A stretch of DNA of 63,277 nucleotides, filler included, from Vermamoeba vermiformis (Eukaryota): the NCBI GenBank assembly GCA_045837725.1. It is 5 parts of 5 records of this genome, joined end to end, with 100 filler letters (N's around TTAATTAATTAA, not from the genome) between each part and the next. Parts side by side here need not be neighbours in the genome. Positions count along the whole stretch, not along the records: positions 35,363 to 48,984 come from JBEWZL010000164.1; 4 more parts are not named here. One strand, written 5' to 3'. Shown here piece by piece: positions 1 through 63,277 of the stretch (within the stretch, counting starts at the first letter, position 1; every line of letters starts with the position of its first letter). The translations under genes were made by a program, and so were the position numbers. Below the pieces are notes generated by a model. That model had not been told where the DNA came from. It made no database searches and saw nothing but the letters and a program-made list of their open reading frames with translations.

Positions 1-404
1 TAGAAGTGGACCTCCTATATGACATTATTGGCAATAAAGACTCGAAAATACTGCGCGCTGTCCAAACTCCCAAAAAAGTAGTTCCGGTACATTCAGATCA
101 ACATGCATAGATCCTTAAACTACGATGATAAATTGAACGGCTAATTAACGGATTTGCATAATTAGACTATTTTTAGCGAGATTGAGCGGTTTCGCGAATG
201 ATTGTAGAGATGTGCATCACTGCGATGAAAATACTCTGTTCAATTCACGAACGACACTTGAATCGAACATGTCGTATATGAATATGATATTAGCAATTAA
301 GGATTATGGAATCAAGTAGGTCAAGTATTGGATTTTACATGAAAGTAAAGTGAATCTGTACAAAAAATAAACGCACGTGCTTTCGCCATAATAAGGAGTC
401 TATA

Positions 405-2876
405 TTATCGTCGATGCTTAATCTCGCTATAGCTAATCTTATTCTTTCGCTTTTCGTTCTTCTCTTCTCTATGTACATTGTTGTTGACCACATCCGCTAC
501 AAATGTTGTCTCATTGAAGTTAGAGCTTTGGCCTTTCGGGACCCTCTTCATATCAACGAGTGCATTCAAGTACTCCAAGGCCACACGATCTGACCAATTA
601 GGTCTAAGCAGCGGGAAAATACCTAGAAATAACGACCACGTCAGATCCAACGGCCGAAATATTTGTTACGATCGAGCTCTTAATTAAGGCGTAGATTGCA
701 TTACTTAATGGCCTTTATGCCAATAAATTACTGCAAATATCCGATATTTGAATCTTTACCACAGCCCGGTCAAAATTGAAAAAAAGAAAAAACATATGTC
801 GGCCGACAAATTCGATAGCATAACTCGCACTAATATAGATATATAGTATATTTAAGATGCATAATTACCTTCAGGGAACGACACATGTCCTCCGCAATTA
901 GTGGTAACCAAGATCGTGTTCGGATTCGCTTGACATTCTTTGTACGGCAGCGCTGATTCATTAACAGTAGGATCGTCAATAGCATTAATAAGTAATAAGG
1001 GTATCTTAACATCTATAATAGAAGTGATTAGCTAACATCGATTTAAATAAAATTTTGGATCACGTACTGGGCAAGAAGTGGATGCAGCTCGCTCGTTTAT
1101 AATAATGCATCGCTGATTCATAGCCAAAGATCACTTTAGTAAAGCTTTCATCAAATGCCTCTAATTTCCAAGACTATAATAGTATTAGTATCATAGTAAC
1201 TATTTTCAAATGTGGATCACGTGCTTTTTCGACCAGGGTCCAATCGAGGCCATTGACTGTCTCAAAAACTTTTCTTTGCCTAATAAGGAAATGTCAGTGA
1301 CTATCTCAAAAACGATCTCGCAAATATAGCATCGCAAGTCTAGCTAATTTAAATTTGTCTTTGCAAAATTTTCGCAGGAGACAAACTATGCCATATCATT
1401 ATTGCTTATTTAGGAAATATTACTATACTTACTTTTTAAAAGTACGAATAGTTTCGTACGTGAAGACAGCGTTGTAGAATAACTGCAAAGATTCCTTCGA
1501 CTTGACAAAATCAAACACGTTCGACACGGAGATTGCTCCACTCAATGGCGTATTTTCTCCAACCTCTGTATAATTTTCGTTAATATGCATATAATAATTA
1601 CATAATAAGTATCAGACAACATTCATTTGAGCAGATCTAAAAAATATGAAATTTCGATACCAGTCCAATTTTACATTTGCAAATAATTATAATGCGAGGG
1701 TTATTGAGTTAATTATCAAACAAACGAGTGATATTTCCTAATATGGTAATGGCACTTACCGCCCAAGTGTTTGACGACCAAATTACTGCCCAACGAATAA
1801 CCGATACAAAACAACGGAGCGCGCGGAAATTTCTTATGCACATAGTCCACGACTGCAGCTAAATCATCCGTGTGTTCGGCACTGTAAGGGCGTGCTGTCT
1901 AAATATAACAATTTTCCTTATTTAGTAATCGTAAACAAAGATCTGGATGTAGGATTCAAAACCGATAATAATAAATATATAATGTCATAAGAATACTAAA
2001 CATGATTATTATAAGAGTATATAAGCCTTATTTAGGTTATTAACGTACTTTGAATTCACATCCGTTGGTACCACGGAAGTTCATAACAACGCAACGCCAT
2101 CCATTTCTCCATGCATGTAAAATAGGATACGCCACGTAAATAGCGCGTGATCCGCCATTAAGACCTATATAAAACGGATACAATCTATTAGATTCTAATT
2201 TATAACAATTTTGGATCCGATCTGTGTTTCAATTTATTTTGGTTCGCTTACCTGGTACGACTATAAGAGTTGGTGTCTCGTCTGTATATTTATCGCTAAT
2301 AGTCCAATCAAGTGCTAAATCGGCTCCATCTTCAAATTGGAAAATCTCCCTGTCCCAAATTATTAGATGGAGTCACAAACCCAGATTTTTTCAAAAACAA
2401 GTTGTTATATTGGTGTTTGCTATTCATGCTAGTTATTATATGCTCATTTTAAAGAGTTGTAACTTTATTTTTTGTAATTTATCCGTTATCGAATTCCGAA
2501 GTTACCTCTGATATTTGAGCTGACTTGGAAATAATCTAGATATGCCAAAAATGGTACTGACATGCTATAAATAATATATTAGTATCGTTGAGTATTTTTT
2601 TAATTTTTTCTGAAGCCCAAAAAGTTGGATGAAGCGTAAAATTGCACTTACTCGTGTCCACAGCAGAAAAGAGGGCTTGTATTGCTGAAACATTATACTA
2701 CATCTCGATAATAAGTCTTCATTAGTCTTATTCTGGTTATAATACAACTTTGGGGTGGAGATGGCCCAAGTAAAATAATAATATATATAATACGCTACAA
2801 AAGCGACTAGAACAGCCGCCAATATCCAACTAACGGCAATGTCAAGTTTACGGCCGTATTCTATTGCTCGCTCCAT
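405..2876 (-). CDS. ABHD1/ABHD3 (YheT-like) alpha/beta hydrolase, multi-exon, N-terminal membrane anchor
   Basis: Spliced peptides GLNGGSRAIYV, GWRCVVMNFRG, AEHTDDLAAVVDYVHKKFPRAPLFCIGYSLG (nucleophile elbow GYSLG) and AISVSNVFDF; hydrophobic N-terminus; GT-AG introns. Confidence 0.85.
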
Positions 2877-3619
2877 GGACTTAAATAAAACTGAAACAAA
2901 TACAACGATGCCTTCAGTTATTTCGGACAATTTCAGAAATTCTCCGAGCGCAATTGACGTGACAGACTCCATTTTAATAAACAATATGATAAACCGTATT
3001 ACGTTCTTATATTTATGTACGTCAAATTGGCGAATTACTCTAGCTTGTCAACGAAAATTCTCATCTGAAAAACTATTGTTTACTCATTGCGACAACGTAA
3101 TCGCCTGAGGTCTTTGCAGCAAGATGATTTTGAACGCAATGTTAGGATCAACTTTATGCATAAATAATCATCATTTGTACCATTCGAACCCGGATCTAGC
3201 CACGTCATGAAAAGTATACAAAATTAGTTCCGTCATTATTGGTCCAGGACATAGTCGGCCTGAGAGCAAAAATAGATTGGTATATTTTTATCAAACTTAC
3301 ACGAAAATTCATTTATTACAAGATATTATTGCGTTGAGGAGAAGTTTTGCTGGGTGTGGTCGTCAGACCACAATGATCTGTTTGCAAACGCATTTAACGC
3401 ATGATCTTGCTACTATGAGATCATGCTAACATATCAATAATGTCATTATCTTCTACGTTGCATCAGTGCCACAGAGTTCCCCAGATGTGCACGCACCTTT
3501 AATACTGTTATTAGTTCGATTATTACGTCGATAATCCTAATTTTAGAGTTTGAGACCTATTCAGTCGATATTACGAGTATTTATAGTCTGAGGCATTACG
3601 TAATGGACAAACCTTACCT

Positions 3620-3995
3620 TGGTAGTAATAATCATGATTTCTCTCGTGCAAACTTGAATCAAATTCTGTTCATTTTTGCTGATGATCTTCTTTTGTGCAT
3701 AATAATGTCGATGATAAGAATAACTGACTTGGGGATTGTAGGCAGATTTGAGGGCGAAAAGAAATGAACAAAGTAGTTGTTGTTCACCAACAGGTTGCCT
3801 AACACGGTCATTAGTTATATATTAACCGATTAATCTAGAATTTCGTACCTGCATCAGGCATGGCACCTACTTCATATCTAAGGACTACTGGGCGTACCTG
3901 GCCTAAGAAATCACTACTCGGGTTGTCAAGTACCGAGGGTTAGGGTTTGATTCCGGAAACTTTTTTGTTATCGTACGGGTTGATAATAATCCGTT
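3620..3995 (-). pseudogene. Degenerate fragment of an ITIH-like (VIT/vWA) gene
   Basis: Two exons splice to VVLRYEVGAMPDAG|NLLVNNNYFVHFFSPSNLPTIPKSVILIID, resembling ITIH 'NGYFVHFFAP..L...PKNVVFVID'. There is an in-frame stop upstream and the expected DxSGSM MIDAS motif is lost. Confidence 0.55.
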
Positions 3996-4025
3996 ATAGT
4001 GGTATTGAATAATATTCAGCTACTA

Positions 4026-5009
4026 CTAGTGTCTAAAACAGCACACGTCATGCTCGGTCATCACGCGTCTGTTGGTTCGAACGAATCTGCGCAAGACACG
4101 AACATCTTCATGAACGAATGCTATGGATTGTATATTAATAAATTCATATACTATGGTTGTATAAGTATCGAAAATAAGATACCTTCTAATTCGGCTGGAT
4201 GTTTTTCGTAAGATCTGAGCAGATCGAATTTGTGTTGAAAAACTGAAGTGATCAAATGACAGGCATAGAGCAATAAATAGCAAAATCGACCGCCGTACTT
4301 CTTATATTGTAAGGTATGTATAATCTAAATTCATAATATTAGCAAACAGATTATTTGCAGTGGATCGTACCTCGTGACGTAAAACTACATCTTTATCCTC
4401 ATCGAATTCCTCGTCCAAATAGAATATTATATGACCAACAGTAAATGCGTACCACTTTAGATATAACATTAGGCCTTAATTTAGATTTCATAAAGACTTA
4501 CATCCGGTGCAGCGAGGCATTTGTAAATCAATCCTTTTCCAATCGATATTCTAATCTTATTTACTGTTTTTTCTTCGAAAAATATTCTCATTTCTTCTTT
4601 TTCATCCTCTGTCAGTGAGATTGGGGGATTCTGAAGCAGTGATATTGATACGCTAAAAATTTCAAACAAAGATCAGCATCGTTTAACTGCTATAATTATT
4701 GCTTTGGTTATTGTTCGCTACTCACTAATTATTGTGCATATTTTTATAAAATTTAGACCGAGAAATCAAATTAAAACGAAATATTTGAACGGAATCCAGT
4801 CCCAAAAAAAGACTAAAATTGACTTACACTATTTTATATACCGGGTATAGTATTAAAAACAAGGGCGTAAGCGCTGCTAAAATTAACTGATTTTTCCATT
4901 GCTTCTGAGTTGAGATCAGTTTAACCGCCCGAAACAACAATACAGGCAACTTATAAACCCACTTCAATAGTGACAAAACAAGTACTGCGAGTATATCTAT
5001 TGCCTTCAT
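4026..5009 (-). CDS. Membrane-anchored HExxH metallopeptidase-like protein (DUF4157-like)
   Basis: Spliced product contains AFTVGHIIFY...LRHE|IIHTLQY..YGG.F...SYEKHPAELE|A; hydrophobic N-terminus MKAIDILAVLVLSLL. Confidence 0.65.
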
Positions 5010-5152
5010 ATGTAATTTTCTGTAATTATTCACCCCAAAATTAGTTTTCGTGCGTGGAACCACGTGAGCCAAAATCGCAAACTCTTTCTCGAAGTTTCCA
5101 AAGCTTAAATTAGACCAAAATCGAATATTCGACCACAGCTCAATTAGTTAAT

Positions 5153-6373
5153 ATGGCTGAAAAGATTAGTGTAAGCGATATTTCATTATTCGTCAATCGA
5201 ACACTTGATCTGCCATTCTTTGACTAATTTATCAATATAAAAACAGTCAATATTATTAAAATATATTGTCATACCTTTTAATGCGATAAATATTCTTGTA
5301 GGTCAAATTTTAATTTTGCGCAAAATTTTTTTTTTCAGTATCTTGGTGCAGCAGAGTCACAGCAGATCGACAATGAATTATTCGCAATAGGTTTCAATAA
5401 TGACCAGTTAATGGAATTAGCAGGTATTTAATCAATATCACCAGCTTCAATCAATAAAAAAATTAAGAGTAAAATTTTCAATCAGGTCTCGCCGTTGCTT
5501 CAGCCGTGCAAAAAGTCTACCCGGCTGAAACTCATCAAAATATACTCGTAGTTGCGGGTCCTGGCAGTAAGACTTTATTAATAATAAATTTTGAAATTTC
5601 GAGGGCGGATCTAACTAAAATTTAATTAATTAGATAATGGAGGCGATGCCTTGGTTGCAGCTAGACACCTCGCACACTTCGGATATACACCCAAAATATT
5701 CTATCCTAAGCGCCCTGATAAGGCCCCTTTTAAGGTACTTACATGTGCTCGTAATTAGTCACCGTTGGATCTGACAGCTTGTTTTCTTAGAATTTGTTGC
5801 AACAATGCGAGGCTATGCACATTGAGGCGATAAAGGACCTTCCTGCATCACTCAAAGATCATTTCAATTTGATTCTCGATGGCATTTTCGGTTACAGTTT
5901 CAAAGGCGACATCCGCGCTCCTTTTGACACTTTGATTCCCGTACGTATACCACCTATACTCCATAATTATGCTTTTATAATACATTTATCGGAATATTAT
6001 ACTATTTTGGTAATAACGAACTGTTTTGATAATAAAATTATACAGACTTTGAACAAATCCGGAGTTCCAATCGTGGCAATCGACATTCCGTCAGGCTGGG
6101 ACGTTGAAGAAGGTGACGCACAGGGCCGAGGACTCCATGCAGCAATGTTAATATCTTTGACACTGCCGAAGAAAGGTGTCAAAAATTTCAACGGCATTCA
6201 TTATCTCGGCGGAAGATTTGTATCAAAGTACGTTGGACATAATTATCAACAAACACCATATTAATGACTAGTATAATAATATTGCAATTAATAGGACTCT
6301 TGCTGAAAAACACAAGCTGATTATTCCTGCGTACCCTGGATCCGACCAAGTCGTTAACATTTCAAAGCTTTAG
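5153..6373 (+). CDS. NAXE: NAD(P)H-hydrate epimerase (YjeF-N / APOA1BP)
   Basis: [54 protein letters not shown] introns. Confidence 0.93.
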
Positions 6374-6422
6374 ATCATTAGAATAGATCTATAGTTGATT
6401 AAATAGTCCAAAATTTGTTTAT

Positions 6423-7658
6423 TTAATGTTTGTTGTATAATCGAAAGATCCGCTTTGCCAGTTTGTTTAACATTAAATGTCCGAAGATCACGTCCCAAAT
6501 CTCCGAAGGAAGTAATTCAAATAATTCGCTTCGTACAATATTGTGGATAATTATAGCCCAATTTGGTCGTTCTCTTAGAAGCGTTTTGTTCCGTTCGAGT
6601 TTTTCTTCCATTTGCTCGCTGTCGGTCTGTCTATTTAACGATGTTAACGTCACATTTGTGTCTAATGCAGATAATATATAATCGAATAGATCGAATGGAA
6701 GGTCTATATCTAAGAGATTCAATGTTTCATTTTTTTCTAGCGCTGTTTTAAGGAACGGACCAATGGTGTTGGTGACTGGGTTGTTGCAAATGTACAACTG
6801 TTCTAACGATTTGTTTTGTTCTAACGCAGCAAATAGTGCTTTATAGCCCTCGTCTCCTATTGAATTATTGCGTATAATAAGAGTTTTGATCGATGTGCAG
6901 TTCTCCAGCCATTTGGCAAGTTGGACACTCGCGTCATTTTGAAGTCCGATGTCATTGGCTGAAAAGTACTCTAGAGTATTATTATGATCTAAAGCCTCGA
7001 AAAATCGTGTTTTGAAACTTGGATCTAATGTTGAAAATCCGAGATCTAGGCAACCGCTGATCGTCAGGGTTGTAAGCTGATTTGATTTTATTATTCTGCA
7101 TAATGCCTCGATTTGTGGAATTGTCTCTAGTTTTACTTCAAAAAAGTTCAATTTTGTTAATTGTGGCTTCGATAAGACCATCTCAGCTAAGCGGCAAAAC
7201 TGATCGGATTCCAAATTTTCGTAAAACCACGTTAGATTTGTTATATTATCGTTCTGTTGTAATGCTTCAATAATTTTGTCAATTACGCCTATTGCGTCTT
7301 CACAGCAACCCACTATTTTGAGGTCACTCAGCCTGCTGATCAGATCGCACCATTTTTCAATATCTTTGTCTAATGAAACACTGCACAGCTCTAATTTTTG
7401 CAATGTATTCGCTTCCTCTATTTTGTCAAAAAACTTCGACCAGTCCGTGATGGCAAATGCGTTCGCAATATCGTAATCATTATCGATCTAATTAAAAATA
7501 TTAGAAAATAATTAACAATAATGACATTAATCATATCTAGCACTATATAATTGTACTATGGATGTATAAATGCAAATCTTGAATTTTTCTTTTTTGAAGG
7601 GATGCAGATTGACAGATCCGGATCTTACGCTGACGAATTCGATATTAGTGTACTCCAT
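6423..7658 (-). CDS. RNI-like leucine-rich repeat protein
   Basis: Repeated NxxLxxL / NxIGDEG units; short first exon MEYTNIEFVS spliced to the 326-aa ORF. Confidence 0.8.
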
Positions 7659-7869
7659 CAATTAGTACAATCACTGTCATTGATGTTCTATCTTTGGTAT
7701 CATGGCACGTGTTGAGCAATGTATAGCGTTACCATGAAACTAATTTTTGTTGCCGTCTCGATTTAAAACCTGACTTAACTTTAAAGCCCCTCGCGTATAT
7801 GTACAGTTTATTATTATGCTTTGAATTGCCTCCCAAATGAGCCTTGTTCTAACAACAATTGAAAGTATT

Positions 7870-10064
7870 CTATGGATTTGCTCCCGGCATGTTTGGCAAC
7901 CAAAATGCAATATTCGAGCAAGCAGTCGCTGCCATCATGTACTTTGGATTCCACTAAGATATCATTAGTATTCTAGTAATATAGGTAACATTATTCTAGC
8001 CTTACTTGCACGCATCCAACAGGTCCTGCATGACGTCGTTCTTCGGTGCCCCAAACAGCGACCTCTAACAGCTCGTCGTTGGTCTTGTTGATTTGTAACG
8101 GTTGATCTTTCTTCGGCAACGACCAGCTGTACACTAAGCCGTCTTCAGAACCTGAAAAGAATTCGTTTTAGTAAATTTCTAAAATGCGATCCAGTACGAG
8201 TGCTAAGAAATTTCTTCGCAACAAAAAAAAATGCCCATAATAATTCTAATAACGATAAATAAGCTATTATAACTATGTTTCATATTACTAATTTGATATT
8301 GCTTGTAGATGGTGCTAAAGTCAATGTGCTGCATCGAGAAGTGTCCTTTGGACGAATTATTTGATCGTATTAACCAATCCACGACTGCAAAATGACTGTG
8401 TAAGCGGTCAAATTGCTTAATCAATGCTACATTAACACTGTAGTATTGATTAGGGATCAGTTAATGCTCGTTCTTATAAACCAAGAACGCATCTCGGCCT
8501 GTTGGCTAAGCTGAAAAATACTTCGTAGTATCTTTCGAAGATTAATTGCAGTAGTGATTGATCTTTGAATAATTACAGAGGCATGCGACGCCATCACCAA
8601 AACAAGCAATTATTTTTTAATTTTTAAAATTGATTTTTGTAAATTGTACTGGCTTTCTAAATCTATTTTTGAAATTCATATTAATATTACTTACCGGCTA
8701 ATAAATACTTCGAATCAGGTGTGAATGAGGCCTCTAAATTACTGCCATGATCGTTCTTGAAGTGCGAGTATTGATACAGCTAAACAGATGCGTTATAACT
8801 TTATATTTAAGTGCTATACTATACTATTTGTTATACTTACTTCAGCGCCGTTAAATGCGTTAAATACGAGAATAGTTCCTTCACGAGTATTTGCAAGCAG
8901 ATAATCGCCGTCATTAGAGAATTTCAAGCCAGTGAATTGATACGAGCTCTTCGTATTAATAACCGTGAATGCTCCCTATTAAAACGACATTAGTCATATA
9001 AATAAAATAATAAGTCGTGAGGCAAAGCGGATCCAGTCGTACCTGAGTAAGCGATCGAAAATCAAAAAATTTAATTGTGCTCGGAGAGAATGCAGCACCG
9101 AACATAACGCCTTGTCCTTCAATAGAAGCACATATCGAATATGAATCGGTCGTCAGAAGAGCCTAGATAGAATGTGGGTTAAAAATGCGTTCGTGGTACA
9201 TCCGCTTCTCAATAAGTGCTAGACCATCCGCTGCACTATAAGTCATCCATATTACTATACACTAGTACGTACCTGACAATTAGGGGTTCTTAGATCCCAC
9301 ATTCGAATCGTGCCATCACGTCCAGCGGAGATGAATGTATCGTTACGTGGTGACAACGATAGCGATGTGACTCTGCACAGATATTAGTCTATATTACTAA
9401 TATATAGTGCGGTACTTACTTATCTGTATGTCCTACGAAATTTCTAATATAAGCATTCTCGTGTAACGACAAATACCGGATCGCATTGGCGTCTACGAAA
9501 GAAAGGGTTATTTAGGGTTAATAATAGCGAATATTGTATATAAGTACCGTGATAACCAGAATGTGAGTTTGAAGCTGTTAATACAGCGTAGTTGTAGTGA
9601 GTAAACCGGATCAGATCTGCGCCGTACTTCTTGCAAAAGACTTTTTGTGTTTTATCGCTAATAAAAATTATTAATATTATGTATTAAGTATAGAGCACGA
9701 TAAAATAGTCCTAGAAATATCAAACTAATTTTGCTGCATTTTTTTGAATTTTTCAAACTAATTCAGATCGCTCTAGAAATTATTGAATTGAACAAAATAT
9801 TGCATTAATAATATACCTGTCTAAGTAAGGAATTTTAAATAGCTCGATCGTTCCATCATCGCTCGCAGCAACCATGGACTCGCCATCCTTGTAGAAATCT
9901 ATCGAATTGACTCTGCATAGCTATTAAATAGCAAATTAATATTGACAAATAATTTTCTTGCATAAAATAATATTTAAAATTAATAGCAAGCTTACATTAG
10001 CGTTTTTATGGACGTGTCCGATCGCCATGGACTTTATAAGTTCAGGAGTTATTTGCATCGCCAT
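7870..10064 (-). CDS. WDR82: WD repeat protein 82 / Swd2 (COMPASS subunit)
   Basis: [56 protein letters not shown]-terminal [11 protein letters not shown]. Confidence 0.92.
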
Positions 10065-10174
10065 TTTTATGTTGCTATTATATAATACAAATATAAATAC
10101 AAATATCTATGGTGGCCTGATCTGGTTCAAAAAAGAAAAAATGGAAAAAAGATCCAATTTTCTTCAAGCCAAGA

Positions 10175-11526
10175 ATGACAACCACAACTCAACGCTCAAT
10201 TTATTTTCTTCGTCACGGAGAACGTATTGACTTTGAAAACCCTGATTGGGCGAAGACTGCTGAACGGTATGTGGAATTCAGAATTTACATACGATCTGAT
10301 CCGACGTTAACGGACCACAAAAATCAAATTTAACCTTTTAAATATCGTCAATATTATTCATTGTATTGCTTGATCGTATTTATAATATTCATCTAATTTT
10401 TCTTTTACTAGACGCTATGATCCGGAATTATCGTCCATGGGTCTCAAACAAGCTGACGAAGCAGGCAAAAGATTTAAGAACGAAAATCACCGCGTAAAAT
10501 ACATATTTTGCAGCCCTTATGTGCGTTGTTTGCAAACCGTTTATCCGATCGCTGAAGCTTTAGATCTGCCCATCAGGTAAGTGTTCAACGCCTTTTTTCG
10601 CGTCATTATAATAATATGCTTAATTAATATTCCTTAGAGTCGAGCATGGTCTTCGTGAATGGTTTGGTCCTGAAACACGTAAGCAACTGCAAAATAAATT
10701 GTCCGAAGTTTAATCAACGAATTTTCGTAGCTTTAACTCCGGATCACGAGCCCTTGGACACCAAAGCACTTAAACAACGCTTTCCTCGTGTCGATGAGAA
10801 CTACCAGTCAAGGTAATAAACCTACCTAATTGTTTGTAACGACTAACCACGGAGATCAGAATTAAGGTTCTCTCAGGCGAGTCTGAATTGGATCTGCACT
10901 TCCGTGGAGTAGCTTTGTTCAATAGACTGCTTAAAGAATACGTCTTCGGCGAAAACAATAGCAGTTTATTGTTCTATAACAAAATTGTACCCGAGAAGCA
11001 CACCTACCAAGAAATGGATCTGCCCTTCGAGATTTCCTCTGAAGAGACTGGCAATATCTTAGTCGTTACTCATGCTGCTACCGTCATCGCCGGTAAGACA
11101 ACGATAGTATATATACTCGATTGCATATCAATTCTAACGTGACGTTGTTGCATAATAGCGACTCGTGCAGTCATCGCTTTGACAGATCCAGAGAAAAAGT
11201 CAGCCAATTATTTCATGAAAGGAGGACGTGGTCGCAGATTAGTGCCGAACTGCGGTGTGTGCTCTCTTTCCAAATTTAGCTTTGACCTCGTCAAGACTTC
11301 GCATAACAACGACGTGAACCCGCACGCGCACCCTCACAACCACGTGATCGGTCCAAACAGCGAGAATCAAGAGGCAATCAAAGACGTGTCGCTGAGACGA
11401 ATAGATGATTGGGTGATTGAACTCGATGGCGATGTGACACACATGGTGCCGTTGAACTGCAAGAAGTACTACAACTGGTACATGCCTGTTGATGCGGAGA
11501 ACAAGCCTGCCAACTTTTATGTGTAA
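10175..11526 (+). CDS. Histidine phosphatase / phosphoglycerate mutase family protein
   Basis: RHGERID motif, SPYVRCLQT, LVVTHAA; multi-exon. Confidence 0.85.
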
Positions 11527-11601
11527 AATTATGCGATAAATCAATAATTGTCGTGAAAAACAATATGAAGTGTGTCAGTAGTATGGCCTGGCTAAGCAGA
11601 C

Positions 11602-14600
11602 CTATTTGAGCTTCGCTAATACGGTGCTGTAGCTGCCCATTACTTCACTCTCATAGCAAGACTTTTCTGGGGCACTCAAACAGTTCATGAACTTCATTGC
11701 AAGACCTATCCACTTCTCGGCTTGCTCGTAACGATTTAATCTAAAAATTATTAGCAACGATTTAAATCGGGCTTTGATCATGTTCGTACCTCCAGTAGTA
11801 CACTCCATTGTTGTAGGAGTTAGCAAGCAGCCACTTGACCTCCGTCATGAACTGTGGTGCATCGCTCGAGTGCTTAGAGACGATGTCAAGTCCGTCCAAG
11901 AACAGTTTGACAGTCTGATCGCGATCTTTCGTCAACTTAATCGTGGAACGCAATGCGCCACCTGCTCAGCGGTAAGTACAAGCAATCATGCAAAAAGGAC
12001 TACTTACAAGCTTGTTGGTACTCTTTGTCTCGTGACAGAAGCTCGAAGGCTATTTTCAAGCTGTCAACAGCACATTGAGAGTAGTGTGGGTGATTCGCAG
12101 CAACGGAAGATAGCATGAGGAAGAAGGAGGCTGGAACGTTGGTCATTGCCTTCGTTTGAGCAATAATCTTTTGTGGCATGTCATCGCCGAGCAGAACGTG
12201 CAGTTCAAACTCGTATTGAAGCAGCAATGTTGCAAGATTATCCTCTGACCGTGACTTGAGTTAGGGAGCATAAACACTATAACTTCACGCGAGGACGTAC
12301 CTTCAGAAGCCCCCTCCACTTCCATCTTGTCACCCTTGAGTTTATCGTTGATTGATTTGATCTCATTGAGTAGTTGAAGTGCTAACTGAGCGCGTTGATT
12401 GTTGGTCACAATTTTGTTGTTCTTCTCCAACTCAATGAGAGCCTGAACATTCACAAGCAAGCAAGTGCGTTGCATGGTTAACATCTCAGACGTCTTCTCT
12501 AGCAATCCTAACAGCTACAAGGTGTGACTACAATGTACAATAGAAGTTACGAATAGTTACTTGGTAAGCTATTGAGAGGAACTGATAGGTGCCCTCGTAG
12601 TCATCCACTTTGGCAGTGTTGTAACCCATATTCCACGCCGTAGATGACAACCAAGTGACTTCCTTATCGCCACCAAACACAGCCTGAACATTGCTCTCTT
12701 GAGTTCGGCTCAACGTGTTCTTCATCACTTCGAGCACCTTGTTCGTGTTGGGTCTATTGGACCTTTGTTAGTAGCGAACAAAGGTTTAAAAAATGAACAG
12801 AACTTACGTGTCTTCTTTTAGATACAGCTGAATTAACGTCCGAGCAATCATTGCAAAGTGACCGTCAAACTCCGAAGTGAAAGGAGCGTGCATAAGATGT
12901 TCTAGCACGTGTATCGCCGTGGCTTTTCTGCCCTTTTCCATCGACTTTTGAGAACAGAGCTCCAAGAACTTCTGTGGTTGGTCCATCACTTTGGAAATGC
13001 GACCCAACAGCTCGACGACTGAATTCGTTGTTAATCAAAAGACCGTTAGCCACAACAACGCTGACTTACGCTCCTTTTCTTTATCTAAGCGCAAGTAGAG
13101 CTCAAATAGCAGTAGTAGGCCCGTAGGATTCTTTGGCTCAAGAACCTCGGCTTGTAACGCGTATTCTAGTGATCTGTTGGCATCTTGAAGCGACAAGTAG
13201 CACCGAGCCAATATTCTGTGAAGATAATTAGCTTCACTCCCGCCATTACTAAATTCATACCTGAGGCACTGAGCTCTGTTCTCGTTGTCTTCTGGCCCCA
13301 ACAGTCTGTTGCAGCGCACGAGCCATTCAACAGCACGCTGAAACTCGCTCTGCTTGAAATACCCGATAGCTGTATTCCAGATAAGGAAATGAAATTGTCG
13401 CAGTGTTTGAGTTGACAGCTTGGCCTGACCAAGGTTGTGCGCTACAACGTGGTGTCAGTCCCACTCGCGAAATGTGTTCTTTTAACGTACCAGCAATGAC
13501 ATTCTCGAGTGTAGACATAGCTGCATCAACATTGTTGGCGCTAACAAGGTGGTACTCGAACTCCAGGAATTTGAGTTTTTCGATCACGTTCGTGTTCGCG
13601 AACTTGCTGTTCAGGTATTGAAACGCGCGACCGATGGTCTCCTCCCTAAATAGGTCCGTTAACTGATAGGTCTTAACTACAGTGATGCACGTACCACTTA
13701 TTATCTATTGCCATTTTCAAAGCCGCAGAAGCACTTTATGAAAGGAACATTAGTGCTTGTCGCGTAGTCGATCCTAAACTTACAGCTCGAAGTTGCAGTC
13801 CGTGTGGTTTAGTAGCTCGAACAACAATATCGTAGCAGAGTCTTGTTTCTGTAGCATGCGGATCTTGAGTAGCAAGTAAAGACCCGCACAAGTAGACTCC
13901 TCCATGTTGGCCATTTCAACGCACCGAGAAGCCTTCTCGAAATTTCCACGACTAATGTAACAGTTACACAACAGGCGTAAGGTGCGGGCTTGTTTGGAGG
14001 CGTCTTTGTTCGGATCTTTCTCGAGCCAGTCTACGCTTCTTTCGAGCCATTTCGCAGCCTCGTCGAATGCCTCATCGCGATGTAATTGCACTAAACGAAG
14101 ACATTAAGCGCTGTTTGATAAAGCTGATTAGACTTACCGCCGAAGTTATAGGCAATCAAAGACAAGCACGTCCACTACAAACTATTAAAACCAAAGACTA
14201 TCATAAACAATGGTAGTACGTACCTGAACAGTCTCTGAAGCCTCACTAGCAGCCTTCATTGCCAGTTCAAACGACAACTCGCGGAGATTTCGGTCCCAGG
14301 CTGCCTCGCTTCTCCAACAGAACAACGTAAAGATATGTTGCTTTACTGCAGCGATCTCGATCTCGTTGAATTTTTTCCTCTCTTTGATAGTGTCCCAATA
14401 CTAAGAATATTACATTAGAACCCTATTAAACTCATTACGGATCTTACTTCGAGCGCGTTGTTCCAGCAGTTCTCAGCCAAAGGATAGTTTCCTAGCTCTA
14501 AAAATCATTAGACCTATAACCAAGATGCTCATAATCGTACCTGACCAAGACTTGCCGGTCCTAGCGAAGAACTTGAGGATTGTTTGAATTGTCTCGGGAT

Positions 14601-14997
14601 CCACATCGTCAGTTGCCGCAGAAAGTGTTAGCATGTTACATGCGATTTGGCGCACTTCAAAAATTAAATTAACCTCACCAATATGGTTACTAGCACTTAC
14701 TCTTCGGATTTAGATCACCTGCGGTCACCTTCTTTTGCCCCATTTCTACGGCCAAGTTCCAAAAATCGTAGGCGGTCTTGCGCAACGTGTACGTATCCTG
14801 GCGATTTAAAACGGGTAGCTTTGATATAGAGGTGCGTAGTTTAGGCAGCAGATCTGCCTCAGTCTCTTTAACTCCTCCGCTCTTAAGCTTTTTCTCGATC
14901 TCAATGACCAACGCTGTAGGTAAGTTAGATCAGCATAGTACTTTTAATTATCCTGTCTCTTACCCTCAACGACCTCAACGCTATTCAAGTCATCCAT
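11602..14997 (-). CDS. TEX11: Meiotic ZMM TPR protein ZIP4/SPO22/TEX11
   Basis: TPR-like helical exons: AYNFG, AAKWLERS..KQARTLRLLCNCY, TAWNMG, WLLANSYNNGV..AEKWIGLAMKF..YESEVMGSYS. Confidence 0.85.
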
Positions 14998-15471
14998 TTG
15001 TACTGCTTTTGTGGGCTTCAGTTATGAAATTGAAGAAAAATGATGCCAGTACACGAACAGCCAAAAAAAAAAACTGCGTTCAGTGAACGAAAAAGGCGCC
15101 AACCATGCACTGATACAGTGATAACTATTGATGATTTATCGATTTATCATGCAATTCCTTTAAGACTTTGCGATATTTTAACATTTAAAGGCAATGCGAG
15201 CGAAAAGTTTTTAGGGCTTAATATTGAATTCTAATCGTCATTCAACGAACAATAGGCTATAATTAACTCCATTATCGTAATTACATAGGTCAATTCTAAT
15301 AACGTCGCGCTATATTTAAATAACACTCGAAATTTCATAATACATTTAGATTTCAATAAAAACTCGATCAATATTAATTATCTGGCCTTGCTGGGCCTGT
15401 CTCAAAGCTGTAAATTATCATTGTTAAATATTTTTCATACGACAAACACAGATCCGTACTCTTTTTTTCCG

Positions 15472-18400
15472 ATGGATCCAAGCTCTAAAATTATTGTCGC
15501 TATGATGCGACTTCCTTTTCAAAAGGAGACTAACACCAAAATTAAAGAGAAGAGTGCTCGCATTAACTCTGATCGCGGCTACGGTGTAGTCGTCTCAGCA
15601 GTGCGAAGCATGCGTAAACGAGGCATCAATTGTACATGGGTTGGATCTTGGTATGACAAGGGCGAAGAAAATAAAAAGCTCCAGGACAGCCTAGGCCCCA
15701 ACTAGTAAGTTATAAATATATGACATATTTCGAAAATCTTTAGTTTGGTACGGCGCTGCAGCTCGGATCAAACTTTCGAAAATAATCAAAAATTCGGTTA
15801 CGTGTATAATTGCGTATTATCATATTTATCCGGCAATTTATGACCGGTTATTTCAATCATAATTATTTGGCTTGCAAACAAAGTCGATCTCAGATCAAAA
15901 TTCATTCAGAACTCTCTATGATAAATCACTAACATATGTCCATATTAAAAGCGTACCAATCTTTCTTCCGGCCCAATTGGAAGAAAATTACTATGCAGGC
16001 TTTTGCAAGCAAGTATTATGGCCTCTTCTTCATTATCAAATGATCCAAAGCTCTTTCAACATGAAGTGGTGGAATGCTTACGTCTTGGCCAATGAAATTT
16101 TTGCCGATACTATTGCCAAGATATACAAGAAAGGGGATCTGATATTTATTCAAGGTAAGTAAATCGCACCAATTATCTTTGAAAATTACATTATAAACGC
16201 GTAAAATTAATATTCGAAAGGACACAAAGAAATTCGATTATTATTTAATTATGGCTAATTTATATGTATTTTTAGATTATCATTTGATGCTCTTACCAAA
16301 GCTACTGCGTGAGCGCTTGCCTGACGCTAAGATCGGCTTTTTCTTGCATACTCCTTTCCCAAGTAAGTCATATATTGTATATATGATCGAATTGAGCGTT
16401 TTAATCCTGATTTAATCACGCTTGAATTTTGGTTTTCCTTTTTATTAATTTTATTCGATCTAGCTTCCGAACTCTACAGAACTTTGGCTCCGCGTACTGA
16501 TATCCTCAAGGGATTACTAGGCGCTAACTTATTAGGCTTCCAAACGTGGGACTACTCTCGTCACTTTTTCAGTACTTTGACCCGCATCCTTGGTGTAGAG
16601 TTCAATCACCGAGGTACGTAAATACTAATCCACTATTATAATGTAATCATACTAATCAATTCAATATTAATAGGCATTCCCGACTACTGCGATTACGAAG
16701 GAGCACCCGAAAGAACTATTGATGTGACTATTACTCCTACTGGTATTAATGCCAGCGCCTTCTTGGAGACATTAGACTCTGCTGAAGGCAAAGAAGCAAT
16801 CAGAAAATTACGCGCAGGATTCAAAGACTTGAAAGTCATTGTTGGCCGGTACGTGATCCGCAGCATCCGCTTTGAACCACAAAATTTTAATCGGTCTTTT
16901 GTTCCTTAGCGATCCTATTGATACTACTAAGGGTATTATCGAGAAGTTCTTGGCGTTCGAACAGTTTTTAATTGCTTACCCTGAATGGCAAGGCAAAGTC
17001 GTCTTAGTTCAAAACTGTTTGCCTCCTGTGAACTTGGTTAACGATGACGACGAGCACAATCCCAATGCCGAAACATTGGCCAGCTTAATCAACGAGTAAG
17101 CTTATATTTTAATTCCACTCTGGATCTTGCGTTTCTGACATTTCCTTTTTTAGACATGTCGGTAGAATTAATGGTTTGTTCGGCGTCGCTGATTACAGCC
17201 CGATCCATTACAGCACTACTGAACTCACTTGGCCCGAGTTATGTGCTTTGTATCAAATCGGTAAGTCCTAACACAGCCACCCTATCTTACAGAGACTAAT
17301 TGTTCTGCCTAGCCGACGTTTGCTTGGTTACTCCCCTTCGTGACGGACTCAACTTGACCTCACACGAGTACATTGTGTACGTATTGGCCACTAGTATTAT
17401 ATTGACAGACTGACTAACGTCGGTATATTAGGTGTCAAAATAATAAGCCCAATGGTCCTGGTGTCATGATTCTTAGTGAATTTGCCGGTGCCAGTCAATC
17501 GCTCTCAGGTGCTGTTCGAATCAACCCTTGGAACAGCGAGCAAATGGTTCAAGCAATCAACGCTGCCTTGTTGATGAGCCCGAACGAACGTGCCACCAAA
17601 CACGAGCACAACTTTGCTTATGTAACTTCAAACACATCGGAGGTCTGGGCAAAGGCATTCCTTGACGAGCTTAGTGCTGGCGAGACTACAGGTAAATTGA
17701 CACTTTTGACATTTTGACACGATGAATCTTTGGATCTAATTATCACTTCAGACGCCACCGATGCTCTTCACAAGGCTCCCAAGAAGCTTGACATGGAGTT
17801 GTTGCATCACAAGTACCGCAACTCGAAGAAGCGAATCTTCTTCTTGGACTACGACGGCACTCTTGTTGCTATTGCCGCGAAGCCTCACTTAGCAGTACCG
17901 ACCGACAAGATGCTCGATATCATCCGCAAACTCGCCTCTGTAAGTTTATTGGCATCTCACATCTGACCATTTATTAACACGTGAACGAATAGGACGAGAA
18001 GAACACTGTCTACATTGTCAGCGGACGTGACCGCGAGTCATTAGAACGATTCGTAGGCTCTCTGCCTGTCGGATTCTCAGCCGAGCACGGTTGTTTCATC
18101 AAAGCTCCTGGTGAGAAGGACTGGGAGAACATTGTGGCTGGCTGGGACCAGTCGTGGAAAGACACCATTTACTCGATTTTCAAGGACTACCAAGACCGCA
18201 CTCCTGGTTCAATGGTCGAGCGTAAGAACGTCAACATTACATGGCATTACAGAAACAGTGATCCTGACTACGGCTCATGGATGTCTCGCGAACTTTTGTC
18301 TCACTTGCGCGACACTATTGCCGCGAAATTCCCCGTCGATGTACTTGTAGGCAAAAAGGCTATTGAAGTCAGACCTAAGGGTGTTAGCAAGGGCACTGCT

Positions 18401-18705
18401 CTCAAGAGAATTTTGACGACTGATGCCGCCAATGATCCTTACGACTTCATTATGTGCTTGGGTGATGATAAGACTGACGAAGGTAAGCCAGATCTGCAGT
18501 TTCATGAACGAAGAACAAGATCGCTAATAATTTATTTCCTTATTTAGACATGTTCAATGCATTGCAAGACAATCACGAAGAGCATACTTATCCCGATAAC
18601 ACAATAACTGGTATTGTCGGCAAGAAGCCATCTGACGCTCAATATTTCCTTGAGGGTCAACCTCAAGTACTGACTGTACTCGAGTCCTTGGTAAACTTGG
18701 CTTAA
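15472..18705 (+). CDS. Bifunctional trehalose-6-phosphate synthase/phosphatase
   Basis: YYAGFCKQVLWPLLHY, DYHLMLLP, GFFLHTPFP, RDGLNL, ILSEFAGA, FLDYDGTL, AEHG, GDDKTDEDMF. Confidence 0.95.
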
Positions 18706-18897
18706 ATTAATCCAATTGCCCTTTTGTACATTTTCATTTTCATCGTCAATAAAAAAAGTATTTTTAGTTCCGGATCTTCAAGCACCCGTACAAATAATAA
18801 ATAATATTTTATTTACACTAACGACGTCGTCTAATAAATAAAGCTATGTTCGCTATCTATTCGCATTTTTGGGATTAAAAAAAATGAGCCTAGTTCA

Positions 18898-20901
18898 TTA
18901 CGATGATTCGTCGCTGCTCGAAGTAGTTTGTCTTTTAGCCTTTGTAGCTGCAGAGCCATCAATTCGTTCTTTTTCTCCGTCTACATTAGCCTTGCCTAAA
19001 TAACTAAATTAAGGACCTTGCGTTTGTAACGGGATCTAACTCCATTAAAATTGCCTTTTAAAATTAAAATAGCATAAATATGGTCGTATACTTACTCGTC
19101 TCCTTCTTTGGTTTATTTTCAGAGCTCTCACTTTGATTCGTTGATGGGAATGTACTGACAGAGCTCGAGGAATGCATCGACATTCGTTTCATGCGCAACA
19201 GATCATTGGCTGAACGACTGTGAATTATAGACTTGCGTTCTAAGATGTCTCGAGCTGGGGGCTATAAATATTATAAAAATTAGTTTCTACTACTAATACA
19301 TCCGTAACCACGTAATTGAATTTTTGTCTGTATTGATCTATGATTGTGAAATATTAAAATATATGCTTACACCAAACAGGTCGTCAAAGTAGTACAATAA
19401 TAGTCGCAAAACTTTTGAGCCTTTGGCCAGATCTTTCGTTTTAATTTTGTTGACTGCGTTATCAGGTCTCAATATGCAATATCCAATTGACTATACCATA
19501 ATAAGATGTTAATATTAACATACATAATATAACCGGTTGAATTAAAAATATAGAAACTAATGTAAGCCCGTGTAACGATCGAATTTGTACTGATTTTTGG
19601 ATCTGCCACGCTTTCAATTAAAATGCAATAAATCTGTAATACTAGTATTATAAGTAAGATAATAACGTACTTGTAAGATCTTTCCGCTCATTTCTTCGCT
19701 CGTGAACCAATCGTCGGCTACGCCTTTCAAACATTGGAAAACCTACAAAAGGAATTAGAATCGTAGTACAAATTATTCATCATGCGCAATAAGTGCACTA
19801 TTATCGTTATTATAATGATGTAATCTGAAAATAGTTCATAGAATCAAAGCAAGCGATAGCGCAATGAAAACCGATTAAATTTCGTATCTTTTAGATTTCA
19901 AATTGCTTAATATGTACATATTATATAATCCTTATAACTTACTCGTTTAGCTGCATTTGAATGTATTTTAGGCAAACTGTCCATCTAATAACAAAAAGGA
20001 ATTAGTCGAGAGGAATTGAAAATTACAACCGCTTAATTTAATTTACTAAAATATTAATAATAAGGTGCATATAATAATATAATTGTATTCATCGGTTATA
20101 AGTTGTAGCTTGATATAATATTGCGGTACATAATTAACGTTAAGTTTGCATACCAATTTTTTAACGCTTTCTCTGCCGTCGCCTTTATCATCATAACCTA
20201 CAAATAATAGACATATTAAGTTACGTCTAGAACTAAGAAAATTAATTATTCCGCAATCGAATGCGTAGTAATAAAATTAAATTTTTGCTTTTTTTAGAGC
20301 GATCTGGATGTTATCCCACGCTTCAAATAGTTTAACTATAAGGCTGATATTTCCATATATTATTCGTAAAACTTACCTTTAAACTTTTTCTTAATAATTT
20401 GACACAAGGGTTTGAAAGTAGCGCACGGCAAGATGGGTTCCGGCAACAATTTTAAATAGAGCTTGAATGCTCCTGCAATAGTTTGTACATCTTCGCTTTG
20501 AGGGATTTTTAAATCGCCCATTGATAATTGTCGGCGCAGGTCAGCGACCTCCTTTGCCGTCTCGCTAGCCAATAAAAGCTGGTCGCCATCTATGCCTAAA
20601 ATAGAATTTAAATTAAAATCGACACAATATGCTATTATTTTTGATCGAGTATTAAAGTATATGCTAGTTGAGTCTTTAATTGCCAGAATTTTTTTGCGAA
20701 TCCTCGGTTTAAAATAAAATAGAAGGAATACTTACCTCTCGTTTCGATATGAAGTGCTAATAATTCTAATACTACTGGAATCTCGTGGTTAGGAATTTCT
20801 GCGCCGATAACTTCTGTTTCTTTCGTGATGGCGTCTTCTAACCGTAAACCAAACAGATCTTTACGGCCACCTCGCGGTGTTGTTTGACCTGAATCCGTCA
20901 T
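18898..20901 (-). CDS. RhoGAP-domain protein
   Basis: LFGLRLED..IPVVLE, DVQTIAGAFKLYLKLLPEPILP, IGYCILRP; multi-exon. Confidence 0.8.
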
Positions 20902-21333
20902 TTAAACTATGGATGTAAAGACTAGTTGTGGTCGTTTACTTAGAATTCAGAAAATAATGGCGAAATGATTGCGTATCCCAAAGCGAACAAAAAATCTCAT
21001 TCAATACGTGATTGACACAATCCCCGAAAAGAAAGAAGAACTGTTTAAGAATCATTAACGCATCACTACTGCTTAATCTGCTGGTCAGATGGCGAGAAGG
21101 TTGCGCGGAATCGAACGCCTATTGGGGGATCCGATCTTTTAGTGGATTCAGTTCGTAACATAGATGAAAGAAATTCGGCTTGAAGCGATACGAAAACTTC
21201 TTTCGTTATGATATGATGAATAAGAATTTTGGTGTAGGAAGGTTGGCCGCTACACAAGTTTTATCCCAATTTGGTTGTTATTAATTTTTTTTTGACGGAG
21301 AAGTGATACACGACTCAGTATTATTATTTAAAT

Positions 21334-22375
21334 ATGGGTAGTGGTTCATCTCGTGCCCTTACAGGCTCCAACAGCCTGGTGAGTGCTTTAACAAATCCAG
21401 CTCAATCTGGAGGAGTCCAACGCTCAATTTGGAATAGAGAGGCATATATCGTCGTTAAAACACGCAAAGAATTTTTAGAGCTTTATAAGTAAGTTATAAA
21501 GTCTTTTCAAAGACAAATCCGCGAACTTACTATTTATTTGCATAAATGGCACCAATAATTCGCAATAATAATAGTATATCCATAAAATAGTACTTACGGT
21601 GCGCTTATATTATTTAACTGCGTAAGAAGCCTCTTACAATTTATTTTCGTATTTTAATCCAATATCTGTGGAAACCCAAAAATCTTTCGTATTTTTATTA
21701 TATTATCGAGATTATTAATATTATTATTATTTATTAATATTTATTTTCGTAATATTAGAGCCGAGCCTCAATTTGCTCAAGCAGTCTCTGCTTCCGTTTC
21801 GGCCGCATCTGGTGCTGCAAATAACAACCCCGCTGAAGGACCGCTTGCCTCATTTGTAAGTCTTGTCGAACTTGTTTTAAAATGCAAATAATATCGGTCT
21901 CCATCAAGTTTGAACTGCTACGATTGGATCCTGATATTTCATCCTTTAGGCTTTGAGCTTGCTGTTCTATAACCCCAAATCCGAGCAAAAGATTAATATC
22001 AACGATAAACCTCGTTCATTTATTAACTTTGGAGACCTTCAACGATTTTTCCCTCAAGAGCTCAGTCAAAACAACACAACCACATCCGCTCCTGAAGCAC
22101 AACAACCAGACTTTGTAGCCACTGTTAGTGAACGCTTAGCCAACGCCGTCGACCGTGTCTCGTCAAGGACTTTCGAGCCTTTGATTGATGACCCTGCTAC
22201 TTACAAGGGCAACGCTGGTTTCTTGCCTGCTATGGAAGTGTCCGAGCCAGCCCCCTCACGCTCGCTAAAAGAGTTGTTGAAGAGTGTGGACCTCAAAGCA
22301 CTTATTTTGCCTGCTGCCTTGACTGTCGGCATCGCTGCTAGCCTCGCTCAGTTGAGAACCTTCGTTCGTGCCTAA
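21334..22375 (+). CDS. Hypothetical protein, possible N-myristoylation and C-terminal hydrophobic anchor
   Basis: MGSGSS start, exons with highly-expressed-type codon bias, C-terminal ALILPAALTVGIAASL. Confidence 0.55.
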
Positions 22376-22621
22376 ACACAAGGCATTTTTGTACAGTACT
22401 GTAAAGAGCCGTTTTTGTAGATCTGAAAGGCCCTAGTCGAAGTAGTATATATTAGATATTCATTATGTATCCCCATATCGCCACAGCTGTAAATAAATAA
22501 TGGTATTTTCGAAAAATAGCGCGGATCCAGATCAAAGGGTGGCCAAGATTTGTGTTTTTCGGATTATGGGTTTATTTTTTGTTATTATATTCAATTTCCA
22601 CACACAAGATGTGCACCAAAC

Positions 22622-23769
22622 TTAACGGTTGGATTTAGCAACACGTTCGATTTCGTCTTTCTTCTTGATGGCAAAGCTGTTGGACGAACCCTTGGCAGCG
22701 TTGATCAATTCGTCAGCCAAGCACTCAGAGACGCTCTTGATGCTACGGAAGGCAGATTCACGAGCACCAGTGGTGAGCAAGTAGACAGCGGTGTTAACAC
22801 GACGCAAAGGAGAAACGTCGACGGCTTGTCTGCGGACGGTACCAGCAGAACCGACACGGGTCGAGTCTTCACGAGGACCAGAGTTGATGACGGCCTTAAC
22901 CAAGACTTGGAGGGGGTTCTCACCAGTCAAAAGGTAGATGATTTCGAAGGCGTGTTCAACAATCTTAACCTGTTGAAGGAAACAAAAATTAGTCAATCTG
23001 ATTCGATCGAAAAATTATTGATAGTAGATTTTCTAGCTATTACACTGTTCTTAGATATACAAAAATTATAATATTCGTTGTTTGAATACTTACAGCCATC
23101 ATCTTTTTACCGTTGTTGCGACCGTGCATCATGATAGAGTTAGACAAACGCTCAACAATGGGGCAGAGAGCCTTTCTGAATCTCTTCTTGTTGTATCTGC
23201 CAGCAGTGTGGGGCAAGTATTGCTTGTACTTCTCACGCTCGTTGACAGCGATGTAATCCTGAAGAGATGAGAAGTCAGCACTGATTCCACATTACATATT
23301 CGCAGAGCGATTTAATTTAAGCCCTATTATTAAATGAAACATGGGGACTGTTTGTTTTACCGTGAAAGTGCGAAGGAAAAGGAGAGGTAATTTAATAATT
23401 TGATCCACAATAATTATCATATTATTTTTCTCCTGCAACACTTACTCTGAGAGACTTGTCGATTTGGGCGACTTGGACATCATCGTAAGTCCTATGAGAA
23501 TAAATTATTAATTCGAGCTTTGATTAAGCACACAATAAAAATTAATAATTCGACATCAAGTTGTTTTAAAACGCTGAAAAATACTGAAGGCTATTGACAC
23601 GTAAAAATATCCATGTATTAATTATTTGTTATTCTATTAGGCCTCCAGTATTTAATTTAGCAGCATATTTTCCAATTTGTTCGTTTTCAATCTGATTTGG
23701 CTGTATTAATCGCAATATATACCATTTGTTGAAGAGTTTAACGGTGGAAGAACCGGTAACAAGTGCCAT
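22622..23769 (-). CDS. RPS5: 40S ribosomal protein S5 (uS7)
   Basis: [53 protein letters not shown]. Confidence 0.98.
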
Positions 23770-23796
23770 CTTGTATGTGTTGCTTATTTGACCACA

Positions 23797-23815
23797 AAGG
23801 AACAGGAAAGAGAGC
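23797..23815 (-). promoter_or_regulatory. Pyrimidine tract (5'TOP/TCT-like) upstream of RPS5
   Basis: Minus strand reads CTCTCTTTCCTGTTCCTT about 30-45 nt before the RPS5 ATG. Confidence 0.4.
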
Positions 23816-23930
23816 AAATGCTCGTCCACGAAAAAGATTCAAAACCAAACCCTGACTTAACCACAAAAAATAAATTTGATAAAAAGTGGTTTCGTGACTT
23901 AATCATTTTCACAACCGCTAAATTGCCTGT

Positions 23931-25145
23931 ATGTTTCGTACGACAAACACAATCGCAAAGCTAATATCGCCCATTGCAATTCGTTCTTTCAGTACTCGAA
24001 CTAGTCACAAAATGCAATCCGGTTTGTGGGATGATGTCAAGTCCGCCACTTCTAAAGCTCAGAAAGAAGGATGGCTGTACACAATAAAAACAACACCCGA
24101 GCACATGCAACATTCGGGCGTAAAGGTAAATATTAGAGCGCCGCTAATATTTTAATATTTTTTTGCAATTATTTATTTTTGCCTTGTCCTTTAGTTCTTA
24201 CTTCGCGTCGCTACATCGTTGGCAGCAAAGCCATCGGGTGATTTGGGTAAAGAAAATGAAAAAAAGCAAAACTCTTCTAAGCCCGCTGATCCGTTCGAAA
24301 ACCCATCTACTCAGGACCTGTTCGTTAAGGAGCTTACTTCCACACATAGCCTAATGCTCAACAAATTTAATATATCCTTAGATTGCACATCGTTAAATTA
24401 CACAATCTCTTTTCATACGATTTATCCATAACTCACGCGACACGTCTCTGATTACCACGTGCTCATCGTCACAAACGACTTCCAACATCAAAGTGAGCCT
24501 TTGAACGAATCAGACTTCGAGGCTATGAAGCTTGTCATCGAGGAAATGAACGGAATTGGATTTTACAACGCTGGAGAGTTATCCGGAGCAAGGTATTTAA
24601 CACGTGTCTTTCGTGCAGAAAACTGACTCGTTTAACAGTCAACCTCACAAACACATGCAAGTTATTCCACTAGGAACCGATGAAAAGCTGCCCGTGGATG
24701 ATATTATTGAAAAATCAAAGGCGCCGAAGGATGTGGTACACGTGATCCCGGATCTGCCTTATGTAAATAGATGTTGTGTATTCTCAGATTACAGCACGAA
24801 GTACTTGCACGATGTATATGGAAGAGTCATGCGCGAGGTCTTTGACGATCTCAAAAAGGTACTGCTCGATATTAAGGCAACGATAATGTACTTACTTTAG
24901 ATCAGACGATCGACGACGGATCGCTTCAAATGGAAAAAATGAGCTACAACTTCTTAATGACTAAAAAGTGGATGATGATAGTACCTCGTAGATTGCCGGA
25001 GTACGAGGGACTGAGCGTCAATTCACTCGGAATGGTCGGCTGGTTCTTCGTGAAGAATGACATGCAATTGAACAAACTGAAGAATGTTGGGCCGATGAAC
25101 GTACTGCAAGCCGTTGCGTATGCCAAGCAGAACTCATCACTGTAG
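23931..25145 (+). CDS. Ap4A phosphorylase / ATP adenylyltransferase (Apa1/Apa2-like), putative mitochondrial presequence
   Basis: DPF, LNKFN|VSDYHVLIVT, FYNAG..SGASQPHKHMQ, YNFLMT..WMMIVPR, SVNSLG. Confidence 0.9.
24372..24443 (+). other. U12-type (minor spliceosome) AT-AC intron
   Basis: 5' ATATCCTT; branch TTATCCATAAC ending 11 nt before the terminal AC; removal restores NKFN-VSDYHVLIVT and removes an in-frame TAA. Confidence 0.88.
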
Positions 25146-25177
25146 ATAAATTGGAACGTAAGTTCTTTAACCATTAT

Positions 25178-26471
25178 TTATTTACAAGTACACGTAACTT
25201 CATTATTGGTGATTTGAATTTTCTTCCGATTTTCTTCGCATGCAATCTTATTGCACTGAAGTTTCAAGCACGGCAGCGAGAACGGCGAGGCAGTGCAGTC
25301 GGTATCGTCCATGTACTTATATACTTTGATGCCCGAGTTTTGTTCGTTGATCAAGCTCAAGTACTGCTCGTTTGGAAAATCTGTGTTGGGGTCTAGTGTT
25401 GTAAATAACTTGCTAGTCAAGTATTTCTTCACACTGGCTTGCGGAATGGGCAAGAACGGAATAACTGAGACGCGCATGCGAGAGCCTAACATGTTACTGA
25501 ACGGCAGTTAGTTGAGAACGACTTGATCTCCAAGCACGCTTACGTACCTGAACGTCGAGTTGAACATGATATCGGTGATATTCTGGGCCAGAGTGACAGT
25601 GTCAAGGTATTTGTGCCGTGGTTCTCCGTTTACATTAGTACGATACTGACTCATCGCTTGCCAGATTTCAGCCTGCCGACAGCATTAGATTAGCCTTCGT
25701 GCTACAGTCATGCGTGGTACTACGTACTTTTTGAGCGTAGGTCTTAGAAACACCGAACTCAAAAAAATATATCGCTTTCGAACCATCGACGGTTTTTTTG
25801 TTCGGCAGAGACAGATGTCGAACGTCTTGGAGGACTTGAATAATGTCAGAAGTTCTATGATGCATTTCTGCGCTTTTAAACTGTATAATGGTGTATTCGC
25901 ACGCATTGATAATCTGAATAGACATTAAGTTTCAGATAATTCTAACTCCTGAACTAAATCTACCTCGAAAATTCTTTTACGGATTGCGCCTAAGCTTAAT
26001 TCGGCTATGTCGATAGTGGCGACTTTTCCCGCATTGCTGCCAAACCAAACTTGAATTGCGTTAGTTGGTAACAGATCTTGATTGATCGGTCTCACGCACT
26101 GTACCTTTGAGAGTTGCATTGATAAGTTCATATTGTCCCAAATCTTCATTTGCGGGATAGAGGAATAGCATAATCAAAGCAGAGGTATCGTGAGATTGCG
26201 AGCGTTTAGCCTGAAAAGAATAAGTTCAAAACAAAAGAATTGATGGTTTCAATTTACTTACGAATCTTTCGTCGAAATGATAGCGTAATCTAGGTATAAC
26301 AAGGTGATCAAATGGGGTTTGATCGTATTTGCGTGCCAAGTCAGTTAAAAGTTGGTACTGTTCCAAATCCATTCTTGTTGCGCATGGGATCTCATTGTCC
26401 TCGCAGGCCAAGATTGCGGCCAAAGTGAGTACAATCAATACGGTAAGTATTTTGCCAGTAGTTGATGCCAT
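25178..26471 (-). CDS. Hypothetical secreted protein, multi-exon
   Basis: Signal peptide MASTTGKILTVLIVLTLAAILAC; chain of ORFs separated by GT-AG introns; Cys-rich C-terminus. Confidence 0.6.
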
Positions 26472-26672
26472 ATCTACAGTGGTAGTGAGTTACGTAATGA
26501 TTGGTGCGGACAGATTAAATACTTTGATAAAGAATTGAAAATGGAAATGGTGACGAGGCAGGCAAAAATATCGCCCAACTTTTTTACCCGCAAAAGAATA
26601 GGATTTTTCTTCGACCCAACATGCATAAAACGTTTGTCAAGTCATTAGTTTTAAAGCCGAATCTCAAACACG

Positions 26673-28217
26673 ATGCCGCCAGCAGGTGAACAAGAGCAAA
26701 ATCCGAGCCTATGGAAGCTTTTAGGCGGCTACATTACCTTCGTGGCCTTCGTAATTTGGAAATATTTCGAGCCAGTCCGCCATTTTATGCATAGCCGCGT
26801 TAGCCAGAAGTATTCAGAAGCAGTGGCTATGGCGTTTATGTTGCTAATTTTCTCGCTAATGTAAGTTTGGTCAATTCTTTATTTCAAATTATGTTAGTAA
26901 TACCTCGAGCAGGTTTTATTCTCGCAAGTTATTGAAAGGATACGTTCAAAGCGTGCTATGCGGCATTTTCTTATTGGCGATCATTACGGCGGTCGTAAGT
27001 TATTCTTTCAAAAGAATTGGTAATTTAATGACACTTGGCAGTTCTCTGGAGACTCTGTCAATGATATTGAAAGAGAATTGGACAAACAAGCGGTGGGGAA
27101 TTATTTCCGAGAATTAGCGGCTTCGTTATTGCATCAGATTCATCGACTCTATGGATTTTTTGGTAGATCAGGTACGAGCATTTATTTTCTCAGTGAAATG
27201 AAAAATATCAAATTTATTTATCTTTGCCTTGTTTAGGCACGGCCAAGACGAAAATTGCCGAAACGTTAGTAGCCCTCCACGAAGCATTGCCAGAAGCTTA
27301 CGTCAATTCTCGAGTATTTTTTTTGCACAACCAGCTGTTGTCACAATCTGTCGAGGACTTCTTTAATCCATCGGACGTAGATTCGTTGACAGGTTGGGTA
27401 CTTCACGGATGTGGAAGGGAAACGTGTTATTTGATCTTAGACGACTTGCACCTTCTGTTGGATTACTACTACATTAGGTTGAATCAACCTGATCAAGTAG
27501 AGCTCTTCTTCAGCAAGCTACAAGCTTTAGTCAACGACAATCCTTCTGCCGTTGTCATAATGATTATCGAGATCACGTCTTTCAGTCAGAGTCTTGGCGA
27601 ATCAAGGATAGCTAACGTTACATCAAATCAAGAGCTGCAAAAAGTGTTTCAGGAAGAGGACGTCGTCTTTAATCGACTCGGCAAGAACTACTTGCCAGTG
27701 TACTTCAAAGACGTGCATCACAACTACAACGAGTGGAGAGCTGCCATGCTTGGACATCTCAACGAGCTTGCGGTTAGTGCAGTCAAAGCCTCTTTGACAC
27801 AACCAAACCCTTTTGACAAGGGCACCAAGATCGAGTAAGTAACTGTTAATCTAGTTGATCATAGGCACGTAGCTAATGGTTGTCTTAATTCTTAGGTTCG
27901 ACGAGTCAGTGTTCAAAGAGACTCGTTCACTGGTCTACGCATTCAAAGACGTCAAAAAGTTCATTTTGCCGCGCTTGTACTGGAAGATCATTGACGCGAA
28001 CACACCGCGTGACTGCATCCCTGCAAATGATCGTATTCTCACTGTCTACCTGAGAGACGACTTCGAGGTCAAGTGTGAACATTGTAACTGGCTCTGCTTC
28101 ATACGAAATTCAGACACGTGGACCCGCATCCGCTCGAGACTGTCACTCGTGCCTGCTGAGTTCTACTTACGTGGCATGGAAATTATTAAGATAATCTTCA
28201 GTGCATTGACTGTGTAG
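26673..28217 (+). CDS. Membrane-anchored P-loop NTPase-like protein
   Basis: Three N-terminal hydrophobic segments; spliced Walker A-like GRSG|TAKT and Walker B-like YLILDD. Confidence 0.55.
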
Positions 28218-28309
28218 CCGATGTATAAAGCGTTAAAGTTTAAATGTAATAAATAACCGTCATTCTTCACTACGCAGTATCTTTGGAATAAGGAGAAACG
28301 AATGATTTA

Positions 28310-29005
28310 TTAATCGACATTTTCAGGCTGGTTTAATTCTTCGGCCTTGCCCGGTTGGATCACATTATTGAGCGAAAGAGATTCGACAGTCTTTACCAAA
28401 CCTTGGGATATCTGTGATCTTAGGCGTTGGATCTCTTCGTCTTTCTTGCTGTCTCGTACATTCGCTAGGGCCAACTGTTCCTGTATGTCTTTCATTTTGG
28501 AATTAAGTTCGTTGGTGTCATTAGTATGGTTTTGACGTTCTCCTCGTAGTTTTGAAGTCACAGTAACAAGAGCTACTGTTAAACATCCAATAATAGTCGT
28601 CAGAAGGGCAACCAAGAAATTGGTGTTGTTGATCTGAGCGGGCTCGTCAATCGGTTGAGTCGGTAAGGCAATTTTCGTTTGATTGTTGTCGTTAGGTTCT
28701 TTAGGGACCGGAGATTTGCCAGGGTCTCTGATGGAGAGCGCATCCAAGTATTCTTGACAGATATTTGTATTTTCCTGCAGCTCTTTATCAAATTGAAGTT
28801 CCTGCTCCTGGTTGCATACAGTATAGAAAGTTTTTGTCGCCAAAGTCTTGCCAGGTGGAATGCATCCGTTTTGAGAAAGTTCGCAAAACTTCAGGCAGGC
28901 TTCTGGAGGATCTCCACCGGAGCAGGCTTGTAAGTAGAGGGACTCAGCGTAGCTAAGAGCGAATACAGATGCGAGAAATAAAAGGACCTGTTGTGTTGCA
29001 GTCAT
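28310..29005 (-). CDS. Type I membrane protein (Cys-rich ectodomain, TM, coiled-coil tail)
   Basis: Signal MTATQQVLLFLASVFALSYA, six Cys, TM FLVALLTTIIGCLTVALVTV, heptad-like tail; single exon. Confidence 0.7.
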   Translation of the reverse strand: MTATQQVLLFLASVFALSYAESLYLQACSGGDPPEACLKFCELSQNGCIPPGKTLATKTFYTVCNQEQELQFDKELQENTNICQEYLDALSIRDPGKSPVPKEPNDNNQTKIALPTQPIDEPAQINNTNFLVALLTTIIGCLTVALVTVTSKLRGERQNHTNDTNELNSKMKDIQEQLALANVRDSKKDEEIQRLRSQISQGLVKTVESLSLNNVIQPGKAEELNQPENVD

Positions 29006-29223
29006 TTTAGAAAAACTATGATTGAAAGAATACAAAAAAATAAGAAATAAATTCAATTCTTTTGCCCAAAATTCAATCAAACACGTGGCACTTAATTCAT
29101 TCTCTTTATCAAAAAGAGTCATGCCTCGAAAGGTGGTGCTTATATACCAGGACAAGCCAACCTCAGGCTTAAGTTGTTTCGTTTCTTTTGTGCGGTGTTT
29201 TTAAACCGAAGTTTGACTTTCGT

Positions 29224-29323
29224 NNNNNNNNNNNNNNNNNNNNNNNNNNNNNNNNNNNNNNNNNNNNTTAATTAATTAANNNNNNNNNNNNNNNNNNNNN
29301 NNNNNNNNNNNNNNNNNNNNNNN
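29224..29323. other. Artificial contig spacer
   Basis: N-run + TTAATTAATTAA (stops in six frames) + N-run. Confidence 0.98.
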
Positions 29324-29502
29324 ACTAGTATCAAACTTTCTCGTACGATTGACCGTCATACAAGCGCTTGAAGTTTAAATTTGGCTTCGTAATCTTAACG
29401 CAATAAACCTTATTTGGAAACGTAGGATTGAAGTTAATCTTAAGCGCTCGGTGACATTGGTGACACGTGTCAATTTCTATCTTCATAGCTGTTTATAATA
29501 AG

Positions 29503-30509
29503 CTACATAAATGATATTGTGGCGTAAGCTATCGCTAACAATGAAATCGCTGCAGTTTTCGCGGCTGAAGTTAACGACCGAGGCGTGGATCCAGCCGCAA
29601 CTGGGTTTCGCGAATCAGTTGGAGCTTCGTTAGTAGGAGTTATTGGACCTTCAGCCACTGTCGGAGACAGAAACTGTGGGCTACTATTAGGCACAGAAGT
29701 TATGGGTTCATTTGACGCTACTGGTCCGCTCTGAGGGGTAGCGGAGGGAACTCCGACAGGAGGATCTGGATCTTTCGGCGCAGCAACAGGATTTTGATTT
29801 GGAGTGTCGGAAGGTATAGGACTGCTTGTTGGTGATCCTACTGGATTATTTGCAGTAGTTGGTTCAGCCGTTGGAGACGACAAGGGCTCCGCAGAGGATC
29901 CGCAACTGTTTTGAACGTAGGCCAAGTAGCTCTCGTGCAATGGGCATGTCTCGTTAAAAATAATAATAAAATCGTCATAATTGTCAGAGGAGCAATTGAC
30001 AGAATTGTAGAATCATCGAGTGGGAGTCATTCATTATCGTAGTAAAAACAATACATGTATTAGGTATGCCTAATTAATATTAAAACCTCCGCTCTAGTAA
30101 TTACAATGTAAATTTACCTGCGTAAACTTGATCTGGATACTGACACGGCACTTGCGATCCAAGGTCTCCAGGGTATTGATTATCACTATAGACAGCTGTC
30201 CATCCATTAGGTACGGACCTACTCAATGTTTGATTGCAATCGAGCTTATAGTACTGCCCGCTAGTCCAGTACTGGGTGCACGAACTGAGCGGATCGCACT
30301 AAAAAATAAATAATTTTTCAAAAGTCTGTTGATAATTATATCCTTACATTATAGGACCAATCATAATAATGCATTTGACCAATAGGATTTGTGCATTTTG
30401 AATCGCTGTAAGTCGTCCAAACGTAGAAATTATTTTCATTCTCGCCAGAGGCTCTGGATCCAATTACAAAAAGCCCAATGATAAAGTATAATAGATGAAT
30501 ATGCGTCAT
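29503..30509 (-). CDS. Secreted Ser/Thr/Pro-rich, probably GPI-anchored surface protein
   Basis: Signal MTHIHLLYFIIGLFVIG, Cys-containing N-domain, mucin-like stalk, hydrophobic C-terminus SAAKTAAISLLAIAYATISFM. Confidence 0.72.
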
Positions 30510-31126
30510 TACGTATTGTGGTCACTTAGTTATCGCATCGTAAATAAACAAGATTTTCTGTCAAACGTCGTGCACGTGTTTCTAAGCTTAGAAATTTCCC
30601 CTTGTTGTGAACCGCCTAATTTAATGTGACATCAAGTCACCTCCTAATTGTTCTTTATTATTTGTTTTATAAAACAATAGTGCAAATATTAACCACCACA
30701 TATCAGTTGTATCATTAATTTACTTGAAGTAAGTTCAACTTAGTTATCACATCTACAACGAAGCATCTGCCGGACATGAGAATATTATAACTATATTATA
30801 CTAATATTTATTCAAATATTACGAAACGAATACGCGTAATTTCTGCAAACAACAGAGAATTTAATATATATATATATTATATTTAACTAAAAAATAAATA
30901 TCTATTTGTCCGAGGATAGATATAACGATTATCGATGATATCAAAGATAATTTTAAAATTGGAATTATTAGATCAAATTAATTTAATTACCAGCATTGTT
31001 AATAAAATCTTTTATCGCGTTCAACGCGAAACGAATTCAGAACTCCCGATCGCCATCGAATATTTATATATTACCGTAACTATTATAATAGCATCGTTCA
31101 TGTACTAACAATAACCATCAATAGAA

Positions 31127-31603
31127 ATGACGGATTCACAACACCACGAATTTATTCGACGAGCAATTAAGTTAGCTGAACTCGCAGTAGAACATGGAAA
31201 TCATCCTTTTGGAGCTTTATTAGTACACAATGGCAAGATTATACTTGAAGCTGAAAACACAGTTAATTCGGATAAAGATCCGACCGGTCACGCAGAAACG
31301 AATCTGGTCCGCTTAGCCGGCAAAACCATCGCTCCAGAAGTTCTTCGGGAGTCTATACTATACACTAGTACTGAACCATGCATGATGTGCTCTGGCGGAA
31401 TGTACTGGGGCGGGATCTCGCACGTCGTGTACTGCTGTTCTGAAACTACGCTTGCTAAGTACGCCGGCGATGATTTTTTAACTCCGTGCAGAGAAATATT
31501 CGCAAAAGGCAAGGCGAGAGCGGTTAAAGTCGAAGGACCTATCTTGGAAGAGGAGGGCGCTCCGTTACACGCCAAGTACTGGCCGAATTTGAATCATCAT
31601 TGA
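31127..31603 (+). CDS. Zn-dependent nucleoside/nucleotide deaminase (guanine deaminase/TadA-like)
   Basis: PFGA, HAE, EPCMMC motifs; intronless 158 aa. Confidence 0.92.
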   Translation: MTDSQHHEFIRRAIKLAELAVEHGNHPFGALLVHNGKIILEAENTVNSDKDPTGHAETNLVRLAGKTIAPEVLRESILYTSTEPCMMCSGGMYWGGISHVVYCCSETTLAKYAGDDFLTPCREIFAKGKARAVKVEGPILEEEGAPLHAKYWPNLNHH

Positions 31604-31862
31604 AGTTGAGTGTAACGAATAAATATTATATAAAGTGATACTAGCATAATCTTAATTTAAAACAGCGACCAACGCTGAATTTGTACTCTGAAAAAAAATT
31701 CAGTCATGCTTCCTTGTCTGATCTCACATGCATGCATTCGCAGCCTTTCACTAAGTACGTAGCATAAAATGTTATGAAAAAAAAAGACATAGTACTGTAT
31801 TAATAATAAAATTTAGTAATTTATGGACGTACGTAGAACTCGTCAGGATTAACGAGCTGCTG

Positions 31863-32671
31863 TTAGTTGCAGTTCTCGTCGAATGACAAGTAGGTATTGC
31901 GGTACAACGAGGCACTAGGACCAGCAGGCACATTAAAATAGAGATGACGACCGTCGTCGAAGTCAAACGCGATCCAGAATCCTTTTGACTGAACAAAATT
32001 GTTGCCACCTCTTCTAACATATGTTCTTGAGCAATCAGTGTTGTCTAAGTACTGTAATTCCTTAGAATAATAAATATCATTCGCTGGCGAGTCGCTCCAG
32101 AAATCTGCGTAGCTGATCGAGACATTGAATTTCGGTGAACCATCATAACCTCCTCCTAAAGGCTCAAATTAGCCTAATCGTACTGTAGCGGGGTAGTTAT
32201 TATTATTAAATTACCGCTCAGGAAGAAATCATAGAGAGTTGCCCATTTGAAATCAGGCGAGCTTCGAAGACCTAACGTTGGAAACGTTCCGGATGTAGTA
32301 AACGGATAAGAAGTGTGCGTATAAGTGTCATACAGAGTAGAAGTCAATCCAGCATATCTATTTTCCTGCTCTATTAATCGTTAGCATCCCATTCGAATTC
32401 TTCTTCTTGGGGTCGATCGAATCCAAAACTTGCCTAAAAGAACCAAAATGGCGTAGAGATCGCCATCATTGAACTCCAATAGCCATCTATGTTGCTGGTT
32501 GTCCGAGACATTGAACGGATTTGAGTACTGAGGGAATAAAAATCCTTCGTTATTGTAGAAGCTGTCGTTGGTAGACGGGCCATCTGTTGGGCAGATCTGA
32601 GCGCTAACGCCGTAGAAAGCAATCAATACTATAGCGCAGATAAAATACGAGCGATGTTGAGCGATATTCAT
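31863..32671 (-). CDS. Hypothetical secreted protein
   Basis: Signal ..FICAIVLIAFYGVSAQICP; three exons ending ..SFDENCN*. Confidence 0.6.
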
Positions 32672-33179
32672 TGTCGAGCTAAGTGGATTGGGATCCAGGT
32701 TGGATTTGAACAATGACGCCAAACCGTTTATATTCTTTCAGGCACTTCTAAATCAGGTATTGTGCGCAATCTCCAACAAATGAGCTAAATTACACGGGGT
32801 TTTCCGCGATAGAGCGCCGTTTAGTTCGCAAATGCAGCACCATTTTTGTTTGATGCACCAGCAAGAGACCTCATTCCGATTAATCCTGATGACATCTATC
32901 AAAATTAACACATATTAGTCTATTTGAATATTTTATGGTAAGTAATTTCGTTTTTAAAATACAAGAGCGCGTTGCCGTGAAATTTTTGGCGAAATCCATT
33001 TTAAAAATTATCATTACCTTCTGTCCCAATCATGGTACATATTGATACGCATTACAACGAATTTTTATATAATTTTTTGGGCTTTTTTTATCGTCAGATT
33101 CTAGAGGGAGCGATAAAAAGCGGATTCGCACCTCATTTTCAGTCCAATTAATGCTGTTAACAACGCATCGTCTTATAAT

Positions 33180-34094
33180 ATGACTAACGCAAAGTATTTA
33201 GTCGTGGTGTTATTGTTATTTTGTTTGCGCGATTGTTCTTGCAACAATTCGGATCCCTGCTTGAACAATCCGAGCCCAAACTCGATTGTGCCCTTCAGAC
33301 AAGTTGTGACTACCACCTCAACCTTGTACTCACCTTATGGCGATGAAATAAGCATCTACGACAGCACTAACTGCTATTTGCTCCACATTTACTCGTTCTC
33401 GATGTATCAATATGCGTCCAGTACGTTTACAAGTCCGGACTTAATCCGGTTTTGTTGCTTTTCCTTGCTAATTTGGACTATAGGTGTGTATACGCCCCAT
33501 GCTGAGGCAAGTATCAGCGGTTATCTCCAAGACACTTGCAATAATGGCCAGCAACTTGATCTCGCTGTATTCGAATACACGAACACTCCTATATTAAACT
33601 TTGCTTCCACCTTATCAACAGTTAATGTTAGTCCGTTATTTTTACAAGGTAAACTCGCAAATACGTAACGCAATTCTTAATTAATTATTTTAGGAAGTTT
33701 ATTCAACGGATCGTTCTCATGGACCGCTAACGTGACTCTGGATGCAGCTACTTTCACGTCTAATACTAGTAATCCATCGGATGTATATCAGAAAGACGAA
33801 TTTGTTACCTTTGACAACTCGCCGTGCACGATTCGAATCCGAGCAGATTTCATTGACCGTGCATCTCTCTACTCGCCGAATATACCATTAAGAATTCGAC
33901 TCTACAACGGAACATTGCTACAGTTTACTTACCCCGCTAATATCCGCGCTTTAGCATCCAGTTCAGTCATTCAGAAATATTATCAACAATGCACGTGCGC
34001 TGAATCTTCTTCTGATGCGCAAGCCACGGCTGAAAATCAATATAGATTTACTCCTCCAACCATTGCCGGTGTTCGGACGTCGTTGGAATGTTGA
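33180..34094 (+). CDS. Hypothetical secreted protein
   Basis: Signal MTNAKYLVVVLLLFCL; exons joined by GT-AG introns; Cys-containing. Confidence 0.6.
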
Positions 34095-34408
34095 CACGTG
34101 TCATACCTAAGTGTCAAAAAGGCTCGATCTGCTTTCCAATAAATCTACGTTCAACGTCATTGAAGCATCGGTACCAAGATGCATTATTAACGAGACGCCA
34201 TTTACTTGCTAGAGAAAAAAAGAACCTCGGCCTTACACGAATCACACAAATCCGAATCACATCGAAGTTACCGGACAAATTGTCCTCAACTGCTTTGTTC
34301 CCTTGCCACAGGTACATATCTCGTCAGCTAGCTGCGGATGTATATAAAGATGTTATTTTAATAGTGTCAGACTCACTAGCGGATTTATTTGTTAAGGTAC
34401 AGCTCAGA

Positions 34409-35032
34409 TTAATTGGATGAGCAAGTGGACATCTCGATGTAGCCTTCGCTGGTCATTGAACAGGTGTCCTGCTCCACGTTGCTATTAGCCACTGGTGTTC
34501 CGGAGCAATCAGGAGTTGAATAAGTTCTCGAGCTGACGACGCCTTGATCGCAAGTTGTGATTTGAGATCCGCTAAATCCAGACGGGCCGACTTGAGGCGT
34601 GCATTGGTTAGGTTTGTATATACGCACCCAGCTCAAGTCGTCTTCACAAGTAGCGTTTAGTTGCTGGAACAACTTACGAACGCCGAAAACTCCGGTGAGA
34701 ACGTAATCAGCTCCAAAATACTTGGAATAATCTATTTGGCCTTTGATGCATAGAAGAGTGCCACCAGTAGGGTCGCAGGCGCTATTAAATGGAACTTGTT
34801 GCAAGATCTTGCATTGACTGCAGAACGGATCTCGGCAAGAATACATGGTAAACTGCTCGGCATCGCATTGGATGTACTGCCATCCAACATCGAGTAAGGC
34901 AGGAGCACATTCTCCAGGATAGAAGTAGCCAACAGTCGGATCTGTGGCATTACAGGGGACCGTCAAAACTGAATCTGCCAAACAGCCACTAATTATGACT
35001 GATAATACGAAAACAGCAATAATGCAGCGCAT
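34409..35032 (-). CDS. Secreted Cys-rich protein
   Basis: 207-aa intronless ORF, signal MRCIIAVFVLSVIISGCLA, two Cys-rich modules. Confidence 0.75.
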   Translation of the reverse strand: MRCIIAVFVLSVIISGCLADSVLTVPCNATDPTVGYFYPGECAPALLDVGWQYIQCDAEQFTMYSCRDPFCSQCKILQQVPFNSACDPTGGTLLCIKGQIDYSKYFGADYVLTGVFGVRKLFQQLNATCEDDLSWVRIYKPNQCTPQVGPSGFSGSQITTCDQGVVSSRTYSTPDCSGTPVANSNVEQDTCSMTSEGYIEMSTCSSN

Positions 35033-35262
35033 ATTGGTGTTGTTTACAGGTTATTTTGATATGATTAATGCAATCAGTCCTCTTTCTTTTATCTTTTCGC
35101 ATTTTTTCTTTTTTTCGGGATCAGATGGGACCTATTTCGTTGTATAATTTTCAATTTCGATTTTTTGTGTCCGCTATTATTTAAGCAATAACATATCATA
35201 AATAATTCATAAATAATTTATTAAATGCTTAAGCGTGGATCGCTTCAAACTCGAAAACCGCG

Positions 35263-35362
35263 NNNNNNNNNNNNNNNNNNNNNNNNNNNNNNNNNNNNNN
35301 NNNNNNTTAATTAATTAANNNNNNNNNNNNNNNNNNNNNNNNNNNNNNNNNNNNNNNNNNNN
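35263..35362. other. Artificial contig spacer
   Basis: N-run + TTAATTAATTAA + N-run. Confidence 0.98.
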
Positions 35363-35439
35363 CTTTTATAGTATATATTAGGTTACTGCAGTTTAGGGTT
35401 ATGCGTTCTACAGGACCAAAAACACCCTTGTAAATCAGA

Positions 35440-35881
35440 CTGGGGGCGTAGTCCTCAAAACTACGCCCTTGCGAGACAGAACGAGGGTGTAGTCCTCGAA
35501 ACTACACCCTTGCGAGATGGAACGAGGGTGTAGTCCTCGAAACTACGCCCTTGCCAGACGGAACGAGGGTGTAGTCCTCAAAACTACGCCCTTGCGAGAC
35601 AGAATGAGGGCGTAGTCCTCGAAACTACGCCCTTGTGAGACAGAACGAGGGTGTAGTCCTCAAAACTACGCCCTTGCCAGATGGAACGAGGGTGTAGTCC
35701 TTGAAACTACGCCCTTGCCAGATGGAACGAGGGTGTAGTCCTCAAAACTACGCCCTAGTGAGACAGAACGAGGGTGTAGTCCTCAAAACTATGCCCTTGT
35801 GAGACAGAACGAGGGTGTAGTCCTCAAAACTACGCCCTTGCCAGACGGAACGAGGGTGTAGTCCTCAAAACTACGCCCCAG
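35440..35881. repeat. Tandem array of about 11 x 41-bp units, each containing a hairpin
   Basis: Unit GAACGAGGGTGTAGTCCTC(A/G)AAACTAC(G/A)CCCTTG..AGA.. starts at 35479, 35520, 35561 and so on to 35848 (exact 41-bp period), plus a lead unit. Stem AGGGTGTAGT/ACTACACCCT, loop CCTCRAA. Confidence 0.95.
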
Positions 35882-36461
35882 CAAGAACAGATTGGGGCGC
35901 CTGTAAAATGTTGTGCAAATTGGCATGCAATATAGCATGATAATTTGCATGATAATTTGCATAATATGTCGGCACCTTCGTTTAACAGCTTTGTTTGGGA
36001 GAAATCCTCAACTACCATTGTCCTCTTGGGAAAGACGTTAAAAATCAGCGTTTACTGCCTGCACTAACAGTGTAGCCAAGAAAGACCCGCAAAGAAAAAA
36101 GAATATATTTATAGACCCAGAATACGGCTGCGAATTACTGAATTACTGCTGGTGCGCGAGTGAAGCAAGTGCGGCTATCAACGAGTCACGTGTTGTTGTT
36201 CATTAGTTTGATTAAAAAAAAAAGGATATCCGAACTATTTTTGGGTTACCAAATTTTCATGTTCTGATTTCGTAACACATGCCTGATGTCACGTTTTGTC
36301 AAGTTAAAATTGGTGCGAACGGTTGATCTACAGTTAAGCATTGATTTACAGCAGAAAGTAACGAGGCACGGTACCATAGCCGTTTCAGCGCAAGTCCTTT
36401 CGGATCAGTCAACATCGCACGTGTCAATTTTGGAAATTATGATTAAAAACTTACACAGATC

Positions 36462-36790
36462 GACCACAAGGGTCGATTTATTTTTTTATTTATGGATTGC
36501 GTTCAATTACAGTAGATAGTAACGCGCCACGGCATCAGAGCCGTTCAGCGCGAGTTATTTCGAGGATCAGAGCTGATGCGAAAATGGTGCACGGGCTATT
36601 TCGCATCAGTAATTCAACAGAACGACCACAAAGGTCGTTATATTTATTTAATGGAGATTATTGCAGCAGACAGTGACGCGCCGCGGTCGCCACGGCCATT
36701 CAGCGCGAGTTATTTCGAGGATCGACAGAGCGAATCTTCGGATTCGCAACATATCGGCTACAAGGTCGCTTTGTTTATTATTAGTAGATA
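36462..36790. repeat. Imperfect direct repeats (about 160-bp period, 2 copies plus a partial third)
   Basis: GACCACAA.GGTCG at 36462 and 36624 (CTACAAGGTCG at 36758); identical TTCAGCGCGAGTTATTTCGAGGATC at 36544 and 36699. Confidence 0.8.
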
Positions 36791-37188
36791 TTTTTTATCA
36801 ATATACGCGCCAAACGATAATCAGCGTCGTTGCAGCGCGGCTTTATCCTGGATCTCCGGAACGCCAAAAAAGGAGAAGTCACGTGTGTGGAACACGATTT
36901 AAAATTGAAACATGATTTCAATTCTACCCAATGCAACAACACAAACAACACATTTTATTAACAAACGCGCCACAAGCCCGTTTGTTGATAATATTGCAAA
37001 CCGAGTGCTCCACCCGACCACTCGATTCGCACGCTCTGCAGAGTAAATTCGCCAAATTTGCTCTACTACCCGAATTATTGCGATACATATTATTGTAATA
37101 TTCTTTAAAACAATCCGAGGTGTAATTGCGCACTTTCCGCCGAGTTCCCGATCGGAATCAGAATCAGAATCAATTTACCAAACTAATA

Positions 37189-39623
37189 ATGGTAAGAAAC
37201 AACGATTTATTAAATAATTAATTACTAATAATTATTATTTTAGGCGCAACCATTAAGCTTTACGGTCAGATCGTATATTAACTTTCTGATTTTCGCCAAG
37301 AATCGAACTCCGACAACAGATATCGACGCGTACCTCAAAGAGATATGCAACAACATAATGCGCTATCCTGCTTTTTTCCAAAAAAAGCAAGATTTGATCT
37401 TCTTCTTCTGCGTGTTTTGGTATCACCAAATGTTACCAACTCACGGGGAGAACTGTTATCCGTTGTGGTACAAAGCTTACCGTGCCAAAATCGCAGCAAC
37501 TCTGGCTATTGACGTGGATTCAGAAGCTTGGAAAGACTTCGCCCGCTTCTTTCATACTCTTCCTGCTCGTCTGGAAGCCGCGATGCGCCTGTGCCAACAA
37601 ATTACCGTGGAAAAGAAGATCAGAGACAGAGAGCAAAAAGAAGCCTATGGCGAAATTGTACACGGCGAACATTACCGTGTCTGGTGCGCGCTCCGCTATC
37701 ATTACTCGTATTGGCAGACAGACGACACTTTGCGCGCACTGCTGACCTCTGTGGAACTACAACGGCCGCAATGCGACTACGATCAACCTCTGTTCACCAA
37801 GTTTGCGTCGTTTTTGGTTTCAAGCTGGAAAATGGCATCCGGAAAAGCGCGTTCCAGTACGACCAACGAGGCACAAGTCCCAACCGGATTTGCGCTGGTA
37901 GACTTTGTCGATGGTTGTTCTGGCATTGGCCATGCTGCCTTCCACCGTGCTGCCTTCCTGACCGCTGCTGCTGGGGCTGTCTTTGGAGACACGCGCAAGC
38001 GTAAATCGGCGCATGGTGACGAGCGTGAAACAAAGAAGCAACGCTTGGAGGCCCCGGCAGTAATTCCTGAGGATGAAAGCGTTATCATCGATAACCCTAG
38101 CCCACGAGTCCCAACACCTCCTCAGGTGGTAAGTCTTGTAAATCCGCCATTACCAAATTTCTAACATTTGCTCATCAGGATTCGCCTCCGATATCCATAA
38201 GACCTTCGCATTCCTCGGATGAAGAAGTGGAACCGCCACAAGCGGAGCCCGAGTCGGAACTTCCGAACGAGTCGATCAACCAAGATTCGAACACAAATCT
38301 CTTGAAAGTGGCTAGTCCAAGGACTACCCAACCAACGGAGCAAGTAAGAAACAATTTACAATGATGCTCAGCTAACATATTTATTCAGCAACAAAGCAAG
38401 ATTCTGCTCATCGAGGATTTGAAGCATCTCAGGGAACTCGGCACCCGAACAAACGAGCGCAATTTCGAGATTATAAAGTGCAGCAACTTTGCGTGCACGT
38501 TGGAGGATTTCGAGGCGCTAAGGACTATGCCCACCTTCTGGAGCCTCGTTCTAGATTCGATGCGCCTGTCTGCCGAATTTGCCAGTAATAAGCCTTCCAA
38601 ATTCTGCAAAGAGGGGTAGGTAATTATTTTTGCAAGTTGTAGTTGATTAATCTTCCCTCCTAAGGTTGCGGAGGATAAAAGTCTTGGCCATCCGCCATCC
38701 CAATCGAGGTTTGCTCAATGCAATCGGACCGCATTGCAGCAATTTAGGGGCTGTAATATTGCGTTGGAGCTCTGCGACAAGCTTTGGGCTGGACTCTTTT
38801 CTGCTCAAAAACTTGTGTTTCATCCGGATTTGCCCCGATCAATACCTGCAGAACTTCTACAGCTTCCTGGGAAGAGGTGTTCAGCCAACTTTATCGAACA
38901 TTCTTGGCTATTTTTTCAAGTACACAGACTTCCTTATTGGGCTGCAGATTCCGTTACCTTGTTCCCCGACCGAATCTCCCACGATCAGCTTGTCAGGACT
39001 TGAAGTGCCCCAGCATTTTACATACTTGGCGCTATTCAGCTTTGGAAAGCATGCGACATTTGATTTGCAGTCTGTCTACCTCTCTACCATTGGACATCTG
39101 GCCCTGATCAACATTTTCATTGATCCCTTTATTCCTCCGAGGGACTATGACGAAAGTCACTGGTATTTTATGGAACGAGGACCGCGAATATACTTGGGAG
39201 GATCTGATAAGGAAACGACGTTGAAGATTTTTGAAGAGATAATTGATATTCGCCCGTAAGTTATTTAAAATATCTTAACCCGCAAACCTGATATTGATTA
39301 TTAAACTCAGGTTTGCTTATGCGAACAATGCGCTAGTTCCGCGCTTGCTTTACCCGCTCCCTCTTTTCCAAAGCATCTGGTTGGAAGATGTTACCCAACA
39401 CCTAAGGCCGAACCATCCTAGAAGCACATCGCACAAATACTTAGCGGCCGCCCAGGACCGGTTTTTTCAAGCTTTCTTTCCAGCTGAGGTTAGCCAGGAT
39501 CTCAACTCGGAAATACTGAAATACTGCATCCCAAAGCACGACGCCAACTTCTTCACAGTCCCTCTGGCAGCTTCAATGGCAAGCGTGCAACACAAATTCG
39601 AGCTGTTTGCTTACCGTGCGTGA
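37189..39623 (+). CDS. Element gene 1: unknown nuclear protein with degenerate LRR-like C-terminal half
   Basis: ATG-only first exon, then in-frame exons covering ORFs 37358, 38419, 38666 and 39294; bipartite NLS-like RKRK..TKKQRL. Confidence 0.65.
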
Positions 39624-39845
39624 GCACTTGCCGCCAAATTTTTTGGATGTGCTCACCCGCCCCGCCAAAATTTTTGGGTGTGTGCACTCAGCCCGCCAAA
39701 ACTCACGTGCACTGGACCAATAAAATCACGACGACAGGTTTAAAAACAAATCGCTGCTGTTTCCCGTTCGTCTATTGTTTGACACAACCACAACTGCAAC
39801 TGTGCACGTTACAACTAGTTTATCGCACTCACCACTGCTGCTAAA

Positions 39846-42356
39846 ATGGTAAGTAAGCAACCACGTTTTACGTGAGCTGCAATAGTCTTTCGGCTAGAAT
39901 ACTTCATAATAATGTTGGTATCCAGTCCCGAAGAGACTATATGGACTTGGTGCGAAGCTACCATTCTCAACGTTCCGGAGAGTCCCTTGGCAACCACGAA
40001 CAAATGGAAACTGAGGAGTATGAGAAGGTAAGGACTAGAGCACCGAAAAATTGTCATCTGGTTTCACATCCGAATTTAACCACACAATTTCAGAGCAGTG
40101 CTTCTGTACGTGTTAACCTGTCACGTAAGGCAAAGGATGAGTTTAATTCATGGAGTTATTATGGTACGTTAGGATGCTAATTTTCATTTATTTTTTGGAT
40201 GCGGATTTAACATCCGTTTTTAGAGTCGGATGACGAACCGACGGATGCTCCTTTGCTGAACTTTACCGAACCCTCCGACAACAAAGCTGCCAAAAGAAAA
40301 TATTGGCTCAGCAACCCTGAGATGGCAGCCCATGATTGGGACGATCTTCAACAAACGGACGTTCCCTCTGACGGAGACCTCGACTTCGTAGAGAACGATG
40401 AGCAACCTCTCCCTAACGACGAAGACTTCATGGATATTGATAAGAACGACGAAGAGGATGCTTACAATGATGAACCCTCAAGTTCTGAGTGCGACTCAAG
40501 ATCCAAGGATGCTGACGACGCCGACTTCAACTCCAAGGCTGACAACGACTCCAAGGCCAATGCTGACGATGCCGACTTCAACTCCAAGGATGGCAACGAC
40601 TCCAAAACCAAGGCCGACAATGACGCCGACTTCAACTCCAAGCATGGCAACGAGTCCAAGGCCAATGCTGGCGACGACTCCAAGGCCAATGCTGACAACA
40701 CCGACTTCAATGGCAACGACTCCAAGGCCAATGCTGGCGACGACTCCAAGGCCAATGCTGATGATAATGCTGACTCCAAGGATGGTGATGACTCCAAGGC
40801 CAATGCTGGCGACGGCTCCAAGGCCAACGCTGACGACTCTAGTGACTCCAACTCCAACAATGGCGACGACTCTAATGCCAGCGCTGACGACTCCAGCGAC
40901 TCCAGTGACTCCAGCGACTCCAGCGACTCCAGTGACTCCAGCGACTCCAACTCCAACAATGGCGACAATTCCAATACCCTCAAAGGTGGTGCCAACACCA
41001 AGAGCACAAAGTCAAAGCCCTTGCGCCCGTCGCTATCCAACGAAGTATCTCATTCAAAGAAAGGCTCGCTTATAACACTGTCATCTCCGCATAGCAAGAA
41101 GCTGAAATCGGTTCGATTCAATTTGACGGCAACGAGGCACGCAAAGGTACGCGATCGCAAGCGCTCCTCAAAGTTACTGAAAAAAAGTAAGTTAGTACTA
41201 AAAGTAATTAATGTGGCTAATTGGTCGTGCAGGTGAATCCTTGCGCTTAAAGTCACGTCCTGACCCGAAGACAAAGACTAAGTCCAGTAGCTGCCCAGGC
41301 AAGTAATAAAAACGAACCTATTGTCATATGCTAATGTACTTGTAAAGGCAGTACCACTAACAGCATCAAGAAATTGCTGGAAGCTCAAAGCTCGCAACAG
41401 GCCAAAGACAAACTCATTCATAAATACATCCGGGGTCTTTGTCAGAACTTGGATGTGTTAAGTGAGCTTGGCTTAGACTTCTTGATTAAGGGCGAGGGCA
41501 AGTTCATTGGGTTTGGCTATCAAAAAAAGAAGTACAAACTAAAACTTGCACGCTCATCGACAAAAGCTTCTGCTCGGGAGGGTAGTTGTGCCACGACTGC
41601 TATCAGAAGTACCGAAAGCGAAAAAGGTAATATATTTTATTCGGAGCATTCCAAAATAATATTGTTGCTAATTACATAACAGAGCCGTCTACCCGGGTTC
41701 GAAAACTTCTCCACGAATGCCGTTTTCTTAAAGAGACATACGATAAATGCTCCGACCTCAACAACGCTGGATTGCCTGCCGTTGCAACGACACCTGGGCA
41801 CGAAGTGCTTAGCTACTTTGTTTCTGGTGCGTTAGATGTCGAGCTTGATGGCAATTTGGATGCCGTCACGAGCTCCATCAACTCACAGCTGCAAGTCGTC
41901 TCCAAACTCGAGTTGCGTGTCGTCGAGCTCACGGTTCTTATCAAATTGAAGACGTTCTACATTGGCGCACTTGTAGAGAAGTTGTCGGACTACTTTCGCG
42001 ATAGATCGCGCGCTGAAAATACGCAAGCGATGCAAGTGGAGGTGAACGATAATATTTTCAAGGTGTTACAACAGTGCACTGCTTCAAATTTGGTTGCTGC
42101 AATGCCGGACGATCCGAACATTAAGAAGTTGGCAAGCAACGCATCCAAGCCAAACTTGCAACGCGACTTTTTCCGTCAATGGAAATTTCGGTTAAGCCGA
42201 TTTTTTAATATCTGCTCAATTGAAAAAAAGTTGCTCTTTACGGATCTGTCACTCACGCAAATTGTGCGGACATTTCCAGATCCAAATGCAACTATGATTC
42301 TATTTGATTATATTCGCACACACTCAGACGAATACCCCGATTGGCTAACGAGTTAA
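39846..42356 (+). CDS. Element gene 2: acidic D/S/N-repeat protein with basic region and helical C-terminal domain
   Basis: ATG-only first exon; exons join ORFs 40253, 41374 and 41772 in frame; one GC-AG intron (41299-41347). Confidence 0.65.
40500..40970 (+). repeat. Coding minisatellite (DSKANADD / DSS repeats)
   Basis: GACTCCAAGGCCAATGCT and GACTCCAG(C/T) units inside gene 2. Confidence 0.85.
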
Positions 42357-42547
42357 TTTAGTTTCGCGACATCACTAACTTGTACCAACAAACTGATAAG
42401 CCAAGTACGTATATAACACTTATTTATTAATTATACTGACTTTCGTTGCAAGGCACTGCTTTTTCCCCTTTCAAACTCAACTTTGATCTTCGTGAATTTG
42501 GTTCGTCTGTCTACGACCACAACGACGAGTCAGATAAAGAGAATCAA

Positions 42548-45500
42548 ATGGAACTCGATTTGTATCCTGCTGGTATGTTACCTTAGATTAACAATGGATT
42601 GCTCCTAATATTTTTTAGAATTTTGCGGAACGGATCTGGTTGAGGATCCAGAACTGAGGCACCTTGAAGAGGAGGACATTAATATGCTAACTGGTAGGTT
42701 TCGGTCGACGATAATATAAATATTACTAATACTAATATTGATATTAGAAAATTGGTTGGACTCTACCAAACCGACTGGCCTTTGCTCGTTGGCGCAACTT
42801 ACGGCTGCGCTGGAGTCGACTCTAAACAGTAAGTGACAAATTGACAAATTTGCAATGCCTGACAATGTTCAATAATAGCTCCAGCCTCAAAACGAGCGAA
42901 TTCGAGGCAATCATCAGCTCGCCAATCACCAGTTGCGGAGTCTCCTTCGAAATGGCTTCGCAACTCACCGAGCCCACGAGTTGCAACCAAAAAGCCGTCA
43001 AACTCTTCACCGAGGGGAGCTTTATCGCGACCTTCGACTCCCACAGTAGTCGGTGGAGCTGCATCTAAGCGGCGGTCACCAGCACTCTCAATGTCAAAGC
43101 GCTCTCCTGCTAGAACGCCAAGTCCCATAGAATCTCCTTGCTTATCTCCTGACTCTATTGGAACTCCTGTTGGATCGCCTATTGGATCGCCTATTGGCTC
43201 TCCAAGAGTTTCAAGGCGCGTTGCCGAAGAAGATTTTGCGGAAGAGTTCTCGGAGGAGTTCTATTCGCTGGTCAGAGATTGGCTTGCAGATGGACCGGAG
43301 GCTAGCTTACCTGACTTACTACGCTTCAATAAGTTGACCGATGCCGAAAAGTCTGCCTTTTACACCTACGCTGAACGGTAAGTACTTTCACGATTAATCT
43401 AAGAGGACAAATTACTGATCAGTAACGATAGTGATTTCATTGACCACAGCAGCACGCGCAAGAAGTACAAGCCCGAGTACCTGGATCGCATACGCTCTGC
43501 ACTTGAGAATGGCAGAGCTAAAGTTAGTGTCTACACGCAGCATTTGCTGACCAATGCAAAGATAATTGGTAGCGACGCCGATTTTGGTGCCGGCTTTGAG
43601 AAGAATATCGCTTGGATGACTTCGCAACACTACTTCGGTCCGCGCTACTCTCTCAAATCTGACAGTGACATGCAAATAACAAGCAGCATCGACAATGACT
43701 TCATTGGCTTCTTGTTTGAAGACCTAACATTTATTAAGGTCCTATTTGATCTTGTTTATTGTCCCGATTTTAGCCCAGCCGCAAGGTTATCCAATTGCAA
43801 GATGACTTACGCGGGCAAATCTTTGCATTCAGTACCTAACATCTCTCTCGGGTAAGACTCAGGTTTCTTTGTTAATAGGGTTTCATATGCTAATGTTTAA
43901 TTAATAGGCTTATCAACAACACTCTCTTACTGTATGTGGTCTTTCCGTTTTGTAAAGACGATCGCACGGCTGCCGTTAATAGGTTTTTTAAGAGTTGCAT
44001 CTATCAAGGTAAACCTCATCGCATTTTCAGCCAAAACCAATTCTAATTATTCTATTTAAGGCGTATACAACTCTAAACAACGACAAGTATCGCCGCTAGC
44101 ATCCTCCTACGAGGTGGGTCGTACTGTTTCCGTACCCGGATCGACTTTTGCTGTTAAACCCGACACATTGAAATGCATCGGCAGAGCCATTGCCGAACTT
44201 GTGCGAGAAGACGAGACGTAAGATCAATTATACAATTAATTACTAGACGGGACTAACAATAACTACAGAATGCGACCAGTATTTGTCGCGCAATACTTTG
44301 GTCAAAAAGAACCTATTGACCGGGCACGTGTCAAGGAAATCTACGAAGAGCTCTGCGAATCGTTCGACATGGATAGGGTGTACAACCATCGCCATGGAGC
44401 TAAAGCTTGGTTTTTCTTCGACATTGCCGAGGATTTTGCGTATGTACTACCAAGCGACTCGTTTTATCTTATTAATAACTTGTAGATGCAATGACCCCGA
44501 TGATATAACTTTATTCTTCACGCGAGACATTACGCATCTTCTTAAAGACCGTCAGCGATCTCCTTTCGCGAGATTGATGGTGCGAAACTCGACAAGAACT
44601 GTACGAAAGCGCTCTGAGGATCAGTCAAAGGATTATAAGAGTTGTGCGTAAGTAAATTCATAAATGATAACCAAAATGGCTAACGGTGCATATTTAGCTG
44701 TACAGAGTTTCCAAACTATGGTATTGGCTCGTTTGCAAGTCTAACGCTCCAGTGGAAAAATCAGTACTCGCTTTTACACAAAATTAAAGTTTACGACAAG
44801 TCGAGCGAGGTGTTTCGTCACAACTCTCCATTCGCTGACATATGGCACGCAGCACTTTCGTTTCCGTTCGAAAGCGTAAAAACGTTGTTCTCGCATGCAC
44901 CAGCACTTTCAAAGAAGCTAGAAAACCGGCTGCAAAGCGAGGCTGAACAAGTTCATACCCGCTCTCACCTCAAACGCGCGGAGGCCCTCTATTCTAAAGT
45001 ACTTCCGGACAAGGCTTACGGACCGCGAGTAGAGCTCACTTTGCAAAATCCAACTCTGGATGAGCTCGAGACAGCGTACGACACGCTGGTAGAGTTTGCG
45101 GAGGCGGTCATTTGCCTTTTTAACATAACAAAGGCAATGTATCAATGCAATGTGGCTCCGAAAGAGATACTGAGGTGCTGCCCGCTTCAAGCAGTTCAGA
45201 CTGAAACATTGTGCGCCATCCCTCGCATGTTTACGCGGAGCATTGCCAATTATTTTTACTCGCTGCTCGAACATATTATATCCGGTAAGTCATAATCTTT
45301 GTTACCAAGCTTTACCTTGCTAATGAATATGCAGCTAAATACTTGCAAGCATTCGCTTACAACGATCATTTCGTCCGTCTTGCATTTTTACTGCAGGACC
45401 AGTTAACTTTCATTTGGTCTGGTTCCGTTCAGTCGCTACTTCACCCCACTCTATTCACGCGGTACAAGCAACTCGAAGCAGTACTCGACTACGGACATTT

Positions 45501-46737
45501 TTACGTGAGCAAAGACTTGCTTGTGCCGAGCCTGAACTTTTCCAAGGCAAGATTATATTCAATTTCTCGTGCAAATGATGCCGAAGATGATGAAGTAGAA
45601 TTGCTCGACGTTGGCCTACCGCGTCAATTCATTTACAAGATATTCCCTGATTCCAACGATCAGGATACTCTCAACGAAATCTTAACGAACGTGCGGTTGT
45701 GCCTCTGTTCGTCAGATGGCATAGTATCCCCAAGAGACAAATCAATTAGTTCGATTATGGCTGCCAACCTGGTCAACTCCTTGTTTGCCGCTTTGTTTAG
45801 CGCAGCAAACATCGTAACATCGGCGAAACAGACGCAGTTCATCAAGTTGTTACAAGGAGAAGATGAAACAACGATTCAATCGTTTCTCGAACGCGCTTAC
45901 TTGCAGCAGGAGAATTTTGCCGTTCCAATCAAGGTACGGAGATCTAAACTGCGATTTGTAATTACTAACTCACTCATTTTAGGTATATTTCAAAGACCGG
46001 TTGTTGAGCGTATCGGACCTTATCGAGATGGCATTTCCGCGAGAGCCAAAAGAGCAACTCTTTGGTCGCACACCTGTGCGTGTCAATTTTGCTAAGCATT
46101 GGGTTCTGGCAACGAAGACTGTAATAGAGCATCTTAACGATCGTTTGAAGATTGGATCGTTAAAAGCGGCGCGCATTGTGCAACATGTTCGAAACTATAC
46201 CCACGATATTTTAACTGTGGATACAATCGTTTCGAAAATGCGCGGCCTACTTGCAGGTTTGAATCTGCGATTCTTCCCTGTTTTCTCATCGAACACTTTC
46301 TGGGGCTACGATGGCAAATTCAAATTTGCTCAAATATTGCCAAGCTCACGAACTCGCGTTCTTCAAATAGTCAATGGCAAGCCGGTCATGACCGAGTCCA
46401 AGCAGATCATCGACAATGAAGCTAAACTTCGCGTAAGTTAGTCCGTACAGTAGTAGATGTATTACTAAGCTCTTCTTAGCTTCTAAGGCACATATGCTTG
46501 AACTCCAAGCTCGTTGACGGTGTAAAAAGCCGCACCGAACTGCTCGCGCACTGTACGTACCATGCGTTCAAAAGGAGTGACTTAAAAGTCAAAAAGCCAG
46601 AGTACCACAACACTGTTAGAGAGTACGTGTTTGCGACAGGTTTATTCCCTTGGGTTACCCCGCGATCTCAGATCTTGCCCGCGCCAGATTCGGTTTGGTT
46701 AGAAAAGTATCGCGAGATTTTTGGCAAAGAAAATTAG
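42548..46737 (+). CDS. Element gene 3: large (>1000 aa) protein with Rep_trans-like motif triad
   Basis: About 13 exons joined in frame by GT-AG introns; Ser/Pro-rich N-terminus; motifs FFDIAED (44420), KIKVYDKSSE (Tyr codon 44792), YGPRVELTL (Arg codon 45026). The gene model is well supported; the function is inferred. Confidence 0.6.
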
Positions 46738-47029
46738 AATAGTTTGTTGTAACACAGCTGTTGTAGTAAACACCCATCATTAAACACACCTCCGCAGTAA
46801 GTTCTTTAAACCATCCACTTTTGATCGGATCCGCAACGTTTCCGATTTTTCGAAATAAACGCTTCGGATATTGCGTTCTATTTTTTAATAAAGAAATTTA
46901 ATAATTAAAGCAGTACTACTCGCCAAATCTTTTTGCGAATCCAAATCTAAATTCAATTAATTTAATATTGTTATTAAAGGGAAGAACACACATTTATACC
47001 ACGGTATTTGAAGTATAAAATTAGTCATA

Positions 47030-48557
47030 ATGACCCGGTAAGTTTTACGTTTCCAGATCGTGAAATATTTTTGTAAATCTGCCCGCTAATATTTAAAGGT
47101 AATTTATTCGCTAACTAATGAACGGTTGCAGAAACAAGCGAAGAGGCAACAATCAGAAGCCTAAAAAATTAGAGAAAGACCGTCACGTCACCGAAGATCA
47201 GGGATCAAAGCGTCAAGCCCCGGCAAAAGTCACGAAAGGAAAGGCCGATGAAACAAAGGAGGTCAATGCGCGTAAGAAGGGTGCAGTGGATTCGCGCCAG
47301 AGCAAAACCCAAGATCAGATTAAGAGCACAAAGGTGACGACTAGATCGCGAGCAAAGTCATCCACAACGAAGGACAACAGCAAGACGAAAGCGAGTCCGA
47401 AGAAAAAGCAGTCGACAAAGGCGAAAGAATCGGACAGTGCTTCGTCCAGCGAAGACAAGTTACATGATTCTCGCCCGAATCAGAAGAAGTCCAATACGAA
47501 CCAGGACGAAAGTAGCGAGAGCGACGGTGACGGCGAGGAGAATAATGAAAATAATGAAGACAATGAAAGAAAAGACAACAAAAAGCACCGCGATACTGAA
47601 AGCGATGTTCAGAGCGACGATAGCAACGTCGACAGAGAGAGCGACGAGATAGCAAATAACAATGAAGGTGGTGACATCAGTGAGGCGAACGACGACATCG
47701 AAAATAATATTGAAGAAGTTGTTGAAGATGCAGATGCCAAAGGCAAGTATTTACGATTTTTATATCTCGTACTTATAGTCGGTAGATAAAAAACGAAAGC
47801 GCAATCCTCAACTTTCCGAATTGTGGCCTCGTAAAAAGGCTAGAATTGACGTTCATGCTCGCGAGGACCTTCATGATTGGAAGCCACTCTCTACTGACAA
47901 CGACGGTATGTTTGGTGGCCTCGTACTATTGTTAATATTTAATTTTAGCAAAGTCTCGCACTCAGAACTTGACAACAACAATGCAGTATATTTGGGCCAA
48001 TGGAGTGTATCATAACAGCGTCTTCAATGAGGATTCGAAGAGTTCTCGTGGTACTTTTGCTCCAATCCTGCTGTATCACTATATTTGTACGTTAAACTAC
48101 TATTCGAATTACGTCAGTATTGCTAACGATTGATGAAAGTGGTAAACGCACTAATGTGCGGCACAGTGTGTGACAAGTCAGCTGTTGAGGAATTAAGTTG
48201 TGCGCTCTCTAACCAGCGCAAAGTGCATGATATTGTGGCTTTGGATATAACGGCAACGGCGTTGTGCACCGAGACAGGAATGCAAGCAAAAACAATTGCT
48301 GGAGCTTTTGATAAGCTCATTTATTTAGAAATGGTTGCAAGGGTTGAGTCACGTGGGTATGTAAAACATTTGCATTCAGCAAGGCTTGTTCTAATGGTAT
48401 AATTAGTGTTTTGCTACTTCTACCTCCTCCTCTTCCTGCCAAAGTTCTCAGTATCAATACGAATCTTGGTCTTGGTGAACAGTTGTTAGATGCAATTAAG
48501 AAGAATGCATTATCAAAGGAAGAGAAAAAACAATTGTTAAAGCAGTTGTTAAAGTAG
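47030..48557 (+). CDS. Element gene 4: basic/acidic low-complexity nuclear protein with small C-terminal domain
   Basis: MTR|NKRRGNNQK..., K-rich then D/E-rich tracts, NLS-like KKRKR..RKKAR, GC-AG intron 47743-47785; ends about 210 bp from the telomere. Confidence 0.62.
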
Positions 48558-48764
48558 GGCAAATAAAAGGCTAATTTCCTATTAATATTGTTTTTGTTTG
48601 AAATTGAAAGATGGCACTTGCAAAATATTTGTTGGGCATTTTACAAAGGGAATTCAAGTGTACGAAGTAAAAGCACAAAAAAATTCGGTGTTTCTAACAC
48701 AGACAATGAAAGCATAATATCTTGGTAACTCAACTGCAAAAAAATAGTGTGGAGTGGTAACAAT

Positions 48765-48984
48765 GGTTAGGGTTAGGGTTAGGGTTAGGGTTAGGGTTAG
48801 GGTTAGGGTTAGGGTTAGGGTTAGGGTTAGGGTTAGGGTTAGGGTTAGGGTTAGGGTTAGGGTTAGGGTTAGGGTTAGGGTTAGGGTTAGGGTTAGGGTT
48901 AGGGTTAGGGTTAGGGTTAGGGTTAGGGTTAGGGTTAGGGTTAGGGTTAGGGTTAGGGTTAGGGTTAGGGTTGGGGTTAGGGTT
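48765..48984 (+). repeat. Telomeric repeat (TTAGGG)n, about 36 units, at contig end
   Basis: TTAGGG tract running to the contig end with the G-rich strand 5'->3' outward; one TTGGGG variant at 48971. Confidence 0.98.
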
Positions 48985-49084
48985 NNNNNNNNNNNNNNNN
49001 NNNNNNNNNNNNNNNNNNNNNNNNNNNNTTAATTAATTAANNNNNNNNNNNNNNNNNNNNNNNNNNNNNNNNNNNNNNNNNNNN
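48985..49084. other. Artificial contig spacer
   Basis: N-run + TTAATTAATTAA + N-run. Confidence 0.98.
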
Positions 49085-49583
49085 TAAATAAACAATTCAG
49101 ATCTGGTTGGATCTTGTACTGGCATGATCGACGGAAACATTTTATGACAGAGGTTAAATCGTAATGCTTATGCGTATCAAGATATTCTGGAAGATTCTAA
49201 AGCTAGTTTTTCGGTACACAAAACACAAACGTCCCTCCAAAGCTGAGAAATAATGCTGAAATGTTTTGACCGAAAATATCTGGGGAAACGACAAAACGGC
49301 ATCGATGCGCGAAAAACATTCAGTTCTTTCTACAAGCACAACAAAGTACCTCAGTGCTCTATCATTTAAGTTACTGGTAAGTTCTTGAAGAAACAAATAT
49401 TTAATTGCGGTTGGATCATGTTTAAATTTGTCAATTATTCGATTATAATCTCGATTGACTAAAATATGATTATTAATATCATATTTACCAATAGCATAAC
49501 ACTTAATTTTTATTAGATTTTACCATTTTGATAATTATTTTTTTGATAGATCCAGTGACACCTGCTCTCTGCAATATTTGATA

Positions 49584-51029
49584 ATGTCCCTCTTATCGAC
49601 AAATACGTCCTTAATATTAATTGGAACCGCCTTGGCTAGTCTGGTCGTCAGATCTTCTCCCAGACTGAGTGCGCGATATTTTTATTATAGATCGTTGGCC
49701 CAAGCTTCCTTCTTCTACGGGCTCAACACTATCAAGCGCAAGATATGCAATATTGTCGGCGTACCCTTGCCTCCTTACGGCGATACGACCTCCATCTCGC
49801 CAAAGTGGATGCAGAAAATTCTTGAAGACAATTACAAAACGAAGCTTCCAGAGTTGCTGTCAGTTGAAATCACCAGTGATGTAATTGCTGGCGGTTTTAG
49901 CGGCAAGATGACGCGCATCAAGCTGCATTGGTCCTCTCCGCCCCCTGCTGAACTCGACATCCCGTCGCAAATGATCATCAAATCAGCGCAGAATCAAGTC
50001 CGACGCTTGCATGCCTCACTCATGCTCGGTACTCCACGCGAGGCACTGTTCTCGCACGAGTACGGTCAAAACAATCGCGATCCAGTGTTGAATGTCATGC
50101 CGCGTGTCATTTACGCCAATGGTTCGTGGCTGTCAGGCGAGTACGTGACGATCATGGAAGACTTGTCTTTGAAGAGTGCATTCCACGGCGGAATTATGCT
50201 CGGCAACCAGTGCTTTGGCGCTGTGCCCGTGCCCGACAACATCAAGCAAGATCCACTTGTTGTCGTCGAAACAATCTTCATGCAAACTGCTGACATTCAT
50301 GCCAAGTACTGGCGCGACGAGACATTGCTCAAGTTCAACTGGATGAAAAATGTCGCGTGGCTGCAAGGCCGTGAACGAGCCAGCTGGGAGATGGCAATGA
50401 TCAACATGCGCCACAAGTTCAACAACGTGTTGCAGGCCATCAAGAGCGGCAAGACGAAAGTGCCTTGGTCCGATCACATGATCAGCACGATCAACAACGC
50501 GTTTGCTAACACCAACTGGCAGACGTTCAGATCCAAACTGAACTTGTCGGATCCGACCACGCCCTTCACGCTGTGCCACGGAGATTTCCACGCGAGCAAC
50601 ACGTTGTGGTGCCCTGCCACTGACAAGGACCCGCAGCCTCGTGCCTATCTCATTGACTGGTCTGAAGTGGGTGTCTTCTGTCCCTTCACAGAACTCGCGC
50701 AATTCGTGGTCAGTCACATTTCCGTCGCTGATCGCCGTGCCCATGAGCGCGAGATATTTGAGCGCTATTATCAACGCCTAGTTGCCAAGGGTGTTGACAG
50801 CAAAGTGTTCCCATTGGAGAGCTGCTGGGAGAAGTACAAACTCGGTGGCATGGAGCGCTGGTTGCAGATGTTAGTGCTCTTGGCCAATATTAGCATCGAT
50901 TTCCCTCAAGCCCTGTCCGATGATCATATTGCTTGGTTTTACAATCAAGTGGCAACTTTTGTTGAAGATCACGGCACCGCGCAGAATTTGAAGTCGCTCT
51001 CCTTCATGTCTGCTTATTGTGTCGCTTAA
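49584..51029 (+). CDS. Ecdysteroid-kinase-like / APH-family phosphotransferase
   Basis: IIK, REALF, MEDL, TLCHGDFHASN, LIDW motifs; intronless. Confidence 0.85.
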   Translation: MSLLSTNTSLILIGTALASLVVRSSPRLSARYFYYRSLAQASFFYGLNTIKRKICNIVGVPLPPYGDTTSISPKWMQKILEDNYKTKLPELLSVEITSDVIAGGFSGKMTRIKLHWSSPPPAELDIPSQMIIKSAQNQVRRLHASLMLGTPREALFSHEYGQNNRDPVLNVMPRVIYANGSWLSGEYVTIMEDLSLKSAFHGGIMLGNQCFGAVPVPDNIKQDPLVVVETIFMQTADIHAKYWRDETLLKFNWMKNVAWLQGRERASWEMAMINMRHKFNNVLQAIKSGKTKVPWSDHMISTINNAFANTNWQTFRSKLNLSDPTTPFTLCHGDFHASNTLWCPATDKDPQPRAYLIDWSEVGVFCPFTELAQFVVSHISVADRRAHEREIFERYYQRLVAKGVDSKVFPLESCWEKYKLGGMERWLQMLVLLANISIDFPQALSDDHIAWFYNQVATFVEDHGTAQNLKSLSFMSAYCVA

Positions 51030-51337
51030 TCGACTATCAAATAAAAAACGAAGCTTCACAATACCACTGTCCTTTCAAATATGTGCTAACAGATCTTTTT
51101 TGACCAACCAAACTTCATTCAGTGAAAGACCATTTTCCATTTTCGCAACTAATTGAACACTACCACTTGTAAGTTCTCAAGCCTTAGTGTTACAACTTCA
51201 TTGATAAACACAATAATAAGGTATCCATATTAATACTTTGCGTAAGTTACAATTAACGTTACGAATACTACTTTGAGTATTCAGTTTCCAATAATAAATA
51301 AATAATTGGATAATTTTTAACACTATTAGCACTAGAT

Positions 51338-52756
51338 ATGGAGCGACAATTAAATGAAGATCTGCATCCGCACGTTGTAATAATTGGAGCAGGTCCTGTA
51401 GGCCTATGGACGGCGATTCAGACAAAAATATTATTGCCTGGCGCATCAATAGTAATTATAGAAAAATATAGAGAGTATAAACGAAGCCATGTACTGCGAC
51501 TAAACAAAATGTCGATGATACGAGCTCCTGCCCACTCAGATCTGCAGAAATTAATTGATAGAATTCCAAGTGTGGTCCGCACAAATGTATTAGAAGATGA
51601 ATTATTAACTCTAGCAAAAAAGCTCGACATTACGATAGTTTACAAAAATATTACGGATGTACGCAAAGAAATTCAAGAAATGTTTCCTGATTGCATGGCA
51701 GTAGTTGGAGCAGATGGATCTCATTCAATAACGCGTGAACAAATATTCGGAGGAGCAATGAGCGTCAAAGAAACGTTAAAACAAATAGTTGAAATCAAGT
51801 ACGAAGTTAACGGACCAACGAGGAAATTGAATTTTGTAACAGAGTTCTATCCAACGCAAAAATTGATCGAGTTTATTGCTGAAGAAAGTGTTGGCAAGAT
51901 TCGCGATGGCAAGACACCTGTCACTGTTCGATTTATGGTTCCAAAAAAGATCTACGAACAGATGAAAGACGCAACTTTTAAGAACCCGTTCTACGTGCCC
52001 ACGCACCGCGATAGAATACCAGAGAAGCTATTAGAGGCTATTACATTATGGATGAACGTACGACGTCATTGTACGAAAGAAGAACGAGTGGCTGGATCTG
52101 AAAAAATTTCAGCGCTGCACCTCGATGTTTATCAATCCGACAAAGTGAGCTATGACGACAAAGAGCATCATCGTGCATATTTCTTAGTAGGAGACGCCGC
52201 CTTCGGTGTACCATTCTTTAGAGCACTGAATAATGGCTTATTGTGTGGCAGCAAACTAGCATTCTGTCTGAGCGATCTGTTGAGCGACCATCTCAAAACT
52301 TACACGCCTAAGTCATTCATGGGCAAATTGAAAGTGGGTGTGTTGAAAGCGATGAACACCGTGCACAACTTTGTCAATGCTGGCGTGCTGAATGCGTACA
52401 GTATCTACGTCGCGAGTCTTGCCATGACCGAGATTGCCACCGCTCGGACCAAGAGTGGTGCGTTGTTTGCAGCCACTCTTATGAACAAAGTGAACGGAGC
52501 TGTGCCCTGGCAAGTGAATGTGTGGCCAAAAGAGAAAGAAAAAATGTTCTTGACGACCGATCCTAACTTCAAACCACCTGTCATCGTGCAAAAAGAAACA
52601 ACAGCGAATGAACACAGTGACGCAGAAGTGGATCATAACGCGTGGCAAGGACCAGAAGGAGACTCTCAAGAGGAAGAAGAGAACAATACGAACGAAAAAG
52701 ATCTGGCTGCACAGTTCGAGGGTATGTCTTTGGCAAGTAAAGAAGGCCACCAATAG
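51338..52756 (+). CDS. FAD-dependent oxidoreductase/monooxygenase-like protein
   Basis: GAGPVG Rossmann motif, VGADGSHS, LVGDAA; intronless 472 aa. Confidence 0.82.
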   Translation: MERQLNEDLHPHVVIIGAGPVGLWTAIQTKILLPGASIVIIEKYREYKRSHVLRLNKMSMIRAPAHSDLQKLIDRIPSVVRTNVLEDELLTLAKKLDITIVYKNITDVRKEIQEMFPDCMAVVGADGSHSITREQIFGGAMSVKETLKQIVEIKYEVNGPTRKLNFVTEFYPTQKLIEFIAEESVGKIRDGKTPVTVRFMVPKKIYEQMKDATFKNPFYVPTHRDRIPEKLLEAITLWMNVRRHCTKEERVAGSEKISALHLDVYQSDKVSYDDKEHHRAYFLVGDAAFGVPFFRALNNGLLCGSKLAFCLSDLLSDHLKTYTPKSFMGKLKVGVLKAMNTVHNFVNAGVLNAYSIYVASLAMTEIATARTKSGALFAATLMNKVNGAVPWQVNVWPKEKEKMFLTTDPNFKPPVIVQKETTANEHSDAEVDHNAWQGPEGDSQEEEENNTNEKDLAAQFEGMSLASKEGHQ

Positions 52757-53485
52757 GTTTACATGTTTAAACTATTTCCACATCAATCTAATATGCTCTA
52801 ATTGGTCCAATGCGCGATTAATGTTGACGATACCCTCTTTGAGTTTTTTCTGGTTTGTAGGCATTGCTCGCTCTCTTCTAACAAGAACTTGACAGTGTTC
52901 TCGTCGGTTAGTTTATCAAGCTCTGATCCACTTCGGAAACTTCGTCCGATAGTTTCAAGAAGACCGTATTTAGCACTACTTGAACGTTCTTCTCCTTCTG
53001 TCGTCTAATGCCAGGCGGCCTAACTGTAAGTAAGCTGGCAATTTTGCGGTGGCATAGTACACAGCTTGCTGAAGAGATCAGGCTCTTCATCCCCATTCAG
53101 AGTGACGAGCGTTTTGAATAAGAACTCTAATTAACCCATCCATTTATTCCGTTGATAGAATTTCAAGATGTGACTTGGGTGTCTCGATGAGATCAGAAGT
53201 TTAGAGAGGGCAACGAAACAAACCCTAGCACCTTTCTTTGCTAAGCTGGCTGCAATATTAGATTGACGTAATTTTCTGAACTGATCTCGGAAAAATCCGG
53301 AAATTCTCCGAGCGCAATATCCACATGTCAACTTGATAGTTACGTGTTTCAATAGCAATAGAGGTTTTGTAAGCACATCGAAATATTCGTCAAGATACTC
53401 ACAAGTACATTAATTTTAGTTGTTTAACCGAGCAAAAGATTTTGTTAAAATTCAATTTTGTTTTCTTACCGGTTGAAATGTTTTA

Positions 53486-53585
53486 NNNNNNNNNNNNNNN
53501 NNNNNNNNNNNNNNNNNNNNNNNNNNNNNTTAATTAATTAANNNNNNNNNNNNNNNNNNNNNNNNNNNNNNNNNNNNNNNNNNNN
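53486..53585. other. Artificial contig spacer
   Basis: N-run + TTAATTAATTAA + N-run. Confidence 0.98.
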
Positions 53586-54104
53586 ACTCCTGGAAAATAT
53601 ATTGAATATTACATAGCAACTCAAGCATCATGGAAAATATGCGGTAAATAATTGTGTGAACTTGAATAATTCGTCCATTATTTTATTTAATAGCCATTTA
53701 CTGTCAAATGATAATCCTAATATTATAAAGCGTGCGTTACTTATATCCAAAATATTTTATTAATTAAAAATCTTCGGTTGATCCAGCGATTGACAAGCAA
53801 GAACGATACGAACAAATCTTTGAAGCTGTGAGAACGAACAAACGCATTAAAAAATTGCTTCTTCGTTGCGAGTTACATGGCGGGCCTACAGACTACGACT
53901 TGTACAAGTTTGCCAGTGCCCTTGAAGCAAATACATCACTCGAGACTTTAGTTTTACGAGGTAAAAATACCAATTTAAATTGCATTTATCGAATTCTTAA
54001 TAATTACGTGACTTATTAAGGGTCTTAACACTACGTACCTCTTGGATTTGCTGCGGTGTTGCAAGCATTGACTCAACACACCAAAACTGACCGCATTTGA
54101 GTGT
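53586..54104 (+). pseudogene. Truncated duplicate of the 5' part of the LRR/F-box gene at 58111
   Basis: Highly similar to about 58068-58599, including introns; small indels; similarity stops abruptly after GCATTTGAGTGT. Confidence 0.8.
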
Positions 54105-55403
54105 TCAACCCTTGAAAGAGTCTATGCCTGTGTTCTATAGTTCTAACCAGTTTGCTGGCCTTGCCCCAGTCCCGAACCACCATTTCGATCCCGGTCCCAG
54201 TGAGCACTTGGGCTACTTTGACGTCATCAGCTAGCTACACGTCCTCACCGTATTATCATCGCGACGCCGTCCTCTATGCATACAATGTCAATTCAATGCA
54301 GCGCGACGTCCTGGCACTGCCTAGTGAGCCACCGGATCCAGCTCCGTACGCCGGCACCGAGCCGAATTACTGCTCGTCTGGCACCCCTCTGCACGCGCAG
54401 TACATTCCGAAGCAGTCTTGGACGAACAACAATACACCAGCTCCGCTCTTTACGGCCTTTCTAACATTGATAGTGACGAGTCCCCTACTACCCTTGCCCT
54501 TCAGAGGGTGCATGCTCCGAGTACCTGTCAACAGTGCAGCAGCAGTACACGCCACTGCAGTCCTGGGCATGCACTGACACTCCTCAAGAAGAGCAATCTG
54601 AGCTCGATGCATATGATGCCGAGTTCAATACTGACTTGGAGGATGTAGACTTCCCTAATGCGTGCATTACGCTCTTGAATGCTACGCACCACATCCCTCC
54701 GATGACCGGCGATATCGTAGCTCCAGCACAGTGGGAGAACGATACTCGTGACGCGTCATGGACTTGCTATGAAGTTCAGCAACGGATACTTTAAAAACAA
54801 CGCTGAGGCCCAAAGACTCGTAAGTTACTTTTGCCCGTACTCTAATGTCATATCTTTAACGTCGATTTGGTGGCCAGAGCAAAAAAAAACAACCCAACGA
54901 AACCGAACCCAAGCTCAGCTTGATCAAGCATGCTACACAAACTTCTCGTGTAGCCACTCGTTTGGCCAAAACGTAGTGAACGAGGCGATATTGTCGATGA
55001 GTAAGTTTTTACGAATAATTGCCGTTTGGATTTGACGAAGAGAACCCTTGGAAAGATGATTTCCGCGAGGGATCGTCAGGTTAACCAACAAAATTTTGTC
55101 CGCGTTTTGCACGTTACTTTACGAATGCAAGAAGATTGTCCCGCGATTCGATCTCGCTTGAATTCTGAGCCAAGCGATTAATGAATCACACCATGTACAT
55201 TTTCGAAAAAAACCTGTAAAAATATTTATCTTTATAAACCACGATACCCAGCCACCTCACCTACGAATTTCGGGCCATACTCAAATTTTCTGTTATATTT
55301 TTAGATAAAAATCGCTGTATCTTTACACTTTCAAGCAAAATGAACATGAACACCACCTTAAATTAAGGTCTATTAAAGTAGAAATGTGCTTTTATGCCAC
55401 GCA

Positions 55404-57792
55404 ATGAAAATAGTTACAATTGATCTGATCTCGCTTATTATATTATTGCTTGCGAGGGCATGCATAAATATAGCATTGGAGCCTATTGTCACTTACGACG
55501 AAGCTCTTTCAATCGACCTACGAACAAAGGAGTGCACGATCACCGTTACAAAACCGGAAGAAGTTTCAAACATCGTTTCTTCAGCTCAACAAGGTAATAT
55601 TTTATTTGAAAATTTAAGTTAATTTATATGACGCACAAAACGCTCAGGGTAATCCTGATCAAGACAAATACACAAAAATTATTTTTATTTAATCAGTCCG
55701 AATTGATAATTATCCAGTTATTTACTAATATTATGGCAGTATATATTATCATTTCCTAATGTATTATTCAGGGGATGTAATTTGTTTGTTGCCTGGACTA
55801 TTTTATCCGGCCCTCTCTTTGACGGAGAATCCTGCGCGAGCAAATACTACGGATTATATTATTATACGAGTGAATGATGTCAGTCTACTGCCTCCACCTG
55901 GTATAAGGATATCTAATGCTTACGAAAGCGTTCTACCTAAAATTGACGGCAGATCCGCTATCGAAGGAAGTACGTACCAAAAGAATATTACGTCATTGAT
56001 ACTATATAATAATAATACTAACATACTAAATATGGACTATGTCTAACGTGGTTGTAAAACTGATCTGATAATTTGTTCTAAATATAGATGTGCACCACAT
56101 TGCCTTTCTTGGAATCGATTTTTACGCGCAAGTGGCGAACGCCTTTAATATGGAACTAAGGCCTATCAATGCAACGAACGCGCCGCACCATATCATAATA
56201 GATCAGTGCCTATTTAGAAGTTCTGTTCTGTTAGTTTCGACGACTTTCTTCTCGGGCCAGTACATTGCGCTATTAAACTCGCATATTACAGGTAAAATAA
56301 TTCAATGTTTAATTCGTAGAAATTATTTGGCTAATTTATTTTTTTTTGTAGCCGCTGCCTCTGTTGCTACGTATATCGCTGGTGGCTCTGTTATAAAGAT
56401 CCAAAATAATTATTATGATTTTGAGGATGTGTTCTTAGACATACTATCATCCGTTGTGACCAACTCTGATATCGAGATCCGCTACAACAGATTCGAAAAG
56501 CGAGGACCGTAAGTACTCTGAAGTCTTACCTATTGCTTTTAACATAACATTAGGACTATTAACTATTTTGGGTTTGTTTTATCCCTTTATGAACGAGTAT
56601 TGATCGAGAATAACTTCATTGGTACGTGGCGCTCATGATCCGCAAAACTTATTTAATTATTTCATTCAGCGCCTTCGAACTTGGACTTGAATATTTATAG
56701 CGACTTGATGTTGTTTATGAACGATATTGGGTCTTGCTATCAGCGAGATTTTATTTTTAGAAACAATTGGGTGGAAAACTTTGTGCGAGGTAATTTTTAG
56801 TTGAATCATTTATATTTAAGGATTACTAAGGATATTTTTCCCAGGTTTCATTATTTATCCATCAACTAATTGGACTGGATCTGTCGCGACGGAGTACTCG
56901 ATCCAAGATAATTTTTTGAAAGAAGGCATTCAGATTATTCCATATACATCGGGTACGGCTATTAATTTTACTCAAAATACTGTCTTAAATGGGCGCGGTT
57001 CATTTTTTGTGTTCATTGACCCAACGGATCTCAATTACGTCAGTTTCAACTTTGAGCGGAATATTATTGAAGCAGGAGAATATGGTCTCGGTACTACTAA
57101 TTTTATTCCTATTGTGGATTTAATTGGGCCACAAAATTGGAATTGGCAAGATAATCTCGTAATTACAAGTACGTACAGACAAACTTTTCCAAATAATACT
57201 TTGCTGGAATATAACATGACCGACGTTGGTTTTGTTGATATGGAAAATGATAACTATAACTTGCTGCCATCAAGTAAATACAGTGCGGAGAATTATGGCG
57301 CGCAATTGGGCGTGGATATTTGCAAGTTAATTAACACTGCAAAGCTTAACATCGTCGTACCTGGCTGTCCACTAGATAGTGTTAATTTGCAGCCAAACGA
57401 GGTCATAGAAATCACAACCGACGTTACCATAAATGGAAATCTGACAATGTACCCGAACTCGACGTTACAAGTGCCGTTCGATGACGGCAAACTTAACGTC
57501 TCGAACTGTGCAGATTTTGCGGGAATTTTAAATTTGGTGAATACTGCAAACGTTGAAAATGGTACGGAGGTTATTATAGCCTACTATGGATGCTATGGTG
57601 GTGGAGAATTCGACGAAATTTCATTGGTCGACGAATCGGAAGATCCGTGTTTGTTAAAACATGTCAAATTGCCCAATAGCAGTGATCGTTATCGGCAGCT
57701 GTTTGGTCCTCGTGGTAATATTCATAATCGTTTCTGTGACAGTACCTGCTGTTCGCGAAAAAGTTTTTCCGTTTGCTCCTCGACGCAAATGA
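55404..57792 (+). CDS. Parallel beta-helix (pectin-lyase-like) surface protein, with probable frameshift before the TM segment
   Basis: Signal peptide, AQQ|GDVICLLPG, HHIIIDQC, IEIRYNRF, VLIENN. TM/tail IAVIVIGSCLVLVVIFIIVSVTVPAVREKVFPF lies in a different frame from the preceding ORF. Confidence 0.65.
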
Positions 57793-58110
57793 ACCAGTCT
57801 ACTTTGTTCTACAAATCTTGCGTTGGCCTGATTAGAATTGGATCAAGTGGATCTGGTACTTTTTCTGTTGTCGACTTAATTAAAGTAAATATCTAATACT
57901 TATAACTTAAACTGGCAAAATTCCTTTTAACATAATGTGTGATTATGGAACAAGATCTCGGTGGTAAGTTCTACAAATTAAATTCAAAAAAATGTTTTTT
58001 TATTAATTCAGCTCAACAAGACAATAACCAAGCGAAAAATTACGTATGCAATTAGATCACGACGCAACTCCTGGAAAATATATTGAGTATTGCATAGCAA
58101 CTCAAGCATC

Positions 58111-60818
58111 ATGGAAAATATGCGGTAATTAATTGTTGTGTGAACTTGAATAATTCGTCTATTATTTTATTTAATAGCCATTCATTGTCAAATAATAATC
58201 TTAATATTAAAAAGCGAGTGCATTACTTATTTCGAATTATTTTAATTTTTTATTAATTAAAAATCTTCGCTCGATCCAGCGATTGACAAGCAAGAACGAT
58301 ACGCACAAATCTTTGAAGCTGTGAGAACGAACAAACGCATTAAAAAATTGCTTCTTCGTTGCGAGTTACTTGGCGGGCCTACAGACTACGACTTGTACAA
58401 GTTTGCCAGTGCCCTTGAAGCAAATACATCACTCGAGACAATAGTTTTACGAGGTAAAACTACCAGCTAAATTGAATTTATCGAGTTATTAATAATTTCG
58501 TAATTTAATTAAGGTCTTAACACTAACGTACCGCACGGATTTGCTGCAGTTTTGCAAGCATTGACTCAACATACACCAAAACTTACCGCATTTGAGTGTA
58601 GTAAGTATAAATAGGACCTTATTATATGGTTAATAATTAAATGACTATATTTAGCATCGCGTCCTGAGTTTGTACCGGCTGAATGGACTGCCTTGATCGA
58701 CTTCCTGCGGTCAAACACAACGTTAAAGACGCTTGACTTGTTTAACTGCCACTTGACCGAGGAACAATTAATCGAGTTAATGGACGTACTGAAGCATAAT
58801 AGCGAATTGAAGTTTCTTGATTTGGAAGGTACGGCTAACCCTCGATTTTTTTCGCAGAATTTAATTTTCAGCCCTACAGCCCAATAACACAATAATTTTC
58901 TGTCCATTCGTTGGCATTTTACTCATTATTTACGTATCGTTGTTTAAGATTTTTTTCTTCGACCACCGAGTGAAGTGAATGCTGAAATGTTATAATGATG
59001 ACAAGTCGCTAACGATCATCATATTGTATAGGCAGTGACCTTTCATTCGCAAGTTTAATGGCCATTGCGCAGTTCGTGGCAAGCAACACTACGTTGGAAG
59101 AACTCAGGATCAGCGAGTTGGATCTGACCAAAGATGAAGAAGCGCAATTAATAGCAATCATGCAAAACAACACAAGCTTAGTGTTTGTTCCGCGGAATGT
59201 TGAGTTCCTCAACACAAGTCAATTTATCGAAAGAAATCTTAAAGCCTGGCACGCAGCAGAGATACAACGACGAAAATTTGAATTCCCGCAAAAACCTCAA
59301 CCATGGCAGCCAGTATTATTGCCTGATACAACACACGAACCAGCTATTACACAGCTCTCATCGGACATTTTGCGATTGATTCTGTGGCAACTCGATGTCC
59401 GGTCATTGTGCGCGTTTCGAAGAACAGATAGACAACACTACGCGTTCACGAAAAACAACATTTTTTGGCGTGACTATTACACAAAGTACTTCTCGTGCGT
59501 CCCTGGCGACGTCTTTTTACTGACAGATTTGACGTACGGCATCAAACTTGCGAATGCTCGGACACCGCTTGAAGCCTTTGCAACGCCCTTGTGGGAAGAG
59601 ATATTGATCAATTCATTCCGTGCGCGCACTGTCAGTGCCAAGGACTATCCAACAAACTACTGCATTCCATTTATGGAACCAGTGTACCGTCAATTTCCGC
59701 AGCTGATTGGTGCCACGGACAGCAGTGGCGAATTTACAGCCCTTCCCCCAAGCAGCGACTGGCACAAGAAAGGCTTGCCGTACGCTTACACGTGGTTCTT
59801 GATCTACGCAAAGGGCTCGGCAGTCTACCACCTTGGCTTTGAAAAGTTGCACGATGGCCAGTACAACGGAATTTTGTTCTTCACGCAAGACTTTTCCGCT
59901 GCTTTTTCTGCGCGATTCGATTACATGTTGTATATTTTTGAATGGTTTACGACCTACAGCGAAACAGAATTTGCAGAAAAGTGCAAAGATTTGTGCCAGC
60001 TCTACTTGTGCACGCGAGAGACAAACAATTATGATAGGACTACAGCTCCATTCTACAAAGACGTCGAAAAAACATTGTTGCAGCCAGCACTCAAAGCACG
60101 TGACAAATTGATCGTTTCTCTCAACAACATGATTGACGCAGCAGCGAAAGAATACTGCAGTACGAATAATACTGTCAATATAACTCGAGTCGAAGACTTG
60201 ATCAAACAGTTCAAAAGTGTGAGTGACTTGCCTGATTTGGACTTGGAGCGAGTACGCCAGTACATACCAAAGCGATCAAGTTTGAATGCAAAGTACGTGA
60301 CCGACGACAATGTCACGTGTCACAATTTCACGACACATGATTGGGAGATTCCTGAACAGGCCAATCCGATCCAATACAAAGCACCTAGACACCGAAAACA
60401 AGCAAAAAAGCTGCCTCAAGTCGTACTCGCGAAGCTCTATCGAGTGGCACTGAACTTCATTCTGATGCCGGTACTCAAGACTTTTTGGCTGGATGATATT
60501 AACGATCCGGACTACGAAATTTATCCGTTTTTACGATGGTCCAAGGAGTCATTAAGCACATTTAAAGAGCTGTATTATTCGTCAAGTTCCTATGTGCCCT
60601 TCGAACACATTTCCATTGGCAAAGCTTGTCCCGCACAATGGCCGATGATTGCTCTCGGATTGGCCAATCAAATCATGCCGCATATTATTGCTGCAATGAA
60701 TGGTATTATGAAGGGCACTACGACAGATCTGGACAAGTTGGTTGTTGTTTTGGATCAAACCTTCATTCCACAACGAATCAAATTATATCTGCAGAAGATT
60801 GCTGAGGGCAGCAAATAA
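58111..60818 (+). CDS. RNI-like LRR + F-box protein
   Basis: NTSLETL, SNTTLKTLDLFNC, SNTTLEELRI repeats; F-box ITQLSSDILRLILWQLDVRSLCAF..NIFWRDY. Start uncertain. Confidence 0.75.
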
Positions 60819-61052
60819 ATATGAATGCGATTGTTATTAGTAAAACTAATCTCCATAGTACACTTTAGTCTGAGCAAATCCGAGACTAAATCGGACATCG
60901 CTTGAAAATGAGTGCCACCACAAAAACATTTTTCGCTCAAAAGGAAGTACCAAAATACTTGAATATAGATCAGATTTATTGTCATGAGCTGCTTGAAACC
61001 ATTCGCGAAGGAAACTGGTTTTCGATCGAATCCAGAGTAACTTTACTAATAT

Positions 61053-61552
61053 TTACAAGCGCTTCTGGGACTTGATTTTGTTTCTAATTATCGATAGAAC
61101 GCGGTCAGGATCTCTTGAAGAGAATCCTTTACGGATACTTTCGGATTTGGTTTTGATCACGATCGACACCGGTTTCTCCTTTCTACAATTTAGCCCGGAT
61201 CTTTTCATATCTAAGGCCCACCATATATCCGACAAACCCATGCCTATACAATAGCATCTTAGCGATCGCGGCGTCAATTTCGGCTAATTAATTAAATGTA
61301 AAATTTCCGAAGATAGAGTAATTTAACTTAATTGCTGTTCTTACCCCATCCTTTGTGTTCTATCCACTCGAGTCCTAGCTCTTTATTCGTGGTCACGTAT
61401 GAAATATCTTCGTAGCGGATTCTCTTGGATAGAGCGAAGGGGAAGTAGTACCGATGAATAGTGACTCCTTGTTCATCCAATGTTACATAATCGTCTTCGT
61501 ACAACAAGGTTAAAGGCTCAGAGTCACTATGGTGCGTCGCGTTGTTGCCCAT
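61053..61552 (-). CDS. Small, possibly myristoylated PH-like domain protein
   Basis: MGNN start; LYEDDYVTLDEQGVTIHRYYFPF..SKRI, GWG|MG..WWALD..R; two exons. Confidence 0.6.
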
Positions 61553-62170
61553 TTCGGATCAATTACAATTTTCCGGAACTGTTCTGTTGTTCACTATTGC
61601 TTAGGTATTGATTGAACTACTCCACGTAATTTTTCTCTATTTATGCGTCGATTTGTGAGCTCAAAGCCACGAAAAATCGAAACGATGAACTCTGCGGAAA
61701 AGTTCCGAACAATTGGTTACAATCCTATTAAAATTAAGCTTGATATGCCGCCCTATCCAGCGATTTCTCGGAATAATGATCGCGTTGAAGATCGTGGTCT
61801 GAGTACGAAACGTTGAAAGGTACGTTAGATCTGGCGCCAGAGCCGATGAATTGGGTTTAATTACATTACAACACAGCCATTGCCTGACTCGTCATATTTA
61901 TGTGCCCCTTATCCATTCGAGGAGTAGTGTGCGGTCCACTGGTCCAGGCCACTATTATCCGATTTATTAAGGTTGACACGTGTCAACAACCACGGACGTC
62001 TTCCGAGCCCTCCGTCCTTTGTGGTTTTGTTATGGCTCTGTCAGCACGTACTGATCGGTGACTTCTCTGTGACTCTTTAACAAAGAGTGCGCAGCTGTAA
62101 TGGAACCTAGATCCGGATCCGGATCAAATCTTGCAAACACAACTACAGCAATATATCCGCTTGCAATACT

Positions 62171-63277
62171 TTAATTGGATTGTAGAACTTGATCTATCTT
62201 CTTAATTTCGTCATAAGCAATGGCCAGGTGCTTGTAGTTGGGCATATCTCTGTTAGCCGCTACTTCACCCGGTTCAGAATTCGCAAATCTGGCACCATAG
62301 GCAACTAGTCTCTTAATGTGCTCTGTACAGTCTATTGTTTGGTCTGAATATAATAAGTAATAATACAAAAATGAGGTATAGCCAAGATTTCCTCCTCTTT
62401 TCGCATTCGGATCTAAAAAAAAGTTAAAAAAAACTTTGACTGTCAGATCCGGTTTTTTAAACCTCTATTAAGATTACCTGTTCCTAGTTCTAATAACCTG
62501 GTCTGAAACTTTTCCATATTCTTAAACCTTTCATAACTTAACCAAAGGTGCGGAAAGCCTTTAGTTAATTTTCCGCCGTAGTGCTCCACAATAAACTCTA
62601 ACATTTCAAAATCTTTGACAGCTACTATATAATCTGTTACTGTCATCTATTTCCTAATTTAGTAATCCTATGTTTATCTCATCATTTACGTACATTAGTG
62701 AATTCTTCTGTAAGGTATTTTGTTCCGTTAATAAAGGTGCTACTGATGCAGACCTTGCCGATTGGATGATTGACGTTAAATTTGTACTGAGGATGCTTTT
62801 CTTGGAAATAAAATAGCGTGCGTAAGTATGGCTCAGCGCCTTTTAGCTGCGGACGCGGCAATCTCTACAAAAATAAATTAACTTCAGAGTTATTAATAAC
62901 TACTGACGTACTCTTAAATATGGTTGGCTAAGACTTTGTAGTTTTTTGTTTAGATCCGCGAGTTTAACCCACGCGTGATCTTCGTATTTTTTGAAAAGCT
63001 CCAACACCAACAAAGTTGTTTTTCGTTCTGGACGTTGTTTAAGCTCATTGATATCATCGGTTGGCTTAAGAAACTGATCGCCAAGCATAAATAATAGTTC
63101 TATAATTACTGCTGATTTCTTGTCGTCTGCGTCGCGTGGATAATAATCCTGCTTGATTGAGGGCAGATCGGCAATAAAAGACTGATTTAAATTAATATTT
63201 ATAACGTCAATAATATCACATACCTCTATGATAAATGCGAGGACTTTATCCGCGTCGACAGCGTCAATTTGTTCGAC
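62171..63277 (-). CDS. Hypothetical multi-exon protein (5' end outside window)
   Basis: Successive minus-strand ORFs flanked by GT-AG sites; ankyrin-like LEFIVEHYGG / LVAYGA segments. Confidence 0.5.

Follow-up and report, generated by a model that had tools for sequence, protein, structure and literature searches.

A telomere-capped block of four intron-rich genes in Vermamoeba vermiformis as a possible subtelomeric duplicon

Layout of the contig and gene models

The window analyzed here is a 63,277-nucleotide stretch of Vermamoeba vermiformis DNA made up of five contigs with N44-TTAATTAATTAA-N44 spacers between them; positions 35363–48984 represent one contig. Along this contig, a 41-bp tandem array and a group of ~150-bp repeats (together spanning 35444–36900) are followed by four genes, designated A to D, and then by a TTAGGG tract (48765–48984). 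The preliminary description of a hairpin array, direct repeats, four spliced genes on the + strand, and TTAGGG about 210 bp after the last stop was confirmed throughout, with a measured distance of 207 nt from the gene D stop codon to the start of the telomere repeat. The features are as follows.

35444–35894, + strand: 41-bp tandem array of 11 hairpin-capable units, nearly at the left edge of the contig (TRF and reading by eye)
36345–36900, + strand: four degenerate direct repeats of ~110–155 nt, the ~150-bp repeats (alignment A1, folds, word depth)
37189–39623, + strand: gene A, 6 exons, 728 aa (gene model, homologues, motifs)
39631–39701, no strand: 31-bp repeat, 2.3 copies, with palindrome CCAAAAATTTTTGG, in the A-B spacer (TRF)
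39846–42356, + strand: gene B, 7 exons, 719 aa (gene model, homologues, AF2, extra contigs)
42548–46737, + strand: gene C, 13 exons, 1198 aa (gene model, homologues, locus L001)
47030–48557, + strand: gene D, 6 exons, ~394 aa (gene model, motifs; junction 47680/47786 uncertain)
48765–48984, + strand: telomere, TTAGGG x36.7, G-rich strand 5' to 3' to the contig end (TRF and pattern match)

A search for the telomere pattern TTAGGGTTAGGG returned 33 matches against 0.01 expected. The four-gene unit sits at a true chromosome end, as had been proposed, with the telomere at the 3' end of the contig in the correct orientation and with no telomere-associated repeat between it and the gene D stop. Its position next to the telomere agrees with the first half of the strict definition of a subtelomere in PMC8381367 (close to termini, and present in duplicate at several ends). 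The sole hint of an internal telomere tract is a short telomere-like TTAGGGTTA at 35393, which is not significant, and no inverted or direct terminal repeats were found for the 35363–48984 unit. Independent Logan contigs from run X1 tile positions 35900–48651 with 0 differences except for one 3-nt gap. None of the other four contigs in the window resembles this one. A tRNA scan identified 0 genes, and across the full window no Rfam match reached gathering; at E ≤ 5, five far sub-threshold rows on 35363–37250 were taken as chance.

Our models of genes A–D contain 28 GT..AG introns of 43–106 nt (median, 50 nt). They look fungus-like to us in being short and in having GTAAGT donors and branch sites resembling CTAAC. 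The genes are all on the + strand, with spacers of 222 (A-B), 191 (B-C), and 292 nt (C-D). Their GC3 values are 0.48–0.57 and their codon usage is host-like; correlations with the recognizable genes of the other contigs (0.55–0.74) are no lower than those among the latter genes (0.40–0.56).

Repeats proximal to the genes

The 41-bp array was called by TRF at 35444–35878 (period 41, 10.6 copies, 90% matches, score 688), and eleven units can be read by eye up to 35894. Each unit contains a 9-bp inverted-repeat stem (GGGYGTAGT/ACTAYRCCC), and two units folded as RNA gave z = -4.5 relative to shuffled sequences. Variation in the array is concentrated at CpG: 10 of 11 variable columns fall within six CpG dinucleotides and 33 of 34 differences among units are at CpG sites, a pattern that resembles a decaying methylated satellite.

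The four ~150-bp repeats show a mean column identity of 63% in alignment A1. In each unit, a variable middle hairpin separates a conserved stem-loop module on the 5' side from a 3' hairpin, after which comes a T-run; the predicted fold of unit 2 is significant (z = -6.0) and those of the remaining units are not. These repeats belong to a family present at high copy in the source sample (X1), where word depth reaches 889 in bin 36327–36753 and 2479 at 36477, versus ~20–31 over the genes, and where many joints and loose ends lead to other contigs. They do not occur in the remaining four window contigs. Two RNA runs carrying the same species label contributed 5 and 17 reads with a partial fit, which fell entirely on the ~150-bp repeat bins and never on gene bins; these reads indicate nothing firm about expression or about presence in that strain. 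The array and the ~150-bp repeats are repetitive and would be heterochromatin-type DNA, probably methylated, rather than an origin. With its high copy number, conserved stem-loops, and variable middle hairpin, the ~150-bp repeat deserves separate study.

Protein families and their copies

The gene A product has a conserved, Cys/His-rich N-terminal domain, then a polar linker in which residues 252–268 form a bipartite NLS-like cluster; its homologues, P0013 (63% identity) and P0014 (58%), come from unannotated public contigs. By eye, its C-terminal region has a leucine-rich-repeat-like look. Gene B has a long, acidic, D/S/N-rich low-complexity stretch (residues 96–428), basic clusters, and, encoded by exon 7, a helical C-terminal domain that is conserved. 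The AF2 model for gene B is all-helical but of low confidence (pLDDT 56.8) and gave no fold match; homologues in unannotated public contigs share 85, 89, 78, and 44% identity. The first 209 residues of gene D are of low complexity, basic and then acidic, with a bipartite NLS-like cluster at 187–205, and a small C-terminal domain follows. The four products are probably nuclear proteins.

Gene C begins with an SP-rich polar N-terminus (residues 54–179), after which ~1000 aa are conserved with many invariant acidic residues but match no known domain. Exon 5 homologues are 88, 76, and 72% identical, and alignment A6 identifies D51, D53, D90, D92, E99, D100, and D109 as invariant. For exon 10, 11 representative homologue clusters (25–65% identity) were obtained, all unannotated ORF fragments; this diversity (11 clusters at the 50% level) is unusually high and also fits a proliferating element. 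The exon 10 AF2 model, built from 12 sequences, is of low confidence (pLDDT 49.4), and the ESM Atlas offered no usable match for exon 11. A metagenome scan with alignment A3 yielded a single short locus, L001, which lacks flanks and comes from another source. L001 is 39–48% identical to gene C over residues 560–1040, and the alignment breaks at the exon 10/11 and 11/12 boundaries. Two of the 12 intron positions in gene C are shared with L001, a situation typical of an old cellular gene family.

Protein searches were run exon by exon on translations of the window, which lowers their sensitivity. None of 16 ORF pieces reached the curated cut-off in Pfam-A hmmscan (five sub-threshold rows, E 0.0004–0.098, were all under gathering), none of 14 homologues matched Pfam at E ≤ 0.05, and PHROGs gave 0 of 12. 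The observation that these genes resist assignment to known families held. By contrast, the suggested Rep_trans-type enzyme found no support, with no PF02486 match among the 16 ORF pieces (E ≤ 0.1) or the 14 homologues (E ≤ 0.05). The four proteins contain no Walker A motif, and their only HxH is HRH at gene C residue 496, which is non-canonical since its middle residue is non-hydrophobic. These results, with the absence of any other Pfam match and the CpG decay of the array, argue against the proposed origin with a nicking initiator. No helicase family was detected by Pfam in the 16 ORF pieces, nor any reverse transcriptase family in the ORF pieces of this contig. Transposase, tyrosine recombinase, integrase, pPolB, and RepHel superfamilies, as far as they have a Pfam model, were likewise missing from ORF pieces and homologues. 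Neither these Pfam searches nor the search for terminal repeats would place the unit among DNA transposons, Starships, Mavericks, or Helitrons. PDB profile searches with alignments A3, A4, and A6 gave a best E of 0.53. Four scans of viral_contigs found 0 relatives in collections that, like PHROGs, are poor in eukaryotic viruses, and two scans of prokaryote genomes also found no relative.

Genes A, B, and C also occur elsewhere as diverged copies, several of which come from the same sample. The last exon of gene B lies on at least three other X1 contigs. At position 42167 (C>G), the other letter is present on 3 contigs with a summed depth of 63 out of 91; the change corresponds to D161E in exon 7, and the E residue is carried by P0015, P0016, and P0018, all three close homologues. 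For gene C, a 422-nt contig is ~90% identical to 44848–45267, with a depth of 23.2 compared to 19.5 for the contig of the unit at that point. Of 35 listed differences, 26 fall at third codon positions and only 6 change an amino acid; this second copy is under purifying selection. A, B, and C appear to belong to lineage-restricted families, each represented by several diverged copies within one genome. Homologues P0013 (gene A) and P0016 (gene B) each derive from one NCBI contig of exactly 6680 nt; given only these two equal lengths, the homologues probably lie on the same contig, and the linkage of A to B would then be preserved.

Word depth in X1 is flat along the genes (31.5 to 19.5) and equals that of the paralogous contigs (~21–23 each), so there is no sign of amplification, tandem arrays, or circles. 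Word depth also declines steadily from 48 to 19.5 towards the telomere. In an aquifer-metagenome run (X3), pieces of the proximal 7 kb were found at 100% identity, and the 13 bins beyond 43159 on the distal side were empty, with the caveat that absence cannot be demonstrated from contigs. Unrelated metagenomes (water, synthetic, canine) contained low word shares of the contig.

Origin of the four-gene block

We favor, at a probability of roughly one-half, a duplicated and diverging subtelomeric gene block (duplicon) that spreads by recombination between chromosome ends. The contig would be the distal 13.6 kb of a chromosome arm in an intron-rich microbial eukaryote, carrying four co-oriented host-type genes. 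Copying would most likely be passive, a by-product of recombination between chromosome ends or of repair that uses another end as template (ectopic recombination or break-induced replication), and the copied blocks would then diverge under purifying selection. The chromosome-end position, intact spliced genes, extra diverged copies, purifying selection, and host-like composition all point in this direction, and we infer that the other copies also lie at chromosome ends and spread by recombination. The declining word depth counts against a duplicon, as does the layout, in which the genes lie between repeats and telomere; in the classical subtelomere, as presented in PMC8381367, tandem repeats are distal and genes proximal.

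The concept of lineage-specific gene blocks that are duplicated at chromosome ends is set out in PMC8381367. Subtelomeric duplicons and gene families (human WASH blocks, Candida albicans TLO, and contingency families of fungi and protists) likewise combine lineage-restricted genes at the telomere, several diverged copies, and probable block duplication. There are differences. Those blocks contain one family each, compared to four different genes here; they encode surface or secreted proteins, whereas the proteins here look nuclear; and their tandem repeats are distal rather than proximal to the genes. They are defined by duplication at other ends, which is the part of the duplicon reading that we propose for the copies described above. 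If the duplicon reading is correct, the block provides a further example of chromosome ends as nurseries for lineage-specific genes, and its value is mainly descriptive: it defines at least three uncharacterized conserved eukaryotic protein families (A, B, and C) that are unnamed in any library.

About half as probable is an explanation in which these are ordinary lineage-specific host genes that became terminal by chance, for example when a break just past gene D was healed by telomerase, and whose paralogues are dispersed, with no special tie to subtelomeres. Host-like codon usage and introns, the gene C intron positions in common with the distant homologue L001, the flat depth, and a telomere 207 nt past the last stop with no telomere-associated repeat would all be accommodated. 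The proximal-only pieces in X3 also fit an end that could vary between strains, within the limits of what contigs can show. However, multiple diverged copies are known for each of three of the four adjoining genes, and a second contig probably carries A and B linked together, which favors duplication of the block over separately dispersed families. The satellite array and the high-copy repeat immediately on the proximal side of the genes also count against chance termination.

An autonomous selfish element, the reading offered originally, is now unlikely. The chromosome end, unrecognized families, and diverged copies stand, but the origin/initiator mechanism and amplification found no support, and the codon usage is host-like. 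In a wider form of this reading, gene C or another gene would encode a new enzyme that acts on the repeats and copies the unit to other ends, with A, B, and D as accessory nuclear or chromatin proteins. Catalytic cores often have many invariant acidic residues, as found in gene C exon 5, and a hidden enzyme in gene C is possible because all four proteins lack a recognizable family. The co-orientation of the genes with spacers of 191–292 nt, the hairpin arrays and structured repeats, and multi-copy, diverged families that are under purifying selection and occur only in unannotated fragments are consistent with such an element, as is the Y'-like position of the unit between repeats and telomere. 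Opposing it are the lack of any match (Pfam 0/16 and 0/14, PHROGs 0/12) to Rep_trans, HUH, helicase, RT, integrase, or transposase families, of Walker A, of any HxH other than HRH, of amplification, and of terminal repeats; the 12 introns of gene C, two at conserved positions; the host-like composition and CpG-type array variation; and gene orientation towards the telomere, opposite to that in telomere-targeting retroelements.

Saccharomyces Y' elements are also multi-kb coding units between internal repeats and the telomere tract that exist in more than one copy. Copies of Y' are nearly identical, often in tandem, and present at several ends, and they encode a helicase. In contrast, the copies here differ by 10% or more in DNA sequence (the extra copies seen are at most ~90% identical), depth is flat at 19.5–31.5, and the proteins have no helicase signature. 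The genes of telomere-targeting retroelements point away from the telomere, and HeT-A/TART and Athena/Terminons are multi-ORF units attached to telomere repeats. MoTeR elements are also units of this kind (PMC8381367, PMC7367193). The present contig differs in having no RT match, many spliceosomal introns, and transcription towards the telomere. In filamentous fungi and fission yeast, the outermost genes at TTAGGG ends are the telomere-linked RecQ helicase (TLH) genes (PMC1635262), a likeness in position, although none of the four proteins here has a helicase domain. The only likeness to Rep_trans (PF02486) rolling-circle initiators is the presence of hairpin-forming repeats nearby.

An artefact or non-chromosomal source (assembly chimera, contamination, or a telomere-capped linear molecule of extrachromosomal or viral nature) would suit the fragmented assembly, the left contig end within a repeat, the dissimilarity to other window contigs, and the low word shares in unrelated metagenomes, but is very improbable given the X1 tiling of 35900–48651, the host-matching introns and codon usage, the viral-contig (four) and prokaryote-genome (two) scans without relatives, and a depth equal to that of the paralogous contigs.

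One extension of the selfish-element reading is equally doubtful: the block could represent an undescribed family of subtelomeric elements, each with several genes, that keep the A-B-C-D order and propagate among ends, with gene C as a new DNA-processing enzyme and the ~150-bp repeats or the 41-bp array as cis sites. If all four genes recurred in this order at many ends, between defined borders, the unit would be a Y'-like element whose proteins are entirely new, with gene C as a candidate new enzyme.

Layout and gene models of the telomeric contig

The window is made up of five contigs (1-29223, 29324-35262, 35363-48984, 49085-53485 and 53586-63277) separated by spacers of the form N44-TTAATTAATTAA-N44, and the feature is exactly the third of these. 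The preliminary description of this contig as a hairpin array, degenerate direct repeats, four spliced genes on the + strand and TTAGGG was borne out, with all elements located:

35444-35878: 41-bp tandem array, 10.6 copies, 90% matches, score 688
36345-36900: degenerate direct repeats (four, each about 110-155 nt), 63% mean column identity
37189-39623, + strand: gene A, 6 exons, 728 aa
39631-39701: 31-bp repeat, x2.3, with palindrome CCAAAAATTTTTGG, in the A-B spacer, 8 nt past the gene A stop
39846-42356, + strand: gene B, 7 exons, 719 aa
42548-46737, + strand: gene C, 13 exons, 1198 aa
47030-48557, + strand: gene D, 6 exons, about 394 aa
48765-48984, + strand: telomere, TTAGGG x36.7, at the contig right end

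The distance from the last stop to TTAGGG, given earlier as about 210 bp, was measured as 207 nt from the gene D stop to the telomere start. At the contig end the G-rich strand arrives 5'->3', as at a genuine chromosome terminus. The 12-mer TTAGGGTTAGGG has 33 matches against 0.01 expected, and no CCCTAA run was found anywhere else in the window. A telomere-like TTAGGGTTA (1.5 units), oriented like the terminal tract, lies at 35393-35401, 30 nt from the contig left edge; its 2 non-telomeric matches in the window (this one and 9512-9520) against 0.4 expected are not significant, and it may be what is left of an internal telomere tract.

Genes A-D were modeled manually, aided by a small search across GT..AG introns, giving + strand coding from 37189 to 48557 with intergenic spacers of 222 (A-B), 191 (B-C) and 292 nt (C-D). 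The 28 introns (median 50 nt, mean GC 0.32) have mostly GTAAGT-like donors and CTAAC-like branch sites, signals that we take to be fungus-like in look. The gene D junction 47680/47786 (106-nt intron) belongs to the sole model with an open frame and is uncertain. In genes A (37189-37243) and B (39846-39925), an intron stands right behind the start codon (ATG followed by GTAAG), and in gene D one follows after 8 coding bases (47030-47131). The 31-bp repeat with its palindrome may act as a terminator, promoter or factor-binding site. Composition marks nothing foreign in the four-gene block: GC3 is 0.48-0.57 in A-D and 0.38-0.62 in five recognizable genes of the other contigs, and the codon-usage correlation of A-D with those five is 0.55-0.74, compared with 0.40-0.56 among the five themselves.

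Protein features and relatives

At the curated cut-off, Pfam matched none of 16 stop-to-stop ORF pieces, and the five sub-gathering rows (DUF6125, ROQ, FAD_binding_1, Mannosyl_trans4 and HOOK_N) had E values of 0.0004-0.098. PHROGs matched 0 of 12 exons, Pfam matched 0 of 14 database homologues, PDB profile searches with three alignments reached only E 0.53 at best, and ESM Atlas returned no usable match to a C exon 11 query. A motif search of the A-D proteins found neither Walker A nor CxxC; HxH occurs once, as HRH, at residue 496 of C. With these searches empty, the Rep_trans-type enzyme proposed in the preliminary description is left without support. Helicase, reverse transcriptase, integrase and transposase identities for A-D are likewise unsupported, as far as Pfam covers them.

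Gene A encodes a polar linker (residues 249-361) containing RKRKSAHGDERETKKQR, gene B an acidic D/S/N-rich tract of 330 residues together with basic clusters, and gene C an SP-rich, polar N-terminal region (residues 54-179); residues 1-209 of D are basic and then acidic and include KKRKR-x10-RKKAR. Going by consensus patterns, these are presumably signals of nuclear-localization type. By eye, the C-terminal half of gene A (38389-39255) has a periodic L/C/N pattern like RNI-type leucine-rich repeats; Pfam LRR models gave no match to it.

A HMMER search with C exon 10 against 1.84 billion representatives returned 11 proteins (E 1e-73 to 3e-6, 25-65% identity), none of them an annotated full-length protein; their sizes of 73-332 aa indicate ORF fragments from unannotated eukaryotic DNA. 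Further relatives came from a word-based search.

Exon relatives from the word-based search, with identity, source and contig
A exon 2: P0013, 63%, NCBI, single contig of 6680 nt
A exon 2: P0014, 58%, Logan
B exon 7: P0015, 85%, NCBI, 4006 nt
B exon 7: P0016, 89%, NCBI, single contig of 6680 nt
B exon 7: P0018, 78%, Logan, 6 contigs
B exon 7: P0019, 44%, JGI, 'hypothetical protein'
C exon 5: P0020, 88%, NCBI and Logan, 4020 nt
C exon 5: P0021, 76%, NCBI, 4198 nt
C exon 5: P0022, 72%, Logan, 7 contigs

Given their equal length of 6680 nt, the NCBI contigs of P0013 (A) and P0016 (B) are most likely one and the same, so that the A-B linkage would be kept elsewhere. No relatives were found in four scans of viral contigs and two of prokaryote genomes. 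The metagenome locus L001 (1629 nt) holds a homologue of C residues 560-1040 that is 39-48% identical; the alignment is interrupted at C residues 762-771 and 951-973, near the exon 10/11 and 11/12 boundaries, and L001 has one additional break of its own. Putative intron positions shared by C and L001 at such divergence are as expected of an old cellular gene family.

Depth, copies and repeats in the source sample

Logan contigs of X1 (the run that is probably the source sample), X3 (an aquifer metagenome) and the RNA runs X8 and X10 were placed on 35900-48700. The X1 contigs tile this stretch with 0 differences except one 3-nt gap, and their word depth falls stepwise toward the telomere: 48.3 (35900-36200), 35.3, 31.5 (A), 29.7 and 28.2 (B), 26.9 (5' C) and 19.5 (3' C and D). 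Read depth had been put forward as a check on the selfish-element proposal, and X1 word depth revealed no amplification over genes A-D, with paralogous contigs at equal depth; 'single copy' here means this equality, not a genome baseline. As to further copies, also raised there, relatives of A, B and C occur in databases and X1 contains extra copies of B exon 7 and C exon 10; all evidence on copy number and relatives is indirect. At 42167 (C>G) in B exon 7, three X1 contigs with a summed depth of 63 of 91 have the other letter, as do two at 42209 (T>C). The three variant contigs imply at least three further B copies in the sample, each at about single-copy depth (63/3). The change at 42167 turns exon residue D161 into E, which is also found in P0015, P0016 and P0018. 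For C exon 10, an X1 contig of 422 nt (depth 23.2) has 41 differences from 44848-45267; among the 35 listed, 26 fall at the third position of a codon and 6 alter the amino acid, a pattern of purifying selection on a second copy.

The 41-bp array has 11 readable units, extending to 35894, each with inverted 9-bp arms (GGGYGTAGT ... ACTAYRCCC); an RNA fold of two units reaches -34.9 kcal/mol (z = -4.5). Across the ten full units, 11 of 41 columns vary, 10 of these within the six CpG dinucleotides that the inferred ancestral unit contains, and 33 of 34 unit differences are at CpG (29 are C>T or G>A). The ancestral unit was assumed to carry C at C/T and G at G/A columns, an assumption of which the CpG-column clustering is independent. 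This variation bears the signature of cytosine-methylation decay in a satellite that probably is or was methylated; it lends no support to a conserved origin in the array.

Over the ~150-bp units, X1 word depth is 889 in the bin 36327-36753 and 2479 at position 36477, and other contigs are reached through dozens of joints and loose ends, so the family's size in the sample would be on the order of 100 copies. What the joined contigs conserve is a set of short modules (about 36455-36482, from 36664, and 36805-36839), with unrelated AT-rich letters between them. Three parts make up each unit. In the 5' stem-loop, CGCGC pairs with GCGCG on the outside, and the inner stem varies between units without losing its pairing; next come a middle hairpin that varies and, on the 3' side, a hairpin with a T-run behind it. 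Unit 2 alone folds significantly better than shuffles (z = -6.0). The few RNA reads placed on 35900-48700 (5 and 17 in two runs) all fall on these modules. Rfam gave no match for the units, and none of the window's other four contigs carries the family. Candidate identities are a small-RNA gene family, a SINE- or MITE-like element, and a satellite.

A likely duplicated gene block and its alternatives

The cues for a selfish element hold up: the block is terminal, its four genes are co-oriented orphans, repeats lie on the proximal side, and more than one copy exists. On the positive side, the introns are canonical and conserved in position, codon usage is that of the host, selection is purifying and depth is flat. 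This evidence favors genes of host type that were duplicated and kept by selection, and with a probability of about 0.5 we regard the block as a duplicated subtelomeric gene block. In PMC8381367, regions of this kind are said to harbor lineage-specific, duplicated and divergent genes; compared with the classical subtelomere as outlined there, the layout here is reversed, with genes distal to the tandem repeats. Copies would have moved from one chromosome end to another through recombination or break-induced copying. In yeast Y' elements, genes lie distal to tandem repeats, resembling the present block, and by this analogy a Y'-like element reading stays in play.

In X3, pieces with 100% identity come from the proximal 7 kb, as far as about 43158; distal of 43159 there are none, although contigs cannot show absence. 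Together with the depth fall in X1, this hints at heterogeneity of the chromosome end. The X3 pattern bears on a second, rather less probable reading, that these are ordinary genes made terminal by chance, perhaps where a broken chromosome was healed. More doubtful is an autonomous element whose new enzyme would be encoded by gene C. It draws on the striking set of invariant acidic residues in the homologue alignment of C exon 5; every test made for autonomy was negative or uninformative. That the contig is an artefact or a non-chromosomal molecule is very unlikely.

No DNA or protein similarity was found between the third contig and the other four. The fourth contig carries a 509-aa intron-free ORF (49500-51029) with EcKL/DUF1679/APH kinase-like matches and a 480-aa intron-free ORF (51314-52756) with a weak FAD_binding_3 match; these two long ORFs differ from the intron-dense genes A-D.

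Follow-up and report, generated by a model that had tools for sequence, protein, structure and literature searches.

To our knowledge, the HUH endonucleases of Helitrons (Rep/Hel) are the only rolling-circle tyrosine endonucleases that are well known in eukaryotic genomes. The Rep_trans proteins (PF02486), which include RepC and RepD of pT181-family plasmids, RepSTK1 and the MOB_T relaxases of the NicK/Orf20 type, are unrelated to them and have a ten-stranded antiparallel, TBP-like crescent composed of two five-strand modules, with the motifs located on strands 6, 9, 10 and 11. They are encoded next to their origin on plasmids, phages or conjugative elements and carry out metal-dependent nicking and joining through a covalent 5'-phosphotyrosine adduct; the Asp of RxDxAxD (motif I, which also has a strictly conserved Arg), the Glu of RxE (motif IV) and an N' Asp on the first strand are the metal ligands. 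According to the available text of Carr et al. (2016), the Rep_trans motifs are RxDxAxD, RxYxKxxE and RxE, E196 of RepD lies on helix alpha4 and corresponds to Q184 at the same motif position of RepSTK1, and the tyrosine of HUH enzymes, by comparison, is carried on a helix. The motif list in the accessible part of a 2017 review likewise matches an ordered D.A.D / K.Y.K..E / R.E. Rep_trans is described as apparently confined to bacteria (PMC13107129), and our literature search on Rep_trans found no eukaryotic case. The same source describes Rep-Arvir (DUF7845), found in archaeal viruses and plasmids, whose kinship with Rep_trans is by structure only and not by sequence.

Here we describe a gene of Vermamoeba vermiformis that a sequence-only reading had proposed to encode a non-HUH rolling-circle initiator or transposase, on the basis of three Rep_trans-like motifs.

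Results

Gene structure and genomic context

The gene lies at 42548-46737 on the plus strand of the window (the whole stretch of DNA analysed, 63,277 nucleotides with filler) and comprises 13 exons. When its 12 introns (46-56 nt, all GT..AG) are spliced out, a single open coding sequence of 3,585 nt remains, encoding 1,194 aa plus the stop codon. This model aligns colinearly with the 1,236 aa of P0043, which comes from another organism; 683 of the 1,194 residues are identical, and none of the exon joints opens a gap. The coding sequence, with its ATG at 42548 and its TAG finishing at 46737, has the same limits as the intron-containing gene of the sequence-only reading, which is thus confirmed by splicing and by the colinear P0043; the 'core' limits given there, 43433 and 45285, are where exon 5 starts and exon 10 ends. 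The exons are as follows.

Exon 1: 42548-42572, plus strand; ATG start codon at 42548-42550, its Met pairing with the second Met of P0043
Exon 2: 42619-42693, plus strand; from splicing and P0043 alignment
Exon 3: 42748-42828, plus strand; from splicing and P0043 alignment
Exon 4: 42879-43377, plus strand; mostly Ser/Pro/Arg-rich N-terminal region, probably disordered
Exon 5: 43432-43851, plus strand; beginning of the folded core, also covered by close relatives P0046 and P0047
Exon 6: 43908-44008, plus strand; from splicing and P0043 alignment
Exon 7: 44061-44217, plus strand; from splicing and P0043 alignment
Exon 8: 44269-44439, plus strand; motif-I-like stretch at its end
Exon 9: 44486-44647, plus strand; joined to exon 10 in distant relatives P0050 and P0024
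Exon 10: 44698-45284, plus strand; both invariant motifs
Exon 11: 45335-45933, plus strand; helical region kept in many fragments (RLAFLLQDQLTFIWSGS, AANLVNSLF)
Exon 12: 45983-46432, plus strand; from splicing and P0043 alignment
Exon 13 and stop: 46480-46737, plus strand; TAG at 46735-46737

The product would consist of three parts: an N-terminal tail, an alpha/beta core at about residues 230-760 and a helical C-terminal half, and from composition and a low-confidence model more than half of it is predicted to be helical or disordered. The tail (about 190 aa) is Ser/Pro-rich, with 17 S/T-P sites within 125 residues of the N-terminal region, and for this reason it is probably phospho-regulated and nuclear; the P0043 stretch aligned opposite exon 4 is of equally low complexity.

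The contig that carries the gene is 13.6 kb long and ends in a telomere.

Telomeric repeat (TTAGGG)n: 48767-48984, plus strand; end of the gene's contig, about 2.0 kb beyond the stop codon

The other ORFs sampled on this contig are mostly on the plus strand, oriented toward the chromosome end, and none of the nine that were searched matched a Pfam family. The gene is single-copy within the window; no meaningful terminal inverted or long direct repeats were found around it, and no Helitron-like copies or termini were found in the window.

Relatives and conservation

An exhaustive HMMER search (E<=0.001) yielded 34 family representatives, all of them fragments (73-439 aa) whose ends match exon ends of the window gene, and intron positions are common to relatives at 40-65% identity. 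P0043 was the sole full-length relative obtained from cluster look-ups, and neither a word-based search with exon 5 nor metagenome scans returned further relatives. P0043, on a 6.2-kb contig, and P0042, on a 4.5-kb contig, each form one uninterrupted ORF. In the same 90% cluster the other members have the size of single exons and read through into introns, suggesting that the orthologue is transcribed and spliced.

Among eight relatives that cover the region, K594, Y596 and S600 are invariant, position 598 is K in three and R in five, and position 601 is E in four and Q in four, both being conservative exchanges. R674 and E676 are invariant in 12/12 sequences, with hydrophobic residues between, and position 678 is T or S. 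Only 15 of the 180 columns with at least seven sequences are invariant, and the K, Y, R and E of the two motifs account for four of these; the invariant set includes K, Y, S, F, R, P, A, F and P near the tyrosine and R, E and N in motif IV. Of the six motif III/IV positions of Rep_trans, four coincide with invariant columns, compared with 0.5 expected.

The three motifs and their likeness to Rep_trans

The three motifs of the product are the following.

WFFFDIAEDF: 44408-44437, plus strand; residues 500-509, with D504, A506 and D508 as D.A.D
KIKVYDKSSE: 44780-44809, plus strand; residues 592-601, the tyrosine being Y596
YGPRVELTL: 45017-45043, plus strand; residues 671-679, with R674 and E676

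The order and wording of D.A.D, K.Y.K..E/Q and R.E are those of Rep_trans, and the same motifs are present in all 32 collected Rep_trans references. K-V-Y-D-K-S-S-E matches R/K-x-Y-x-K-x-x-E/Q, as a likeness of motif and conservation rather than of catalysis, and R-x-E is matched as a motif. The family keeps Y, R and E without exception, and its E/Q alternation copies that of RepD E196 and RepSTK1 Q184. Within the gene, D504 and Y596 are separated by 92 residues and Y596 and R674 by 78, in agreement with the spacings of about 90 and 78 aa previously read from the spliced sequence. The two caveats attached to that reading also proved correct: the Arg of motif I is replaced by Phe in both the window protein (F-F-D-I-A-E-D) and P0043 (F-I-D-F-G-E-D, within WFFIDFGEDF), unlike in the references, 32/32 of which have this Arg (R140), and the spacings exceed those of Rep_trans two- to fourfold (92 versus 49 and 78 versus 21 residues). 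Of the residues whose invariance that reading proposed to check, the tyrosine is retained in 8/8 relatives and the Arg and Glu are invariant as well, whereas the Asp is seen in only two sequences. Because a single full-length relative was found, motif I could be checked only in the window protein and P0043, which are 57% identical to each other, and its D..D is kept in both.

Other features differ from Rep_trans. The Lys after the tyrosine (K193), invariant in 32/32 references, is Arg in 5/8 family members. Motif II of Rep_trans, T/S-x-Y-x-G(S), would be expected some 13 residues ahead of the Tyr motif but is absent at that distance; in the family, the strand preceding the one with the Tyr has the sequence T-L-Q-W-K, T-M-E-W-R or A-M-V-R-Y, and a different conserved element, [TS]-x-[YF]-x-x-x-G, occurs some 30 residues upstream. 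By eye, exon 5 offers two candidates for the N' Asp, the third metal ligand: D-F-I where the exon starts, and I-D-N-D-F; only four close sequences cover them. The window protein is also roughly four times the size of Rep_trans proteins, its tail being disordered and its C-terminal half helical, and its gene is eukaryotic, chromosomal and intron-rich, rather than borne on a plasmid, phage or ICE, and has no known ori or oriT.

Chance expectation was assessed with 20,000 composition-preserving shuffles of the protein. The pattern [RK].Y.K..[EQ] alone occurred in 2.9% of them, and the ordered triad (D.A.D at most 150 aa upstream and R.E at most 120 aa downstream) in 9/20,000, a figure that by itself is not significant genome-wide because the pattern was set post hoc and many other motif sets could have been noticed.

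Searches against known families

With P0043 as the query, neither Pfam nor NCBIfam nor PHROGs gave a family at E<=10, no HUH or helicase families were detected in its Pfam search, and PDB sequences gave nothing credible. An ESM Atlas search with P0002 returned no usable match, and the helicase-type P-loop clusters that this resource returned for P0043 330-745 were rejected, their value (0.84) being at the level of shuffled sequence and a Walker A being invisible by eye. The product belongs to a small orphan family that no known family matched, which by itself does not demonstrate a new mechanism.

PF02486 itself was unmatched at E<=10 when nine exon translations and full-length P0043 were searched with hmmscan. 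A Rep_trans HMM built from the 32 reference sequences assembled for this analysis, run with --max, gave the family sequences scores (-3 to 0 bits) that their shuffled versions also reach, a similarity no higher than noise. Profile-profile comparison of the family with Rep_trans by hhalign gave P values of 0.06-0.18, probabilities below 1% and scores of 18-21, no better with a deeper Rep_trans profile. The test is weak both ways, given that true Rep_trans subgroups represented by small alignments ranged from P 0.17 down to 3.7e-27. The score of 20.7 nevertheless exceeded those of all 34 negative controls (maximum 17.2), and the best local alignments fell on motifs II-III and IV, colinear in one run. 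On these comparisons Rep_trans membership is not supported, because PF02486 is unmatched, the HMM scores equal those of shuffles, the hhalign P values are 0.06-0.18, Phe replaces the Arg of motif I and there is no motif II.

Structure predictions

AlphaFold2 produced low-confidence models both for P0043 residues 215-992 (33 rows; mean pLDDT 52.1, pTM 0.31) and for exon 10 of the window gene (15 rows; mean pLDDT 54.6, pTM 0.32). In the first (pLDDT 52), all three motifs are placed on strands and the E/Q position opens the next helix, as would be expected for Rep_trans; in the second (pLDDT 54.6), the R-x-E stretch was not predicted as a strand. Foldseek searches with the low-confidence first model gave no usable match, with a best E of 0.25 against the PDB and of 6e-3, at a TM of 0.08, against BFVD; no Rep_trans chains were among the listed matches, which with a query of such confidence is uninformative either way. 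The tyrosine of the window protein thus lies in a strand-like stretch, which, with the lack of HUH or helicase families, sets it apart from the HUH/Helitron enzymes.

Discussion

The reading to which we give about an even chance is that this is a resident, non-mobile, single-copy subtelomeric host gene, representing an orphan family with a functional polar site whose likeness to Rep_trans is convergent or fortuitous. Conservation suggests where such a site may lie: in K594-x-Y596-x-K/R598 and R674-x-E676-x-T/S678, alternate residues are conserved on two stretches predicted as strands in a model of mean pLDDT 52, and these residues would form one polar face of a sheet. A tyrosine with basic neighbours and an invariant Glu could serve in the binding or transfer of a phosphate ligand, most plausibly nucleic acid. 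Counting against a fortuitous likeness is the hhalign score above every negative control, and the four of six motif III/IV positions that are invariant, together with an E/Q alternation as in RepD and RepSTK1, would be easier to explain if the likeness were real.

A somewhat doubtful alternative is that the protein is a non-catalytic scaffold or regulator, in which the K, Y, R and E serve a structural purpose, through salt bridges or packing, or contact a protein partner, and the likeness is due to chance. The invariant S, F-R, P, A, F-P, N and P-x-Q near the motifs, which lack a Rep_trans counterpart, would fit such a protein, as would its largely helical or disordered composition and the lack of an enzyme family from any library. 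However, invariant polar residues that alternate along a pair of strand-like stretches would sooner be expected on a surface for binding or catalysis than in packing, and the triad is rare by chance in shuffles.

That the core is a very remote Rep_trans/TBP-fold rolling-circle endonuclease with large insertions, encoded by a domesticated host gene, appears unlikely. In such an enzyme Y596 would attack a DNA phosphodiester and become joined to it by a 5'-phosphotyrosine link; the metal ion, Mg2+ or Mn2+, would be bound by E676 and D504, and the phosphate by K594, K598 and R674. The enzyme would possibly act at or near chromosome ends. The motif order, which fits the accessible text of Carr et al. 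(2016) and of the 2017 review as well as the 32 references, its rarity in shuffles, the invariant K, Y, R and E with their E/Q swap, the strand and helix placement in the low-confidence model and the hhalign alignments that outscored 34/34 controls are all consistent with it, but the profile searches, in which even a deeper profile brought no gain, the missing T.Y.GS, the substitutions of R140 and K193, the long spacings, a motif I known from two sequences and the reported restriction of the superfamily to bacteria (PMC13107129, available text) argue against it. The missing sequence signal is not fatal, because Rep-Arvir is reported to be related to Rep_trans by structure only (PMC13107129), a precedent for a tyrosine endonuclease that shares only the Rep_trans fold and has a divergent motif around the tyrosine. 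There, by the same text, the link consists of a confident structural model and mutagenesis, in contrast to the low-confidence models here, and the protein sits on mobile replicons beside an origin hairpin; P0043, by contrast, matched no Pfam family at all. We regard it as quite improbable that the product is the first eukaryotic Rep_trans/TBP-fold tyrosine endonuclease, encoded by a domesticated, intron-bearing gene beside a telomere and nicking or joining DNA, perhaps at chromosome ends, through a covalent Tyr596-DNA link.

It is hardly credible that the gene is part of a selfish or mobile element of the subtelomere that its product mobilises, although its position 2 kb from the telomere on a 13.6-kb contig, where the other ORFs sampled point mostly toward the chromosome end and the nine searched match no Pfam family, would suit one, because it is a single-copy host gene in the window with 12 spliceosomal introns at positions shared by its relatives and lacks terminal repeats, which also disfavours the 'transposase' of the sequence-only reading.

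If the likeness were real, it would extend the Rep_trans superfamily to a third domain, its archaeal relatives having so far been visible by structure only (PMC13107129, in the text available), and a domesticated eukaryotic Rep_trans would point to a DNA-strand-transfer activity that is new for a host genome. Should the likeness be fortuitous, as in the reading preferred here, the gene still represents a conserved orphan family of no known fold, whose K-Y / R-E site is sharply conserved and offers a concrete target for structure determination and mutagenesis.

Gene structure and motifs

Read from the sequence, the locus at 42548-46737 (+ strand) is a fungal-type gene with short introns. It contains 12 GT..AG introns of 46-56 nt each, most of them with a CTAAC/CTAAT-like branch site, and joining its 13 exons yields an open coding sequence 3,585 nt long that encodes 1,194 aa; two intron ends were set by eye from the sequence, which left the frame unchanged.

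Exons of the splicing model
42548-42572, +, exon 1
42619-42693, +, exon 2
42748-42828, +, exon 3
42879-43377, +, exon 4
43432-43851, +, exon 5
43908-44008, +, exon 6
44061-44217, +, exon 7
44269-44439, +, exon 8
44486-44647, +, exon 9
44698-45284, +, exon 10
45335-45933, +, exon 11
45983-46432, +, exon 12
46480-46737, +, exon 13

Motifs in the spliced product
Residues 500-509, +, WFFFDIAEDF
Residues 592-601, +, KIKVYDKSSE
Residues 671-679, +, YGPRVELTL

The intron-containing gene with an ordered triad that the sequence-only reading had described is thus confirmed, with all three motifs found after splicing; the spacings, put there at about 90 and then 78 aa, measure 92 residues (D504 to Y596) and 78 (Y596 to R674). 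Shuffling the protein 20,000 times produced the ordered pattern in 9 cases, which is rare for a single protein and unremarkable for a proteome-wide reading of many motifs.

The P0002 cluster of relatives includes P0043 (1,236 aa, 6.2-kb contig) and P0042 (1,047 aa, 4.5-kb contig), both uninterrupted ORFs, together with exon-sized pieces that read through introns. P0043 aligned end to end with the spliced product: 683 residues are identical, and none of the exon joints carries an indel. We infer from these observations that transcripts of the orthologue are made and spliced as in our gene model. Upstream of the ATG, similarity to P0043 carries on without a change of frame (42440-42550). Since the codon opposite the first Met of P0043 is CTC (Leu), translation probably begins at the conserved second Met, unless an upstream exon was missed.

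Relatives and conservation

Word-based searches returned two relatives for exon 10 (85% and 67% identical) and none for exon 5. An exhaustive HMMER search with P0002 over 1.84 billion representatives yielded 34 proteins (E<=0.001). Each of them is a fragment, 73-439 aa long, and the ends mostly match exon ends of the gene, indicating that these proteins are exons called in eukaryotic DNA that lacks annotation. Searches of Pfam, NCBIfam and PHROGs with P0043 gave nothing at E<=10, PDB sequences gave no credible match to single proteins or profiles, and the ESM Atlas gave matches at noise level only. The family therefore appears, by these searches, to be small and anonymous. In the distant relatives P0050 and P0024 the exon 9/10 intron is missing and the equivalent parts are continuous; this intron may be absent from them or have been gained later. 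The intron directly 3' of the motif-I-like stretch seems common to all relatives.

Conservation was assessed in 17 aligned rows on P0043 residues 260-792, where 15 of 180 columns with >=7 sequences were invariant. K-x-Y supplies two of the 15, its Lys and Tyr (8/8), and R-x-E two more, its Arg and Glu (12/12), so that four of the six motif III/IV positions fall on invariant columns, against 0.5 expected, which is information outside the reach of the earlier reader. The Lys following the Tyr is K in three relatives and R in five, and the final residue of this motif is E in four and Q in four. Conserved polar residues occupy every second position (i, i+2, i+4) and hydrophobic residues those between, a pattern that suggests a single functional face shared by two strands. 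Motif I was visible in two sequences only, because every distant fragment begins past the intron that follows it; D..D is retained in both, with A replaced by G in one. The invariance of D, Y, R and E, put forward earlier as a check, accordingly holds for the last three, the Asp being seen in those two sequences.

Comparison with Rep_trans proteins

According to Carr et al. (2016) and a 2017 review, the Rep_trans fold is a crescent sheet of 10 strands in two five-strand modules, with strictly conserved R140, D142, A144 and D146 on strand 6; T176, Y178 and G180 on strand 9; R189, the catalytic Y191 and K193 on strand 10; E196 (Q184 in RepSTK1) on the following helix; and R212 and E214 on strand 11. 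E214, D142 and D46 are the metal ligands. Our reference set of 32 Rep_trans sequences, rebuilt from prokaryotic genomes, displayed R-[LI]-D-[LI]-A, T-x-Y-x-G-S, Y-x-K-x-x-E and R-x-E; all 32 carry both the motif-I Arg and the Lys of motif III.

The protein resembles these in D.A.D, K.Y.K..E/Q and R.E. The motif-I Arg is Phe in this family, motif II is missing at the proper distance, the motif-III Lys gives way to Arg in 5/8 relatives, and the spacings are 92 versus 49 and 78 versus 21 residues; the missing Arg and longer spacings had been anticipated as caveats. The PF02486 profile gave no match, and an HMM of the 32 sequences, run with filters off, gave family members scores of -3 to 0 bits, within the range of 20 shuffles each. 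Comparing family and Rep_trans profiles, hhalign returned P 0.06-0.18 (probability <1%), no better with a deeper Rep_trans profile. Its best local alignments cover motifs II-III, and motif IV plus the helix after it; one run had them in colinear order. At 20.7, the family scored above each control: 16.8 for the family reversed, 10.6-13.1 for its C-terminal half in either direction, and at most 17.2 for 30 block shuffles. This profile-profile signal is faint and not significant, and the comparison is weak as a test, true Rep_trans subgroups with small alignments giving P 0.17 to 3.7e-27. The suggested membership of Rep_trans is not supported. We found no report of a eukaryotic Rep_trans in the literature searched.

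An AlphaFold2 model of P0043 residues 215-992 had low confidence (mean pLDDT 52.1, pTM 0.31). It placed the three motifs on strands 531-536, 623-629 and 707-712, with the E/Q starting the helix after the Tyr strand; the last of these strands was missing from a model of exon 10 (pLDDT 54.6), and structure searches with the P0043 model gave no usable match.

Genomic context

The contig carrying the gene (35363-48984, 13.6 kb) terminates in ~36 TTAGGG units (48767-48984), the G-strand running 5'->3' toward its end, which places a telomere 2.0 kb past the stop codon. Nine other ORFs from this contig matched no Pfam family. The ORF at 40211-41236 (+) consists of degenerate 24-54-nt repeats encoding an Asp/Ser/Asn/Lys-rich low-complexity protein, and the one at 47115-47789 (+), the final ORF ahead of the telomere, is Lys/Ser/Asp/Glu-rich; neither had a Pfam match.

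Four identical artificial spacers (29224-29323, 35263-35362, 48985-49084 and 53486-53585), each 44 N + TTAATTAATTAA + 44 N, mark the window as five chained contigs, so flanking genes are not shown as neighbours. On another contig, of the ORFs at 49500-51029 and 51314-52756 (+), one is EcKL/APH-type kinase-like (DUF1679, E 2e-13) and the other has a FAD-binding monooxygenase-type N-terminus (E 4.7e-7).

Interpretation

The most probable reading, to which we give about an even chance, takes this to be a host protein restricted to its lineage, whose conserved Tyr, Lys, Arg and Glu form a site of its own that probably serves a phosphate-bearing ligand. The proposed transposase or mobile element is argued against by the genomic context: one gene copy within the window, no terminal repeats found around it, and 12 introns at positions common to the gene and its relatives. 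A Rep_trans-like mechanism seems unlikely; if true, it would be remarkable.
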